Source of the DNA: a virus
Taxonomy: Duplodnaviria > Caudoviricetes
DNA length: 64,000 nt
Reading direction: 5' to 3' (one strand)
IMG/VR virus record: IMGVR_UViG_3300037067_007020
Span: 1 to 64,000 of that record
The notes under the pieces are model-generated. The model was not told the DNA's origin. It saw only the letters and a program-made list of their open reading frames with translations, and ran no database searches. Positions 1 to 64,000 of this stretch are shown one piece after another (the stretch's first letter is position 1; each line of letters starts with the position of its first letter). The translations under genes and the position numbers were made by a program.

Positions 1-198
1 GTATTTAACACAACATTATCTGATGAAGATAAAACAATTTTTTCTGAACAAGAAACAGATATGCCAATATGTCCAATATGCAAATCTAAAAAAATAAACA
101 AATTTTTTGGTTTTGAAATGCCTTATGTGAAATATCCACAAGGCCGAGGATGGACTAAAGGACAGTTTGGAGTACATAAGGACAACACAAGAACATAA
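1..198 (+). CDS. Partial small zinc-ribbon protein (FmdB-like C-terminal half)
   Basis: Frame 1 is open from the window edge to TAA at 196-198: ...MPICPICKSKKINKFFGFEMPYVKYPQGRGW; CPxC plus GxGW tail. Confidence 0.45.
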   Translation, partial: VFNTTLSDEDKTIFSEQETDMPICPICKSKKINKFFGFEMPYVKYPQGRGWTKGQFGVHKDNTRT

Positions 199-215
199 AA
201 AAAGGACTAACTAAA

Positions 216-596
216 ATGAGAATATTTTTAAGAAATTTAAAAACCCATGGTTGGGAATATTATTCAGGCACTAGAACAGAACTAAAAAAAGAATTTAAAA
301 AGAGAGACATTTCTATTGGTTCTGGTGTAATAATTGGCAATAGTGTGTATATTGGCAATGATGTAAAAATTGGCGAAAATGTATCAATTGATTTTGGTGT
401 AAAAATTGGCAATAATGTATCAATTGGTTCTTGTGCAGAAATTAGTTTTTGTGCAACAATTAATGATAATGTGACAATTGATCAACATCTACACATAGAA
501 GATTTTAAAACCATACCTACCGGAAAAAAAATGATCAATATAAATTTTATCCCACTGCTAAAATCGAAAAAAATGATTTTGTGTGTTGTTCATTAA
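216..596 (+). CDS. Hexapeptide-repeat (left-handed beta-helix) protein
   Basis: Tandem [IV]GxxVx hexads (IGSGVI IGNSVY IGNDVK IGENVS IDFGVK IGNNVS); AAGGA RBS. Confidence 0.75.
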   Translation: MRIFLRNLKTHGWEYYSGTRTELKKEFKKRDISIGSGVIIGNSVYIGNDVKIGENVSIDFGVKIGNNVSIGSCAEISFCATINDNVTIDQHLHIEDFKTIPTGKKMININFIPLLKSKKMILCVVH

Positions 597-615
597 AATA
601 TCAAAAAGGAAACAA

Positions 616-906
616 ATGACATATTCGGGTAATAAATTAACAGGAAAAGCAAAAATACTGTCCGAATATATCACTACTAAGAAAACTAATGTAACAAGAA
701 TTACAGCAATAGTAGAAATAGCTCTAGCAAATAAATGGCGAGAAAAAATGCCGCTTTTTGCTTGGGGAAAGACAGCAGAATATTTAATGTCTAAAACAAA
801 AAAAGGAGACACAATTTATATATCAGACGGTGCGTTGAGTAAATATAACAACCAGTTTAATATTCAGATAAAAGAAGCGGAAATAATAAAAGGAGAAACC
901 GAATGA
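616..906 (+). CDS. SSB-like OB-fold protein
   Basis: AWGKTAEYL..KKGDTIYI.G.L resembles the SSB core motif; AAGGA RBS before ATG 616; no clear acidic tail. Confidence 0.55.
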   Translation: MTYSGNKLTGKAKILSEYITTKKTNVTRITAIVEIALANKWREKMPLFAWGKTAEYLMSKTKKGDTIYISDGALSKYNNQFNIQIKEAEIIKGETE

Positions 907-1656
907 AATTTTTATATCTTTTATTAGTATGTCCCTAATGTTTTTGGCAAGAATTTTTCACGAAATTTTACCATTATGGGCAATGTGTTCTATGTCATAT
1001 TTTGCAGGAGCATTTGTATCAAATTCTTTGTAACAAAGGAAAGTGTAATGATAGGTTTTGTGTCAGATTTGTTCAGAATAGCTAGAAAGGTAGATTTGTC
1101 TCTTGCATTTGAAGAGTATACAAAGACAGTAAAATCTATTGACAAGAAGAAAAAACCTGTTCTAGAGGATAAAATAGACCAATCAGAGGATTCTGAAGAA
1201 CGAGGAGATATGTATGTTTAAATATTTTTGCTCAATTTCTTTAAGTTTTATTTTTTTCTTTGGGTTTTTTGTATTTGAAAGTACAGAATATCAATTAGCT
1301 TGGGTTTTATCGTGGATATGTTCGTTAATAATATCTTTAATGATAATGAAAGAATAAACGAAAGGATTTTAAAAAATGGGACTATTCGGAGATTTATTAA
1401 GTTTACCAGCAAATATACTAAATGCACCAATAAGAGCGTGTGAAGATTTGGTGACAGGAGAGAAAACTAGAGAAGAAGACAGAGTATTTTCAAAACCTCT
1501 AGATTTTCTAGCAGATCAGTTAAAGGAGGTAGATGAGTAATGAAAACATATGAAGACAATTCAACGTTTTTATCATTTTTAGTTTTAGCTGGAATTTTAC
1601 TAGGAGTAATTTTAATATATATGTTGTTTTAAGAAAGTGACGAAAGGACGAAATGT

Positions 1657-1950
1657 ATGTTCGGAATATCTTTTATAGAACCTATGATCAGAATAGATTT
1701 AAACAATTCTTGTTCTCCAAAGACAGGAATTAAAACATCAGGAGAAACATATACATTCAATGACAGAATTTCTAATATAAGTCAACATATTTGGCAACAA
1801 ATTACAAAATGCACACCTATAGAACAGATTGACCTAGATTTAATTAATAGAAATATCCACGAAAAAGACAAAGAATTGATACAAGACATATATAATATAT
1901 ATTTAAAATATCAAAAAAGATATAAAGATTATAAGGTCAACTACTTTTAA
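1657..1950 (+). CDS. Hypothetical protein
   Basis: 97-aa ORF with AAGGA RBS. Confidence 0.5.
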   Translation: MFGISFIEPMIRIDLNNSCSPKTGIKTSGETYTFNDRISNISQHIWQQITKCTPIEQIDLDLINRNIHEKDKELIQDIYNIYLKYQKRYKDYKVNYF

Positions 1951-1975
1951 GGTCAACTAAAAAGACCTTAGTTTT
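1948..1975 (+). terminator. Candidate intrinsic terminator
   Basis: TAAGGTC-N9-GACCTTA hairpin followed by GTTTT directly at a stop codon. Confidence 0.35.
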
Positions 1976-2201
1976 AAAACTAGTTATAATTATATATATA
2001 ACAGAAGGAGAATAAAAAATAACAAAAAAACAAATTGTTCTGTTAACAATCATGTTTTCCGTCGGTCTAGTTTTATGGGTTTTTTCAGTGTATCCATTGT
2101 TATCACAAATTTCTGATAATGGTTTTATACAAATATTAGAAATTAAGTTTGATAGGAATAAGATTACTATCGGACTATAAAATTTCGAAAGGAGAACAAA
2201 C

Positions 2202-2471
2202 GTGCCATACATAAAACAGGAAGAAAGAAAAGCATACGATACAATACTCAATCCTTTGATTAAGATAGGCATACCAAACAAAGGATGTGCCGAATATATT
2301 ATTTACAAAATTATGAAAATCTATATGAATGACAAGGAATATAGATATTCTTCGCTACATGACATAGTTTATGCAGGAATACACGCAAGCCATGAATTTG
2401 AAAGAAAACATCTTGACATACGAGAAAACAGGGCATGTGAGGAAAATGGAGATATATATGCTCTTAGTTAA
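2202..2471 (+). CDS. Conserved-type phage hypothetical protein (MPYIK N-terminus)
   Basis: GTG start with AGGAG RBS; MPYIKQEER...ENGDI pattern typical of a common phage family. Confidence 0.6.
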   Translation: MPYIKQEERKAYDTILNPLIKIGIPNKGCAEYIIYKIMKIYMNDKEYRYSSLHDIVYAGIHASHEFERKHLDIRENRACEENGDIYALS

Positions 2472-2592
2472 ACACATCGATTGGGAATTACATTTCTTTC
2501 CTTTTAACTGGCACAAGTTTAGTTATAGAAAGTTTGTTTCTTCTTTGCACGAATCTTATACGCTAGGTTGTTTTAAAATAATAAAGAAAAGA

Positions 2593-2679
2593 TCGGTCTG
2601 ATCGTCCGGTTGTAAACCGTAGTCGATGAAACGGACTCGAAAGAGTAAAGACTAAGAGTAACACTTAGCACCAGATCGA
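2593..2679 (+). ncRNA. Candidate structured RNA, family unknown
   Basis: GC-rich island with closing stem TCGGTCTG/CAGATCGA and internal hairpins CGGTT/AACCG, ACTC-GAAA-GAGT and CTAAG/CTTAG. Confidence 0.5.
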
Positions 2680-2711
2680 ACTTATTAAATGATAAAGAAA
2701 AGAGGAAATGA

Positions 2712-3095
2712 ATGTTGAAAGAAGAAAAATATTATGACATAATGAACAATTTTAATACCAAAATGTCATTCGAAGAAATTTGTCATAATTGGTATGCTTG
2801 TTTCGAATACATTCTTCTGCATTTTAAATGTGGGTTTAATCAAAAATCAATTCACAGCCTTTTTTATTTTTTCGATATGGATAATTGGACAGCATTGCAT
2901 AGAGATCAAATTCCTGAGTATAAAGACCAAAAAAAGAGAGAATTACTAGATTCGTTTTGTTCTGAAGCGTGTTATATTTCGGACAGAGTATCATATGACA
3001 GATTGTTTAGAACTCATTGGTTATTTAAACAAGCATTTGAAAAAGAATTTGATGAATATAAACATTCTAGAAAGGAGTCAAATAATGTCTTGTGA
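2712..3095 (+). CDS. Hypothetical protein
   Basis: 127-aa ORF with GAGGA RBS. Confidence 0.55.
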   Translation: MLKEEKYYDIMNNFNTKMSFEEICHNWYACFEYILLHFKCGFNQKSIHSLFYFFDMDNWTALHRDQIPEYKDQKKRELLDSFCSEACYISDRVSYDRLFRTHWLFKQAFEKEFDEYKHSRKESNNVL

Positions 3096-3717
3096 ATTGT
3101 GTGGGAAAAATGGATGTATAAAGTGTTTTCATTCTCTCAAAGAACAACAAGAGTATGAAAAAGCTAAAGAGTTGTCACAAAACAAAACCCCAATTCAATT
3201 GGCGGGAGAATTGATTGAAGCAGAAAATAAAATAATTGAACTAGAAGAACAGATAAGATTTTTAAACGAAGAATCAGCGGGTATTGACATATAATTATTA
3301 AAAATATAAAAAGGACAAAAATGATTAGTTATATAGTAAATGCAATATATAAACACCATACGTATTGTACAAATACAACATGTACTAAAAACTGTCAAAT
3401 AAGATCATCAGAATATGTCAAAGAACATTCGATAAAGTGTTGTCTTCCAATTTATTTTCGTCATTTTAAATGTATTGTCTAGGAGAAAAAAGATGCCTCA
3501 TTATTCTATAGACACTTTAAACGAAATATACAAACTTAGAGAAGAACTTTCTGTTCTAAGAACAGAAAACAATATTCTTAAACAGAAACTAGACGAATTA
3601 GTTAAAGACCCAATAGGAAAAACATCAAGTCATGTAGAAAATAGACATTGGAACACAGTACCAACGAACATATATGAAGATATGGAAGACTGTAATAATT
3701 AAGGACAATAAAATTAT

Positions 3718-3924
3718 ATGCCAACTATTGCAGAAATTAAAAAAGGTCTTGTAAGACTTTATCCTCCTAGAAAAAAAGACAAGTCTTTTAAAGTAACACA
3801 TTCTATAGGACATAAATGTAACGATTGTGGACAAAATGCTAAATTTAAAATACATGAAGAAAATTATACACATCCAGAGTTTCGGATTTGGTATTATTGC
3901 GGAATATGTGAAGTAGGAGGTTAA
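3718..3924 (+). CDS. Small zinc-ribbon protein
   Basis: CNDC...CGIC; AAGGA RBS. Confidence 0.55.
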   Translation: MPTIAEIKKGLVRLYPPRKKDKSFKVTHSIGHKCNDCGQNAKFKIHEENYTHPEFRIWYYCGICEVGG

Positions 3925-4234
3925 GTGTCAACAAAAACCAATATTCCTATAATATTCGGATTATACCATTCCGCTTCAAATGAATGTTCATGGGATTCAA
4001 GTGGGTTTTTAAATTATAAATTTACTGAAAGGAATAAAATGGGTTGTAGTCAAGGATATTGTATTTATATACCCAAAGGAAATTAAGGAACAATAGTGGA
4101 AAATAATTTTGAAAGATTTTTATTTTGTTGGGTAAAATTGTTTGAAAGTATAATAGGAATTATTATGTTAGGTTCTTATAGTCCTACTTGGAGTTTAAAT
4201 TTTATTAGGTTTTGTGTTATTAGGAGATCAAAAC

Positions 4235-4372
4235 ATGATCTGTGATTGTTGTGGTAAAGACAAAGATGATGTTCAGGGAAGAATACCCCCTTATATGTGT
4301 CCTACTGAAGAAGATTATAGAATAATAGGATTTTTATGTTATCAATGTTATTGTAATATATGTCAAGGATAA
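4235..4372 (+). CDS. Cys-rich microprotein (45 aa)
   Basis: AGGAG RBS; MICDCCG...CYQCYCNIC, translated by hand. Confidence 0.5.
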   Translation: MICDCCGKDKDDVQGRIPPYMCPTEEDYRIIGFLCYQCYCNICQG

Positions 4373-4385
4373 AAGGAGAATAAAT

Positions 4386-4613
4386 ATGAAAATATCAATC
4401 GTTTGGAACACAGAAGACGTGATTGAACAAGCAAAGAACAGAAACATTAAAATAACAACCAAAGAAGCAAACAAGATACTTAGAAATATCAAAAGGTATC
4501 ACGATTGTTGTGTTGGTATTAATTGGGACGTAATAGATTGTCATTTAGATCAGCTATTGGTAGACAGAGATAATTTATATGTCGATAGACCTCATGTTTT
4601 TAAAAAGAGATAA
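4386..4613 (+). CDS. Conserved-type phage hypothetical protein
   Basis: AGGAG RBS; W..EDV...HD...GINWD pattern. Confidence 0.6.
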   Translation: MKISIVWNTEDVIEQAKNRNIKITTKEANKILRNIKRYHDCCVGINWDVIDCHLDQLLVDRDNLYVDRPHVFKKR

Positions 4614-5179
4614 AACAAGGAGAAAATAGAATGTTTAAATTCCCTTTGACTCAATTGATCAATAAATTTGGTTTCTATCGTCCGTCTATTCAAAAGACAG
4701 AGATAGATAAACAAAATATGAGATCGTCTGTTAAAAAAGAAACAAAGACCCTTAGAGAAGATTACAACAACAAAGATGATGATTTAATTCCTTATCCAGA
4801 CAATTTATTTGTATAACACAAAAGGAAATTAAAAAATGAAACTTTCAGAACAACAAATAAATTATCTATTAACGAATCTACGTGATGTAGTAGATTGTCC
4901 TATGGAAAATATTTACAAGATTCTTAGGTCAGATAAAATTCCAGAACATCCAGAGATATTGAAACTAAGAACAGAACTGGTCAAAGCAACAACAAAAATT
5001 AGACAACTGAACTCCTATATCAATAGCACTTATGGAATTAATAAGGAACAGATAAATTTATGAACAAAACATCCATTTTATTCTATAACGTTTTATGCTC
5101 CTAAAGAAATTGAAGTATGGTTAATACAAGACATGTCTCCCGTAATGAATATGATTAGAGAGAAAATAAATATAAAACA

Positions 5180-5707
5180 ATGAAAAACAATAATAATCCC
5201 ATTAAATATTGGATTCTTCCAGATTGTCATTTTGGACACAAGAACATTATCAAGTATTGTAACAGACCTGACAATTATGAAGAACTGATAATTAACAACA
5301 CAAATGGTTTAGTTCGTGAAGAGGATATTCTTCTTATTCTCGGAGATTTATGTTTAGCAGGAACAGAAGTATGGAATAGAACAGTAGGGCAAATTAAATG
5401 TCCCAATAAGGTTCTTGTAATCGGGAATCATGATTCTCGTTCTACTACATGGTATTATCAACACGGAATGATATTTGTCTGTGAAAACTTTACTCTTATT
5501 TATAACGGAATTAATATTCTTTTTTCACATAGACCTGTTAAAAAATTGCTCGAAAGAACAGATATTAATGTTTTTGCACATATTCATGACAATAAAGACA
5601 ATATACTTTTTACCGAAAAACAAATGTTATGTAGCATAGAAAAATCAAATTACTGTCCTATTGAATTAGAAAAATTAATAATTGAATGTAAAAAACATGA
5701 TAAATGA
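5180..5707 (+). CDS. Calcineurin-like metallophosphoesterase
   Basis: DCHFGH, LGD, GNHD, SH and AHIH metal-binding motifs. Confidence 0.85.
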   Translation: MKNNNNPIKYWILPDCHFGHKNIIKYCNRPDNYEELIINNTNGLVREEDILLILGDLCLAGTEVWNRTVGQIKCPNKVLVIGNHDSRSTTWYYQHGMIFVCENFTLIYNGINILFSHRPVKKLLERTDINVFAHIHDNKDNILFTEKQMLCSIEKSNYCPIELEKLIIECKKHDK

Positions 5708-6224
5708 AATTTGGATTGATATTAAAAACTATGAAGGAATTTATCAAATATCTAACTTTGGTAATGTAAAAAGTATTATGAGAATAGGCAAACATAATAA
5801 AGGAAGAAAATGGCAAATAAGAAAAGAAAGAACATTAAAGAATAGAAATGATGGAAGAGGATATTATTCAGTGATATTGTACAAAGGTAACACAAAAATT
5901 AGTTATAGAATACATCGATTAGTTGCTAAAGCATTTATCCCTAATATAAATAATCGGCCCGAAATTAATCATAAAGACGGAAATAAACAAAATAATAATG
6001 TTGATAATTTGGAATGGTGTACTAGAAAAGAAAATACTTCTCATGCAAGACAAAATGGTCTTTATCCCAAAAATGCTAGGAGATTATTTAATAAGAACAC
6101 TGTTGAAAATATAAAATCAATGATAAAACAAGGATTTTTGAATAGATATATTGCAGACAAACTTAATACAAATATACAAAACATTCGCAACATAAGAATA
6201 GGACATACTTATAAATATGATTAG
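5697..6224 (+). CDS. NUMOD4-HNH homing endonuclease
   Basis: EIWIDIKNYEGIYQISNFGNVKS (NUMOD4); HRLVAKAF, INHKDGNKQNNNVDNLEW (HNH); C-terminal HTH-like segment. Confidence 0.9.
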   Translation: MINEIWIDIKNYEGIYQISNFGNVKSIMRIGKHNKGRKWQIRKERTLKNRNDGRGYYSVILYKGNTKISYRIHRLVAKAFIPNINNRPEINHKDGNKQNNNVDNLEWCTRKENTSHARQNGLYPKNARRLFNKNTVENIKSMIKQGFLNRYIADKLNTNIQNIRNIRIGHTYKYD

Positions 6225-6568
6225 AACAACACAATATTTTGTAAAATAAGGACATAAAATGAATAGATTTATTAAACAAGAACAATTTACAAGATATGAC
6301 GAAGAATTACATCCAGAATGTGACAACAAAGAATATCTAGAATATGAAAAAGTAAGTTCTGATTTGAGTAAAAATGTAATTTGTTCGTATGGTTACAAAG
6401 AAATTTTTTACGACGGAAATTATAAATGGTTAAAAATCAAAGAAGCTAAAATGTTGTTAGGAGAATAAAATAAATAACTTTCTTCCAATATTATGCACAG
6501 ACCCACTTCCCGGTTGTAGAATGTATGGATGTGAAATGAAATGTGTTAGATTTCGAAAGGAAATAAAA

Positions 6569-6754
6569 ATGTCTGAAAAACAAATAACAATATCTGTAAA
6601 AGATTATGTACGATTGATCATGTCCTCTGAAAAATTGAATAGATTAGAAATAGGAGGAGTAGACAACTGGGAATGGTATGGAGAATCATTAAATCCAGAA
6701 GGAGAACAAGACTTAGATGAATATGAAGAAGAATTAAAAAAGAAATATTTATAA
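6569..6754 (+). CDS. Conserved-type small phage protein (GVDNWEWY)
   Basis: LE.GGVDNWEWY motif; AAGGA RBS. Confidence 0.6.
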   Translation: MSEKQITISVKDYVRLIMSSEKLNRLEIGGVDNWEWYGESLNPEGEQDLDEYEEELKKKYL

Positions 6755-7404
6755 GGAGAATAAACAGTGAACTTTGATGTTAATAAAATACCTTATGGAG
6801 GATGTTTTTACTGTAAACATTTTTTAATTACTTGTAAATATAGTATCAATGAATATTGCAGAGATTGTGTCAGTGATGACCCTAATACAAAATTTACTCC
6901 TCTAGGAATAAATGAATATAATGGATATACGTTCATGCACTAACCTAGGAAAACAACATGAACAAAAAACAAACAAAATATATAGAAGACTTTTTAAACA
7001 TTCCTTTGAAATTAGGAGTTTGTCCTAGTTGTGGAGACGTACAAAGTCATAATATATTATACTGTGATAAACTATGTTGTGTAAATATTAAATATATTTT
7101 TACTAATAAAACAGTATTTGAGGCATTTTTGTTTGTTTACAATCTTCCTGAAATAAAATACAAAAGGAAAAATGCCAAAAGCGATTATTTTGATTTTAAA
7201 AAAACTTATGGTTGGAATTGTACTTATTGGAAAAAGAACAAAATTTCTGAAAAAGAATATATTGGATATATAGATAAAAAAATAAAAGGAGTTTCTAATG
7301 TCAATCTATAGATGGGTTAATACAATATGTAAAATATTAGATAATATTTCGTACAAAATATGGTTGGCAATTACAAACTAATTATAAAACAAAGGAAATA
7401 TAAA

Positions 7405-8010
7405 ATGACAACAGATAAATTACTAACAACAGTTAGTTACCTTGCAGGAGCTATTGAAATTTTAAGTACTAAAGAAATGTCTTCTTGGAGAAATTATGTC
7501 AAAGAACAGTTCAAAGACAAAGATATATTTTTCTATGACCCTGTGTTTCAAGAATCTTTAAAAGTAGACTCTAGTGCAGGAAATCATAACAAAGTACTTG
7601 CTAGACTTAAAAAAGAAGGCAATTATAAAGAATTTTTAGATCATATGTGGTCTATTTGGGCGCAAAATTTACCAAGAACAGAACCACTGGTCAATATTCT
7701 TGGTCATATAAGAGCAGATAAATATCTCTCAGGAAATACTATAGAAAAAATGAACAGAAGTGCTGATTTTGAAGCTGTAGTTAGAAGTGATTTTATTGTT
7801 GTTTTCTTGCCCAAGGAAACAAAAACGATAGGAACAATATATGAAGTATGTGTTGCTATGTTGTTTAATATTCCGGTGTATTTAGTAGTACCAGATGACG
7901 AAAAAGAAAATGTCAATTCTTCTCTTTTGTTCGGAACTCAAGTATCACACGGAAGATTTTTTACTTCTCTGGATGAATGTATAAACTATTTAAAAAGGAA
8001 ATATTTCTAA
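7405..8010 (+). CDS. Nucleoside 2-deoxyribosyltransferase-like (NDT superfamily) protein
   Basis: YLAGAI, FYDP, D..AV..SDFIVV and GT.YE motifs. Confidence 0.7.
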   Translation: MTTDKLLTTVSYLAGAIEILSTKEMSSWRNYVKEQFKDKDIFFYDPVFQESLKVDSSAGNHNKVLARLKKEGNYKEFLDHMWSIWAQNLPRTEPLVNILGHIRADKYLSGNTIEKMNRSADFEAVVRSDFIVVFLPKETKTIGTIYEVCVAMLFNIPVYLVVPDDEKENVNSSLLFGTQVSHGRFFTSLDECINYLKRKYF

Positions 8011-8665
8011 GAAAGGAACTAAAAATGTCAAACTATGTTGTTCTCTGTTTAAAAACTTTTGAAATAGAATTTGGTTTTTGTACTGACTATATCGGATTTT
8101 CTATAGGTATTACTAATTATCACAATGTTTTCTTAGGAATAAGTATATTGGGGTTTTATTTATCATTAGGATATAATAAATGTTCAACAAACAACAAATT
8201 TCGTTATTTAATTGTTAAATAGAAGGGAATATAAAAAAATGTTTTTAAATGATTTGTATATTTTATTGATATTTTTAACCATAGTTATATGTGTTTTAAC
8301 AATATTGTTTTTTCTTAATTATTATAACCAAACAAAAATATATAAACAATACTTAAAAAACAGAAAATTTAAAGATTATGAAAAATATTTTTCGATAGTT
8401 TTTGAAGGGGATTTGTTTAATTATTCAAACCATTACTGCTCAGATCGTTATCTTTGGTTTTTCAAAAATTTTAAAAATAAAAAGGAATTTAAAAATATTC
8501 CTATAGAAGCACAAAAGTTTTTTGTCAAATTATATGAAAAAGATAAACAAAAAGGAAAAAAAGAAGAGCGTTTTTGGCAACAAGCAGCAATAACCTATTA
8601 TAACAACAGTTCTTATTGGGACGATATGACTCCTTTCGGATAAATAAAAGAGGATTGACGAAAAT

Positions 8666-9244
8666 ATGATAATACTTAAACCAGAAATTCTTTGCTGTCC
8701 TAATATTCCAAAACCTCTTCATTCAGTTAATCCTAGAAATATCATGGGAAAAGAAAAATGGGATATATTAAGACAAGATGTTTATAAATCTACTCAATAT
8801 CATTGTATAGCCTGTGGAGTACATAAATCAGAAGCAAAAAAGCACCAATGGCTGGAAGCACATGAAAATGTTAATATAGACTATAAAAAAGGTATTGTCG
8901 AGGTTAAAGAAATTGTTCCTTTGTGTCACTATTGTCACAGTTTTATTCATTCTGGAAGACTAGGAATGATTCTAGGAAAAGAAAAAACCAGAAAAGAAGT
9001 AAAAGAAATACTAGAACACGGATTTAAAGTTTTAAGAAAACATAAATTAAAAGTGTTTGTAGGAACAACTTATCTTGCTTTAGAACTACGAATAAATCAT
9101 CAAGGAATAGAAATATGGTATCCTCCTGCCAACGATAATATAAAATGGAATGATTGGAAATTGATATATGAAGGAAAAGAACATAAGCCTAAATTTAAGA
9201 GTTATGAAGAATGGAAAAACAATTATTTTAGTCAAGAAACATAA
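8666..9244 (+). CDS. HNH-like zinc-binding nuclease family protein
   Basis: CIACG...LEAHE...LCHYCH.FIH. Confidence 0.65.
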   Translation: MIILKPEILCCPNIPKPLHSVNPRNIMGKEKWDILRQDVYKSTQYHCIACGVHKSEAKKHQWLEAHENVNIDYKKGIVEVKEIVPLCHYCHSFIHSGRLGMILGKEKTRKEVKEILEHGFKVLRKHKLKVFVGTTYLALELRINHQGIEIWYPPANDNIKWNDWKLIYEGKEHKPKFKSYEEWKNNYFSQET

Positions 9245-9281
9245 AACTTAGTTGTTTGAAATAAATTTTTTATGATATAAT
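9233..9281 (+). promoter_or_regulatory. Repeated early promoter, copy 1
   Basis: AAGAAACATAAAA...TTGAAA-N14-TATAAT with TG extended -10; near-identical copies near 14.9 and 30.9 kb. Confidence 0.75.
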
Positions 9282-9512
9282 ACTCTTTGGGAGAACAGAA
9301 TGACACTTTTATCTTCTTGTTGCGGTAGTCCTGTTTGGGGAGAAATCGATAAATCTTCAGATAATAAAGAAGATTGGTGTGGAATATGTTCAAGATGTAA
9401 AGATTGGTCAGGAGTTTGGGACGATGAAGACGAGGAATTAGACAATGATACAGAAGAGATTGAAGAAGAAATAAAAAATACTATAGAAAGAATAGAATAA
9501 AGGAGAAATATT

Positions 9513-9959
9513 TTGACAAACAAAAAACCTCTATATGCAATAGGACTAGACTACTATTGTCCTCATTGTCAAAAAGAAATGTATGCTCCTATTGTATACG
9601 AATTAATTAATTCGGGAGGAAATTGTCCTTGGTGTCAAGAACCTATTGACAAAGGAGAAACTATTACATGGGGTACAGCAGACGGAAAAGAATTGCTAGT
9701 TTGTGACATGACAACACAACACATAAGCAATTGTATACATCTATTTACAGATAAACTAACAAACATTTATATTTTGAGAGACATTGGCCATATTCTTCAA
9801 GCCGAAAAAGCTATTTATGAACAAACAGTCAATATTTTTGAAAAAGAATTGAAAAGACGAAAAGAAGATATGCTTCCTTATGTTCCTTATTTTGAAAAAG
9901 AATTAGAAGACAAGATATGGGGAAGAAACATGGAGGACACAAAAGAAAAATGGATATAA
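9513..9959 (+). CDS. Zinc-finger hypothetical protein
   Basis: CPHC...CPWC; W.TADG....DM...HI.N segment. Confidence 0.6.
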   Translation: MTNKKPLYAIGLDYYCPHCQKEMYAPIVYELINSGGNCPWCQEPIDKGETITWGTADGKELLVCDMTTQHISNCIHLFTDKLTNIYILRDIGHILQAEKAIYEQTVNIFEKELKRRKEDMLPYVPYFEKELEDKIWGRNMEDTKEKWI

Positions 9960-10249
9960 TATTATCTACGATTGGATACATAATATTTGCGGTTGTTTTA
10001 ATATATGTTCTTATAAAATCTCATTCTGATTGGAATTATTAATGACACAAAATGAATACATAAGTGAAAAAACACAACTAAAAAAAGACTTGTCTATACT
10101 AGCAAATTTTGTTCAAAATTGGTGTGATGCAATAGCAAGAGACAGTACATGGGATGGTTGGGATAGTTATTATAAATCAGCAAAATATGGAGATCGTGAC
10201 AAAACAATTTATAATATTATAGATAAATATCAAACAACGAAAGTTTAAA

Positions 10250-10558
10250 ATGGAAAAACTGTTATTAAATAATGTAGAAGAATTTAAGTTGTGGTTAAAT
10301 AACGAAACTTATGGAGGACATACATATGACACCATATATCCTTTTCAGAAACCAGAAAAATATCCTTGTGTAGTTTTTTGGACAAATGAATTTATAGATG
10401 ATGAAGTAGAAACATATTGTGATTTTGTTTATCCGACAGATTTTATTGATCTGATACCAAAAACAATAGATTTTCTTATAGATACATATAATTCCCAATT
10501 AGGTTCTGAATGTTGTAGGCAGTTACAAGAGATTAAGGAAGAAATAAAAAATGTCTAA
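10250..10558 (+). CDS. Hypothetical protein, PxxYPC paralogue 1
   Basis: LL.N..EF..W...PEKYPC. Confidence 0.55.
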   Translation: MEKLLLNNVEEFKLWLNNETYGGHTYDTIYPFQKPEKYPCVVFWTNEFIDDEVETYCDFVYPTDFIDLIPKTIDFLIDTYNSQLGSECCRQLQEIKEEIKNV

Positions 10559-11828
10559 CGAAAAGAAAAACAACACTCTATTAGCTTCTGTAGGAAGTGA
10601 AAAAGAAGTAATTAAAATTCTTCTTAAATTTCCTACGTTCATTAAAGAAGTATCTGTGCTTCTTGAAATAGAGGATTTTTATATTTTCGCTCACAAATTC
10701 ATCTACAAGAGATTGTTAGAACTGGACAAAAGAAACATAGTTCCTGATGTGCAGACCATACAAAAAATCGGAGAAGAAATACCTGACATAAACACGTTGT
10801 TAAAAGAACTACAGACACAAGGATTAGAAACAGACAAATTACATTCCTATATAAATCATATAAAAGAATGTGCAGGATATAGAGCAATAATAGAACTTTC
10901 TCCCAAGATTAAACAAATATCAGAAAACGAAGAATTGGATATAGAACAGAAGAAAGAAGAAATAGAAAAAACAGTTCACAGTTCACTTACAAAAAATACA
11001 ACAATAGTAGATTGTTCTGTAAGTTCTGCTGTACAAGATACAAAAAATAAACTAATAAAAGCCAAAAACAAAGACTTTGGAATACGAACAGGAATACAAA
11101 AACTCGACTCTAGAATTATTGGATTAGAAGAAGGCGAAACAGTAATGATAGGAGCAAGAACTTCTGTAGGAAAATCGTTGTTAGCAGGACAAATGGCTTT
11201 GAATATGGCACTAAAAGGAATTGGAGTTGTATTTGTTTCTTACGAAATGGCAAGAGATCAATTAGTAAGAAGAATGTTATCCTCCATGACAGGAATTGAT
11301 CATACACGAATTACTATAAATAACTTATCCCAAGAAGAAGAGAAAAAAATCAACGAAGCATTTGATATATTAGCACAACTTCCTATGGCAATAATAGATG
11401 ATGCAGGAACAAAATTATCAGATATACGCTCAAAAGTATATCGACTTCCTTTTAAGCCAAAAGCGTTATATATAGATTATATTCAATTAGTTCCTGCTGT
11501 CAAAAAAAATTCCAATAGATATGTTGAAGTTGGTTCTGTTTCTCATGAACTTAAACATATGGCAAACAAATCCGACCTAAACTTGACAGTAATAGCTCTT
11601 GCACAATTGTCTAGATCAATAGAACAAAGAACAAACGGTATTCCAAAATTATCAGATTTTAGAGAATGTGGTGATATTGAGCAAGATGCAGATAGAGTAA
11701 TTGCATTAACCAGAGGAAGAGAACAAACATATATTAATACTTATATACTTAAACAGAGAAATTTTCCTACTGTTCCAGAAGAAGCATTAGATATACCAGT
11801 AAATTTTAATATACAGAGAGTAGGATAA
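10551..11828 (+). CDS. dnaB: Replicative DnaB-type (SF4) helicase
   Basis: N-terminal DF...H..IY domain; GARTSVGKS Walker A, SYEM, IDYIQL, LAQLSR, SDFRECGDIEQDAD, KQR. Confidence 0.95.
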   Translation: MSNEKKNNTLLASVGSEKEVIKILLKFPTFIKEVSVLLEIEDFYIFAHKFIYKRLLELDKRNIVPDVQTIQKIGEEIPDINTLLKELQTQGLETDKLHSYINHIKECAGYRAIIELSPKIKQISENEELDIEQKKEEIEKTVHSSLTKNTTIVDCSVSSAVQDTKNKLIKAKNKDFGIRTGIQKLDSRIIGLEEGETVMIGARTSVGKSLLAGQMALNMALKGIGVVFVSYEMARDQLVRRMLSSMTGIDHTRITINNLSQEEEKKINEAFDILAQLPMAIIDDAGTKLSDIRSKVYRLPFKPKALYIDYIQLVPAVKKNSNRYVEVGSVSHELKHMANKSDLNLTVIALAQLSRSIEQRTNGIPKLSDFRECGDIEQDADRVIALTRGREQTYINTYILKQRNFPTVPEEALDIPVNFNIQRVG

Positions 11829-11831
11829 ATA

Positions 11832-12293
11832 ATGAATAAATGTCCTGTTTGTGGCAAAGAATTAGTAGTTATTCCTTGTGTATCAGAATTTTTCGGAGAA
11901 ATTAAAGCTTCTTATTGCACAAATTGTTATGTTTTTTATTTTTTAGATCATTTTCAAGAATTAATAAACAAACAACAAAACAATAAATATCTTATAGAAC
12001 CAGACAAAGGTACAGTTAAAGATTTAATATTGTCCAAAGTAATTCATGATATTAGAGACGAAAGACAAGAACAGGATGAAAAATGGGGAGAACAGAATCA
12101 CTCTGACCTTAAATGGTTATCTATTTTAGGCGAAGAGTTTGGAGAAGTTTGTAAAGAAGTAACAGAAGATAATCCGGCAAAAGAAAGAATAAAATCTTCT
12201 CTCGATTGTCAAAAAGACTTAAAAAAAGAACTAATTCAAACTTGTGCAGTATGTGTAGCATGGTTAGAAGCAATAGAAAGAAGACAACAGTGA
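11832..12293 (+). CDS. Zinc ribbon fused to MazG-like NTP pyrophosphohydrolase
   Basis: CPVC...CTNC, then ER..QD.KWG.QNH, ILGEEFGEV, ELIQ.CAV.VAW. Confidence 0.75.
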   Translation: MNKCPVCGKELVVIPCVSEFFGEIKASYCTNCYVFYFLDHFQELINKQQNNKYLIEPDKGTVKDLILSKVIHDIRDERQEQDEKWGEQNHSDLKWLSILGEEFGEVCKEVTEDNPAKERIKSSLDCQKDLKKELIQTCAVCVAWLEAIERRQQ

Positions 12294-12978
12294 ATACTCG
12301 AATGAAGTTTAATGATTTGTTTATTATAAAAAAAGGATATTTAATAACAAAATTGCCTATTTATATAGAAGGAGTAACTATTTCTTCTGGTGTAACGATG
12401 CCATTATGTATAACCTATGGAGGAATTGATTTAACTCCAATTTTAGGAAAAGACCTAGAAGTGTCGTATGAAAATACTCTTTATTTTATAAAAGGATACT
12501 ATGATTAAAATTCTGAAAAGAGTTTTTGAAATTACTAATTTTTTGGCAGTTATGCTTTTTATTTTATTAAAAGAAGTTTTAGACTTAATTTATAATTCTA
12601 TTGACTTTGTACTCAATTTAATTGCAGTAAGTATATGTGCTTTATTCCGTTATAGAAACTGCAATAACAAAGACTGTGTATCATGTATAAAGAAACTTAA
12701 AGAAAGAGACTATGGACTCTAATAAAAACAACAAAGTTTGTCAAAAAGCAATAGACAAATTAAATAACATAGAATTAACCAAGAAATGTCTAGAACAGGA
12801 AATATGTCCTGCTTGTGGAGAAAAATTAAAGAGAGAAACTAAAAAAAGATCGTGTTTATGGGACAACCAAATGACAGAAGAAATGGTTTTTGGTTTGTGT
12901 AAAAATTGTAACAAAGAATATGTACTAGATTCATATTTAATTATGAAAGATAACTGGTCTATATAAAACAGGAGAAAC

Positions 12979-13233
12979 GTGTTAGATTTATATAATTATA
13001 CGATATTAAAAAACCAAAAAGAATTTGAAGATTGTTTGTATGATAAGGCATGGAGAAAAATAGAAGATTTGGATATATATGACATTCCTAAAGAATATCC
13101 TTGTTTTGCTCAGTGTATTTATCATTCTAGGTATGGAAACAATTGTTCGTATCATTATAAATATATAAAAAACATAAAACAAGAAATTAAAGATTTGACA
13201 AAATTAATAGAAAAAGCAAAACATATTTATTAG
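12979..13233 (+). CDS. Hypothetical protein, PxxYPC paralogue 2
   Basis: IL.N..EF...PKEYPC...YHYK.IKN; AGGAG RBS. Confidence 0.55.
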   Translation: MLDLYNYTILKNQKEFEDCLYDKAWRKIEDLDIYDIPKEYPCFAQCIYHSRYGNNCSYHYKYIKNIKQEIKDLTKLIEKAKHIY

Positions 13234-13271
13234 ATTTATACTTACTTAGTTTCAAAAGAGGATAAAATAAC

Positions 13272-13451
13272 ATGCCATATTGTTCATCGTGTGGTTCAGA
13301 AATACCAGAAGGACAAGGAAAGAGTTGTTCGATGTGCTATGGAGACATAGGACATGGTTCTGATGGATATTATCAAGAATGGGTAAAAGAACAAGAAGAA
13401 TTAGAAGACATAAATGATGATACACAATCAGATTTATATGGAGATAGATAA
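13272..13451 (+). CDS. Zinc-ribbon microprotein (59 aa)
   Basis: MPYCSSCG...CSMCYG, translated by hand; GAGGA RBS. Confidence 0.55.
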   Translation: MPYCSSCGSEIPEGQGKSCSMCYGDIGHGSDGYYQEWVKEQEELEDINDDTQSDLYGDR

Positions 13452-13690
13452 TGTTAAATTTGTGGGGTTATGTTTTATTAGAAAATGAACATGATTTTTA
13501 CAGATGGTCAGATATAGAAAATAATTTGTCCGAAAATGTACCAGAAGAATATCCTTGTATTCCTTGTAGAATAGGAGAAGAAGATTTATATCACTATAAA
13601 TCAATAAAAAACCTTGAAACTGAAATAAAAATAAAACAAGAACTATTAGAACTCATGAAAGATAGCAAGAAAGCGAATAGTCATGACTAG
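13451..13690 (+). CDS. Hypothetical protein, PxxYPC paralogue 3
   Basis: LL.N..DF..W...PEEYPC...YHYK.IKN. Confidence 0.55.
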   Translation: MLNLWGYVLLENEHDFYRWSDIENNLSENVPEEYPCIPCRIGEEDLYHYKSIKNLETEIKIKQELLELMKDSKKANSHD

Positions 13691-14126
13691 AATAATAATA
13701 GCAGGAGGTAGGGATTTTAAAGACACAGAAGAACATAAACAATGGCTTTTGATCAAGTTGTTAGAATTGAAAGTAACAGAAGTTGTTTGTGGAATGGCTA
13801 GAGGAGCAGATTTGTTTGGCAAAAAAGTTGCAGAAGAAAATAATATAATAGTTAAAAAATTTCCTGCTGATTGGAAGAAATATGGTAATAGTGCAGGATA
13901 TAAAAGAAATGTTCAAATGGCTGAATATGCAGACATTTGTATTTTGTTTCCCGGAGGTAAAGGAACAAAACACATGAAAGATATTGCTATCGAAAAAGGT
14001 TTAGAAGTTATAGAATATCCTGAATTAACATATATTGATGTAATTTTTCAAGCTAGTGAAAATACGGTAACTGTGAAACGTTATAGAGAAGAACATCCTG
14101 AAGAAAAAGGATATTTTAATGACTAA
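13683..14126 (+). CDS. SLOG/YspA-like (DUF2493-type) protein
   Basis: IIIAGGRDF, VVCGMARGAD, ADW.KYG.SAG.KRN.QM, FPGGKGT. Confidence 0.85.
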   Translation: MTRIIIAGGRDFKDTEEHKQWLLIKLLELKVTEVVCGMARGADLFGKKVAEENNIIVKKFPADWKKYGNSAGYKRNVQMAEYADICILFPGGKGTKHMKDIAIEKGLEVIEYPELTYIDVIFQASENTVTVKRYREEHPEEKGYFND

Positions 14127-14384
14127 AATAAAAAGATATACATATGTCCCTGATTGGGAAACAATAACAGAAAGTTATGACGGAGAGTATGTTCTTTATG
14201 AAGACTATGTAGAAGTAATAAAACAATTTCTGTCTTCTGAGTTGAAAGAAGCAAGATGGGCACATTTTCTTGTTCAGAAACTAAAAAAGATGGACGAATC
14301 TAGAGGAAATGCTTATATAAGATTTAGAAATGAGTTCGACAAACAAGAAAGATCAAAAAAACTAAATGCCTAGAAGGAGAAAAA

Positions 14385-14660
14385 ATGTCTGGCGGATGTT
14401 TTGATTATCAACAATATAGAATAGAAGACATTACTCATGCTATCGAAGAATATGTTAGACACAACGACAGAAATTATCCCGAAGATATTATTCAGAAATT
14501 TAAAGAAGCTATAGTCACGCTCCGAAAAGGAGAAGACATGGCAGAAAGAATAGATTATTTGCTGTCAGATGATGACGGAGAAGATAGTTTTAGATCAAGA
14601 TGGCAAGAAGAAGTTGTCGATAAACATAACCAAAGAAAGGAACAAAAAGATGGGTCTTAA
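14385..14660 (+). CDS. Conserved-type phage hypothetical protein (MSGG.FDY)
   Basis: MSGGCFDY...IDYLLS.DDGEDSF; AGGAG RBS. Confidence 0.65.
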   Translation: MSGGCFDYQQYRIEDITHAIEEYVRHNDRNYPEDIIQKFKEAIVTLRKGEDMAERIDYLLSDDDGEDSFRSRWQEEVVDKHNQRKEQKDGS

Positions 14661-14918
14661 AGATATAATTAAATCTCCTGAAGACAATAACCAAAATCTA
14701 ATTTTGCATATCGATATACTGAGTTTTATAGAATATCTAGGAGAAAAATATTCAATAGATACAGAAAAAGAATGGAAAATTTATTGTGGAGATTAAGGAG
14801 GAATACTATATGTCTATTTGGAACAAATGTTGTTCAGGATGTGATATGGATGGATTTTGTCTCTACCAACAAACAGACGATGTTGAAAGTTGTGAAGAAT
14901 ATTCAAACGATGAGAAAT

Positions 14919-14966
14919 AAGAAACATAAAATCTAGATACTTGAAATAATTTTTTTATGATATAAT
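14919..14966 (+). promoter_or_regulatory. Repeated early promoter, copy 2
   Basis: AAGAAACATAAAA...TTGAAA(14941)-N14-TATAAT(14961) with TG extended -10. Confidence 0.75.
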
Positions 14967-15308
14967 ATACAGAGAGGAGAACAAATACCCAAGAACAGAA
15001 CTGATTGGTCTATTAACAAAAATTTCAGAAAACCAAAAAAGGAGTAATAAAACATGAATATAATTATAAACAAGAACGGTGTAGTCGAAATTTCTAATGG
15101 TAACAAGATGGCAAAGGAAATATTAGCTACTTCTGTTAGAACAGTAAATGTAGTAGATAAAAGAAAGCCTTGTAGTCCAAAGGTCACTACATATAAGATT
15201 TCTTAAATGTTTGTATCTATTTATTTTTCTTTGTTATTGTTGTTATTTTGTGTTTGGGTATATTTTTGTTATTTATTATTTCATTAAAATGTTTTTTAAT
15301 TAACTTTC

Positions 15309-15334
15309 AGTATGTGCAGGAACATGTACTTTTT
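15309..15334 (+). terminator. Candidate weak terminator
   Basis: AGTATGTG/CATGTACT stem with two GU pairs, followed by a T run. Confidence 0.3.
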
Positions 15335-15367
15335 CAAAAACAAATAGATTTGATTAAAGGAGTAAAA

Positions 15368-15931
15368 ATGACAGACATTACAACTAATGATAAAGGTTAT
15401 TCTAAGTTTACATATTCTATGAACAGTGAAGGAAACGTACTTACTATCAGAAGTGATAATTGGGACGAAATTATAGTTGCTGTTCCTGAATGTAAGAAAT
15501 TTCTTCTAAAAGACGGAGAAGAAAAAAGAATTGCTGTAAAAGAAAGTATCAAAGAACATCCTACTCCTTTTCCTTCCAATGTAACAAAACCAGAAAAATG
15601 TCCTAATTGTGGTTCAACTGAACTGACATTTGTTTCGGGAACCAATAAAAAAACAGGAAAAGATTGGATGGCGTTCGACTGTCTTTCTTGCAAGACCAAA
15701 AAGGATGACAAAGAATATCCTACAAGGATATTTGTCAATCCTATTGACATAGAAAAGAAAAAACCAGAAAGTCTTCCTAAAACAGAAAATTCTTCTTCTG
15801 GAGGTAAGAAGGGACAAGAAGAGGTAAATTGTGTCTCTTGTGGCAGAAAACTGGGGTATGGTGTGATAAAATTCTGTCAATCTAAGAAAATTCCTCCAAC
15901 TTGTATGGATTGTCAGAAAAAAGGACAATAA
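15368..15931 (+). CDS. Double zinc-ribbon protein
   Basis: CPNC...CLSC and CVSC...C...CMDC; AAGGAG RBS. Confidence 0.65.
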   Translation: MTDITTNDKGYSKFTYSMNSEGNVLTIRSDNWDEIIVAVPECKKFLLKDGEEKRIAVKESIKEHPTPFPSNVTKPEKCPNCGSTELTFVSGTNKKTGKDWMAFDCLSCKTKKDDKEYPTRIFVNPIDIEKKKPESLPKTENSSSGGKKGQEEVNCVSCGRKLGYGVIKFCQSKKIPPTCMDCQKKGQ

Positions 15932-16221
15932 ATGACTATACTTTACTGCTGTAAATGTGGAATAAATGAAGTATATACTTCTTGTTTATGTTTTAAATGT
16001 ATGATGAAAGAATGGAAAGAAAAAAACAAGAAAGAACATTTATTTGGCAAAAATTATGATTAAAGAAGTATATTCTTCAAAAACAGGAATTAAGATAGGA
16101 GATGTTTTGAGTGGTAGTATATTAGGAAGGATTATTTATTCTTTTCGACCTATCGGAGAAGAAATAAATGACCAAATGTTTGATACTCTAGAAGAAGCAA
16201 CGGAGGTATTAATTAAATTTT

Positions 16222-16425
16222 ATGACAATTAAACTTATTTGGGAACAAATAGACGATTATCATCAAAGAGCCAAAGTATTTGGTGGTTGGTTAGTTAAGA
16301 GTTATGACGATATTTATGAAGATAGAGGATATGGTCAAGGATATGAAAGAGGTTATCAATGGAGAACTGCTATGTGTTTTGTTCCTGACCCTAGACATGT
16401 TTGGGGAATGTTTAATGAAAAATAA
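16222..16425 (+). CDS. Conserved-type small phage protein
   Basis: RAKV.GGWLV...FVPDP.H.W pattern. Confidence 0.6.
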   Translation: MTIKLIWEQIDDYHQRAKVFGGWLVKSYDDIYEDRGYGQGYERGYQWRTAMCFVPDPRHVWGMFNEK

Positions 16426-17694
16426 GAAATATAAAGAATATGATTTGTTGTCTATGAAAATAGTAAATTTTATCAACGAAACTAACAAAGTTTCTGTAAA
16501 ACAAAGACAAAATACCAATGATTTTTTATTCGATTTCGCATACGAAGAACTTATTAAAAATGAAATAAGAATAACAAAAGAATTGCTCAACAAATTAGAG
16601 AGAGGACAACAAATGACAACTAATGCACCAAGATACCCGTTGAATGGCGGATTTAGAAATCCTTCTCCTACATTCGAGAAACCTGTTCCTCCACCGCCTC
16701 CTCCTCCAAGGAAATTAACAAGAGAAGGATTGTTCGAGATAATTATAAAAGACCTAAAACATTTCTTCAGCTAAAAAGGAAAAAATGAATCAATTTGAAC
16801 ATTGATGGAGATAATAATACATGAACTATGGAATAAAACATATAATAAGCAAAGATAGATTGATAGATGAATATGAATTATATCAATTCAATGAACCAGA
16901 AGAGAAATCTCTGTTAGGAAATTTTGAAGATAGATATAGTTGTTTGGAATTTATTTTAAAAAATGAAAACATTATAATTAATGACTTTAAAAAACAAGTA
17001 CCTAATCCAGAACACGAATTTGTTCAAATTAAACATCCTATTTCAAACGAATGGAATTTGATAGATAAATCTATCGGACAGTTTGTTGGTCGTTCTAAAA
17101 AGAAATTTAAAGGAATACCTGTTAAATGAAGTGGAACAATGAAGCATGTTGTGAATTTTCTTTAAATTCAATACAAGAAATGACACGATCATTAAAAAAA
17201 CAGTCTGAACAATTACCCGAACCGGATTGTTTAATAGTTTCTGCAAACGAATATAATATTTTACATCGATGGTCAAATGCTACAATTGTTAAAAAAATTG
17301 GTCATTATACAAAATATAAATATATAAATATTGATAATGAACAAGAAATCTATTGGCAAAGAAATCAAGAAAGAACAGATTATTTATCTTATCCAAGAAA
17401 GTATTGTGACGAAAATCCCTTAGAACCTTTTAAAATTGTTTACAACAGACATATGAGAAAACGTGGCTATAAGAGCGAAGGAAATAAAGAATATTGGGCA
17501 ATGATTAAGGATTATCATAAAGAAGAAAAAAGGAAATATCTGTCAAATGAATATTGATTTTACTAAGACAGAACTAGAACACATTGTTGCTGTTTTACAT
17601 CAAAACGAAGAAGAAGGAATTTATTGGGGAAGAAAAGATTATCACTGGAACAGACACAACAAAATATTGAACAAAATTAAGAAAGAACTTGATA

Positions 17695-18144
17695 ATGAGA
17701 AAATTTAAAGCAAAATATAACAGAAATTCTGGTAAAGAATGGACAAGCGAAGATATTAGAAAGTTGCGTTCTCTTGTAAAAGAAAATACACCTATCAGAG
17801 TAATATGTTTAAAGATGGGGCGAACTGAAGATGCAATTCGTTCTATAGCCAGTGAAGAAAGTATTTCTTTAAGGCCAACAAATCTATCGTTGAACAACAG
17901 AGCGAAAATAAAATTGACATATAATATACAACGAAGATTTAATTCAAAGAAGTGGGTTATAAGAATGATGAACGCTCAAAGAAGTTTGATTTGTTTTGAT
18001 ACCAAAAAAGAAGCCATAGAATTTGCTACAGAATTTGTTTCTTGTCAATGTTTTGATTTAATGAAAATACAACCAATTTTTTATGTTCATAGAACAGACG
18101 GTACTGTAGAAAGAAAAATTACTAGTAAAACAAAAAGGAAATAA
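17695..18144 (+). CDS. Small HTH-like domain fused to DUF2188-like domain
   Basis: SGKEWT.ED..L..L..ENTP.RVI.LK.GRT..AI...AS...ISL.PTN, then W......F.TK.EAI..A...VH..DG. Confidence 0.65.
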   Translation: MRKFKAKYNRNSGKEWTSEDIRKLRSLVKENTPIRVICLKMGRTEDAIRSIASEESISLRPTNLSLNNRAKIKLTYNIQRRFNSKKWVIRMMNAQRSLICFDTKKEAIEFATEFVSCQCFDLMKIQPIFYVHRTDGTVERKITSKTKRK

Positions 18145-18148
18145 GAAA

Positions 18149-18514
18149 ATGTCTTCAGATAGCATATATTCTATATTTTCTTCTTTTCAAATACAACCTT
18201 TTGAAACATTTAATCCTATTTCTTTACAAATAGACAATACCAAGAACTTATTATCTTCAGCCGAAAATACATCGTCATTGGATAATTTATTTTTTAATCC
18301 TCTGATTAAGTATCAAGTACCTACATCAATAGACATGTCTACATCATTAAACGAATATAAACAAGATACTGAGACTCTTTTAACTTCTATACAAAACACA
18401 AACAATGAACTAGATGCTCTGTTATATAAATTTACCAAGAATTATATAAAACTTGTTTCTCTCACTACATTTGGTGGAGTAAATATAGGAAGCAATATTG
18501 ACATAATGATTTAA
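18149..18514 (+). CDS. Hypothetical S/T/N-rich protein
   Basis: AAGGA RBS; C-terminus GSNIDIMI. Confidence 0.5.
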   Translation: MSSDSIYSIFSSFQIQPFETFNPISLQIDNTKNLLSSAENTSSLDNLFFNPLIKYQVPTSIDMSTSLNEYKQDTETLLTSIQNTNNELDALLYKFTKNYIKLVSLTTFGGVNIGSNIDIMI

Positions 18515-18654
18515 TAGAACAGAACTTATCCTTCTTACAAAGAGAAAATGTTTCTATAAACGTCACTAGAGACATATAACAAGGATGACAACCTTTAGGG
18601 GAAAGTTCTATTTCTTTTAAATACCGATACCTAAATATATTTGGTTATCGGAAG

Positions 18655-18737
18655 GTATTTCGATAGAATGATAGGCAGTCATTAAAGCTAACTTCATGTT
18701 AGAAAAAAGGGTCTGTGAACTCTACCTATCGAAATGC
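18655..18737 (+). ncRNA. Cloverleaf-shaped structured RNA candidate (not a canonical tRNA)
   Basis: 12-bp closing stem GTATTTCGATAG/CTATCGAAATGC enclosing three hairpins. Confidence 0.45.
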
Positions 18738-18755
18738 TAAAACAAGGAAAGAAAA

Positions 18756-19772
18756 ATGAATATATTATTAATCGACGTAGATAGCAAAATTCCTAATCTT
18801 GCATTGATGAAAATATCAACATTCTGTAAAAACAAAGGCGACACAGTAAAATTAATTAGACTAGGCATTTCTTATTATCCAAAGAGAAGAAAACATATAG
18901 ACCTATGGCAATTGGCAGAATTTGATAGAATATACGTAAGTGCTATTTTCAAAGGAACAATAGACTATGTACATCTTCATTCAATTTCTTCTGATTGTGT
19001 AATATTGTACGGAGGAACAGGTATAAACCCGCAAATAAAATTGCCAGAAGAAATAGAATCTCTTGAACCAGATTATTCTGCATATCCAGACAATGATACA
19101 AGTTACAATTTTATTACTAGAGGATGTTGTAGAAATTGTAAGTTCTGTATTGTACCTCAAAAAGAAGGAATGATAAGACAAGTAAACACAATAGCCAATA
19201 TAGTTAGACATAAGAAAGTAAAATTTTTAGACAATAATATATTGGCTTGGAAAGATCATACAAAGATATTTCAAGAACTTATAGATAAGAATGTTAAATG
19301 TTGTTTCAATCAAGGATTGGATATAAGATTAATTAATGACAAAAATATGGAATTATTGAGCAAAATAAATTACCTTGGTGAATATATTTTTGCTTTTGAC
19401 AATATCAAAGATAAAAGTATTATAGAACAGAAGTTGAAAATAGTTAAAAAATATATTCCTTTAGACTACAGAATTAAATTTTTTATATATTGCCATCCAG
19501 ATATGGACATAAGAAATGATGTATATTATAGAGTTATGTGGTGCAAGAGACACAAAGTTCTTCCTTATTTAATGAGAGACATAAAATGTTTCGAAGACAG
19601 AAACTCAGATTTCTATACAGATTTATCTGCATGGTGTAATCAACCAAATTTATTCAAAAAGATGAAATTTGAAACCGAATATCTTCTAAAAAGACAACCA
19701 AAGAACAGAGAGAGATTAATTAATAATTTAACTCTTATCGGAAAGCGATTAAAAAATGACCATAAAAGTTAA
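18756..19772 (+). CDS. Radical SAM protein
   Basis: N-terminal ILLIDVD...PNLALMKIS; TRGCCRNCKFCIVP (CxxxCxxC); FLDNN; NQGLDIRL. Confidence 0.85.
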   Translation: MNILLIDVDSKIPNLALMKISTFCKNKGDTVKLIRLGISYYPKRRKHIDLWQLAEFDRIYVSAIFKGTIDYVHLHSISSDCVILYGGTGINPQIKLPEEIESLEPDYSAYPDNDTSYNFITRGCCRNCKFCIVPQKEGMIRQVNTIANIVRHKKVKFLDNNILAWKDHTKIFQELIDKNVKCCFNQGLDIRLINDKNMELLSKINYLGEYIFAFDNIKDKSIIEQKLKIVKKYIPLDYRIKFFIYCHPDMDIRNDVYYRVMWCKRHKVLPYLMRDIKCFEDRNSDFYTDLSAWCNQPNLFKKMKFETEYLLKRQPKNRERLINNLTLIGKRLKNDHKS

Positions 19773-20077
19773 GTGTTTTGACGAAAGAAAAGCCCATAAA
19801 GTATTAAAATCTTGTCCAAAAATTGTTAGAGATTATGTTCAACTACTTGAGAGAAATATTGAGATTCAAAGAGGATTGATCAGTGATGCTATAAGAAAAT
19901 TAAGCGAAAAGAAGGACAAATAATGTATTGTTCTAAATGCGGAACAAAATTATCTGATAAAATCTGTCCTAATTGTCAAGAAGAATTGTATATTTATGAA
20001 ACACAATACGAATATATGTATGAACCTGTTTCGGAAAATTTTATGAACAAAGTTTATTTACAAAGCGAGGAAAATAA

Positions 20078-20587
20078 ATGACATCAACATTTTATGCATA
20101 TTTGCCTTCTTTTTATGATGATTCTTTTGAGCGTCCTATATATAAATTTAATACAACAAAGGAATTGTTTGCGTTTCCTTGGTTTATTGAAATAAATACC
20201 AATGAAGTTGATGGATACAAATTTTTAGGTTATCGTATATCAGAACACAAAGAAAACAATGCATATACTTTGTTTACTGTGTTTGGAGATTATAAAACTT
20301 GGCATGTTGTTGGATATATCGTTACTGAAGATATGTCTATAATTAACAATTTTATTAAATTTGACGAAACAAAAGCAAACAAAGAATTAGCAATTGAAGC
20401 AGAAAAAGACCGCAAAGAATTTGAAGAATATAAAAAAACACCAGAATACAAAAAACAACTAAAAGAGGAAAAAGCTCAACGCAAATATTTTTTTGAAACA
20501 ATCACTAATAACATATCGAACACTAATCCATGTCCTAATCTTACTAAACTTATCACAGAACTTTCCAAAGGAAAATTGAATGACTAG
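20078..20587 (+). CDS. Hypothetical protein
   Basis: 169-aa ORF with GAGGA RBS. Confidence 0.55.
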   Translation: MTSTFYAYLPSFYDDSFERPIYKFNTTKELFAFPWFIEINTNEVDGYKFLGYRISEHKENNAYTLFTVFGDYKTWHVVGYIVTEDMSIINNFIKFDETKANKELAIEAEKDRKEFEEYKKTPEYKKQLKEEKAQRKYFFETITNNISNTNPCPNLTKLITELSKGKLND

Positions 20588-21176
20588 AATAGCATTTTGT
20601 GGAAGAATGGGTTCAGGCAAAACAACGGCATGTAAGTATTTAGTAGAACAGTCTAAAGTATTAAACAAGACATCTACTATTCTTTCTTTTGCTCAACCGT
20701 TAAAAGAATTGGCATATCAATTGTTTGGTTATGAAAATAAATCTCAAGTATTTAATTTTGGAGGAAGAACAATAACTGCAAGAGAATTGTTACAAGAATT
20801 AGGAAACAAAATGAGAGAAATAAATCCTAATATATGGCGAGATTTGTTAGAAAAGAAAATAAAAGAAAACTTCCAAACAGAAAATATATTTATCGACGAT
20901 TTAAGATTTAATAACGAAGAAGAAATGTTGATAAAAAATAACTTCAAAATAGTAAGCCTTGTTTCAACAGAAGAAGATAGAATGAAAAGAATGTTTTTGA
21001 GAGACGGGGTTTATCCTGAAAAAGAACTTCTTCATAAATGTGGAGAAGATACTATTTTCAAAAAAAGTGTGTGTCTTATCAGAAATCAAGGAATTGATGA
21101 TTATACTCTAGAAGAATTTTATAATCAATTAGACATTTTTTTCAATGACATACATAACAAATACACTGTTTTATAA
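20580..21176 (+). CDS. Deoxynucleoside monophosphate kinase
   Basis: GRMGSGKTT P-loop, SFA.PLK, RELLQELG, IDDLRF.NE. Confidence 0.85.
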   Translation: MTRIAFCGRMGSGKTTACKYLVEQSKVLNKTSTILSFAQPLKELAYQLFGYENKSQVFNFGGRTITARELLQELGNKMREINPNIWRDLLEKKIKENFQTENIFIDDLRFNNEEEMLIKNNFKIVSLVSTEEDRMKRMFLRDGVYPEKELLHKCGEDTIFKKSVCLIRNQGIDDYTLEEFYNQLDIFFNDIHNKYTVL

Positions 21177-21367
21177 GGAGTACATTAATGTTTTGTAAAT
21201 GTTGTGGAGAAAAACTTGAATTGTTAGAAATGAATCCTGAAGAAGGAATTAAATTCTATCGTTGTGACGAATGTAATGAACAATTTATAGAAGATATGGA
21301 TGCTCAAGACTACAGAGACTATGAAATAGAAAGAAACATATCTCTGAGAGAGGAAAAGTTTTAATAA

Positions 21368-21898
21368 ATGCAAACATACGGAAAAATCATTGTTTTTATT
21401 CTAAAATTTCTTATTTTTCTTGCTCGAAACATTGAACATGATGGGTCTGAGAAAAAATATCTGATCGAAGAAGCTAATAATTATATAATAACTCTGGACA
21501 AAAAAACAATTCGATCATATCATTCTACTGAACAAGAACAGCAACATGAATTGGTTCAACAAAAAGAATTATACAGAGGAAATCGAAAGTTAATAGAACT
21601 ATTTGTTGCTCTTTTTGCCGAGAAAAACAAGAACAATAAGATAGCACTTTCTAAAGAAATTAAACTTTGGCTCGACATAAATAATTTCTTAACCGAATCA
21701 AAGATGTCTTACGAATCATTTGAATTTGGAGTAAATACATGTCTTGATAAACATATTCCTAATTTAAACTATGCCAAAAGAGCAAGTGAAGGACACTGGG
21801 AAAAGAATAAACCCGAACAAGCAACGTTAATAGGAATAGAAGAAAAGAAAGAAAAAGCAATAGCTTATTTTAACGAAATTTTTAGACCAAGGGAGTAG
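21368..21898 (+). CDS. Hypothetical protein, possible DnaD-like helical domain
   Basis: GVNTCLDKHIPNLNYAKRASEGHW loosely resembles the DnaD/DnaB_2 Y...I...W motif. Confidence 0.35.
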   Translation: MQTYGKIIVFILKFLIFLARNIEHDGSEKKYLIEEANNYIITLDKKTIRSYHSTEQEQQHELVQQKELYRGNRKLIELFVALFAEKNKNNKIALSKEIKLWLDINNFLTESKMSYESFEFGVNTCLDKHIPNLNYAKRASEGHWEKNKPEQATLIGIEEKKEKAIAYFNEIFRPRE

Positions 21899-22166
21899 AA
21901 CTTGTTAAATAAAGAACAGCAAGGTATTGCTAATGCTCTAAAATTCGATCTTGGTGAACAATTACATTGTTATGGATATAATTCAGATTTAATGAACTAT
22001 TTTGTTACATTTTTAGATGATGCTAAAGTAAACCCTGAAATTATATTAGAAGTATTAGAACATTTTAGAGATTCCGTAGATGTTAATCAAGAATATTTAG
22101 AACAAGATATTTCAGATTATAAAAGCAGTATTGGATATTAAACGAGAAAAGGAGAACATAAACAAC

Positions 22167-23423
22167 ATGACAAATACAAAGGATTTAATTATTAAATTAT
22201 TAGAAGAGAATAATTATGACAAGAGTAAGGTATATAAGTTATATGATACTGTTGTTCAGGAATTAGATGAAGATATTAAGTATTCAACCTTTGAAAGAAA
22301 TGTACGAAAGGTGTTTACAGAACTGACAGAAAATGATAATCTGTTGTTAGAGAACATTTATCTTGCCAAAAAAGCACAGGGTCTTGAGGATAAACAGAGA
22401 ATAGAAAAAGCCGCATTTAGAGATATGGCAAGGTTAGACAATTCTATCATAGAATATAATCAGAAGTTAATTGAATTGTTAGAAAAGTGTAATCTCAAAG
22501 AATATACAGTTTCACACAAAATTCCTAAGAACACAAACTATGTAGGTATCATTCATATTACAGATACCCACTTCAATGAACTTGTAAATCATAGTCACAA
22601 TAAATATGATTTCAAAGTAGCATCTTCTAGACTAAAGAAGTTGGTAGAAGTTGCTCGAACTCAGTTCAAAGCGTTTGGAGTAAAGAAGGTTTTAGTAGCT
22701 TCTACAGGAGATTTGTTAAACAGCGACCGAAGATTAGATGAAATACTCGCAATGTCCACAAATAGAAGCAAAGCAACATTCCTTGCTGTTCAGTTGTTGC
22801 AACAAGTAATTTTAGACCTTAATAAAGATTTCAATGTTTTAGTAACTGGGGTAACTGGAAATGAATCTAGAATTAAAGAAGAAATTGGTTATAATGAATT
22901 AGTTGCTACTGATAATTATGACTATACTATATTAGAGATACTTAAACTCATATTCAAAGAAGCAAAAGGAATAGAGTTTATTAATTCTGGTTACAACGAA
23001 GGAATTGTCGAAATAGAAGGAACAAATATTTTGTTAATGCACGGTTATTCTCAAAAAACAGACATTGAAAGATATGTTCAACAGATCAAAGGAAGGTATT
23101 CTTCTAACGGACAAAAGGTTGATTATGTTCTAATGGGTCATTACCATAGTACTAGACTAGCAGATCACTATGCCAGAGGAGCAAGTTTAGTTGGTTCGAA
23201 TGATTATAACGAATCTAATCTAAATTTAGCAGGAAGAGCAGCACAAAACATATTTCTTATTTCTAAGGAAGGGGATGTTCATGGAACTAGAGTTGATTTA
23301 CAGAACGCTTCTAATGACATTTTTGGTTCGTATGACATAAACAAAGAATTAGAAGCTTATAATGCCAAGAGTGCTGAGAAATCGAAAAAAGGCAAAAAGA
23401 ATTATAAAATAAGGATTGAATAA
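22167..23423 (+). CDS. Calcineurin-like phosphoesterase with N-terminal helical region (DNA polymerase small-subunit-like)
   Basis: ITDTHF, TGDLL, TGNESR, MHG and GHYH motifs; AGGAG RBS. Confidence 0.75.
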   Translation: MTNTKDLIIKLLEENNYDKSKVYKLYDTVVQELDEDIKYSTFERNVRKVFTELTENDNLLLENIYLAKKAQGLEDKQRIEKAAFRDMARLDNSIIEYNQKLIELLEKCNLKEYTVSHKIPKNTNYVGIIHITDTHFNELVNHSHNKYDFKVASSRLKKLVEVARTQFKAFGVKKVLVASTGDLLNSDRRLDEILAMSTNRSKATFLAVQLLQQVILDLNKDFNVLVTGVTGNESRIKEEIGYNELVATDNYDYTILEILKLIFKEAKGIEFINSGYNEGIVEIEGTNILLMHGYSQKTDIERYVQQIKGRYSSNGQKVDYVLMGHYHSTRLADHYARGASLVGSNDYNESNLNLAGRAAQNIFLISKEGDVHGTRVDLQNASNDIFGSYDINKELEAYNAKSAEKSKKGKKNYKIRIE

Positions 23424-23675
23424 TAAAAATGACTAAATACAATAATCTTACAGACAAAATAACAGAAACAATTGTTTCTTTAAACAAACAAAACATATTT
23501 GTTTTAGAATTGATTATAGGTCTGTCTGAACTAGAACAATTATTAGATGAACAAATGATATAAATAGAACCTTTTGTAATATATAAATTTTCGGGACTGA
23601 CCATTAAGATAGTAGATAAGATAAATTATCTTAAATATATAATCGAACTTCCTACAACTCAAAAGGTAGACAGAT

Positions 23676-24002
23676 ATGTTTAAAAAATTATTTTCTTGGT
23701 ATCTTATAATTAATAAACAAAATCCGTATAAATACATAGAACAATTGCATCAGCAGAATAAACAATTTATGGACGACAATACAAAGTTAATAGAAGAAAT
23801 ACAGAAAGAAAAAGAAGACATCGATGGATTGTTAAAACTTGTTTATGACTTAGAAGGAGAATTATCTCGCAAGAATGAAGAAATTGCATTTCTTACTACT
23901 CCTTCAGTTTTAGACCCGATGAATATGGTTTATAATTGGATGGTTGGTGGAAACAACAACCCCAAAAAGAAAGAAAAGAATGACAACAACAGTAATAAAT
24001 AA
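23676..24002 (+). CDS. Coiled-coil hypothetical protein
   Basis: Heptad-rich 108-aa ORF overlapping the polymerase start. Confidence 0.5.
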   Translation: MFKKLFSWYLIINKQNPYKYIEQLHQQNKQFMDDNTKLIEEIQKEKEDIDGLLKLVYDLEGELSRKNEEIAFLTTPSVLDPMNMVYNWMVGGNNNPKKKEKNDNNSNK

Positions 24003-27000
24003 TCTTCAGAAAAATCAAACAAACCAAGAATACGATATACTTCTTAATGGTTGTGACCCTGAAGAAAATATTGTTGCCACTTCTGTTATTGATGGAGTTG
24101 CTTATGTGTATAAGAGAAACAAAGAAACTGACACAGTTACTTCTTATGAAGACGAATTTCATCCTTTTATCTGGATTAAAAAAGAAAAATGTCATATATC
24201 TCCAAAATACGAAAGGCATATACAAAGAATAGACCTTAAAGGAAAAGGTGTCTATAATCAAATAATTAATTTTGATTCTCATATAGACATGTATACGTTC
24301 CTCAAAAACTATGTTCCTCCTACAAAGATGTCTGCTCCTGATTTAGTTCCAGAAGACTATTCAGACTACAAAGCAAAAAAAGATTCCAATGATCAGTACT
24401 TGATACAGACAGGCAAGACACTATTTAAAGGAATGAATTACAACGACCTTAAAATAATGGCATTTGATATAGAAACCACTAGAATTGTAAGAGACTATGA
24501 AGGAAACATAACTTGTGATATAAAAATGATTTCTGTTGTCGATAACAGAGGATTTAAAACTGTTATATATGAACCAACAGAAGCAGAAATGATAAAAAAA
24601 TTCTTTGCTCTGATAAGGAAAAATGATTGGGATGTTTTGTTAAGCTATAACGGCTATCTTTTTGATTGGCTTGTGATTTATCAAAAAGCACAAGCATTAG
24701 GAATACCAACAACCATTGGAAGACATAATTTAGAAATGAAAGTTCTTCCGACCACTATACGAATGGGAGATAATAAACAAGCCAAGTTAGATATTTTTAT
24801 TGTTCCCGGCAGACAAAACATAGACCTATATTATTCAGTAAGAAAATATGATACTACTTTACGCTCAATGGACGCAAGTTATAACTTGAAAAGCGTTATT
24901 AGTGAATTGGAACTTGAAAGAGAAGGCAGAGTATTTGTTCCGGGAGACATGATTCAGGAAACGTTAGAAAAAGACCCTGAAAAGGTAAAAGAATATTGTC
25001 TAGATGATTCAATAGATACTTTAAATTTAGGAGAATTTCTTCTTTCTACCGATTTTGTAGCTACTCAATTGCTACCAATGTCATTTGAAAAAGAAGTTCT
25101 GGCAGGAAATTCGACAAAAATAGAATCTCTGTTTCTTAGAGCATATTATTTATACGAACATTCAATTCCTCAGTCTGCTTTAAAAACCGATAGTGTTCCG
25201 GGTGGATACGTAGACTGTAAAAGAAAAGGTACTGATAAAAATATAGTACATATAGATGTATCAAGTCTTTATCCTTCAATAATTGTCAAAGATTTGATAA
25301 AACCATTAACCGACGAATTAGATATTTTTGTTCCTATAATCAAAACAATGAAAGTAAAAAGACTTTTTGGCAAACAAGAAGAAAAAAATTTCGCAGAAAA
25401 AAATGATTGTAAAGAAGAAAAAAAGTGGTTTGGTTTTCAAAACGCTTTTAAGGTTTTTATTAATGCAATGTATGGCGTACTTGCATCCATGTATTTTCCT
25501 TGGAATGATATAAAAGAAGCGACTAAAATAACAGAAGAAGGACAAAGATTAATAAAAATTATGATTTCTGTATCTGAAAATTGTGGGTTTGCTCTGAAAA
25601 ACGCAGATACGGATGGTATTTATATCACTCTGCTTGATATAAATAAATGGAATGAAAAAATTGGTCAGAAATATGGAATTTTTGAACCTGAATATGATAA
25701 AGAAACAAAAATTATGTTAAATTACAAAGAATTTGTTGAAAAAACAAAAAATTTCATTAATGATTCATTACCCGAAGGAATAGAAATAGATACTAAGTTT
25801 TATGAATCTATGTGTTCAATATGTCCAAAAACATATGTACTTAGAGAACTTTCAGGAAAAACTATTTTGAAAGGTGTTTCGTTAAAATCAAAAGGAATGG
25901 AAAAATTTGGTCAAGAATTTATTTCTAAGTCCATACAATTAATTATGGACGATAAAAAAGATCAAATAAAATTTCTGTATAGAAAGCTCAGAGAAGATAT
26001 TATAGGACATAAACTACCTATCGAATATTTTCAACAGTCCAAAGAGGTGAAAAAGACTCCTGAACAGTATTTGAGAGAGAAGAAAACAACTCAAGCACAT
26101 TATGAATTGATGTTAAAAACAGGAAGATCGGTAGAAAGAGGCACAAGAGCATATTATTATCTTGCCCAAGGAGAAATACCAAAGTTTTCGGAAGATTATG
26201 ATACAAACAAACCAGACGAAGATATTAATTATCTTCTGTCCAAATTAGAAGGTTTTACTCGGCGTTTGTTTAATCCTGAAAAACCTTTTGATTCAGTTTT
26301 AACAGAAAATGATTATGTTAATATATTTGCAGACGAAATGCCTCAAATGACATTAAATTTTGATAGTTATGACTGTGCCGATTTTTATAATCCTAGTTAT
26401 GAAGGTGGAAAATGGAATCGAAAAAAGATTCTAGAGCATGAAATAGACTTCATATCTAAAAATCCTATAGATTCTTATAGAACTATTCAGAAGTTTAGAA
26501 ACAACAATCAAATTGACGAAAAACATATCTCAGATTTATATTTTGACATAGATTCAGAAATTACACCAGAAATCAAAGAAAAGGTTAAAACTGCAAAAAC
26601 AATAGAAGAAAAATTATTAATTCTTGAAACAGTAATTACATCAGGACTAGAAGATGTTTATAAAATAACAAATTATTTTATTTCTAAAATGGGATTTACT
26701 AAAAACGATTTTGAAATTTATTTTTCAGGATTTAAAGGATTTCATTTAATAATACCTCATGAAAAATTTGGCATTACTACAGGAAGAAATGATCTTACTT
26801 ATATTTATAAACTAATTGCTATGAAGTTGGACGAAGATTTAGATTTGCAGAATATAGACATAGGAAGTATTTATTCTAAGAGAAGAATGATTCGTCTTCC
26901 TTTTACAATAAATTCTAAATCAGGATTAATGAAAATACCTCTTACTTTAGATGCTATAAACAATCATTTTTCTAAAAAAGAAGGTTCTATTCATATTCTA

Positions 27001-27531
27001 CAGGCAATTTGTGCAACAGAATTTTATATTCAAAAAAACAATTGTTCTATAAAAGAATTGTATGATAGCAAAGATAAAATTAAACCAGATAGAAGTATTA
27101 ATCTTATTGCCGAAACATGGTTTAAAAATATTGTAAAGGAATATGAAGACAATGATACTATAGAAGCATGTAGCAAACCAAAATATAAGTTCGTCAGACT
27201 TAAAGATTATCCTATTTGCATTAAGGAAATTTTACGATCAGGTATTAGACATAATGGCGATAGAAATAAAGCCACAATAGTTATGGCTACATTTTTCAAA
27301 AATTTAGGAAAATCAGAAAAAGAAACAACTGAAATAATAACTAAGTGGGCATTAGAATTACCTAATAATATGACTACTTCTTCTAATACACAAATTGTTA
27401 ATTCTACAAAGACTGCTGTTAAAACAATTTATTCTTCAGACAGATATTATTTTTCTTGTGCATCGGTTAAGTCTTTAGGAAGTAAAGAGTCAAAAATACC
27501 TTGTTTAAAATCTTGTGTATTAAATGACTAG
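23944..27531 (+). CDS. polB: Family B DNA polymerase fused to archaeo-eukaryotic primase and PriL-like C-terminal domain (ATG 23980 is an alternative start)
   Basis: Exonuclease: FDIET, YNGYLFD, YCLDD. Polymerase: DVSSLYPS, K..INAMYG, ADTDG. AEP: LYFDID, FSGFKGFH, D...RMIRLP...NSKSG. CTD: YPIC...G.R...FSC...PC..SC. Confidence 0.92.
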   Translation: MVETTTPKRKKRMTTTVINNLQKNQTNQEYDILLNGCDPEENIVATSVIDGVAYVYKRNKETDTVTSYEDEFHPFIWIKKEKCHISPKYERHIQRIDLKGKGVYNQIINFDSHIDMYTFLKNYVPPTKMSAPDLVPEDYSDYKAKKDSNDQYLIQTGKTLFKGMNYNDLKIMAFDIETTRIVRDYEGNITCDIKMISVVDNRGFKTVIYEPTEAEMIKKFFALIRKNDWDVLLSYNGYLFDWLVIYQKAQALGIPTTIGRHNLEMKVLPTTIRMGDNKQAKLDIFIVPGRQNIDLYYSVRKYDTTLRSMDASYNLKSVISELELEREGRVFVPGDMIQETLEKDPEKVKEYCLDDSIDTLNLGEFLLSTDFVATQLLPMSFEKEVLAGNSTKIESLFLRAYYLYEHSIPQSALKTDSVPGGYVDCKRKGTDKNIVHIDVSSLYPSIIVKDLIKPLTDELDIFVPIIKTMKVKRLFGKQEEKNFAEKNDCKEEKKWFGFQNAFKVFINAMYGVLASMYFPWNDIKEATKITEEGQRLIKIMISVSENCGFALKNADTDGIYITLLDINKWNEKIGQKYGIFEPEYDKETKIMLNYKEFVEKTKNFINDSLPEGIEIDTKFYESMCSICPKTYVLRELSGKTILKGVSLKSKGMEKFGQEFISKSIQLIMDDKKDQIKFLYRKLREDIIGHKLPIEYFQQSKEVKKTPEQYLREKKTTQAHYELMLKTGRSVERGTRAYYYLAQGEIPKFSEDYDTNKPDEDINYLLSKLEGFTRRLFNPEKPFDSVLTENDYVNIFADEMPQMTLNFDSYDCADFYNPSYEGGKWNRKKILEHEIDFISKNPIDSYRTIQKFRNNNQIDEKHISDLYFDIDSEITPEIKEKVKTAKTIEEKLLILETVITSGLEDVYKITNYFISKMGFTKNDFEIYFSGFKGFHLIIPHEKFGITTGRNDLTYIYKLIAMKLDEDLDLQNIDIGSIYSKRRMIRLPFTINSKSGLMKIPLTLDAINNHFSKKEGSIHILQAICATEFYIQKNNCSIKELYDSKDKIKPDRSINLIAETWFKNIVKEYEDNDTIEACSKPKYKFVRLKDYPICIKEILRSGIRHNGDRNKATIVMATFFKNLGKSEKETTEIITKWALELPNNMTTSSNTQIVNSTKTAVKTIYSSDRYYFSCASVKSLGSKESKIPCLKSCVLND

Positions 27532-28728
27532 GAAGAAGAATTAAATGTTTGAACAATGTGATAATTGATATTGTATGGACGAGAAAGGAAAATTGAAATG
27601 AGACTAGAAATATATGATTATAAAAACGGAAACGGTTATCAGGATTGGATTATTTTAGAAAAAGACATTAGTGATATTGAATTAAAGAAAATCAAAAACA
27701 TTTTAAAAAGGAAAGAATAATGATTTTATTTTTGATAGCAAGAATATTGATAGAATTGTATATAATTTGGTTAAGTTTATGCAAGATTTTTGTTTTGTTG
27801 TTTCAATTGTTTTTTGAATTGATTATGTTTGTTCCTTGTTATTTAGAAATATTGTTATCTAAGGAATATTTAAATGACTAAAACAAAAATAACAAAAGAA
27901 TCTACTATAAGAGAAGTTGAAAAAGAGTATAATGTTTATATTTCTCATAATAAAAATATGAAGTTGTATGAATATTTGTCTCAAATGGGATTTCCTAGTC
28001 TGGCAGAATTGCTGGATTGTAGAAATAAATTATTGAAACAAGAGGAGAAATAATATGGCTCAGCAACCAATGCCTAAATATGTGTATAAAATAGACATGT
28101 CTAAAATTCAGACTATAGAAGACATAAAACTTATTCTATCTATGATGGATTTAGAAACAGCAAGTTTCAAAGAAGACGAAAGTGATATGACTCCTGTCAA
28201 ACATCTTTTAGGACAAAAACGAAAAATAGAACTTAAACTAAAACCAGTAGTTCCAGACATTATTATTCCGGGGAGATAATAGTATGAAAATTAAAACAGG
28301 AGATTTTATGGTTTGTGACAATATTAAAAACACAAAAGAAGACAAATTTTGGATATTTTTAAAAAATTTCAATTGGTTCTTTATAGGTTTTTTTACTGCC
28401 TTTGGATTAATGATATTGTTAATGTTTTTATAAGGAAAGAATATGGCTATAATAGATAAAAACAAATCAATGATGGAAATATCAATCAGGAACAAAATAA
28501 AGTGTAATTGTGGGTGTTTATCACAAGACCATCATGGTGGGTTTGGGTGGTGTAGTAAGTGTGGATGTACATTCTATTGGCCTAATGATAAGTGGATAAA
28601 AAAATTTAGAGCATTAAATCCAGATTATACCAAAGTATCTAAAAAGGTTAAAAAAATTAGAAACGAAGGTATTAAAAATGTTTTAAAAAAAATATCAAAA
28701 CAACAACGAGAAAAGGAGAAAATATAAA

Positions 28729-29100
28729 GTGCAAAATTTAATAATTTTTGAAGGAAGAGTCGGAAACGATCTAGACATTAAATTTACACCAAATGGCATA
28801 CAATATGCTAAATGGAGTATGGCACAAGGTCATATGACCAAAAAAGAAGAAAAAATTACTATGTGGGTCAATTGTATCTCGTATGCCAAATCAATGGAAT
28901 ATATTAAGAAAATAGTTAAAAAAGGCAATAGAATTATGGTTCAAGGAAGATTAAATTCAAGATCATATGAAAAAGATGGTAAGAAGAATACTATATACGA
29001 AATAGTTGTTACTCAGTCATGGGAAGTAAATCGTATAGTTGAAGACAATGAACAAGAAAATAATTCTTCGGTCGATGTTGATGCTATTCTAAAGGACTAG
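28729..29100 (+). CDS. ssb: Single-stranded DNA-binding protein
   Basis: GRVG.D...FTPNG, W.NC, KKG.RI.VQGRL.SRSYEKDG.K...EIV; acidic tail. Confidence 0.85.
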   Translation: MQNLIIFEGRVGNDLDIKFTPNGIQYAKWSMAQGHMTKKEEKITMWVNCISYAKSMEYIKKIVKKGNRIMVQGRLNSRSYEKDGKKNTIYEIVVTQSWEVNRIVEDNEQENNSSVDVDAILKD

Positions 29101-29868
29101 AAAATGATTAATGAACAAAAATTATGTTTACAAGATAAAGACGGTGTTTTGATTTTTTCTGACCACAGAACAGGAAAATATGTCAGAAATGCTACGAAAA
29201 AAGACATATGTTTATTGATTGACAGATCAATAGAAATTTGTGTTGAAAGGGTTAGAAAATGGGGTTAAAAAAAGAAACAAAGAAAACAAGAGAAAAGGTA
29301 GGCAATATAGATATAGAAACTGCACAAAAATTAATAAAAGACTATTGTTGTTTCTTTAATGTAGTAGGAAGCAGTTGTCCTTTTTATCCTGACAATGGTT
29401 GTTTTGCTTATGACGAAGAAGATATTAGCAGAAAACCTTGTTTACATTTTGGCATATGTATATATACTTTGATGATCGACGATAGGAAAGTTAGAAACGA
29501 ATTTATTAAGTCTCTATTAAAGAAATGTGAAGAAAGAAAACAAAAACCTTTGGTAAAAAAGGAGAAAAAAACCAATGACAAAAAAGAAAACTCAGAAAAC
29601 AAAAGAAACAAAAAAAATCGTAAAGGAAGAGGAAAAATTGTACGGAATAATCGAACAAGCAAAAATTCAAAATCAAACAGGAGAAACAGTAAAAGACTTT
29701 CAAGCGATACATCTGTTAACAGAAAAAGAAGCAGAAGAAGTTCTAAATAATTGTGACGATGAACCTAATTTGTTTCTTTTAACTCCTGTTCCTGTTTACA
29801 AAACTGAAAATTTTGTTATTCAGAATGTGTATTCTCTTAATCCGAATACGATAGAAGGGTTTTAAAAA

Positions 29869-30756
29869 ATGTCACCTAAAAATTTGTTTAACCAAAATGA
29901 GCCTGACAAATGTAAGAATTGTGAAAAACCTGTTACTATAGGCATTAAGTTTTGTTCAGGATACTGTGAATTTATCGATACAGTCAACAATCTGAGACGA
30001 GAAATAGAAACACTTATGACTTCAAATCCTTTTACATGTGCAATATGCAATAAAACATTTAGGCTTGCTCTAAGAAAGAAAACATATTATCCATATTGTT
30101 CAAGAAAATGTATGAACGAAGGACATTTGAAGGACACAAAAAACAAAGTTCTTAAATATCTTGGATGGCTTGGAGAAATTCATAATGGCAAAATAACTAA
30201 TAAACAAGTTAAGGATGATTTAAAAGAAAAGATTCTAAAATTCTTTCCTTCTGTTCAAAAAGCCGTTGAAGAATCTGGCAACGAATATGTTATCATTAAA
30301 GGAGGATTTAAGTCTGTAGGACGATTATCTAAGGCTTATAAGAGACAAGATTTAGACGGTCTGTTTGTGCGTTCTTCTTGGGAAGCAAATTATTTAAGGA
30401 TTCTAAGACATTTAAAATGGAACTATGAATATGAACCACAAGTATTTGAATTTCCGGTTAAAAAAGGAAATAGGTTCTATCTACCAGATGTATATTTAAC
30501 AGATCATAAAGAATATATAGAAATTAAAGGGTTCATGGATAACAATTCTCGTATCAAGATAGATCGTTTTCATAAATACTATCCAGATTTAAAACTAAGT
30601 ATCTTAGGAAGAAAAGAATACGATTTAATGAAAGACATAGGGTTTTTGCTTCCTATATGGGAATTTTCTTCAGTCGATGACATTGTTAAAAATATTGTTT
30701 TTAAGCAACAAATACTTGATAATAAGGAATATGAAAGGTGTAAAACATGGATATAA
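29869..30756 (+). CDS. Zinc-finger plus PD-(D/E)XK endonuclease
   Basis: CxxC/FCS..C fingers, then RSSWEAN, YEYEP, YLPD, IEIKG. Confidence 0.75.
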   Translation: MSPKNLFNQNEPDKCKNCEKPVTIGIKFCSGYCEFIDTVNNLRREIETLMTSNPFTCAICNKTFRLALRKKTYYPYCSRKCMNEGHLKDTKNKVLKYLGWLGEIHNGKITNKQVKDDLKEKILKFFPSVQKAVEESGNEYVIIKGGFKSVGRLSKAYKRQDLDGLFVRSSWEANYLRILRHLKWNYEYEPQVFEFPVKKGNRFYLPDVYLTDHKEYIEIKGFMDNNSRIKIDRFHKYYPDLKLSILGRKEYDLMKDIGFLLPIWEFSSVDDIVKNIVFKQQILDNKEYERCKTWI

Positions 30757-30844
30757 TTATGACAATAGGTTTTGTAGGATTTTTAATGTGTCTAATATAC
30801 ATTGAATTATATTTAGGATATGAACCAACTCAACGGTCAAAAAA

Positions 30845-30893
30845 CAAGAAACATAAAACTTAGTTGTTTGAAATAATTTTTTTATGATATAAT
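30845..30893 (+). promoter_or_regulatory. Repeated early promoter, copy 3
   Basis: CAAGAAACATAAAACTTAGTTGTTTGAAA-N14-TATAAT, near-identical to copy 1. Confidence 0.75.
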
Positions 30894-31046
30894 ATATTAA
30901 AAAAGGAAAAAACATAATGACTGAATTAGATATTTTAAACATTTTGTTAGAGAATTTTAATAAAATAGTAAGAATTGAATTTAAACCAAATTTAAAAAAT
31001 AAAACAACGACATATAAATTCATTGTTCAATACTAGGAGATTTTAA

Positions 31047-31457
31047 ATGGAAGACATAGTTCTTAAAATAGGTATTTATTCTAATGAACAAATAATAGAC
31101 GTTGTTAAGAAAGTAGAAACTCTGCTAGATAAAACTATCAATACGTTAGATTCTATTGCTGTTAGAGAGTATATTTCTGCTCTTTCTGCATACAGAGGAA
31201 GACTTGTTGCTATAGAATCTCAGATATACAGAGAATTAGTTGAAAAGAGAAAAAGAGCCATAGATGATAATGTTATGACAGGAAAATCTTCCGAGCTGAG
31301 AGACATACAACTTGACGACTATACAAAGGTAGATAAGAGCAATTTTGATCTTATAAGGAAATATAGAGAAGAATTAACTGCCAAGACAACACTATGTTCT
31401 TCTATGTTAAAGAGCATTGATCTTCATTCTACAAGAGGAACAAGAGAGTATCAATGA
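31047..31457 (+). CDS. Helical protein, possible UvsY-like recombination mediator
   Basis: 136-aa all-helical ORF near recA; inferred from size and context. Confidence 0.35.
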   Translation: MEDIVLKIGIYSNEQIIDVVKKVETLLDKTINTLDSIAVREYISALSAYRGRLVAIESQIYRELVEKRKRAIDDNVMTGKSSELRDIQLDDYTKVDKSNFDLIRKYREELTAKTTLCSSMLKSIDLHSTRGTREYQ

Positions 31458-31617
31458 AGCATGATTGTAGAGATTTGAAAAACATAGATGTTTATTATAT
31501 TCCTGTATATGACATAACAAACAAATATGTTGGAAATAATGTAGAATATCGTTGTAAAATATGTGACAAAGTATTAAAGACAAAATTTGATAACAGATTG
31601 TTTTATGAAAGATCATA

Positions 31618-32664
31618 ATGAATTTAAAAGAAGTCTCTAAAGAAACTAAAAAACAACTACTAGGAGAAAGATATATGGATTTAGACAAGTTTGATAAACA
31701 ATTTTTAGGACAAGGAGTAAATATAGAATGTCCTATTATGCCTACAGGAATAGATGCTCTTGATTCTGCTCTTGGTGGTGGTATTATGCTAGGTCATCAT
31801 ATTGAACTATGGGGCAAAGAAAAGGCTGGTAAGACACTTTTGTCCATTATTATTGCCTCTGCATTTCAAAAGGCAGGAAAAAAGGTTATGTGGGCTGATC
31901 TAGAGGGAAGGTTTGTTCCTTCTTGGGCAGAAAAATGGGGTGTAGATACAGACAAACTATTAAAACCTATTAATTGTACATTTGCAGAACAGTTTATGGA
32001 TTTATTTATTGTTAGAACAATTCGTAATGACGTAGACCTTATTATTATAGACAGTATTCCAAAGTTTGCTCCTAAAGCAGTATTGGATAAAATGACAGGA
32101 GAAAAAACAATGGGTTCTAAACCTGCTCTTTTGTCTTTGGCAATGGAAAACATAGACGCATATAGACAAGAACATTTATCGAACGGAAAGATACCTCCTA
32201 CGTTTATCTGGATTAATCAGGTTAGAGAAAAAATTGGTGGTTATAGTATGCACGGAACTCCTGAAACTACTCCCGGTGGTCATTGTATTGCTCATGCCTT
32301 TAGTCAAGTAATTAAGTTAAAAGTAAAGGGAGACGGATTTTTGTTAAAAGACGGAAAAGAAACTGCAACTAAAACAGACCCTAATGTTGTAGGTTACACA
32401 GCAGAAGGACAAATAATGAAGAACATACTTACTCAGTCTGACAGAATTTTTAATTATAAAATTAATCTTCAAGATCATACTATAGATAATCTTTCTAGTC
32501 TTATAGAAATTAAGAAAGATTTTGTAAGAAAAGGTGCATGGTTTTATCTAGATTTTCTTGGTAAGGATTTTGTGGGTCAGACTATTCAAGGTGAGGCCAA
32601 TTTTAGACAGAAGTTGTTAGAAAATCCGGCTTATATTGAAAAATTGAGAAAATATGAAGGATAA
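31618..32664 (+). CDS. recA: RecA/UvsX recombinase
   Basis: PTG..ALD.ALGGG, ELWGKEKAGKT, DLE, IIIDS, INQVREKIG, ETTPGG, KGAWF. Confidence 0.93.
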   Translation: MNLKEVSKETKKQLLGERYMDLDKFDKQFLGQGVNIECPIMPTGIDALDSALGGGIMLGHHIELWGKEKAGKTLLSIIIASAFQKAGKKVMWADLEGRFVPSWAEKWGVDTDKLLKPINCTFAEQFMDLFIVRTIRNDVDLIIIDSIPKFAPKAVLDKMTGEKTMGSKPALLSLAMENIDAYRQEHLSNGKIPPTFIWINQVREKIGGYSMHGTPETTPGGHCIAHAFSQVIKLKVKGDGFLLKDGKETATKTDPNVVGYTAEGQIMKNILTQSDRIFNYKINLQDHTIDNLSSLIEIKKDFVRKGAWFYLDFLGKDFVGQTIQGEANFRQKLLENPAYIEKLRKYEG

Positions 32665-32666
32665 AA

Positions 32667-33530
32667 ATGAACGGGTTGAATGTTTTTAGTTCTTTTGATG
32701 GAATAAGTTGTGGTCAAGTAGCTCTTGAAAGAGCAAATATACTTGTGTCTAATTATTTTGCTTGTGAAATTAAAAAAAGTGCGATAAAGGTTACTCAAAA
32801 CAATTATCCTAATACTATTCAGGTCGGAGATATTGAAAAAATAGATGCTTCTTATTTGCCAAAAATTGATTTGTTGTTGGGAGGAAGTCCTTGTCAAAAC
32901 CTGAGTAGAGCAAGAACCTCTCACTGTAACATTGTTGATGGACTTAACGGAAACAAAAGTCGGTTATTTTTTGAATATTGTAGAATTTTTAAAGAAACAA
33001 AACCAAAATATTTTTTATTAGAAAATGTTGTGATGCCAGAAAAAGACGAAAAATTAATATCCGAACTTTTAAATACAAAACCAATAAAAATAAACAGTAA
33101 TCTAGTGAGTTATCAGAACAGAAATAGATTGTATTGGACAAATATTCCTATTAAAGAAAAATTGATCGACAAAAATATAAATTTTCAGGATTTTAAAGAT
33201 ACTGATTTTGATTATTGTAAAAAATTTAAGGCAAACAGAACCCCTTCTAGAGAAAAAATGTGGGGAAACGGAATAAATGGAAAATGTCCTAATGTTACAC
33301 ACAGAAAAAAAATAAACTGTTTGACATTAAAACAAGACAGATGGAAAAATAGCGGTCTTATTGAATTTGATGGATTTTGCAGATATTTAACAACAAAAGA
33401 ATTAGAACTAGCACAAAATCTTCCGATTGGATATACAAAAGGAATTAGTAAAAATCAGGCTGAAAATGTATTAGGAGATTGTTGGACAGTTGATGTTATT
33501 GTTTATATTTTACAAGGATTGAAACCATAA
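32667..33530 (+). CDS. C5-cytosine DNA methyltransferase
   Basis: FDGISCG (I), GGSPCQ (IV), LLENV (VI), QNRNRLYW (VIII), LG..W.V.VI (X). Confidence 0.92.
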   Translation: MNGLNVFSSFDGISCGQVALERANILVSNYFACEIKKSAIKVTQNNYPNTIQVGDIEKIDASYLPKIDLLLGGSPCQNLSRARTSHCNIVDGLNGNKSRLFFEYCRIFKETKPKYFLLENVVMPEKDEKLISELLNTKPIKINSNLVSYQNRNRLYWTNIPIKEKLIDKNINFQDFKDTDFDYCKKFKANRTPSREKMWGNGINGKCPNVTHRKKINCLTLKQDRWKNSGLIEFDGFCRYLTTKELELAQNLPIGYTKGISKNQAENVLGDCWTVDVIVYILQGLKP

Positions 33531-33978
33531 TATATTGAAAAATTAAGGAAATATAATGGATGATCTAGTTACTTTATGTTTATATTCTTATCCTGAAATA
33601 CATTCAGATACCATACACAGAAGCAATATTGTTGAAATTCCTTATAACAGTAAAAAATATAAACCTCAAATAGGAGATTGTGTTTGTTCAGATTCAAAGG
33701 GATATGCAATACCAATAAAAACTCCTATGACTTTTAAAAAACTTAAAGGTTTTGTAAAGGAGTTAAAGAATGACAGAACAAGCAATGTTTGATGTACAAG
33801 CGGGATTATTAGTAAGGTCTTCTTTAAGAAATGTCTTAGAAGGACTTAAATTCTCTGGAGAAAACATAGATTATATAGAAAACAAAGGTTTATTAAGTTC
33901 TTATTTCTTAATTAAAGGAGACAAAGATATTATCATATCACTTAAAAACCGAATTAATGAAATAAATAGGCATTTGTA

Positions 33979-34368
33979 ATGTCATATGTTCCAGAAAAAA
34001 ATGACAGTAATAAGAAACGTGCTAATAAATGGGAAAAGAAATTAGCTAAGAAGTTTGGTATGAAACAAACAATATCATCTGGGTCAGGTGTATGGGAAAA
34101 AGGAGATTTAAAATCTGTTGAATTTGTAGGAGAAAGTAAAAAGACTCAGCAGGATTCTATTTCTCTTCGCCGTGAATGGTTAGAAAAGATACAAATCGAA
34201 GCAAAGAACAAGAACAAAGAATGGTTTGTTCATATAGGATTTACAGATTTATATGACAAAGAACTTATTAACGCAGTAGTTATTTCTGAAAAAATGTTTA
34301 AAATGCTGATAGATATAACAAAATCTTCTAATGAAAGTGGTGATAAAAATGTCAAACAGGTCTTATGA
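33979..34368 (+). CDS. Holliday-junction resolvase-like PD-(D/E)XK nuclease
   Basis: E..LAK...SGS....KGD.....ESK.T. Confidence 0.7.
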   Translation: MSYVPEKNDSNKKRANKWEKKLAKKFGMKQTISSGSGVWEKGDLKSVEFVGESKKTQQDSISLRREWLEKIQIEAKNKNKEWFVHIGFTDLYDKELINAVVISEKMFKMLIDITKSSNESGDKNVKQVL

Positions 34369-35719
34369 AGCGATGTTTGAAGACGAAGATGATATAAATG
34401 TTATAGATCATACCACAAAATCGAATAAGTATTCGTCTAAAGACATTCTTATTAAACAACTACTTCCTAAATATATATTAGATTTAGATTCTGTTTATTC
34501 CTCTGAAGGAAGAGTTCTTGATTTTATAGGAAAAGTATCGTCTATAGATATAAAAAATGTTATTGTATATACAGATATTTTTTCTGAAGGACGTTTTAGA
34601 AATTATGTTAGATATAACACTGACAAAATATGTTATATTCCTAACATTAATAAAGTAGTTTGTACGGAATGTTATCAAAAAGGAAAAATAACTCTTGTTA
34701 ATTATTTAAACGATGTTGTAATTAAATTGGATAACAATGTTTATGGTTTTATACATACAGAAAAACCAGCAGGACAGTTTGCTAATACAGAAATGGGAAT
34801 TTGTTTTTCGGGAAATAATTGGACAGAAGATAGGATTATTTCTTTCGTTTCTAATTTTTCAAAAGAATTGTATGAATTATCAAAAACACAAAGTGAAAAT
34901 AACAAAGATTCTACCGCTTTTGATGCTCTTTTTTTAAAAGATAATCTATTAACAGAAATTAAAACAGAAATAGAAACATTTCTTTCAGGAAGAAAAACAT
35001 ACGAAGAACTAAAACTAACTTGGAAAAGAGGATTTGTTCTTATAGGTCCACCGGGAAATGGAAAAACTACATTAATCAGAAGTATTTGTAAGTATTATGG
35101 TCTTCCTTTTATTGACATTAAAAAAGCAATTCAAAAAGACGGTACAATAGATTTAGGAATTATTACAGAGTCATATAATATAGATACATGTTTATATCCA
35201 GATGATGAATATCCTATGGTATGTATTTTAGAGGATATTGATAAATTTACAGCATATCAGTCAGGAAACGGAGATCATAGTGATGCTGCATCAACATCAT
35301 TACATGAACTATTAAAAGGTCTAGATGGGGTAAATCAAGCCAATGGTGTTATTGTAATAGCTACTACAAATTATCCAGATACATTAGCAGAAGCATTGAT
35401 GAATAGACCGGGAAGATTTGACAAAATATGGAATTTTGGTTTGCCAGAACAGAAAGAAATTTTAAGTCTTTTGAAATATTATAAAGTAGAACTAAACTCT
35501 GGCAAATTAGAAGATATTGCAAAGGAATTAAAAGGTTACAACATGGCATTTGCTACAGAATTTGTTAAGATAATTAAAACAAGATTTAAAACAAATAAAA
35601 TTGATTTTAAAGATGCCAAAAAAGTTTTAGAAGAAATACATAATCATAACAAGTTATATAAAGATCATTTTAAAGAAGATATAGAAGCTGGGTTTGGATT
35701 TAAAAGGGAGAAAAAATAA
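34349..35719 (+). CDS. Classical-clade AAA+ ATPase (Bcs1/FtsH-like ATPase domain)
   Basis: KRG.VL.GPPGNGKT, ILEDID, LDG, ATTNYP..L..AL..RPGRFD. Confidence 0.9.
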   Translation: MSNRSYEAMFEDEDDINVIDHTTKSNKYSSKDILIKQLLPKYILDLDSVYSSEGRVLDFIGKVSSIDIKNVIVYTDIFSEGRFRNYVRYNTDKICYIPNINKVVCTECYQKGKITLVNYLNDVVIKLDNNVYGFIHTEKPAGQFANTEMGICFSGNNWTEDRIISFVSNFSKELYELSKTQSENNKDSTAFDALFLKDNLLTEIKTEIETFLSGRKTYEELKLTWKRGFVLIGPPGNGKTTLIRSICKYYGLPFIDIKKAIQKDGTIDLGIITESYNIDTCLYPDDEYPMVCILEDIDKFTAYQSGNGDHSDAASTSLHELLKGLDGVNQANGVIVIATTNYPDTLAEALMNRPGRFDKIWNFGLPEQKEILSLLKYYKVELNSGKLEDIAKELKGYNMAFATEFVKIIKTRFKTNKIDFKDAKKVLEEIHNHNKLYKDHFKEDIEAGFGFKREKK

Positions 35720-36048
35720 CAATGATAAATTTGTTATATGTTGTCAGAACTACTTTACTTCCTCTAGAAGGGAAATATTATGGAACAGAGGTAGAAACAG
35801 AGTTCAATAACGGAACTAAAGAAATTATTACTATATGGACACAAAAAGGAGAACCATCAGAAAGAGCATTAGCTGAATTTGACCTTACAAAAGAACAATG
35901 GAACAATAATCAAAATTTTGACCCTAAATTAGGAATAAATGATGACTATGCAGATTATTTTCCAGACTGTCATCATGAAACAGAAATGGATTTATATATT
36001 GCTCAGAAATTAGTCGAATCTTTAAATCAAAGAAAGGACATATAAAAA

Positions 36049-36876
36049 ATGTCCAAAATTCATGAAATGAATGTAGACGATGTTTCTATTATCAATGATT
36101 TGTTTAAGAAAGAAAAAATTCATAATTTTTTAGAAAAGAAATTGAAAGAAAATGACATTTATATATTCAAGAATGGTTCTAGGTCGGTTATTACTAGAGT
36201 AAAAGATCAAGAATTTAAACTCGTTAAAGAACAGCAAATATTAGAACATATAACTGGTGAGAATAAAGAACAACAAATATTGATTGAATTTCTAAAGGAT
36301 GATGATATTAAATGTGTAATTGTTACGGGTCAAGCGGGTACGGGAAAAACGATAGTTTCGTGTGCATATGCTTATGAAGCAGTAAAAAATTCTGATTATA
36401 GAAAGTTAATCATTTCTCGTGTTCCTGTAACACCAAGCAAACGCTTCGAACTCGGCTTCATTCCTGGGTCGGCTGAAGAGAAGTTAAAACCGTGGTTACA
36501 AGTATTTTACTCTACTATAGATAAGATTAAATCTCTTACAAGCGAAAATGTAAAGATTCCTATAGAAAATCTTTCTCTAGAATATATCAAAGGTGTTACA
36601 TGGGATAATTCTATAATTATTATAGATGAAGCAGAGGATTTAACTAAACAGGAATTGAAAACAATATTAACTAGAGTAGGCAAAAATTCAAAGATACTTA
36701 TTCTAGGAGATACTGAACAGTCTACAGAAAGAGGATGCAAGAATACTCTTACAGATGCTATAAAGGCATTTGATTCTGCTGACATGACAATAGAAGAACA
36801 AAAGATGGTAGCTACGGTTTATTTAGAAAAATCTCTTAGATCAGAATTTGTTAATCTTGTATTAAAGGTATTATAA
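36049..36876 (+). CDS. phoH: PhoH-family ATPase
   Basis: GQAGTGKT, ISR, LGFIPG...EK..PW, KG.TW, IIDEAE, LTRVG..SK..ILGD..Q. Confidence 0.92.
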   Translation: MSKIHEMNVDDVSIINDLFKKEKIHNFLEKKLKENDIYIFKNGSRSVITRVKDQEFKLVKEQQILEHITGENKEQQILIEFLKDDDIKCVIVTGQAGTGKTIVSCAYAYEAVKNSDYRKLIISRVPVTPSKRFELGFIPGSAEEKLKPWLQVFYSTIDKIKSLTSENVKIPIENLSLEYIKGVTWDNSIIIIDEAEDLTKQELKTILTRVGKNSKILILGDTEQSTERGCKNTLTDAIKAFDSADMTIEEQKMVATVYLEKSLRSEFVNLVLKVL

Positions 36877-36969
36877 CTATATGGTTAATTTTTGTATATG
36901 TTTTGTTATTTTAACCGTTTTTCTATTGGAGTTTGTTTAAATCATAAATTAAAAAGGAGCAAGAACACA

Positions 36970-37563
36970 ATGACACAGAAAAAAGAAAGAATAATAATTA
37001 AAGGCATTTCAAAATTTACGCATTTGATAACACCCGAAGAATATAAGAGACAAAAGAAATTTACTGTTGCCATAGTAATGGAAAAGGACAGTGAGGAATT
37101 TAGAGAACTTAAAGAAAAACTGATGTTATATTTACAAGAAAATAAAGAAGAGATTTTAAAAGAAAACAAAATTCCTTCTGCAACATGGAGTGAAATAAAA
37201 GAGGTTTATCCTTGGAAAGACGATTTGAAGAAGGATGAAGACGGTTCTCTTGTTCCAACAGGTAAAATTTATATAAAAGTATCTTCCAAGGCAGAGATAA
37301 TGAAGAACGGTGTTGTTACTCCTTTTAACATTAATTTCTTTGATGTGAACAATAACAAGTTGATTGATGTTGAAGAAATAGGAGACGGTTCTAAGTTAGC
37401 TGTTAGTGCTATTGTTAACATTTATTGTGGAGATAAGAGCGAGAAGACAATAGGAATTTCTCTTTGGTTAGGTGCGGTACAAATCATTAGTTTAAAGACA
37501 TATGGTGACAATGGTGCTTCTTTTGGGTTTAATGTTGAATCAGAAGAAATCAGTTCCGAATAA
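36970..37563 (+). CDS. T7 gp2.5/DUF2815-type ssDNA-binding protein
   Basis: F.HL..P, IG.GS, GISL.L.AVQII.L..YG and acidic FGF..E tail. Confidence 0.8.
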   Translation: MTQKKERIIIKGISKFTHLITPEEYKRQKKFTVAIVMEKDSEEFRELKEKLMLYLQENKEEILKENKIPSATWSEIKEVYPWKDDLKKDEDGSLVPTGKIYIKVSSKAEIMKNGVVTPFNINFFDVNNNKLIDVEEIGDGSKLAVSAIVNIYCGDKSEKTIGISLWLGAVQIISLKTYGDNGASFGFNVESEEISSE

Positions 37564-38174
37564 TTAAAGGAGAAATAAGTATGAAAAAACTAGGACATTA
37601 TATTTATCAATTTATCAGATTTAATAATCTTTTTATTCTCGGAACTTTATTATTAATTCTCTGTGTTATAATTATTATTCTTAGTTCAATTGCAATAGGA
37701 ATACAACATTTAATTAGTTGGATTTAAAGATTGTGTTAAACGAAGAAGAAATGAATAGACTTTTAGTAAACCAAGATGCTCTATTACCAAAAAATATGAA
37801 AAAGTTAAAAAGACTTGTTTATTCAGAACCAATAAAAGGAGAAAATATCGTGACTAAAGGCAAGAAGGATGAATGTTCAAAGAATAACGATTGTAGTTGC
37901 ATGAATCACGTAGATAGTCTTTTTGTTTCTCCGCAAGTAGGAGAAATACAGATTTTACAAGGCAATTCTAATATAGGAAAATTAGAGTTCAATCGAAATG
38001 TACCTGAGGCCGAAACTGCATTTAAAAGAGCAATAAGAGCAGATGAGGTATTTTCTATTCTCTGGGACATTGATCAAGAATGTAGAGGATGTTTAAAATA
38101 TAATGTAGAAAACGCTAGTGATGTATTAGAAAAGATCAGAGATATGATTAATGAAACTGATTTAATGGACTTAT

Positions 38175-38594
38175 ATGTATAAGAAGAATAAAACAAAGAA
38201 AGTTGTATTTGTTGTTTCTTTCGGAACTTATAATAATAATTTATTAGTTTCTGTTGGTCAAACTTATAAAGAATTACAAAATTCTGCCAAAAAACTTCTC
38301 TTCAAAGGAACTATATTAGACAATGAAGATGTAAACTATTATATAACAGATCAATGTGTTTCTGGTCTTTTTCATAAAACAAATACAGGTGATTATGTGA
38401 TTTGGTTGAAAGAATTTTCAAATAAATGGTATTCTTATGAAGTTCTACTGCACGAGTTGCATCATGTTGTACACAATTTTTCATATTTTACTGCCATGAC
38501 AAGAGAAATGGAAGCACAAGCGTATTTGTTCGAACATCTGTTCAGGGAATCTAGAAAAAGGTTGGTAAACTATCATGAAAAAAATATTCAATGA
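38175..38594 (+). CDS. HExxH metallopeptidase-like protein
   Basis: LLHELHH...E.EAQAYL. Confidence 0.6.
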   Translation: MYKKNKTKKVVFVVSFGTYNNNLLVSVGQTYKELQNSAKKLLFKGTILDNEDVNYYITDQCVSGLFHKTNTGDYVIWLKEFSNKWYSYEVLLHELHHVVHNFSYFTAMTREMEAQAYLFEHLFRESRKRLVNYHEKNIQ

Positions 38595-38808
38595 ACAAGA
38601 TATTGAACATTTTTTAGAAATGCTTTGTTGGATAAGATATAAATCTAAACAAAAAAAAGATTATGTACTTGCAGACAAAATAAGAGAATTGATTATAGAG
38701 GGATTTGGCTACTCCATCGAAGATAACAAAGACGGTTCTACCAAACTACTTGTTTCTAACAATAACCTCATAAGACTTCTAGAAAATAACAATAACAAAA
38801 ACCCCTAA
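38575..38808 (+). CDS. Stand-alone CysRS C-terminal (anticodon-binding)-like domain
   Basis: R...KQKKDY.LADKIRELI...G..IED.KDGST matches the R..AR..KD...AD.IR..L...G..I.D...GT pattern. Confidence 0.65.
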   Translation: MKKIFNEQDIEHFLEMLCWIRYKSKQKKDYVLADKIRELIIEGFGYSIEDNKDGSTKLLVSNNNLIRLLENNNNKNP

Positions 38809-38916
38809 TGTTGTGGGAGCAATTATGTCGTTATCAAATCCTGTGTGTTTGTGAGTATTTCCGCACCCAGTAACAAACATAATGCCAATTAATAATAGTG
38901 ATATTAAATATTTCAT
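38779..38916 (-). CDS. 45-aa lipoprotein
   Basis: AGGAGA RBS; MKYLISLLLIGIMFVTG-C lipobox; hydrophobic C-terminus. Confidence 0.6.
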   Translation of the reverse strand: MKYLISLLLIGIMFVTGCGNTHKHTGFDNDIIAPTTLGVFVIVIF

Positions 38917-39264
38917 TATAATGTTCTCCTTTTTTAATTTTTTGTTTCTTTTTTCTCTGCTTACCAAACATTTGCCCAGTTTTTATTCAATTTATTAGAC
39001 ATTTTGAGTTAATTATACTAAATCAATAGTATTTTATTATACCTCTTTTCAGTAATCCTCTTGGTAGTTTAAGTATCAGAGTTATCGGAAAAAGAAACAA
39101 TTGTACAGGAGTACAATGTAAGTTCTAGTTAGTAGTAATACAGCTTCAATTTAACAACCTTAAAAAATTATTTTTTGTTCAACATACTAATTTTGTAATA
39201 CCTTTTGTTCTTCTTTTTGACTGATTTCATCCAAGCCTCATTGGATTTATAAACGATATTTCAA

Positions 39265-39345
39265 TTACAACAACGAATAAATAAACGCAAGCACAATTAT
39301 CAACATCAGTACAGTAGATAATACAAGGACAGTTGTTTCTGTCAT
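39265..39345 (-). CDS. 26-aa single-TM peptide
   Basis: AAGGAGAG RBS; MTETTVLVLSTVLMLIIVLAFIYSLL. Confidence 0.45.
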   Translation of the reverse strand: MTETTVLVLSTVLMLIIVLAFIYSLL

Positions 39346-39361
39346 TCTTATCTCTCCTTTG

Positions 39362-40075
39362 CTAAAAAATTTCTAATCCAATGCCTATAAAAGCCCTTTC
39401 TTTCCATCCGCTTTCATAAGTAAATGCTATACCACACATTGTGGTAATGTTACCATATATTGTAGTAGATAGGCTCAAAGTACATGCTTTTGTGCCTAAA
39501 CCTAACCCTAGATCAACTATGTCAAAAAAATGTATAGGATACCATCCGAGTTGTATGTCATTGACAATCTTCTTTTCTTCCCATATGTTAGTATATCCAA
39601 TTCTTATGTCTGGATGGGTTTGTTTTATTATTTTAGTTTTTAAATCAACAGTAAGATAATGTCTCATGTAACCATAATCTAATATTCCATCAACTTTCTT
39701 ACTTACAGAGATACCTTTTGTAGTCTGAATTACATTGATTGGGTCAATTTCTAACTTGGGAATGGCGTTCTCCAGCGTATATAGGTCTTTGTGTACATCC
39801 CCTATCTTTTGTGACCCTGTAGAAGGATTTTTAACCTCTTTGTAGACTATTTTTTCTTTAAACTCTACCTTTGGTTTTATAGAAAGTATTCTTTCGATTG
39901 TTCCCCTTGGTATTGTTATTGAATCTCCTAGGTTTCCAATTTCTTGAGGTTTAAAATAATTATTATAAATGCACAATCCATTAAAAAACAGAGAAATTGA
40001 AAAAATAACATAAAACAGTGTTTTTTTATTTGCCCAAAGGCTGTTCCATATCTTCTGAATTACTTTGATTTTCAT
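39362..40075 (-). CDS. Membrane-anchored lysis-region protein (spanin-like candidate)
   Basis: N-terminal TM; C-terminal amphipathic beta-strands ending AFIGIGLEIF. Confidence 0.5.
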   Translation of the reverse strand: MKIKVIQKIWNSLWANKKTLFYVIFSISLFFNGLCIYNNYFKPQEIGNLGDSITIPRGTIERILSIKPKVEFKEKIVYKEVKNPSTGSQKIGDVHKDLYTLENAIPKLEIDPINVIQTTKGISVSKKVDGILDYGYMRHYLTVDLKTKIIKQTHPDIRIGYTNIWEEKKIVNDIQLGWYPIHFFDIVDLGLGLGTKACTLSLSTTIYGNITTMCGIAFTYESGWKERAFIGIGLEIF

Positions 40076-40346
40076 AGTTTTTATTTCCTCTCCAAGAATC
40101 TATTCCTGCTATCAAAAGACTCTTACTACCATATGTTGTAATTGATGCTATATAAATTGCAGAATCTAATATTAAATCCCCGTGTCTTAAAACAGCAACT
40201 AAAAAATCTAAAGGAAGAATAATTAAAGTAACCATGATCATTTGTAATGTTATAAAACTAGCTACTTTCCATATTATTCTTTTTAAAGAAGCATTAGCAA
40301 CATCTTTCAATTTTTCCTTAATTATCATTTTTCTCTCCGTTTTCAT
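40026..40346 (-). CDS. Putative holin
   Basis: 106 aa, about two TM segments, charged termini, end of late operon. Confidence 0.5.
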   Translation of the reverse strand: MKTERKMIIKEKLKDVANASLKRIIWKVASFITLQMIMVTLIILPLDFLVAVLRHGDLILDSAIYIASITTYGSKSLLIAGIDSWRGNKNYENQSNSEDMEQPLGK

Positions 40347-40621
40347 TAGAAAAATATACTAATTGCTGACATAACAATAAATCCTATTAACGAAATACCT
40401 CCTGCTACACTTGCAGCTATGACTGAAACTTTTGATGTGAGGTTTTTTCGAAAATCCGAGTTTTTTTCATTTTCAACGGCTAATGATTTAAAGTTTTCGT
40501 CTTTATCTACTTTTTGTTCTAACTTGTTTTTAATTTCGTGGACAGTTTCATTTATATCTTCTACCTTTGCTGTTAAATATCCTATTTTTTGTATTATTTC
40601 TGATCTTTCGTTGTCTGTCAT
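40346..40621 (-). CDS. Coiled-coil plus C-terminal TM protein (XhlA/holin-like)
   Basis: AGGAGG RBS; coiled coil then VIAASVAGGISLIGFIVMSAISIFF. Confidence 0.6.
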   Translation of the reverse strand: MTDNERSEIIQKIGYLTAKVEDINETVHEIKNKLEQKVDKDENFKSLAVENEKNSDFRKNLTSKVSVIAASVAGGISLIGFIVMSAISIFF

Positions 40622-40638
40622 ATACACAATCCTCCTTT

Positions 40639-41301
40639 TTAGTTCATAAAAAATATTTTTACACAAACTCCACTGTTTTCAACCATTCGTGTGCAATTTA
40701 TCCCATCGGTTTTTGGTTCTCCTGTTGATATATTTACACAGTCAGAAGTATTGGCAATTCCTGGGTCAGCAAAAACAGAGAATTTGGATGTGTCTACATA
40801 TTCTAAATATATACCTATTCTTCTTCCTGTACTAGTGTGATCTAATTGCCAAGAATCAGAATGTTCTATATTAACCTTAATTGTTTTGCCCGAAATCATT
40901 CCGTCTATACTGTCAGCATAAACAGATGAGGATTTGGCATCGTTATAATCATTTCTTGTTATCTGATTTGTAGAAACCAGATTAATAATGTTTGGTTTAG
41001 TATTCATTCCATGATTAAAAATATGTGAACCGGGAGTATCAATATAAATCCAATCAGATTCCCAAGTATTAAAAATTTCGTTAGTCGATTTAAACTCAGA
41101 TAAAATCGAAAGATCGTCTATTGTCAAAGGTCCTATGTTAACACCAGAAACTAAATCTGAACTATCGGTTCCGTTGTGTGAATGATTGTAAAGAGTTTCC
41201 TGTTCCAAATAATAATGATTGTAATTTTGAAAACTCTGTGAATCAAAAACTTTGCCTTCGCTTAGTCCAGAAATATGTGTTTGTTCTATATAAGTACTCA
41301 T
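40639..41301 (-). CDS. Small tail fibre-like protein, HxH paralogue 3
   Basis: NYNHYYLE...HSHNG; W.SDW. Confidence 0.55.
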   Translation of the reverse strand: MSTYIEQTHISGLSEGKVFDSQSFQNYNHYYLEQETLYNHSHNGTDSSDLVSGVNIGPLTIDDLSILSEFKSTNEIFNTWESDWIYIDTPGSHIFNHGMNTKPNIINLVSTNQITRNDYNDAKSSSVYADSIDGMISGKTIKVNIEHSDSWQLDHTSTGRRIGIYLEYVDTSKFSVFADPGIANTSDCVNISTGEPKTDGINCTRMVENSGVCVKIFFMN

Positions 41302-41325
41302 TTTTATTTTCCTCTTTAGAATGTT

Positions 41326-41889
41326 TTAAAACAAACAAACTATTCTGCAATAACAATTCTCAGTCATTCCTGTATAAAACAAAGATGTTCCTGCTGAATC
41401 TTTTCCTTCGTTAAACTGAACCGTAACTGAATCAAAATTTATATCATAACAATAAAATCCTCTAGTTTGAAAACTTCCTCCGTTAGAATTTTTCATATCT
41501 AATTGAGCAATCTGATAACGTACGGGAGGATTTATTGTTCCGTCTGCTATTTGACACTGAACTAATTTTGGGAATTTTTGTGCATTGTGAGCAAATACAG
41601 TAGCGTTTGTTTTGTCAACAGAAGTCCAATCTGATATATATAAATACCCTCCGTCTTCAATTAATCCCAATAATTTCGATAAGGTAAGATTAGTACTTTT
41701 TATAGTGTCTGTAACAAAAGGTCCGTGGTTTACTGTATTCTTCAATTCTCCACCATTTCCATAATTGTTATGATCATGTTCTTCGACTATTATAGTATTG
41801 AGGTATTCATGATTTTTATTTTCATAAAAACCATTGATTACGTCGCCTTTTTTATAAATATATGGTATGTTTGTTCCTGTAGCTACCAT
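41326..41889 (-). CDS. Small tail fibre-like protein, HxH paralogue 2
   Basis: NKNHEYLN...HDHN; Y.SDW. Confidence 0.55.
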   Translation of the reverse strand: MVATGTNIPYIYKKGDVINGFYENKNHEYLNTIIVEEHDHNNYGNGGELKNTVNHGPFVTDTIKSTNLTLSKLLGLIEDGGYLYISDWTSVDKTNATVFAHNAQKFPKLVQCQIADGTINPPVRYQIAQLDMKNSNGGSFQTRGFYCYDINFDSVTVQFNEGKDSAGTSLFYTGMTENCYCRIVCLF

Positions 41890-41906
41890 TGTTTTTCCTT
41901 TTTTTT

Positions 41907-42461
41907 CTAAACTAAAAGTAATATTCTGTACATATATAAAGGACTTGCAGTATAAAATCCTATTTTTAGTGTTAATTCTGTCGCAGATATATCTCCTATC
42001 TGCGCTCCGTATTCGTAAACAACATCATAATGTTCGCTACGATAGTTGTTGCTCCACGAATTTTTAACTCCAACGTCTCCTTCGCTTTCAGCAACTTCTT
42101 CTTGCAAAAAAGAAAATGTCGGTATTATACCTAAAGTATGTTTGATAGTTTTCCAATAATAACATACGTTTTTGTTTGGACGATCTGGATATACTTTAGT
42201 AAAACCATCTTCTGAGTCAAACTGTTTCCATCCACTATCCCAATGTTTAATCGTGTCTTCAATATTAACTTTGTTTTTTATAATCAAACTATCTGTAGTA
42301 AATACTCCTGATACACTAGCTTCTTCTAAAGGAGAACCAAAACTACCGTCATGTGTATGATACCATAAGTTTCTTTCAAGAAATTTGTGATTAACATTTT
42401 CATTTTTGTAGTCAACAAATTTATCGTCTTCGTATATGTGAGGTATTTTGTCGTATGTCAT
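41907..42461 (-). CDS. Small tail fibre-like protein, HxH paralogue 1
   Basis: NVNHKFLE...HTHDG; WDSGW. Confidence 0.55.
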   Translation of the reverse strand: MTYDKIPHIYEDDKFVDYKNENVNHKFLERNLWYHTHDGSFGSPLEEASVSGVFTTDSLIIKNKVNIEDTIKHWDSGWKQFDSEDGFTKVYPDRPNKNVCYYWKTIKHTLGIIPTFSFLQEEVAESEGDVGVKNSWSNNYRSEHYDVVYEYGAQIGDISATELTLKIGFYTASPLYMYRILLLV

Positions 42462-42471
42462 GTATGTTTCC

Positions 42472-42999
42472 TTAAAAAACTATGTTATATTCTCCAATAA
42501 CTACTTCGTTATTGTTTTTAAAAAAATCAAATCCAGTTGTTCTACAAAATAGTAAAGGAGACTCTCCACTAAGTCCAGTCATTACTAATCCTAGTTCTCT
42601 CCAATTTCCTACGTGTTGACCAGAAGGAGATGCAAAGGTAAGTTTCATGATTCTTTTCGTTTGAGCATAATTTGTTTCCCATGTATTATTGTCAATGTCA
42701 GATATAAAATTATTTACAGTATCTTCTGTGTCATTTATTTGTCTTATTGTTGTTCGGTTTGCTGTATCGTACATTGAACTAAAAACGGTTTTAGGATTTT
42801 CTTGTTCGTCAGAATATCCTACTATAAATTTATTAATTTTTCTTGTGTCCAAATATCCACTAACAAAATTTTGTTTAAACATTTTAGACTCTATCAGTTC
42901 AACAAACTGATCAACAATAACATTTGAAGAATTAATTTCCTCAACTAAATTGTTATTTTCATCATATTTTTTAAACGAAAAAAATCCGCCTATATTCAT
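42472..42999 (-). CDS. Baseplate/tail-fibre attachment protein
   Basis: N.IV...G...W.ELGL...LF.R...K...Y.I.F pattern; paralogous to 43011-43766. Confidence 0.55.
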   Translation of the reverse strand: MNIGGFFSFKKYDENNNLVEEINSSNVIVDQFVELIESKMFKQNFVSGYLDTRKINKFIVGYSDEQENPKTVFSSMYDTANRTTIRQINDTEDTVNNFISDIDNNTWETNYAQTKRIMKLTFASPSGQHVGNWRELGLVMTGLSGESPLLFCRTTGFDFFKNNNEVVIGEYNIVF

Positions 43000-43010
43000 T
43001 TTAATTCCTT

Positions 43011-43766
43011 TTAAAAAAACAAACTATATTTTACACACTGTCTTACACCTTTGGCTTTAAACATTGGAGGTAAAACAGTACGAGAAAATAAATATCTTTG
43101 TCCATTAAAATAAGCCACTAAAGACACGTTATTCCATTTTTTGTTATTATCAACATCATTTAACCATCCATCTATTTCTACTGTCTGTATTTTTATATCT
43201 TCATAAGAAGATTTGTTTCTAAACATTGAAGATATTAAATTTTTGCTATATCCTTCAGTAGACAAAAGATTTTCCGCTTTAACATATGATTTGTTCGAAA
43301 CTAGGTTCATTGAAGTTCCTATGAGATTTTTTCCTGTAATTGCTGTATATAAATTGTTTTTTAGCTTATGTCCTACCATGACCGTATTTTCTCTTGGTGC
43401 TTCCTCTGCATTATAAGAAACCGTCTCAACAAAACCTTCGTTAGATAAAACAATGCCATTTAATATAATCATATTGTTATCAATTTTAAAAAATTCGCTT
43501 CCTATATCTATTTCAATTATTTCTTCATCTGTTTGTGTATTTAGTCCTAAATAACTATCCGTTGTTAATGTAAAATTTCTTCCAGTACCTATTCTAAATT
43601 TCCAATCCATAACAGGAACATAGTTATTTAAAAGACACATAGCAATTAACGATGTTCCTTCATTTGTAATTGTATTAGGAACATTAAATTCTTCATATGA
43701 TACATTGTTTGTATCTATGTTGTTGATTGTAAAAACTCCTTGTATTTTATTATTTTCTTTAAACAT
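43011..43766 (-). CDS. Baseplate/tail-fibre attachment protein
   Basis: NTITNEG, IGTG, LFSRTV...K...Y.L.F. Confidence 0.55.
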   Translation of the reverse strand: MFKENNKIQGVFTINNIDTNNVSYEEFNVPNTITNEGTSLIAMCLLNNYVPVMDWKFRIGTGRNFTLTTDSYLGLNTQTDEEIIEIDIGSEFFKIDNNMIILNGIVLSNEGFVETVSYNAEEAPRENTVMVGHKLKNNLYTAITGKNLIGTSMNLVSNKSYVKAENLLSTEGYSKNLISSMFRNKSSYEDIKIQTVEIDGWLNDVDNNKKWNNVSLVAYFNGQRYLFSRTVLPPMFKAKGVRQCVKYSLFF

Positions 43767-43770
43767 TTTT

Positions 43771-46700
43771 TTAAATCTCGATTTGTTGAATTTTAGATAC
43801 CTGAGAAGCGTTTTTAATTATATCATATCTGCTTTTTATTTGGTCTTCTGTTAATATTCCGCTATGCATTGCAATCGTATCTATATAAACAGCAGTCGAA
43901 CCATTGTACAGATTAACGGTGTGTGTATCAGTAGCAAATCTTCCTATTTCTAAAGGTAAAGTCAGATCATCCCCAGCTTCTACAAAAGTACTATTGGCAG
44001 GAAGAGAAACTGTTTCTCCTACATATGTTCCGTCTATATAAACTTTTCCAGAAACATCGTTTCTTATAAAAGCATAATAATGCCATTTTCCGTCATCTAT
44101 CGGACCACCTATTATGTCTTGAACTGCCAGTGATGTGTTATAATTGGTTCCACTACATGTAAATGTAAAACTATAGTTTCCAAATAGTTGATGTATGCCT
44201 ATTTGATCAATAGTTTGGCCTGTTCTGCCTATGTTATAAAACATATCGTATGTTTGAAATCCAGCTAATGCTCCTGTATCATATTTCATGACAGTTTCTA
44301 GTGTATAAAAAGGATAGTTCATAAAATTTTGTCTTGGAGTTGTAAATGTTTCGGCCCAATCTGTTCCACAACCAGAAAAATAAATCGCATTTCCGTTTAT
44401 AAAACCAGTTGAGATTGTGCCACTAACAAGACTTCCTGCATACTGACCTATTACTTCATTTGTTACATACCCTGAAGTAAATGTTGTTGATAATGTATGT
44501 TTCAACTTTGTGTTATCTAAAATAGGAAGTGTTTCTTGTGTTGTTATGTTATATCTTTCAAGCTTTAAACCATAATCCAAACCTTTGTTATAGTGTCGAG
44601 TAGAATTATAATCTTTTGGTCTTTCGATTTTTTCAGAAACATCGTTCCAAAATTCTAAGGGATTATATTCCGTACTAGTTTTTCTCATAATATCAAACAA
44701 ATCTTTTAGCGTTTCGTCATATCTAGGTTCTTCGTTATTAAGATTAACATGGGTCTGAACAAGACCATTTTTGTAAGTATGACTAATGCTTACTGATGTA
44801 TTTTTTATTTCTGCATCCTCTGGAACTTTAGAGTTCCATTTAGTATTTGTGTTTCCAATTATGTTTTTATTATAAAAAGATTTGTCTTTCATTTGGTCAT
44901 GATAAAATCCTCTTATGTTGATAAGTTCGTTTCTTTTTAACGAAATGTCTCCAAATGGCAAATCAAATTCTATTGATTTAGAAGGAAATGCCGATTTATC
45001 AAGTTCTGAAAGAATAACTAAATCTGCTGCCGAATAACTTGTTATGTTGTTATCGTTAATAGTTTTCTTTCTTGAACCATATATTTCAACAGATTCTTGT
45101 ACCTTTCCCGTTCGTTTAACAAGAGTTTCTCTTTCGTCAGACCATTTAGAATCATAGTTTGCAACAAAAATAGCATTTTCAAATATAGGTTTGTTGGCAG
45201 AGTCTTTTTTTATGTTTGGCAATATGTCATTAAATATTATGTTATTGTTTGTTATTGTAACATCAGAATCGGAAAAATAATTAAATCCCATGTTATTAAT
45301 GCCGATTCCTGAAACAGTTGTTTCTACATTAGTTATGTTGTCAGGATAAATCCAAAATTGATCTTGATCTTCTCCTGTAGTATTAAAATTTGTAAATCCA
45401 TCTGGAGGGTTAAAATCTAGTCCAACAAACAAGTCTTTTCCGTTTGTCATTGTGTTTGTATACAATAAATCATAATTGCTGTTTGTGCTAGTTATTATTC
45501 TGCCTTTTAATCCGGCATTTGTTCCTTTAACTATCAAAAAATTCCAATCAGAATATGTTCCGCTTCCAATCATTGTTTCTTTTACGGGAAAATAAGAACT
45601 CCAAAATCCTGATAGATATGTATCATGATAATATTCAGACTCTTCTCCTGATGTTGCAACAAAATTCATTACATTAACACCTTCTACCATTCCTTGTGGA
45701 AGTGCATACAATTTCCAAGTTCCTGAAGAAGATGTTGTATCTATCGGATATTCTGTTGTAAGTTGTTTTGTATCATCAGAAAATATGTTTATGTTGTTAA
45801 AAGAAGACTTTCCTTCAATTCTTTCAACAACATTTCCTCCGATTAACTTAATTTCATTAATTATTTGAGAAGAATCTTGTGTTTTTTTAAAATTTTGTAT
45901 GTCATGTTTTCGATAATATACTTTATCTGGGTATGTGTTAGGTACTCTGAAGTAAAGTATTTCTTCGATGTCTCCATTTTCATTAATTCTAGGTTCTATC
46001 CAAAAATTAGCTCCAACTTGCTTGGCAATTCGGTCAATAGCATTAGGAATATTTTCTTCATTAAATATTATATACTCTATGTTCGATATATTAACTGGTT
46101 CGTCGGTTACATAGTTTCCATTTTCATCATAAGTTCCGCCAATAGATTCGTCCGTATACGAAACCCTAGTTCCTTTATAAAATTCATCTATTATATGTTT
46201 TACAATATCTTTTGCAGTTCTATTAATATAAACATAGTTGACTGTGTTATAATTAAGTTCGTGTAATGCATCTATAGCCTGAACCTGTAATATAGACGAA
46301 TCATCATCCGATTGTCCTACTTGTGTTACATTTCCAACAAATATTATGTCAGAAGAAAAATCAATAGAATTATTTTCGCTGTTACCAAAAACTGCTATCA
46401 TACAATCTGTATCTATTTCTCCAATTTCCTCGTATCTTCTTTTGTGTTGTAAATCTAGAGTAGATGCCGTTTTGTTTATTCCTAATTTTAAATTAATGTC
46501 ATCGATATCCATTGCAAGGTCTTTGTTTTGCATCCATTCTCTATTTGACCCAAAATAACGAATCGCAAGTTTGGATTGACCTTTGTTTAATTTTTTATTA
46601 TGCCCTTGAACAAATCTTTCGGGACAATATTTTCTGTTTCCGTTAATATAAACAGGAATGTTTGCTATTCTATAACCTTCCCCATTAGATTTATTCACAT

Positions 46701-48669
46701 AACCCATAATACGAATTAAACCCATTTGAGGACTATCTGAAAGAAGACTTGAAAAAGGAATTTTTGTCCGTATATAAAATTTTGTACTTCCATGAGGAGC
46801 TATTGTTCCTATAGAAAGTCTTTTTGCATAAAATTTAGAAATAATGTATTTTTCCATATCTGGGTCTATTGTCAATAGATTATCTAGGGCATCGTCTAGA
46901 TTTCCTAGATACTTTCCATTAAGAGTTTGACCTTCTAGTAGATATTGCATCATACTAACCCAATTGGAACGATCTTTGCTTATTTCTAAATATTTATACA
47001 ATTCTGAACTTGCTTTAACAAAATCCTGATATGTTTCTGTTGTTTGAAATCTCTGCATATAAGGAGGATTTACAACACTGACCGAGACATCTGTCATATA
47101 TTCCTCACTCGTATTAATAATTTCTACCTCTTCGTCATATCCTTGTCTTCCATAAGGACTGTCTTTCATTTCTATAGTCTGTTCTGGATTTATTTTTATA
47201 CAGTCGTTAAAAGACTCATAATGTAATTCTAACAACTGATTAAAATACAACCCAATTTCATTATAAGACTCATAACCAGTTTCTCTTATACTTGTGCCAA
47301 AATAAGGAAGACTAAAAAAATAATCTCTGTTTGTATCATTAAACGTATAAGAATTGTTCGTTAATGATTCGGACATATTAACTACTAGATTTTGTTGATA
47401 TGATGTATATGTATTCCCTATGTGCGGAACAAGTGTTATATACGACTGACCTTTTGTTCCTGCAAATATTCTAAACGGAGAAAAAATGTGAACTAAAGGA
47501 ATCATTCCTTGTCCAAATCCACCGTCAGGTCTTCCTTCTATTCCTTGCATTTTGTCTGTGAGATAATTCCATTTTCCGTTACATAACATTCCTCCGGGAT
47601 ACTGAGTTCCGTTGTTAACCAATGACGATTCAGCAGTCATTGATATGTCTGTGTCATATACTTGAAAATTTCCTCCACACCTTAATGCTATTGCTTTCAT
47701 TACTTTCCGTTCGGTATTGTTTGCATCATAATCAACGATTTTGCCTTCAACAACAATTCTTCCAAAAAAAGTATCTGCGTAATAGTCCATTTGACCACTA
47801 GGCAAAGAACCGTGTATTATTCCGGTTTTATTCCTAATTGAATCATATCCTACTTCTGCCCACTCAGCACCATTGTTTCTTACATACATTGTTTTTGTTT
47901 CGCCAGATGCTATTGTTCCTACTGATAATTTATATGTTCCACTAAACCAATTAATTTTATCTGCTGAAAATTCAAATTTATCTGACAAAACAGGAGTTTT
48001 TCCACTAGGACTGTTTAAAAATACCTCTGTTTCTGTTAATGAATTGTTAAATTTGTTTGTTATGTAAAAAGGAGTCCAAGGAGACTTAATGTCTGAGACA
48101 TAGGTAATTCCCGGAAGCATTATTTGTGATATGGACTCATAATCAACTCCATATTCTTCCCAGTACCCAGCTTTTTGGATTGTTCCGAACAAATTATTTT
48201 GCCCTATTGCAATATAGTCTCCTGTTGAATGACCACTTGTTCCAATCAAAAGTTCGACTAACTGTAACAGAGGTTGGTTATCCTGATTTCCAGAAACAGC
48301 GACTTTTAATTGATATATTCCAGACAATCCATTACTTCCCCCATCATAAGTGCTTTCTAATAAATTGTTGCCCGATGTTTGAGACACTGTTGTATTGGAC
48401 AAAGAAGTCCATGTTGTTCCATCAGAAGATATGTATGTCAGAATTTGATCATAATTTCCGTTAGAAGGAATGTTGTAATGACAATGAACCTTTGCATTTC
48501 CTCTTCCGTACCAAGCATCTCCTAGATTCCAAGTGTATGTTTCTCTTTCTGAAAGCGAAGTATCTAGGTTTCCGTCGGTAAGTTGTTGAACAGGATTTGC
48601 ACTACTGTTGTATCCTATAACATTAAATATAGCATCGGTATTCTGAGATTCTGTATAATATCTTGTCAT
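43771..48669 (-). CDS. Large tail-tip/hub protein with C-terminal LamG domain
   Basis: Follows Dit; hub-like F.G.V...V.A.D....L...A..I region; LamG motifs DGKWHY, VYIDG, IGR, ID.I.M...LT..QI. Confidence 0.8.
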   Translation of the reverse strand: MTRYYTESQNTDAIFNVIGYNSSANPVQQLTDGNLDTSLSERETYTWNLGDAWYGRGNAKVHCHYNIPSNGNYDQILTYISSDGTTWTSLSNTTVSQTSGNNLLESTYDGGSNGLSGIYQLKVAVSGNQDNQPLLQLVELLIGTSGHSTGDYIAIGQNNLFGTIQKAGYWEEYGVDYESISQIMLPGITYVSDIKSPWTPFYITNKFNNSLTETEVFLNSPSGKTPVLSDKFEFSADKINWFSGTYKLSVGTIASGETKTMYVRNNGAEWAEVGYDSIRNKTGIIHGSLPSGQMDYYADTFFGRIVVEGKIVDYDANNTERKVMKAIALRCGGNFQVYDTDISMTAESSLVNNGTQYPGGMLCNGKWNYLTDKMQGIEGRPDGGFGQGMIPLVHIFSPFRIFAGTKGQSYITLVPHIGNTYTSYQQNLVVNMSESLTNNSYTFNDTNRDYFFSLPYFGTSIRETGYESYNEIGLYFNQLLELHYESFNDCIKINPEQTIEMKDSPYGRQGYDEEVEIINTSEEYMTDVSVSVVNPPYMQRFQTTETYQDFVKASSELYKYLEISKDRSNWVSMMQYLLEGQTLNGKYLGNLDDALDNLLTIDPDMEKYIISKFYAKRLSIGTIAPHGSTKFYIRTKIPFSSLLSDSPQMGLIRIMGYVNKSNGEGYRIANIPVYINGNRKYCPERFVQGHNKKLNKGQSKLAIRYFGSNREWMQNKDLAMDIDDINLKLGINKTASTLDLQHKRRYEEIGEIDTDCMIAVFGNSENNSIDFSSDIIFVGNVTQVGQSDDDSSILQVQAIDALHELNYNTVNYVYINRTAKDIVKHIIDEFYKGTRVSYTDESIGGTYDENGNYVTDEPVNISNIEYIIFNEENIPNAIDRIAKQVGANFWIEPRINENGDIEEILYFRVPNTYPDKVYYRKHDIQNFKKTQDSSQIINEIKLIGGNVVERIEGKSSFNNINIFSDDTKQLTTEYPIDTTSSSGTWKLYALPQGMVEGVNVMNFVATSGEESEYYHDTYLSGFWSSYFPVKETMIGSGTYSDWNFLIVKGTNAGLKGRIITSTNSNYDLLYTNTMTNGKDLFVGLDFNPPDGFTNFNTTGEDQDQFWIYPDNITNVETTVSGIGINNMGFNYFSDSDVTITNNNIIFNDILPNIKKDSANKPIFENAIFVANYDSKWSDERETLVKRTGKVQESVEIYGSRKKTINDNNITSYSAADLVILSELDKSAFPSKSIEFDLPFGDISLKRNELINIRGFYHDQMKDKSFYNKNIIGNTNTKWNSKVPEDAEIKNTSVSISHTYKNGLVQTHVNLNNEEPRYDETLKDLFDIMRKTSTEYNPLEFWNDVSEKIERPKDYNSTRHYNKGLDYGLKLERYNITTQETLPILDNTKLKHTLSTTFTSGYVTNEVIGQYAGSLVSGTISTGFINGNAIYFSGCGTDWAETFTTPRQNFMNYPFYTLETVMKYDTGALAGFQTYDMFYNIGRTGQTIDQIGIHQLFGNYSFTFTCSGTNYNTSLAVQDIIGGPIDDGKWHYYAFIRNDVSGKVYIDGTYVGETVSLPANSTFVEAGDDLTLPLEIGRFATDTHTVNLYNGSTAVYIDTIAMHSGILTEDQIKSRYDIIKNASQVSKIQQIEI

Positions 48670-48681
48670 TATATTTCCTTG

Positions 48682-50388
48682 TTATATGTATCTATCTGTC
48701 CATTTAACTAGAAAATCTATATCTACTAAATTTTCGGAATCTGTGTTGATTGTCCATTTTGTATAATCATCGTTTTCTAAATAAACAAAATCTGTAATTG
48801 TTGTTGTTTTGTTTATTCTGTTTATATATATGTTGTTAGCATAATTGTCTTTTATTCCTGTAGAAATATCATATTCTTTAACAGTTTTTTCTAATGTGTC
48901 TATTTCTAAAAGATGATCTGATTCTAGTGTTCCAAAATATGATATTCTTCCTTCTTCTAAAGAACCAGACGAATAGTGTATAATGTCAAATCCATCTAAA
49001 TCGATTAGGCCTCTATTAATGACCTGAATACGAGGATAAATTTTATAATTTCCAGCTATTGGTATATTTCCTCCTGCTTTTGTATATTCTAAAAAATCAT
49101 TTGCATATAAAGAGCAACCACTTTGGTGTACTAACTGATCTGTTTTGTCTGTTAATGCTCTAGTAGCATATTGTGTATAATTAGAAACAAAACCCGATAT
49201 TTTATAAGTAAAATCTCCTCCGTCATTTAGACCTTTTATATACCCACTTATATCTCCTAAAGTTACAAATTGAGAAGCCGTAAAAACTTTGTCTTGTAAC
49301 AGAACATTTCGATAAATTCCTGAGTAAATAGGTTCATATGCTATTCCGTACAATCCACTAGGATGCCATGTATTTCGTGTATAAGCTGAATTAAAAGAGT
49401 TACCGTGGAGATAGTCTGCATTTAATAAATTAATGTCACCTGACACAGAATATTCGTTTATACCGCTCACAAGATTTTCTATTGTAGAATAGTCTTGATA
49501 TAAAAACTGTATTTCTGACAATCCTGATGTAAACATTATTTTATCAGAATCTATTGTCATTGTTCCGTTAAAATATGAACAAACTTTAAAATAATCGGTA
49601 TATGTTTTTATATAATCATCCGTTATTATTGCATATGCATTTGTTCCTCCTTGACCTGAATATGTAAAATTTCCTATCAATGAACGAGATATTTTGGGCT
49701 GATTGTATAAAGTATAAGATATGTTAGACTGATTGCCAGATACGCTAATTTCTGAACTAAAAATACATCCGCTTGTTTGAGTATCTACTATTTCGTAATA
49801 TCCTTCGTTTAGTCCTGATTGTATATAAAGTATTTTTCCTATGTCATTAGAATTAAATCCACTATAATTTTCTACATAATCTTGAGAAAAGAAATAATTT
49901 CCGCCATCTACTGTTCCATCTATACCAGTTTTATCTACACCAGCAACTAACATTTTAGGAACCTGTGAATACCAAAAAGGGTCAATAATGTCAAATTCTA
50001 TTGTTCCTCGAATATAAGTTCCCGCATATCCTAATTGTTCCGTAAGAGAATCCTTTTTATATGATACTTTAACATATCTCTTAGGAGGGTCAAAATACAA
50101 TTCAAGGGATTGATATGAAAGAAGAAGATGAATTTCTTGCATTATAGCATATATGTCTTCGTGTGTCGAAACAATAATTTCAACAGACATAGTTAATGTT
50201 TTTGGCATAAGACCACCATAAACTTCAAATCCACCGTCTCTTCCAAAAACAGTATATATTGACTTGTTTCGTTCTGGCATATCATACAATCCTTCTATAC
50301 CAGTTATATATACATCGTCTTTAAAAAGATAATAATTGAGTCTGTCTGGTGTTCTTAGTGTTATGTTGCTATATCTAGTTGCTCCCAT
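48682..50388 (-). CDS. Distal tail protein (Dit) with large insertion
   Basis: After tape measure; GRDG, L.FD.P.RY, I.F...DPFWY N-domain; W..RY C-terminus. Confidence 0.8.
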   Translation of the reverse strand: MGATRYSNITLRTPDRLNYYLFKDDVYITGIEGLYDMPERNKSIYTVFGRDGGFEVYGGLMPKTLTMSVEIIVSTHEDIYAIMQEIHLLLSYQSLELYFDPPKRYVKVSYKKDSLTEQLGYAGTYIRGTIEFDIIDPFWYSQVPKMLVAGVDKTGIDGTVDGGNYFFSQDYVENYSGFNSNDIGKILYIQSGLNEGYYEIVDTQTSGCIFSSEISVSGNQSNISYTLYNQPKISRSLIGNFTYSGQGGTNAYAIITDDYIKTYTDYFKVCSYFNGTMTIDSDKIMFTSGLSEIQFLYQDYSTIENLVSGINEYSVSGDINLLNADYLHGNSFNSAYTRNTWHPSGLYGIAYEPIYSGIYRNVLLQDKVFTASQFVTLGDISGYIKGLNDGGDFTYKISGFVSNYTQYATRALTDKTDQLVHQSGCSLYANDFLEYTKAGGNIPIAGNYKIYPRIQVINRGLIDLDGFDIIHYSSGSLEEGRISYFGTLESDHLLEIDTLEKTVKEYDISTGIKDNYANNIYINRINKTTTITDFVYLENDDYTKWTINTDSENLVDIDFLVKWTDRYI

Positions 50389-50426
50389 TGTTTAATCCTT
50401 GTTGGTTTAGTTGTACTGATACAGAA

Positions 50427-53400
50427 TTATTGAAAAATAAAGCTTTGCCCACGTAAACTTTCGCTCAAAGAAATTTTTCTTGTAACGTCACGTACCAATC
50501 TATCTAAGTCTGCATCTGATCGAACAGTAGCTGTTATTTGGACATCTTGTTGTAATTTAAACACAGTTTCATCTAACCATCTTCGTGTTTGCATTGTAAG
50601 TTGATTAGAATATCTTTTTTGTAAGTCGATCAATCCTTGTAAATATTTTTTATTTCCAACATTTTCGTCTCTGGTCATTGCTACATTATGCTGAAGTGTT
50701 TCTAGTCTGTCTTTAAACGATTGTTCAGGAGAAGAGAGTCTTGCAAGTTCTTGACTGTATTGTGAAGTATCTCCACCAGCTTTGCCTACTTTTTTTATTA
50801 TTTTAGTCAGAGCGTCCATCTTTTCTCTTGTTTCGTCCATTGAAGGCGACATTCTGTTAAGAGCATCATTATAATCATTTACGGCTTTCTTGGCTTCTTT
50901 TTGTCTTTGTTTTTGTTTTCTGTCTTCTTCTCCGCCAAACAAGCCACCTGCAAGAGAACCTAATATAGAACCAACTATGGTTCCTGTTGGTCCAAATATA
51001 CTTCCTATGGCTCCACCAATCCCACCACCACTAGTTGCTCCTTTGGTTCCTTCTTTTCCTGCTCCCAACAATTGTGCGCCAATAGAACCAGTTATTCCGC
51101 CTTGACCAAATCCAGCACCCATGGTACTGAACATGCTTTGCATTTCAGTAGGAAGTGCAATTGATGGCATTTGAATCCCTAATTCTTTGAGATTCATTGC
51201 TCCTGAAAAATTACTACTAATGTTTGATGGAAGTGCAGAACCTGATACTGATGTTTTTGTTCCTGCTGTACTTGGTTTTGTTCCTGATTTACCTAATATT
51301 GCTGTAGTTAAACTTTCTGTCGCATTTATAAGCTTCAATTGTGTTTCAATTTCTGCCGAAGTAGCTTCTATCAGAGCAGCTTGTTCAGGATTTTTAATAA
51401 TGGCGGCAATTTGATTTTCTCCAAAAAGTCCATTAAGTGCCTGTGTAGCATTTTTAAATTCTTCAAGTCGCTTGTCTTTTTCGCTAGGACCTGTAAATGC
51501 TTTTGTTATCGAGTTTGCAAGTCTGTCTAATTCTGCTTCGGTTTCTGTTGTATATATTCCTCCAATAATACCTTCTGATATGTTTGTTGCAAATTTTTCT
51601 TTGATATCTTCAGTTACTTTAGTAAAAGAGTCTGATATTTTGGTAACATCAAATCCTTTTTGTAAATTAAATGAAAGAAATGTTTCTTTTAATGCAGTTT
51701 TCAATGAACCTGAAATCACTTTTCCGGTTCCATCAGCAATATCAGCCAAGTTTGCATAAGATGCTGCAAGACTAGATATTTCTTCAATTGTCGATTTTAC
51801 TGCCGTTTTCTGATCTTTTATTTGTCGTTCAAATTCTTCGTTTCTTTGTAAAATATTATCCAGAGCAATAATTTGTTCTCGATTTGCTATCTTACTTGCA
51901 TCATCTATGCTAAGTTTTTCTATTCTAGCTTCTATGAGATTTTTTTCTTTTTCGTTGAGAGTTGTTATGCCATTAGCATAAGAAATCATGTTTTTTGTAC
52001 TTATATTATAAGAATCTGCTACTTTTTTACTTACATTAAGAAAATTCAAATAAGATTCGTTTGATTTGTCTAAATCGTTTTTGAGTTTAACATATTTTTC
52101 TGATAACAACGTTGATCTTGTTATAAGAATTTGTTTTTTTACAGCCGATTCATCATATACTCTTCCTTCTTTAGCAAGAGCTATTGTCACAATGTTTTCT
52201 AGTGATGCCAATTTTTCTAACTTTTCGTTATACAGTTCAGTATCATTTATAGCCGCTTTTTGAGTTTCTAACAAATATTTTAGAGCTTTTCCTCTTTGTT
52301 CTAACAAAGATTCCATATCTATGCCCGGTTTAATAACTTCTGGAACTAACGGAGTTTTTACAAGTTCTTGTTCAAGTTTTTTGTTTTCTAAAATCTTTTT
52401 CGCTCGTTCTGCTCGAATATTGTTATATTCTGTGTCCAAGGAAGAGGTATCAACTTTTCCGCCCAATCGTTGTTGTCTAGTTTGTCTATTTTTGCGTTTG
52501 TCAAATAATTCTTGTTCTTTTTTAGCAAGAGCATCTATTTCTATCTGTTGCTCTTTTAATTTGTTAATAATTACGTCATTTTTAACCTGATTTAATACTT
52601 CATAAAATGTTTTTGTTGCTGTAGTTAAGTCTTTCATAGATAACGCTTGTTTAACAAGGTCTTTTTGTGTCTGTGTTAACGATATTCCTTCTTTATCAAG
52701 AGCCTTGTTTAGTTGGTCTAAAACATTTTTTCCGTCTTTACCGCTTTTTATTTGACCTTGGTATGTTGCCTGAAAAACAGCAAAACTTTTTCCAAGATCA
52801 GAATAATTTTTATACAGATTTCTTGCTTCTTCTGATTGTCTTTGAAAAGAAGCGTTTAGGTTTTCCATTTCGTTTTTACTTTTCCCTGCTTTTTCTGCCA
52901 TATAAACAAGACCTAATCCTATGGCAGTAAGCCCTAAAGTAATTGCGTTTGATTTTGTAAATAACGTTCCTGCAATTCGTGCCTGATTAAAAGCAAATGC
53001 AACTTTAGTTGCTGCAAGTGCTATAGCTAATAATGCAGCATTTGTAGCTACTCCTGATTCTGTTAACGTAGATAATCCATATATCATTGATGTTGTATAT
53101 TTTGTCATATCAATAAGAGCAGGAATCATTGCTTTTCTGCTAGTATCTGCTAATTCTTGTATAGATGCTCCTGCTAATTCTAATTGTTTTTGCCAAGAAC
53201 GCATAAATCTATCGTTTTCTGTCATAGATGAACCAGCAGAATCTAAACTCAGTGTAAGATTTTTTATTACTTGGTCCCAACTATTCATTATTGCAGCAGC
53301 TTGTGAAAAATGTCTAGCTCCTGCCATAGATTTTAATATAGTAGCCTTTTGAATATCGTCTAGTTTTCCCCAAACACCAGACAATTCTGCCAATGTTTCT

Positions 53401-54695
53401 GTAAAAGATTTATATGACTTATCTGCGTTTATGATTGTAATTCCTGCTGTTTTCCACAAAACATTTCCAGCAGATTGTCTCATATTAACATCAGCATATC
53501 TAGATGCCATCATTTTTAATGTTGTACCAACAGTGTCACCAGATTCTCCTGTAACTTTAATCATAGCAGAAGATATTGCATTTAATTCGTGCATACTTGC
53601 ACCTACAAGTTTAAATGCAGAACCTGTTTTTTCTGTTGCTGCTGCTAAATCTTGTGCCGTAGCACCTGATTTATTTTCTAATGAGTTCCATGCGTCTAAT
53701 ATTCTCATCGAATCTGATGCAGACATATTAAACTGATGTATTGTAGATGTTAAAGACTTAATTGCATCGTCTTGACTGAAAGCAGCAATATTTACTGCTG
53801 CCATTGCTGTTCTTGTTAGCAATTGTGCTTCTTCTACGGTTCTTCCCATACGAACAAAATCTCTCATGGCTTTTAATCCGATAGTAAAAGAAACACCAAA
53901 CTCTCTTCCATATACCTTTGCTATAGATATAGAAGATTCCATGTACTTATTTAATTGTTCATCAGAATCTGCAAAATCTGCTACAACCTTTTCAAGTTCG
54001 ATTAGTGTATAGTCAATGTCTTTAAGAGCAGTAAATAGTCCTTTTATAGCTCCTATGGTTCCAAACACTGCTCCTGTCATTAATGTCCAAAAAAGAACCT
54101 TTGCTCCAATAATTCCCATTGTTACAGCCATGCCTTGCATTTCGCCATTTACTGTAAACAAGGCTCTTTTCATTTTCATTCCAAAACCTTCTGCCAATCT
54201 TGCTGCTTCTATTTGTTTAGTATTGAAGGCAGACAAAGCTTTTTCTTGTGCTTTCATGTCTCCTACAATAGATTGTACGGGACTTTTAGCTGACTTTAGT
54301 GCTTTCGATTCTGCTTTGTCTTGTGCAATTACTTGTTGAGCATATGTCTTTTCCATAGTTCTTGCTGATTTTGCTGCTTCTTTTTGCTTCAGTTCATATG
54401 CTTTTGTATTGTCTCGCAATTCTTTATCTAATGCTTTTGCGTTTTCTTTGGCAATTTTTTCTGAATATTTTAAATTGTCCTTATATGCTTTTTCTTGTAA
54501 TTTGTCATAATCTTTTTGTGCTTTTTCTTGTATCTTTACCTTGTCTGAAATTGATTTTGCTGCTTCTTTTTCACTACCAGAAGATTTGTTTGTAGTTGAT
54601 TTGGACTGAAGCGAAGTCATGTAAGACTCAAATTTCTTTGCGTCTGCCATTGCTTTTGAAATATCTAACGAAAGGGTTGCTTGAAAATCGGTCAT
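50427..54695 (-). CDS. Tail tape measure protein (TP901-type core)
   Basis: 1422-aa helical protein; ESGD.VGT.LK.M..R core; Gly-rich GGAIGSIFG segment. Confidence 0.92.
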   Translation of the reverse strand: MTDFQATLSLDISKAMADAKKFESYMTSLQSKSTTNKSSGSEKEAAKSISDKVKIQEKAQKDYDKLQEKAYKDNLKYSEKIAKENAKALDKELRDNTKAYELKQKEAAKSARTMEKTYAQQVIAQDKAESKALKSAKSPVQSIVGDMKAQEKALSAFNTKQIEAARLAEGFGMKMKRALFTVNGEMQGMAVTMGIIGAKVLFWTLMTGAVFGTIGAIKGLFTALKDIDYTLIELEKVVADFADSDEQLNKYMESSISIAKVYGREFGVSFTIGLKAMRDFVRMGRTVEEAQLLTRTAMAAVNIAAFSQDDAIKSLTSTIHQFNMSASDSMRILDAWNSLENKSGATAQDLAAATEKTGSAFKLVGASMHELNAISSAMIKVTGESGDTVGTTLKMMASRYADVNMRQSAGNVLWKTAGITIINADKSYKSFTETLAELSGVWGKLDDIQKATILKSMAGARHFSQAAAIMNSWDQVIKNLTLSLDSAGSSMTENDRFMRSWQKQLELAGASIQELADTSRKAMIPALIDMTKYTTSMIYGLSTLTESGVATNAALLAIALAATKVAFAFNQARIAGTLFTKSNAITLGLTAIGLGLVYMAEKAGKSKNEMENLNASFQRQSEEARNLYKNYSDLGKSFAVFQATYQGQIKSGKDGKNVLDQLNKALDKEGISLTQTQKDLVKQALSMKDLTTATKTFYEVLNQVKNDVIINKLKEQQIEIDALAKKEQELFDKRKNRQTRQQRLGGKVDTSSLDTEYNNIRAERAKKILENKKLEQELVKTPLVPEVIKPGIDMESLLEQRGKALKYLLETQKAAINDTELYNEKLEKLASLENIVTIALAKEGRVYDESAVKKQILITRSTLLSEKYVKLKNDLDKSNESYLNFLNVSKKVADSYNISTKNMISYANGITTLNEKEKNLIEARIEKLSIDDASKIANREQIIALDNILQRNEEFERQIKDQKTAVKSTIEEISSLAASYANLADIADGTGKVISGSLKTALKETFLSFNLQKGFDVTKISDSFTKVTEDIKEKFATNISEGIIGGIYTTETEAELDRLANSITKAFTGPSEKDKRLEEFKNATQALNGLFGENQIAAIIKNPEQAALIEATSAEIETQLKLINATESLTTAILGKSGTKPSTAGTKTSVSGSALPSNISSNFSGAMNLKELGIQMPSIALPTEMQSMFSTMGAGFGQGGITGSIGAQLLGAGKEGTKGATSGGGIGGAIGSIFGPTGTIVGSILGSLAGGLFGGEEDRKQKQRQKEAKKAVNDYNDALNRMSPSMDETREKMDALTKIIKKVGKAGGDTSQYSQELARLSSPEQSFKDRLETLQHNVAMTRDENVGNKKYLQGLIDLQKRYSNQLTMQTRRWLDETVFKLQQDVQITATVRSDADLDRLVRDVTRKISLSESLRGQSFIFQ

Positions 54696-54714
54696 GTATA
54701 TTTATCCTCTTTAG

Positions 54715-55014
54715 TTACTTTTTATTTCCATGTTCCGCTTCGTTTCTCTTCACTTCTACCATTTTATCAAACCAATCGTGAAATTTATTGGGGTCGTCTA
54801 ATATTATGTCTGATGGTATTTCTAAACCCCAAGAACCAATTTTTTCGTATGCTTTTTCGTAATACCTTAACCAATATGCTATGTAAACAAAAAAACTATC
54901 GACCTCTCCATACATCCAATCTGGACCACAAAAAAAACTCTGTAAATCCATGTTATATCTCTTACAATACATATCTGCCGACTGTACTGTATGAGAGGTC
55001 TTTGCTAGTTTTTT
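54715..55014 (-). CDS. Tail assembly chaperone frameshift extension (gpT-like)
   Basis: The -1 frame from slippery A AAA AAC reads KLAKTSHTVQSAD-MYCKRY... to the stop at 54715. Confidence 0.75.
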   Translation of the reverse strand, partial: KKLAKTSHTVQSADMYCKRYNMDLQSFFCGPDWMYGEVDSFFVYIAYWLRYYEKAYEKIGSWGLEIPSDIILDDPNKFHDWFDKMVEVKRNEAEHGNKK

Positions 55015-55622
55015 CCTTCTGTTTCCGTTCTCTTTGCATTAACTCTTATATGTTCTTTTACTAAAAGTTCTTTTGTCTTTTGATCTAAGCTTTCTGAAAC
55101 ATCGTTTTCTGAATTAAATATTTGTTTTCTTCTATCGTCTGCATTTCTTACACAATAAAATAATACGGTATTCCATACTTTATTCATTGTTTCAATATTT
55201 TCGTTTGCATTTAACCTAAGAGACGCTACTTCTTTACACAAGTCATCGATGTTTTTTTCGTTGAGTTTTTTTGTTTCGGAATTTTTTATTTTTTGTACTT
55301 TATCTTCGACAAGTTGTTTTCTATTTTCTCTGTCCTTGTCTATTAACATTTCTGCTTCTGAAACAATATCACTGTCTCGGAACAATAATATTTCTTCTAT
55401 CAATTTTTCTTTGGGTTGTGCCATGCTTTTTAGAATAGACAATAAAGATTCGTCCATTTTTTCTGTAATTCTTTTGGCCTTTATTTCAGTAGAAACCGAA
55501 ATAAACTGATTTCTAACAGCTTCTTCTGCTCTAATAGAATTTGGTATTACAACCACTTTTAGTGTTTCTCCATATACATTTGTTATATCGATTTCTTTTA
55601 TTTCTGGCTTGTATATATCCAT
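55005..55622 (-). CDS. Tail assembly chaperone (gpG-like)
   Basis: Lies between major tail and tape measure genes; ends GGA AAA AAC TAG. Confidence 0.75.
   Translation of the reverse strand: MDIYKPEIKEIDITNVYGETLKVVVIPNSIRAEEAVRNQFISVSTEIKAKRITEKMDESLLSILKSMAQPKEKLIEEILLFRDSDIVSEAEMLIDKDRENRKQLVEDKVQKIKNSETKKLNEKNIDDLCKEVASLRLNANENIETMNKVWNTVLFYCVRNADDRRKQIFNSENDVSESLDQKTKELLVKEHIRVNAKRTETEGKN
55008..55014 (-). promoter_or_regulatory. Programmed -1 ribosomal frameshift site A AAA AAC
   Basis: X XXY YYZ heptamer in frame immediately before TAG. Confidence 0.8.
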
Positions 55623-55623
55623 G

Positions 55624-56082
55624 TTATTTATTCTCCTTGTTCTTTTCTATTCTGTTTAGTGTATCTTGATAATCTTTATAATATTCTGCAATCAGTCCTA
55701 TTTCCCATTTAGTACAACCTTCAAGATAATTTTTTATTTCTTCTACGTCCCTGATAATCTGAACATCTGCTTTAGTATTTTTCTGTATATTCTGCATTTC
55801 TATTTGTATTCTTAAACAGAGTTGTCTTATGTTTTCTAAATGAACTCCGCCGAAAAACTTGACAAAATCATCATATTTATTTTCTTCTACTTCTGCATGT
55901 GATCTCTTTTTTTGTTTGTGAGTAACTTTTTTAAGTTGGTCTATAAATATAATTCTTTCGTTTAAATTTTCTACTGTAAATAACTCTGGAATATAATGTC
56001 TGAGAGATTCTAATAACAGTTCTGTGATATTAAAAAGGCTGTTGTAAAGAGTTTCTTTGAACTCTTCTTTGGTCATCTTCAT
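55624..56082 (-). CDS. Hypothetical helical protein in tail module
   Basis: 152-aa ORF with AGGAGAG RBS. Confidence 0.6.
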   Translation of the reverse strand: MKMTKEEFKETLYNSLFNITELLLESLRHYIPELFTVENLNERIIFIDQLKKVTHKQKKRSHAEVEENKYDDFVKFFGGVHLENIRQLCLRIQIEMQNIQKNTKADVQIIRDVEEIKNYLEGCTKWEIGLIAEYYKDYQDTLNRIEKNKENK

Positions 56083-56116
56083 ATTTCTCTCCTGTTCTTT
56101 TCTTTGTGTCTTTTCT

Positions 56117-56152
56117 TAAACACCCCCTCCTTCAACTAAGAAGGAGAGGATG
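56117..56152 (-). terminator. Terminator-like hairpin after major tail gene
   Basis: CTCCTTC/GAAGGAG stem with extensions and a short T tract on the minus strand. Confidence 0.55.
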
Positions 56153-56168
56153 TTGTGAATACATAGTT

Positions 56169-57731
56169 CTAGTCTCTGTGTATGGTCACTGAACCATTTT
56201 TTGCAGTCCATGAAAAACTACGTGCTGTGTCAGAACCTACTGCTATTGGGATACTAGAATTTGAAATCTGTATCTTTGATACGGTAAATCTAACTATTTC
56301 AGAAGTGTTGTCTGCCGGATTTATAATTTTGATCTGCAATGCAATGTCATTAGTATTTGTGTATGTACCATGTTCATTATAATCAAACTGTAAATCTGTG
56401 GTGGCAGTACTTCCTTTGGTTAATAGTTTTACAAGACTTAAATCTCCGTCCATAGAAGCTACGTCGCCTGTCACAACCGGAACTTTAGCAGGGGTAAAAT
56501 AATCATTTACAAAACCTTGTCTCTGTTTTCTTTCACGATTAAGAGACGTTTTAATACTGGCAGAAGAAACTGTTTGTAGTTTACTATCTCCATAATAAAC
56601 TGGTACATATCTTCCGTCAACATTATCTGGAGTTCCTGTATGTGTAAAATCAACTGAGTAATCGGTTGGTTTTGCAACAGAAGACCAGAATGTAAATTCG
56701 TATCTATCTCCTAAAGCCATAGACGTTGCAAATGGCATAAATGTATGAGAAGCGTCAGTATAAACAAAATCTAAATCTACTGCGCTAGTTGCTTTTTCTG
56801 CCATTTCTCCTTGCGTACCATCTACTTTGGTTCTTGTCACTTTGAAGAAAAATTTACCAGATAACCCGGTAGAATTTCCGTTCATATGAGGTACTTCAGA
56901 ACCTACTAAAACTCTAGAATCTAATACAATGTTTCCTGCTGCAACATCGGCAGCATTGGCATATGTTGCATTTCTATACACATAACCTTCTTGTGAATAG
57001 TACGAATTTCCTTCTGTATCAAAGGATTCTTGTGCATTTCCATTTGCATTGGTATCAATATTGAAAGAATTAGCTATCATTCCTTCTGCATAATCAGTTT
57101 TGAAAACCGTGTCGCTAGAAGAATTGTCTCTTCCAACAACCAAGAAATCAAGTTTTGCTGATTTGAAATCTGCTGATTCCCAATCTTGTTCTTTTGTTAT
57201 GTCAAAGGTAGCTTTATCTCCTGTAACTAATAAACCAGAATGTAAAGCAACAACTTCAACACCCGGAATGTCTTTGATAATCGTATTTGCGTCATATGAT
57301 ATATTGTAATGACCAGAAATACAAATCTTGTCTTCAGCCTTTGCTTCAATGGTATAAGTAATCTTGGAAGTTCCTGAAGGAAAATTAACTGGAGAAACAA
57401 TCTTAACTATTGTATTTGTTCCGCCAGAAATTGTCGTTCCAACAGAATCTGCTGGATTAGTCTTGTCTCCCATTTTCGAAGTGTATAGCTGAATCAGATC
57501 AGTATCTACTAACAAAGAAGCTAGTGTGCCTTTAAATTGAGTTGCACGAATACTTACTCCTCTTTGTTCTTCGTTACCTATTTCATATACTGCTTCATTC
57601 GGAATATCAAAAGAAAATTCCTGACTCTGTAACCCTTTACCTAACACAAAAGGACCATATGGACTTGCAACATGAATCTGATACCTATCAGCGTTCAATG
57701 CAAACATATCTCCAACTGGGGTAATTGTCAT
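56169..57731 (-). CDS. Major tail (tube) protein
   Basis: 520 aa, between tail terminator and chaperone; LQS..FS.....VYEIG tube-like start; AGGAGG RBS; downstream hairpin. Confidence 0.75.
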   Translation of the reverse strand: MTITPVGDMFALNADRYQIHVASPYGPFVLGKGLQSQEFSFDIPNEAVYEIGNEEQRGVSIRATQFKGTLASLLVDTDLIQLYTSKMGDKTNPADSVGTTISGGTNTIVKIVSPVNFPSGTSKITYTIEAKAEDKICISGHYNISYDANTIIKDIPGVEVVALHSGLLVTGDKATFDITKEQDWESADFKSAKLDFLVVGRDNSSSDTVFKTDYAEGMIANSFNIDTNANGNAQESFDTEGNSYYSQEGYVYRNATYANAADVAAGNIVLDSRVLVGSEVPHMNGNSTGLSGKFFFKVTRTKVDGTQGEMAEKATSAVDLDFVYTDASHTFMPFATSMALGDRYEFTFWSSVAKPTDYSVDFTHTGTPDNVDGRYVPVYYGDSKLQTVSSASIKTSLNRERKQRQGFVNDYFTPAKVPVVTGDVASMDGDLSLVKLLTKGSTATTDLQFDYNEHGTYTNTNDIALQIKIINPADNTSEIVRFTVSKIQISNSSIPIAVGSDTARSFSWTAKNGSVTIHRD

Positions 57732-57763
57732 TAGTATTCCTCCTTTCTTTTAAATTTTTGTTT

Positions 57764-58237
57764 CTAATAAATCAAACTAACTTTCAGTTCTCCGATACAT
57801 TTATGTGCATCTAATTCAGAATAAATTGATGGTGTACTTGACCTTATCGAGATATCGGTGCTGAAATAATAATCAGATTGTATTCCACCTTGGTCAAATA
57901 ATAAAAATGGAATACTATATTTTCTCGAAAAAGCGGTGTACATCAAACCTTTGAGAGTTTCTTTCATTCTTTCATTTACTAGTTCATTATCACATCCTCC
58001 TGCATATATCCAAACATTATAATAAACTGTAAGTCTATGTCTTCCTCCTATTTCTATTGTTTCCTTTCCATTGTCTATTACGTCTTCTAGTGCTATAATA
58101 GGTGGTTTTGTATTGCTTGTTGTTGGCATATTGTAAATATATGCGATTGTTTTGTTTAGTATAGTTGTACCTACAACAGATTTCATCTGTGTTATGACAT
58201 TTTCTTTTAAATTAGCAAATACATATGTATCTTCCAT
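57764..58237 (-). CDS. Putative tail terminator
   Basis: Position and size; PII.L......EIGG...Y.VWIYA. Confidence 0.6.
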   Translation of the reverse strand: MEDTYVFANLKENVITQMKSVVGTTILNKTIAYIYNMPTTSNTKPPIIALEDVIDNGKETIEIGGRHRLTVYYNVWIYAGGCDNELVNERMKETLKGLMYTAFSRKYSIPFLLFDQGGIQSDYYFSTDISIRSSTPSIYSELDAHKCIGELKVSLIY

Positions 58238-58248
58238 GGTATTTTTCT

Positions 58249-58803
58249 TTATAAATCAAAAAAGGTTGTTGTTAGTGCAACATTAATTATTTTTCGTATT
58301 GTAAGATTAAAATTCTTTTCTAAATGTATGTTTCCTAATCCTATATAATTTCTTCCTATGATTCTTACATCACCCCAATCAAATCCATCGTTATAAACTT
58401 TCCAAAATCCTGATTCGGGATAAGGATTTGTTCTCCACTTGTTAGGGGTTTGTATTGGTCTTTTTCCTCCAACTCCTCCCCAAAGAGTTAGTGTATTAAG
58501 TTTTGCTATGTTTATTGTATCTTGTTTAAAAATATTGCTATTTTGATTTCTTAAAACAGTTCCTTTGTCCATTGATTCTTCTAACGCTCTTCTTAGTTGT
58601 CCTTTTTCTGGTTCTATACCATATGACATTAGTGTTTGTTGTAAAATATCTCCTGTTTTAGCCGGATAATCTTCTATTCTACTGTTCATTGCTAATCTTG
58701 TGTTTTTTATTAGTTCAAAAAATTCTAATTCTGTTCTTTCTGAAACAGTCTTCTGAAATTCTATTAGTTTATTTTTCCAACCCACAGATATTATTTTTAA
58801 CAT
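58249..58803 (-). CDS. Putative neck/tail-completion protein
   Basis: Position; G.LRR..., W..YN.G...GRNYI resembles HK97 gp10-like proteins. Confidence 0.5.
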   Translation of the reverse strand: MLKIISVGWKNKLIEFQKTVSERTELEFFELIKNTRLAMNSRIEDYPAKTGDILQQTLMSYGIEPEKGQLRRALEESMDKGTVLRNQNSNIFKQDTINIAKLNTLTLWGGVGGKRPIQTPNKWRTNPYPESGFWKVYNDGFDWGDVRIIGRNYIGLGNIHLEKNFNLTIRKIINVALTTTFFDL

Positions 58804-58811
58804 ACATGTTA

Positions 58812-59294
58812 TTAGTTAGATTCCTTAGAAGTATTGAACCAAAAAATTCTTTCTAATCCTAACAGATCGTCATTGAACGAAACAAGTTCGCATTTGTTAG
58901 CTCCTGAAGGAAAATTTTGTGTAGTGTTCTTAATTTCTCCTCCAGAAATCGTTACGTCGAGCCATATTTCGTTGTTGTTTTCGATTGCCGCTTGAATAAG
59001 TGTTCCGCTATATAAATCAGTACTAAATTTTATATCAATGTCAGGAGAAACAACAAGTCCGTTGTATCTTTTCTCGATGCCTTTAGGAACGTATTCTTTA
59101 ATTCCGTAAACAATGTTGTCAGAATAGCTTCCACTAATATATCCCCAATCAAATACTCCTTTATTAATCCCTGAGGTATAATTGTTTGATACGGAACGAA
59201 TTAACAAAGGATTATGACCATAAATACTGTCATTCCTTAAAAAATCTTTTCTTTCTTTTGTAATTCCTTTAATATATTCAAAATCAATAAACAT
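58812..59294 (-). CDS. Putative head-closure protein
   Basis: Position in neck module; beta-rich 160 aa. Confidence 0.5.
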   Translation of the reverse strand: MFIDFEYIKGITKERKDFLRNDSIYGHNPLLIRSVSNNYTSGINKGVFDWGYISGSYSDNIVYGIKEYVPKGIEKRYNGLVVSPDIDIKFSTDLYSGTLIQAAIENNNEIWLDVTISGGEIKNTTQNFPSGANKCELVSFNDDLLGLERIFWFNTSKESN

Positions 59295-59309
59295 ATCAAA
59301 CCTTTTTTG

Positions 59310-59810
59310 TTATTGATTAAATTTTGTTTTAAATGTTACATCATTTATCGTATCGCTAGGGGTATACTCTTGAAAAACCATTGTCTGAGGACCAAAACCT
59401 CCTCTAGATTTATTTTTATTGTGATTTCTTATGGATATACTAAGAATATTTTCTAGTCTTAAAATAGCATCCGCTAACTGTTGTGTCATTGCTGTAACAT
59501 CAATTGTTCCTCTGATGTCTTTAACAACAATACTTTCTCTCGAAGATTTATTTACTTCCGAATATTTTAACATTATTTCTGCTTGAGTAAGAATTACATC
59601 ATCTTCGTCCAATGTAGGAGAAATTGTATTGTCACTATTTCTTACTATTTCAGTTCCGACAACAGTAAATTTTCGATACCATGCAGTATTTTGAAGAGCA
59701 TAAACAGATTGTTCTATTATTGATGTTAGTGTAGCATCAGAATAGAGTGTTGAAGAAATATCGTTTATTCTGACTCTTAGTCTATTTACATATGAACTAA
59801 TTGCTGTCAT
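59310..59810 (-). CDS. Putative head-tail adaptor
   Basis: LRVRI.D.....YSD..L...I N-terminus typical of adaptors. Confidence 0.6.
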   Translation of the reverse strand: MTAISSYVNRLRVRINDISSTLYSDATLTSIIEQSVYALQNTAWYRKFTVVGTEIVRNSDNTISPTLDEDDVILTQAEIMLKYSEVNKSSRESIVVKDIRGTIDVTAMTQQLADAILRLENILSISIRNHNKNKSRGGFGPQTMVFQEYTPSDTINDVTFKTKFNQ

Positions 59811-60207
59811 TTTTAAGGTGTCCTTTGATTAATTCAACTTCCTCTACGGTAAGCCATGAACAAGGTCTAATTCTTCTTTCTAACAATCCTTCTGCAACAT
59901 TCATTACTTCTTTGTTTTCTTTCTTTAATTCCTTGGCTAAAGCTATAATTTTAATCTTGGAACTGTTGATTTTTGTTTTATTAGCAATTTTTTCTTTGTT
60001 TTCAGTTGTTGCTTCTTCTATTAATTCGTATTTCAAAAGTTTTTTAATTGTTTCTGTATCATAACCTTCTGGTACTTTTTCTCCTTCTTTAATAAAAACT
60101 TTCATTGTACCATCGGTGTATTTCTTGCCTGCATAATTCGCTAACCATTTTCCTTGTTTTACTATATATTCTTTGTCTCTTGTTTTTGTTTCTTGTTCCT
60201 TTTTCAT
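59797..60207 (-). CDS. Post-capsid protein with IF2 N-terminal-like domain
   Basis: KIKIIALAKELKKENKEVM.....L......S.LTVEEVELIK. Confidence 0.55.
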   Translation of the reverse strand: MKKEQETKTRDKEYIVKQGKWLANYAGKKYTDGTMKVFIKEGEKVPEGYDTETIKKLLKYELIEEATTENKEKIANKTKINSSKIKIIALAKELKKENKEVMNVAEGLLERRIRPCSWLTVEEVELIKGHLKNDSN

Positions 60208-60241
60208 GGTCCATTCTCTCCTGTTCTTTTCTTTGTGATTT

Positions 60242-60273
60242 AAAAAGGAAAGGGGCGACGTTTATTTCGCCCC
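60242..60273 (-). terminator. Intrinsic terminator after major capsid gene
   Basis: GGGCGA/TCGCCC stem followed by CTTTCCTTTTT on the minus strand. Confidence 0.75.
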
Positions 60274-60287
60274 ATATCCTTACAATC

Positions 60288-61187
60288 TTATGCTTTTAAG
60301 TTAGACAAAATACCAATCATCTTCGGAACCCTTAATATGGTCTTGAATGACCGTTTTGCATAGATTCTGAGTGTCTGTAGGTCTTCGTCCCATTTCCGTC
60401 CAGCAGTTATTGGTACGGATTCACGAATCTGTGCAGGTAAATTAGAAACCATAACAATTGCTCTACCTGACAAAATAGGGGTCAAAGTACCAGCAACATT
60501 GTAAACAACGTCACTCTTGAGTATTCTTAATCCACAGATTTTCTCAATAGTAATATCACCAACAACATCCCTAGTATATTGATTTGCATCCCTGATTTGT
60601 TCTGACAGAAGCAAATTCTTATAGTCCTCTGCACCAAGAATTATTGTGTCTGCATCCATTTGCATATCTGCACGAATGAGATATTTTAATTCTTCGATAT
60701 CATTTATAGGTACTGAACTTGCAGTCGTAGTCCATACAGTAGTAGCATTTCCTGTGTTGATAGTAGGATACTTGGTAGTATTTGTCAATTCTACCACCGC
60801 ATCATTTTCAACAGCAAGAGCTAATCTCTGTGCAATAGTAACAGCAGCCCTAGATACCGGGTCAATAAAATTATAAATATTACCATTGCGAAGTTCTTTT
60901 TCAGAAAACTCCATCTTTTCTCTATAGTCTTTCACATTTCCTGTCATCTTGGTATATTCGATGGCATTGTCTTCTGCTTCGGCCTTTTCGCCAATCTCCG
61001 CAGGAAGATTATATTCAGTAGTATCTGATTCCACATGCCATATAAAAGTATCCAAAGATTCTACGACAGGTATAACTTGCTGCATTACCAAAATCCCTTG
61101 AGTTAACTTAACGATCAGTTTAGTTAAATTCTCAGAACTTAATGCGGTTGCATTAGCAACAAGTGTTCCCAAATCTGCATTAGTCAT
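60288..61187 (-). CDS. Major capsid protein (HK97 fold)
   Basis: 299 aa after scaffold and decoration genes; EIGE.AE, FSE.EL, W......P..DI, I.GL.I; AGGAGG RBS and downstream terminator. Confidence 0.85.
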   Translation of the reverse strand: MTNADLGTLVANATALSSENLTKLIVKLTQGILVMQQVIPVVESLDTFIWHVESDTTEYNLPAEIGEKAEAEDNAIEYTKMTGNVKDYREKMEFSEKELRNGNIYNFIDPVSRAAVTIAQRLALAVENDAVVELTNTTKYPTINTGNATTVWTTTASSVPINDIEELKYLIRADMQMDADTIILGAEDYKNLLLSEQIRDANQYTRDVVGDITIEKICGLRILKSDVVYNVAGTLTPILSGRAIVMVSNLPAQIRESVPITAGRKWDEDLQTLRIYAKRSFKTILRVPKMIGILSNLKA

Positions 61188-61234
61188 TTGTTTTTCCTCC
61201 TTTTAAGGTTTATTTTATTTTTTTAATCTATTTT

Positions 61235-61606
61235 TTATATTGTTAACCAAACTTTACCAGTTCCACCAGAAACGGCTGTTGCGAGACAAACACCAAGAGA
61301 TTCTCCTGAAGTATATCCGTTACAACCTCTAGCCATTCCTCTGTTTCCAGTAACTATTTTCTGACTAACAGTACCAGCAGCATCAAAGGGCATATTAACA
61401 ACAGATTGCGTACGGTTAACAGTAACATTTTCTGCACCAGAAACATAATCGTTGGCAATAAACCCATCGGGTTCCTCGCCAGCAACAGTGTTTCTTACTC
61501 TCATTTCTGCGTTGACCTTAATAAATCCAGCATATATGTTCTCAGCAGTATGAAAAGTAATAGCTTTACCATCCCTAAATGCGTAGAAATTCAATTGTCC
61601 TACCAT
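61235..61606 (-). CDS. Capsid decoration/cement protein
   Basis: Gly/Ala-rich 123 aa immediately upstream of MCP; G.A......G..L..A..G..G.V. Confidence 0.65.
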   Translation of the reverse strand: MVGQLNFYAFRDGKAITFHTAENIYAGFIKVNAEMRVRNTVAGEEPDGFIANDYVSGAENVTVNRTQSVVNMPFDAAGTVSQKIVTGNRGMARGCNGYTSGESLGVCLATAVSGGTGKVWLTI

Positions 61607-61635
61607 TCTTTTTCCTCCTTTTTTGAAATAGTTTT

Positions 61636-62298
61636 TTACTTATTGAAACTTTGTTCAATTGCATTAGCTTTATGTATCAGTCTTGACAATACCGAAAAGC
61701 CTTTTTCAGCACCGTATATCTCATCCAAAGGTTTTGGTTCATCTTCTTTATCCTTGTCTTTCTGTTCTTGATCTAAGACTTCCTGACCAGTTTTGGAAAT
61801 CTTAGAAGGATTAAGAAGCTCATCATTTTTCTTTTTCTGAGCTTCCTTATCTTTCTGTTCTTGTGTTTTCTTGTCACCTTCCTCTTCTTTAGATTTTTTG
61901 TCTTCTTTTCCTGCAATAAATACTTTCCAATCAATATCTTGCGCCGTTATGATAACATTATCTACATATTTTTTTGTTTCTTCGTCCTGTTTAGTATACC
62001 AAGTAGAAATAGGCTGTATTCTCTCTTTCTTCTTGTATTCATTTAATATAATATCTTTCTCAGAAGTGGATTTTTTTATTTTCTCGATTTCGACATCCTT
62101 CGCTTTAGCTACTTCTTCTGTCTTTTTTACAGTTTCGGCAGTTTCTTTGGCAAGTTTTTCAATATCCTCTTTGGATTTTGTTATTGTTTCTATTTCTCTT
62201 TCTTTTGATTTAAGTTGTTTTTTCATTGCATCTAACTGTTCTTTTATAACCTCAAGGTCTTCTGTTGTCTTATCTTCTTTTTTCTGATTATCTGTCAT
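61636..62298 (-). CDS. Scaffolding protein
   Basis: K/E-rich coiled coil between protease and MCP. Confidence 0.7.
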   Translation of the reverse strand: MTDNQKKEDKTTEDLEVIKEQLDAMKKQLKSKEREIETITKSKEDIEKLAKETAETVKKTEEVAKAKDVEIEKIKKSTSEKDIILNEYKKKERIQPISTWYTKQDEETKKYVDNVIITAQDIDWKVFIAGKEDKKSKEEEGDKKTQEQKDKEAQKKKNDELLNPSKISKTGQEVLDQEQKDKDKEDEPKPLDEIYGAEKGFSVLSRLIHKANAIEQSFNK

Positions 62299-62354
62299 GT
62301 CTTTTCTCCTCTTTTTTATTTTTATTCTAATAAACTTTGGTCACACGATTCAGG

Positions 62355-63086
62355 TTAGTTTTCTATATCGTCTTTGTTTTTCCAAAAATTTAATAAATCT
62401 TTGTATATTGCAGAAATTTGTATTTCGGCATGAAGTTTTTCATATAAACCAGAAATTTCATTGTTCATAAATTCTTTTTGTTTTTTTAATTCGTCATTTT
62501 CTAAAAGAATTTCTTTGTATTTATCTTCCCAGTTTATTTCTTCTATAGACACATCACTCTCCTTTTGTTTTGAATTTTCGTTTTTAGATGCATACACTAT
62601 TCTTGTTCCGTCAAATGCAGTATAGTCTTTGTTCAGTATTGCATTTCCAATAAAATCGCTAATTTCCTTTATTCTTGTTACTCCGTTGTTTTCGTATCCT
62701 ATTGAAGGTATAAGTTCCCAAGAATTTCCTAACAGGTCTTTGTTTTTGATTATTTCGTCAACATATTCTTTTTGAGATTCTTCATGTAAAACAACATCAG
62801 CCTCTAAATATTCTATTCCGTCTTCTGTAACAATTTCTCCTGCATCTAAGATATGTCCAACTTCGATATATTTGCCATTTTTCTTATGTTCGTCAGAACC
62901 ATAGTGAATAGGCATATGGGAAAGTTTGTTATCTAGAATTAGTTTGTTAGCTGCTTCTCTTGTCAGTATTAGCGAACCATCTTCGTGATTAGAAGGACGA
63001 TTGATAGGAGCAACTTTTATTCGAATCAATTTCGCATTTTTTCTATCCTTGAGAAATGGATATTTGTCATAAATGTTTTCAGACAT
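62355..63086 (-). CDS. Prohead protease
   Basis: H...VG.I, L.A...L, G.SWE, F.G.AIL....AF motifs; position. Confidence 0.7.
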   Translation of the reverse strand: MSENIYDKYPFLKDRKNAKLIRIKVAPINRPSNHEDGSLILTREAANKLILDNKLSHMPIHYGSDEHKKNGKYIEVGHILDAGEIVTEDGIEYLEADVVLHEESQKEYVDEIIKNKDLLGNSWELIPSIGYENNGVTRIKEISDFIGNAILNKDYTAFDGTRIVYASKNENSKQKESDVSIEEINWEDKYKEILLENDELKKQKEFMNNEISGLYEKLHAEIQISAIYKDLLNFWKNKDDIEN

Positions 63087-63087
63087 C

Positions 63088-63213
63088 TTATTTGCTCCTT
63101 TTTTGTTTCTTCGTAGAAACTATTTTTGTTCCATATTTTGTTTTCCATTCTTCGTATACTTCTGGAACGTTTAACATCATATATAATCTTTGTTTTATAC
63201 TTCTGAATGGCAT
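63088..63213 (-). CDS. 41-aa basic peptide (MPF.S.KQR family)
   Basis: MPFRSIKQRLYMMLNVPEVYEEWKTKYG..., translated by hand; AAGGA RBS. Confidence 0.6.
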   Translation of the reverse strand: MPFRSIKQRLYMMLNVPEVYEEWKTKYGTKIVSTKKQKRSK

Positions 63214-63225
63214 GGCAGTATTCCT

Positions 63226-63999
63226 TTATATAGAAACTGTTAATTTAACGTCTCTTGAACCGCTTGTTAAGTTTACAAATTCTGTTTCCGTGTCATTAAT
63301 ACATAATATTTTAAAATCTTCGTCTTTTCTGTTTAGTTGCCATCTTTCGACTGACGAATTTTGTAAATCATATGTAATATCGACACCCTGTAGTGTCGTT
63401 GCAAACCCACTAATGTTTTTTATATAAAATGCCATATCCAATGCTCCAGACACGCCTGTAAAAATTTGACCTAATGTAGAATCTGGTAAAGAGTTTAAAT
63501 ATGGAACAGTCATTCCGCTAATTCCTATGAAATTTGTATCAGTAACCGGAGAAAATGTTACGTCTCCCCAGCCAGTTGCTATGTCGGTGTATTCTGATGT
63601 TTCAGGAACAAATCCTGATACGTGTTTTGCTACACCATTAATGTATCTAAATTCGTCTATATAACCAGAAAACGAATTAGTTGATCCATGATAACCAACA
63701 CTCAACCCATTAGATGCAAAATTGACTACGGATGCCGTAGAAGAACGTACTATACCAGAGGGAGTTAAGTTTCCATTGACAAAAAATCTAAAATCATTGC
63801 CATATCTAGTAATCATAAGATGTTGCCAAGTTTCTAATTCCCATGTATATGGAAACGTTACGCTTATTCCGAGAACATTGTTGGTTAATGTATCAAATTT
63901 AATAATACCGTTGTTTTTGTCATAATACCATGCCCACCAATTCTGACCTGTACTGAAACATCCGCATAAACAAGGATATGTTCCAGCGGCCATTGAGGT
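63226..63999 (-). CDS. LamG-domain virion protein (5' end probably outside window)
   Basis: WQHL.ITR.G..F.FFVNG, FSGYIDEFR...G.A; frame open to the window edge. Confidence 0.75.
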   Translation of the reverse strand, partial: TSMAAGTYPCLCGCFSTGQNWWAWYYDKNNGIIKFDTLTNNVLGISVTFPYTWELETWQHLMITRYGNDFRFFVNGNLTPSGIVRSSTASVVNFASNGLSVGYHGSTNSFSGYIDEFRYINGVAKHVSGFVPETSEYTDIATGWGDVTFSPVTDTNFIGISGMTVPYLNSLPDSTLGQIFTGVSGALDMAFYIKNISGFATTLQGVDITYDLQNSSVERWQLNRKDEDFKILCINDTETEFVNLTSGSRDVKLTVSI

Positions 64000-64000
64000 G

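What the first reader, a model, noticed from the sequence alone, without database searches (positions are those of the whole stretch)
23944..27531. Single-chain PolB-PriS-PriL: a self-priming, proofreading replicase resembling Pol alpha/primase
Seen in one uninterrupted ORF: (i) intact 3'-5' exonuclease motifs (DIET, YNGYLFD, YCLDD) and PolB motifs (DVSSLYPS, K..INAMYG, DTDG) up to about 26300; (ii) AEP catalytic motifs DLYFDID (26533), SGFKGFH (26725) and D...RMIRLP (about 26860-26900); (iii) a terminal domain YPIC...G.R...FF...G...YFSC...PC..SC with four Cys spaced like the [4Fe-4S] ligands of the archaeo-eukaryotic PriL C-terminal domain. Established: PriS-PriL fusions and AEP-helicase fusions are known, and eukaryotes join PolB and primase non-covalently. 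I do not know of a characterised covalent PolB-AEP-PriL protein. Inference: the enzyme makes a primer and hands it off intramolecularly. That would be a new replication architecture and a possible primer-free amplification enzyme.
Basis: partly seen in the sequence, partly recalled or inferred. Interest (0 to 1): 0.92.

Follow-up and report, generated by a model that had tools for sequence, protein, structure and literature searches.

The report
Phage polymerase fused to archaeal-type primase
A groundwater phage encodes one 1195-residue protein joining a proofreading family-B DNA polymerase to a complete archaeal/eukaryotic-type primase; the fusion is real and conserved in a small, rare clade, but it is a new domain order of an already known idea (primase-polymerase fusions such as phage 1706 GP55), not a new kind of replication.

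Summary
Window 23944-27531 (+) is one open frame with three parts: a family-B polymerase with all exonuclease and polymerase motifs, a PriS-like primase (AEP) domain, and a helical four-cysteine domain like PriL-CTD/PriX. It is not an assembly artefact. Seven other full-length proteins (about 31-33% identical), from independent metagenomes, have the same order and keep every catalytic residue and all four cysteines. Two closer relatives split the polymerase at about residue 585-590 but keep thumb and primase in one gene. In trees the fused forms group together, consistent with one old fusion. The clade is rare: about 14 clusters among the 150 best primase-module relatives listed, and none among the 80 best loci kept from the viral collection. 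The 101-kb contig (71% complete) has a DnaB-like helicase and single-strand-binding proteins but no DnaG/Toprim match, so this module is probably the phage primase. The claim of a new replication architecture is overstated. A helicase-primase-PolB protein (GP55, phage 1706) has been characterised, as have single-chain PriS-PriL primases (NEQ395; the primase-MCM of Bacillus phage phBC6A51). I found no paper describing this order. An earlier scan note reports a PolB-AEP-helicase chain elsewhere. Priming, Fe-S binding and intramolecular hand-off are untested.

The parts
23944..27531 (+). Whole gene for the PolB-PriS-PriL(CTD)-like fusion protein. It has 1195 codons from TTG at 23944. A database gene call gives 1194 aa. 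The likely true start is the ATG at 23980, behind a purine-rich stretch.
24391..25143 (+). 3'-5' exonuclease domain, about aa 150-400. ExoI is D175/E177, ExoII is N236/D241, and ExoIII is Y351/D355.
   Evidence: Pfam PF03104 scores 63.6 bits. The motifs are conserved in the fused family, with one member (P0159) degenerate in ExoI and ExoIII.
25144..26388 (+). Polymerase palm, fingers and thumb, about aa 401-815. Motif A is D438..Y443, motif B is K503..G511, motif C is D555-T-D557, and KxY is K629/Y631. Unfused relatives end at the equivalent of about aa 815-820.
   Evidence: Pfam PF00136 scores 49.3 bits. Archaeal PolB structures match at E about 4e-27 over aa 150-765.
26329..26433 (+). Junction, aa 796-830. 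It holds the end of the PolB tail, with the motif vLsxExFxxIF conserved in the fused family, and a link of about 10 residues (ADEMPQMTLNFDS) into the first AEP strand.
   Evidence: In the AF2 model of aa 800-1195, order begins at model residue 11.
26431..27078 (+). PriS-like AEP catalytic domain, about aa 830-1045. Motif I is D868/D870 (26545-26553), motif II is S928-G-F-K-G-F-H934 (26725-26745), and motif III is D972 (26857-26859) with R984.
   Evidence: The A1 profile matches S. solfataricus PriS at E 3.4e-12. VIA gives Z 11.9 to 1zt2_A and 11.8 to human PriS in 8b9d_O. Foldseek top hits are PriS chains. Motifs.
27079..27528 (+). C-terminal helical domain of the PriL-CTD/PriX/PriCT type, aa 1046-1195. 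It carries four conserved Cys: C1092 (27217), C1172 (27457), C1187 (27502) and C1191 (27514).
   Evidence: AF2 pLDDT is 91.6. VIA gives Z 7.7-8.1 to PriX (5of3_C) and 5.0-5.4 to the yeast PriL Fe-S domain (6di2_A). The A1 profile matches yeast Pri2 aa 301-445 at E 8.7e-5. Three Cys are invariant and C1172 is at least 90% conserved in 38-44 sequences.
10551..11828 (+). Context: a DnaB-like (SF4) replicative helicase, the probable fork partner.
   Evidence: phrog_19, E 7.1e-76
28729..29100 (+). Context: a single-strand DNA-binding protein just downstream. A second, gp2.5-like one lies at 36892-37563.
   Evidence: phrog_44, E 1.3e-22; phrog_112, E 2e-16

Best explanation
This is the replicase of a tailed phage from groundwater. 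One polypeptide carries a proofreading family-B DNA polymerase and, directly after the polymerase thumb, a compact one-chain archaeo-eukaryotic primase. The primase is a PriS-like catalytic domain plus a four-cysteine helical domain of the PriL-CTD/PriX type. Inferred mechanism: the AEP active site (D868, D870, H934, D972), helped by the helical domain that in related primases holds the initiating nucleotide and template, makes short primers on single-stranded DNA exposed by the phage's DnaB-like helicase. The PolB active site then extends them with proofreading. Covalent linkage keeps primase and polymerase together at the fork. Whether the primer passes within one molecule or between molecules is open. 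The four cysteines probably hold a [4Fe-4S] cluster as in PriL and NEQ395. Shown here: the domain identities, the intact motifs, and that the fusion is real, recurrent and probably of single origin. Inferred: all activities, the metal cofactor and the hand-off.
For: The frame is open and the motifs are intact. PolB is supported by Pfam above cut-off and by E about 4e-27 to archaeal PolB structures. The primase module is supported by PHROG primase families at E 1.9e-39 and 3.2e-28. It is also supported by 1089 relatives in 1.84 billion representatives, a profile E of 3.4e-12 to PriS and 8.7e-5 to yeast PriL, and AF2 models with pLDDT 89.5 and 91.6. Fold matches are PriS at Z 11.9, PriX at Z 7.7-8.1 and PriL-CTD at Z 5.0-5.4. 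Cys1 and Cys2 fall at profile positions 244 and 325. Going by the reported alignment ranges, these coincide with yeast Pri2 C336 and C417 (the ligand numbers are from memory). Seven further full-length proteins of about 31-33% identity, from JGI, ENA, NCBI and Logan assemblies, share the same order. They keep D438, DTD555-557, K503, D868/D870, SGxKGFH, R984 and all four Cys invariant. One of them is identical on three contigs from two sources. The split relatives L002 and L003 still join thumb and primase. In the AEP tree, 13 of 14 PolB-linked modules form one clade. A single clade is not rejected and has the higher likelihood (+92.6 lnL, p-AU 0.95). In the PolB tree the fused forms lie outside a 99%-supported unfused clade. 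The contig has a DnaB-like helicase, SSBs and recombination genes. It has no match to DnaG_N, Toprim_2 or Toprim_4. Precedents show that such modules work. GP55 makes DNA de novo with separate primase and PolB centres (PMC12205980). NEQ395, a 393-residue PriS-PriL-CTD chain with a [4Fe-4S] cluster, is a highly active primase (PMC10250227).
Against: There is no biochemical or expression data. The contig is only about 71% complete, so a second primase cannot be excluded. Single-sequence Pfam scores for PriS and PriL are below their cut-offs. Fold scores for the helical domain are in the range where helical bundles can match by chance, and Foldseek gave no significant E-value for it. The fourth Cys is placed differently from eukaryotic PriL (CxxxC at the C-terminus), so a Zn site or no cluster is possible. 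In GP55 the primase and polymerase can act in trans (PMC12205980), so fusion does not prove intramolecular hand-off. No RNase H, FEN-type nuclease or ATP-dependent ligase match was found in the contig, so primer removal is unexplained.
Confidence: 0.7

Rival explanations
1. The AEP module is not the general lagging-strand primase. It would instead be a specialised enzyme: an origin-specific initiator (as RepB' or ColE2 Rep are), or a PrimPol-type repriming or lesion-bypass activity that rescues the attached PolB when it stalls. Routine priming would be done by a host DnaG or by a gene in the missing 29% of the genome.
For: Many AEPs of mobile elements act as initiators or PrimPols (PMC4538821, PMC5862659). 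RepB', LigD-Pol, PrimPol and Prim-PolC score nearly as high as PriS in the fold search, at Z 8.4-12.0. SF4 helicases pair with AEPs in only 19% of viral cases (PMC4889955). The contig is incomplete.
Against: The best sequence-profile matches are the replicative PriS and PriL. The nearest sequence relatives are the primase modules of primase-MCM replication proteins. No other primase match was found in 101 kb. Viruses that encode a polymerase nearly always encode a primase (98%, PMC4889955).
Confidence: 0.15
2. The C-terminal helical domain is a PriX/PriCT-like helix bundle without an iron-sulfur cluster. Its four cysteines would bind zinc or form a structural knot. It would still assist initiation by binding nucleotide and template.
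For: The best structural match is PriX, which has no cluster, at Z 7.7-8.1 against 5.0-5.4 for PriL-CTD. The last two Cys form a CxxxC at the extreme C-terminus, unlike eukaryotic PriL. PriCT, PriX and PriL-CTD are one related set with and without clusters (PMC5862659).
Against: All four Cys are invariant or nearly so across PolB-fused, MCM-fused and stand-alone forms. The first two coincide with PriL cluster ligands in the profile alignment ranges. Photolyase-type folds, including the Fe-S photolyase PhrB, also appear among the matches. NEQ395, of the same size and layout, carries a [4Fe-4S] cluster (PMC10250227).
Confidence: 0.25
3. The single ORF is an artefact: a chimeric assembly or a sequencing error that removed a stop or frameshift between separate polB and primase genes.
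For: The exact protein is known from one contig only. Logan contigs of the two holder runs are short and of low depth (about 3-7x). None of the listed pieces bridges 26289-26500. One close relative (L002) does have a frame change inside polB.
Against: The same junction is present in at least seven other full-length proteins and five or more thumb+primase proteins from independent samples. The junction region is alignable and conserved. No variant letters or indels were seen in the contigs that were laid. The frame change in L002 and the split in L003 lie about 230 codons upstream of the junction, not at it.
Confidence: 0.02

Closest known systems
GP55 of Lactococcus phage 1706 ('four-in-one replicase'; PolB group HelPrimPolB), PMC12205980, PMC4889955, PMC7544198
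   Same: It is one polypeptide with an AEP primase centre and a separate PolB centre with 3'-5' exonuclease. It is phage-encoded. It has been shown to synthesise DNA de novo from NTPs and dNTPs.
   Different: GP55 runs helicase, PriS-like domain, alpha-helix domain, then PolB. Here the order is PolB, PriS-like domain, then a four-Cys helical domain, with no helicase domain. The authors say GP55's helper domain is unrelated to PriL or the helix-bundle domain, whereas this one matches PriL-CTD/PriX. GP55's PolB belongs to a divergent EpsilonN-like group, whereas this one is closest to archaeal-type PolB structures and to unfused phage or bacterial PolBs. Phage 1706 was not among the tblastn matches at E <= 1e-5.
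Primase-MCM protein of Bacillus cereus prophage/phage phBC6A51 and its many metagenomic relatives (PriS-PriL-MCM)
   Same: The primase module is homologous over its whole length, about 28% identity at E 1e-30. It has the same motifs and the same four Cys.
   Different: There the module is N-terminal and fused to an MCM-type helicase. Here it is C-terminal and fused to the polymerase, and the helicase is a separate DnaB-like gene.
NEQ395, the monomeric PriS-PriL primase of Nanoarchaeum equitans (PMC10250227); also PolpTN2 of plasmid pTN2 (PMC3973330)
   Same: It is a compact single chain of 393 residues with a PriS catalytic domain and a PriL-CTD with a [4Fe-4S] cluster. It is an active, sequence-specific RNA primase. 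Its size and layout match aa 821-1195 here.
   Different: NEQ395 is a cellular, stand-alone enzyme that is not joined to a polymerase. Direct sequence relatedness to NEQ395 was not tested here.
Eukaryotic DNA polymerase alpha-primase
   Same: It unites a PolB, PriS and the PriL Fe-S domain in one machine, and the primer is passed from primase to PolB.
   Different: It is a four-subunit, non-covalent complex. Pol alpha's exonuclease is inactive, whereas all three Exo motifs are intact here. There is no B subunit and no PriL N-terminal domain here. This is analogy, not membership.

Membership tests
Family B DNA polymerase (proofreading, RNA/DNA-primed type) | Exonuclease motifs ExoI (DxE), ExoII (NxxxFD) and ExoIII (YxxxD) | tested here: met
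   D175/E177, N236/D241 and Y351/D355 are present. E177, N236, D241 and D355 are invariant in 8 fused proteins.
Family B DNA polymerase (proofreading, RNA/DNA-primed type) | Polymerase motifs A (DxxSLYPS), B (KxxxNSxYG), C (DTD) and KxY, with scores above the family thresholds | tested here: met
   DVSSLYPS at 438, KVFINAMYG at 503, DTDG at 555 and KTY at 629. PF03104 scores 63.6 and PF00136 scores 49.3 bits, both against a cut-off of 23. Archaeal PolB structures match at E about 4e-27.
Archaeo-eukaryotic primase superfamily, PriS-like | Catalytic motifs I (hhhDhD/E), II (sxH) and III (hD/E) | tested here: met
   YFDID (D868, D870), SGFKGFH (H934) and NID (D972). D868, D870 and S928-H934 are invariant in the fused family.
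Archaeo-eukaryotic primase superfamily, PriS-like | AEP/PriS fold and family-level sequence score | tested here: met
   AF2 pLDDT is 89.5. VIA gives Z 11.9, rmsd 3.5 and 193 aligned residues to 1zt2_A. The profile E to PriS is 3.4e-12. The single-sequence Pfam PF01896 score is only 20.3 bits against a cut-off of 26.8.
PriL C-terminal (Fe-S) domain / PriX / PriCT helix-bundle set | Helical fold of PriL Fe-S_N / PriX | tested here: met
   PriX 5of3_C scores Z 8.1 (95 aligned) and 7.7 (96 aligned), standing 2.6 above the next unrelated row. PriL-CTD 6di2_A scores Z 5.4 and 5.0. The profile E to yeast Pri2 aa 301-445 is 8.7e-5. Foldseek E-values are not significant, so the support is moderate.
PriL C-terminal (Fe-S) domain / PriX / PriCT helix-bundle set | Four cysteine ligands of a [4Fe-4S] cluster | tested here: inconclusive
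   Four Cys are conserved (C1092, C1172, C1187, C1191). The first two coincide with yeast C336 and C417 by alignment coordinates. The last two form a terminal CxxxC, unlike eukaryotic PriL.
PriL C-terminal (Fe-S) domain / PriX / PriCT helix-bundle set | Actual binding of an iron-sulfur cluster | not testable with these tools
   This needs anaerobic purification, UV-vis or EPR spectroscopy, and iron analysis.
Full PriL (primase large subunit) | N-terminal helical domain that docks on PriS | tested here: not met
   Only about 150 residues follow the AEP domain. The Pfam PF04104 match covers profile positions 76-154 of 266 only. The PDB profile match covers only the C-terminal domain of Pri2.
HelPrimPolB / GP55-like replicases | N-terminal SF3 helicase domain and the order helicase, primase, PolB | tested here: not met
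   No helicase family was found by Pfam or PHROGs. The N-terminus aligns to the PolB N-terminal and exonuclease regions. The order is reversed.
Primase-MCM (phBC6A51-type) proteins | MCM helicase domain C-terminal to the primase module | tested here: not met
   The protein ends 4 residues after the last Cys. MCM is present in 74 relatives but in none of the PolB-linked ones.
Eukaryotic Pol alpha-primase | Separate subunits, inactivated exonuclease and a B subunit | tested here: not met
   This is a single chain with intact Exo motifs. The comparison is analogy only.

The most novel reading that the evidence does not exclude
A monophyletic, rare clade of phage replicases is a natural single-chain counterpart of Pol alpha-primase, but with proofreading. 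The PriL-CTD-like Fe-S domain would deliver the nascent primer directly into the active site of the PolB to which it is tethered through the thumb. The protein alone could then perform accurate de novo DNA synthesis on unprimed template. The split relatives (exo+palm gene and thumb+primase gene) would show that the primase is an obligatory polymerase subunit.
Probability: 0.3. Interest if true: 0.72.

Novelty: new variant of a known kind. Interest (0 to 1): 0.55.

Why it matters
Primase-to-polymerase hand-off is hard to study in the large eukaryotic Pol alpha-primase. A 1195-residue single chain with a recognisable PriS, a PriL-CTD-like domain and an active proofreading PolB would be a compact model for it. 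It would complement GP55, which lacks a PriL-like domain. It also shows that the same phage primase module has been wired to the helicase (MCM fusions), left alone, or wired to the polymerase. That bears on how replisomes are coupled. If it primes on its own, it is a candidate for primer-free, proofread DNA amplification. The gain is incremental, because the principle has already been shown with GP55.

Tried and rejected
- Close relatives of the primase module were sought in IMG/VR with the single sequence. None was found.
- The same search with the A4 profile gave 173 relatives. The best 80 are all MCM-fused or stand-alone, and none is PolB-fused. The other 93 were not seen.
- Megablast of 20000-32000 against GenBank phages gave no match.
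- A word-index protein search for full-length relatives gave only PolB-only hits plus the window's own protein. The region search added P0274.
- A narrow 7-sequence profile of the C-terminal 150 residues against PDB sequences gave no significant hit. Exportin appeared at E 0.029 and PriL at 0.45-0.85. The wider A1 profile was needed.
- Foldseek of the isolated C-terminal domain gave no E <= 0.001. Its weak list does contain the pRN1 helix-bundle domain, RepB', PriX and PriL 4Fe-4S domains.
- Read support was inconclusive. Two groundwater runs of one study hold the stretch, and one may be the source of this DNA. Only short, low-depth Logan contigs could be laid. No listed piece bridges 26289-26500, and no differences were seen. 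This neither supports nor contradicts the junction.
- Family searches of the 101-kb contig for DnaG_N, Toprim_2, Toprim_4, beta clamp, 5'-3' exonuclease, ATP-dependent ligase and RNase H all gave no match. The contig is about 71% complete, so absence is not proven.
- Literature searches for this domain order found nothing. The one 'polymerase-primase fusion' phrase found refers to PrimPols.
- Full-length structure prediction and complex prediction were not run. Without inter-domain confidence output they would not have tested the hand-off.


Full report
**What is there**

The window is the first 64 kb of a 101,225-bp viral contig from IMG/VR, classed as linear and about 71% complete. Its G+C content is about 29%.

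It is a tailed phage. A tape-measure protein lies at 50427-54695 and an HK97-type major head protein at 60288-61187.

The + strand from about 5 to 38 kb is a DNA-metabolism block. It holds:
- a DnaB-like helicase (10551-11828)
- a radical-SAM protein
- a dNMP kinase
- an SbcD-like nuclease (22131-23423)
- the gene in question
- an SSB (28729-29100)
- resolvases
- a UvsX-like recombinase
- a methyltransferase
- an AAA+ protein
- PhoH
- a gp2.5-like SSB

The two sequencing runs that hold the stretch are groundwater metagenomes of one study.

**The observation**

ORF 23944-27531 is open for 1195 codons. The ATG at 23980, behind a purine-rich stretch, is the more likely start.

Pfam scores the PolB exonuclease and polymerase domains above their cut-offs. 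It gives sub-threshold hits to PriS (aa 867-942) and PriL (aa 1053-1135). PHROGs assigns aa 54-449 to a DNA polymerase family, and aa 843-1180 to two primase-type families at E 1.9e-39 and 3.2e-28. Solved archaeal PolBs (1qqc, Tgo, KOD, Pfu) match aa 150-765 at E about 1e-27.

**Is the fusion real?**

The exact protein is known from this contig only, so artefact had to be considered.

A full HMMER search of 1.84 billion representatives with aa 800-1195 found 1089 relatives. In most of them the module sits at the N-terminus of primase-MCM proteins of about 1000 residues, as in Bacillus phage phBC6A51. In others it stands alone at about 340 residues.

In a distinct set the module sits at the C-terminus of a PolB:
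- P0130 (1241 aa)
- P0274 (1247 aa)
- P0138 (1118 aa)
- P0140 (1237 aa)
- P0156 (1009 aa)
- P0159 (1050 aa)
- P0141 (1585 aa, with an intein in motif B)

The set also includes shorter proteins that begin inside the PolB (P0122, P0123, P0133, P0135, P0173, P0175).

These proteins come from JGI, ENA, NCBI and Logan assemblies. Their gene neighbourhoods are phage-like. P0156 is identical on three contigs from two sources. L008 shows the same local order as the window: DnaB-like gene, kinase-like gene, Metallophos nuclease, then the fusion.

The eight full-length proteins are only about 31-33% identical to the query, yet the following residues are invariant:
- exonuclease: E177, N236, D241, D355
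- polymerase: D438, S441, Y443, P444, K503, N507, G511, DTDG555-558, K629, Y631
- primase: D868, D870, SG-KGFH (928-934), R984
- cysteines: C1092, C1172, C1187, C1191

Unfused PolB relatives end at the equivalent of aa 815-820. The AEP fold starts about ten residues later.

In the two closest relatives the polymerase gene is divided at our residue 585-590:
- L002 (54% identical in the module) has two overlapping genes.
- L003 (42% identical) has about 2.3 kb of other genes, including thyX, in between.

In both, the second gene still encodes thumb plus primase. The junction is therefore older than these rearrangements.

Read-level support in the window itself could not be obtained. Only short, low-depth contigs were available, without differences but without a listed bridge over 26289-26500.

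**One origin?**

A tree of 142 primase modules puts 13 of the 14 PolB-linked ones in one clade, together with two short fragments. The sub-clades have 97-99% support. Forcing all of them into a single clade gives a better likelihood (+92.6) and is not rejected (p-AU 0.95). The group was named after the tree had been seen.

In a PolB tree the 36 unfused relatives form a 99%-supported clade that excludes all fused forms. Both trees fit one old fusion followed by long divergence.

The clade is rare. It makes up about 14 of the 150 best representatives listed. None of the 80 best loci kept from 173 relatives in the 2.9-million-contig viral collection is PolB-fused.

**What the C-terminal 375 residues are**

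An AlphaFold2 model of aa 800-1195, built with a 38-sequence alignment, has a mean pLDDT of 89.5. By Foldseek its best matches are PriS of S. solfataricus, RepB', human p49 and the Pyrococcus primase.

By exhaustive alignment, aa 808-1080 match Prim-PolC (Z 12.0), Sso PriS (Z 11.9, rmsd 3.5, 193 aligned) and human PriS (Z 11.8). Residues 1072-1186 match PriX (Z 8.1), and 1084-1195 match the yeast PriL Fe-S domain (Z 5.4).

The last 150 residues modelled alone (pLDDT 91.6) again give PriX first (Z 7.7, with the next unrelated row at 5.1). PriL-CTD follows at Z 5.0, then photolyases, ColE2 Rep and the NrS-1 helix bundle. Foldseek's non-significant list is likewise filled with primase helper domains.

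A sequence profile of the module matches Sso PriS at E 3.4e-12. It matches yeast Pri2 aa 301-445 at E 8.7e-5 and Sso PriL at 3.1e-4.

The first two conserved Cys are profile positions 244 and 325. With the reported alignment ranges these fall on yeast Pri2 C336 and C417, which I recall as two of the four cluster ligands. The spacing is 80 residues here against 81 in yeast. The last two Cys form a terminal CxxxC.

This agrees with the published view that PriCT-1, PriCT-2, PriX and the PriL Fe-S domain are one related set (PMC5862659). There is no PriL N-terminal domain.

**How it most likely works**

The module has the size and layout of NEQ395. That is a 393-residue monomeric PriS-PriL-CTD primase with a [4Fe-4S] cluster, and it is a highly active RNA primase (PMC10250227).

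No DnaG/Toprim-type gene matches anywhere in the 101 kb. The phage does have a DnaB-like helicase and two SSBs. Viruses that encode a polymerase almost always encode a primase (PMC4889955).

I therefore read the C-terminal module as the phage's primase, tethered to the thumb of its proofreading replicase. The helical Cys domain would help initiation, the AEP site would make the primer, and the PolB would extend it.

Whether transfer occurs within one chain is unknown. In GP55 the two activities complement in trans within a dimer (PMC12205980).

Primer removal is unexplained, because no RNase H, FEN or ATP-dependent ligase match was found. The genome is incomplete, however.

**Comparison with what is known**

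A covalent primase-PolB is not new. The HelPrimPolB group was described in 2016 and 2020 (PMC4889955, PMC7544198). Its member GP55 of phage 1706 was shown in 2025 to have helicase, primase, exonuclease and polymerase activities and to synthesise DNA de novo (PMC12205980).

GP55 differs in several ways. Its order is helicase-primase-PolB. It has a helicase domain. Its helper domain is said to be unrelated to PriL or the helix-bundle domain. Its PolB lineage is different.

Single-chain PriS-PriL modules are also known: NEQ395, PolpTN2, and the primase-MCM of phBC6A51.

What I could not find in the searchable literature is this combination and order: an archaeal-type proofreading PolB followed by a PriS-PriL-CTD-like primase, with no helicase. 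I did not test that note.

**Verdict**

The domain reading is supported. The fusion is genuine, conserved, rare and probably of single origin. It is a new variant of a known kind.

The functional claims (priming, cis hand-off, Fe-S cluster) are plausible by homology and precedent but are untested.

Noticed in passing
L002:11-3257 and L003:12-4372 (relatives), equivalent to window aa 585-590 (about 25700): In the two closest relatives the PolB gene is split at the same site, between motif C and KxY. In L002 the two genes overlap by 8 bases. In L003 they are separated by about 2.3 kb carrying small ORFs, thyX and a 217-aa ORF. The second gene encodes thumb plus primase. Several other database proteins (P0133, P0135, P0173, P0175) also start inside the PolB C-terminal part.
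   Followed up: partly
P0141 (1585 aa) and P0173 (897 aa), relatives: P0141 carries an intein with a LAGLIDADG domain inside PolB motif B. P0173 has a weak LAGLIDADG match between the thumb and the primase module. Selfish elements have repeatedly invaded this gene family.
   Followed up: no
window 26344-26361 (QMTLNF) and 26365-26430: The hexamer QMTLNF at the junction was flagged by another first-stage note (e1-5951744) as a beta-clamp motif. It is kept only in the closest full match (P0123: QMMLSF) and not in the other fused proteins. No beta-clamp gene matches in the 101-kb contig, although one relative's contig (L005) encodes a beta clamp.
   Followed up: partly
window 26365-26406 (aa 808-821): An amphipathic motif vL(s/t)xExFxxIF just before the junction is conserved in all fused proteins. 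It recurs as FFKPSDYSKIF near the C-terminal end (31 more residues follow) of a few unfused PolBs (P0004, P0007, P0010, P0011). It may be a docking or partner-binding helix of this PolB lineage.
   Followed up: no
L064-L088 (IMG/VR contigs of 130-250 kb): Stand-alone versions of the same primase module, 335-365 aa, are encoded mostly by jumbo-phage-sized contigs (130-250 kb). The MCM-fused versions sit mostly in contigs of about 15-105 kb.
   Followed up: no
window 43771-48669 (-), 48682-50388 (-), 56169-57731 (-): Three large ORFs in the structural module (1632, 568 and 520 aa) have no PHROG match at E <= 0.001.
   Followed up: no
window 5682-6224 and 8666-9244: Two HNH homing-type endonuclease genes lie in the replication block, and a further HNH/resolvase-like gene lies at 29869-30756.
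   Followed up: no
whole contig G000 (101,225 bp): No match was found to RNase H, 5'-3' exonuclease (FEN), ATP-dependent DNA ligase or a sliding clamp. How primers would be removed and nicks sealed is therefore not visible in the 71% of the genome in hand.
   Followed up: partly
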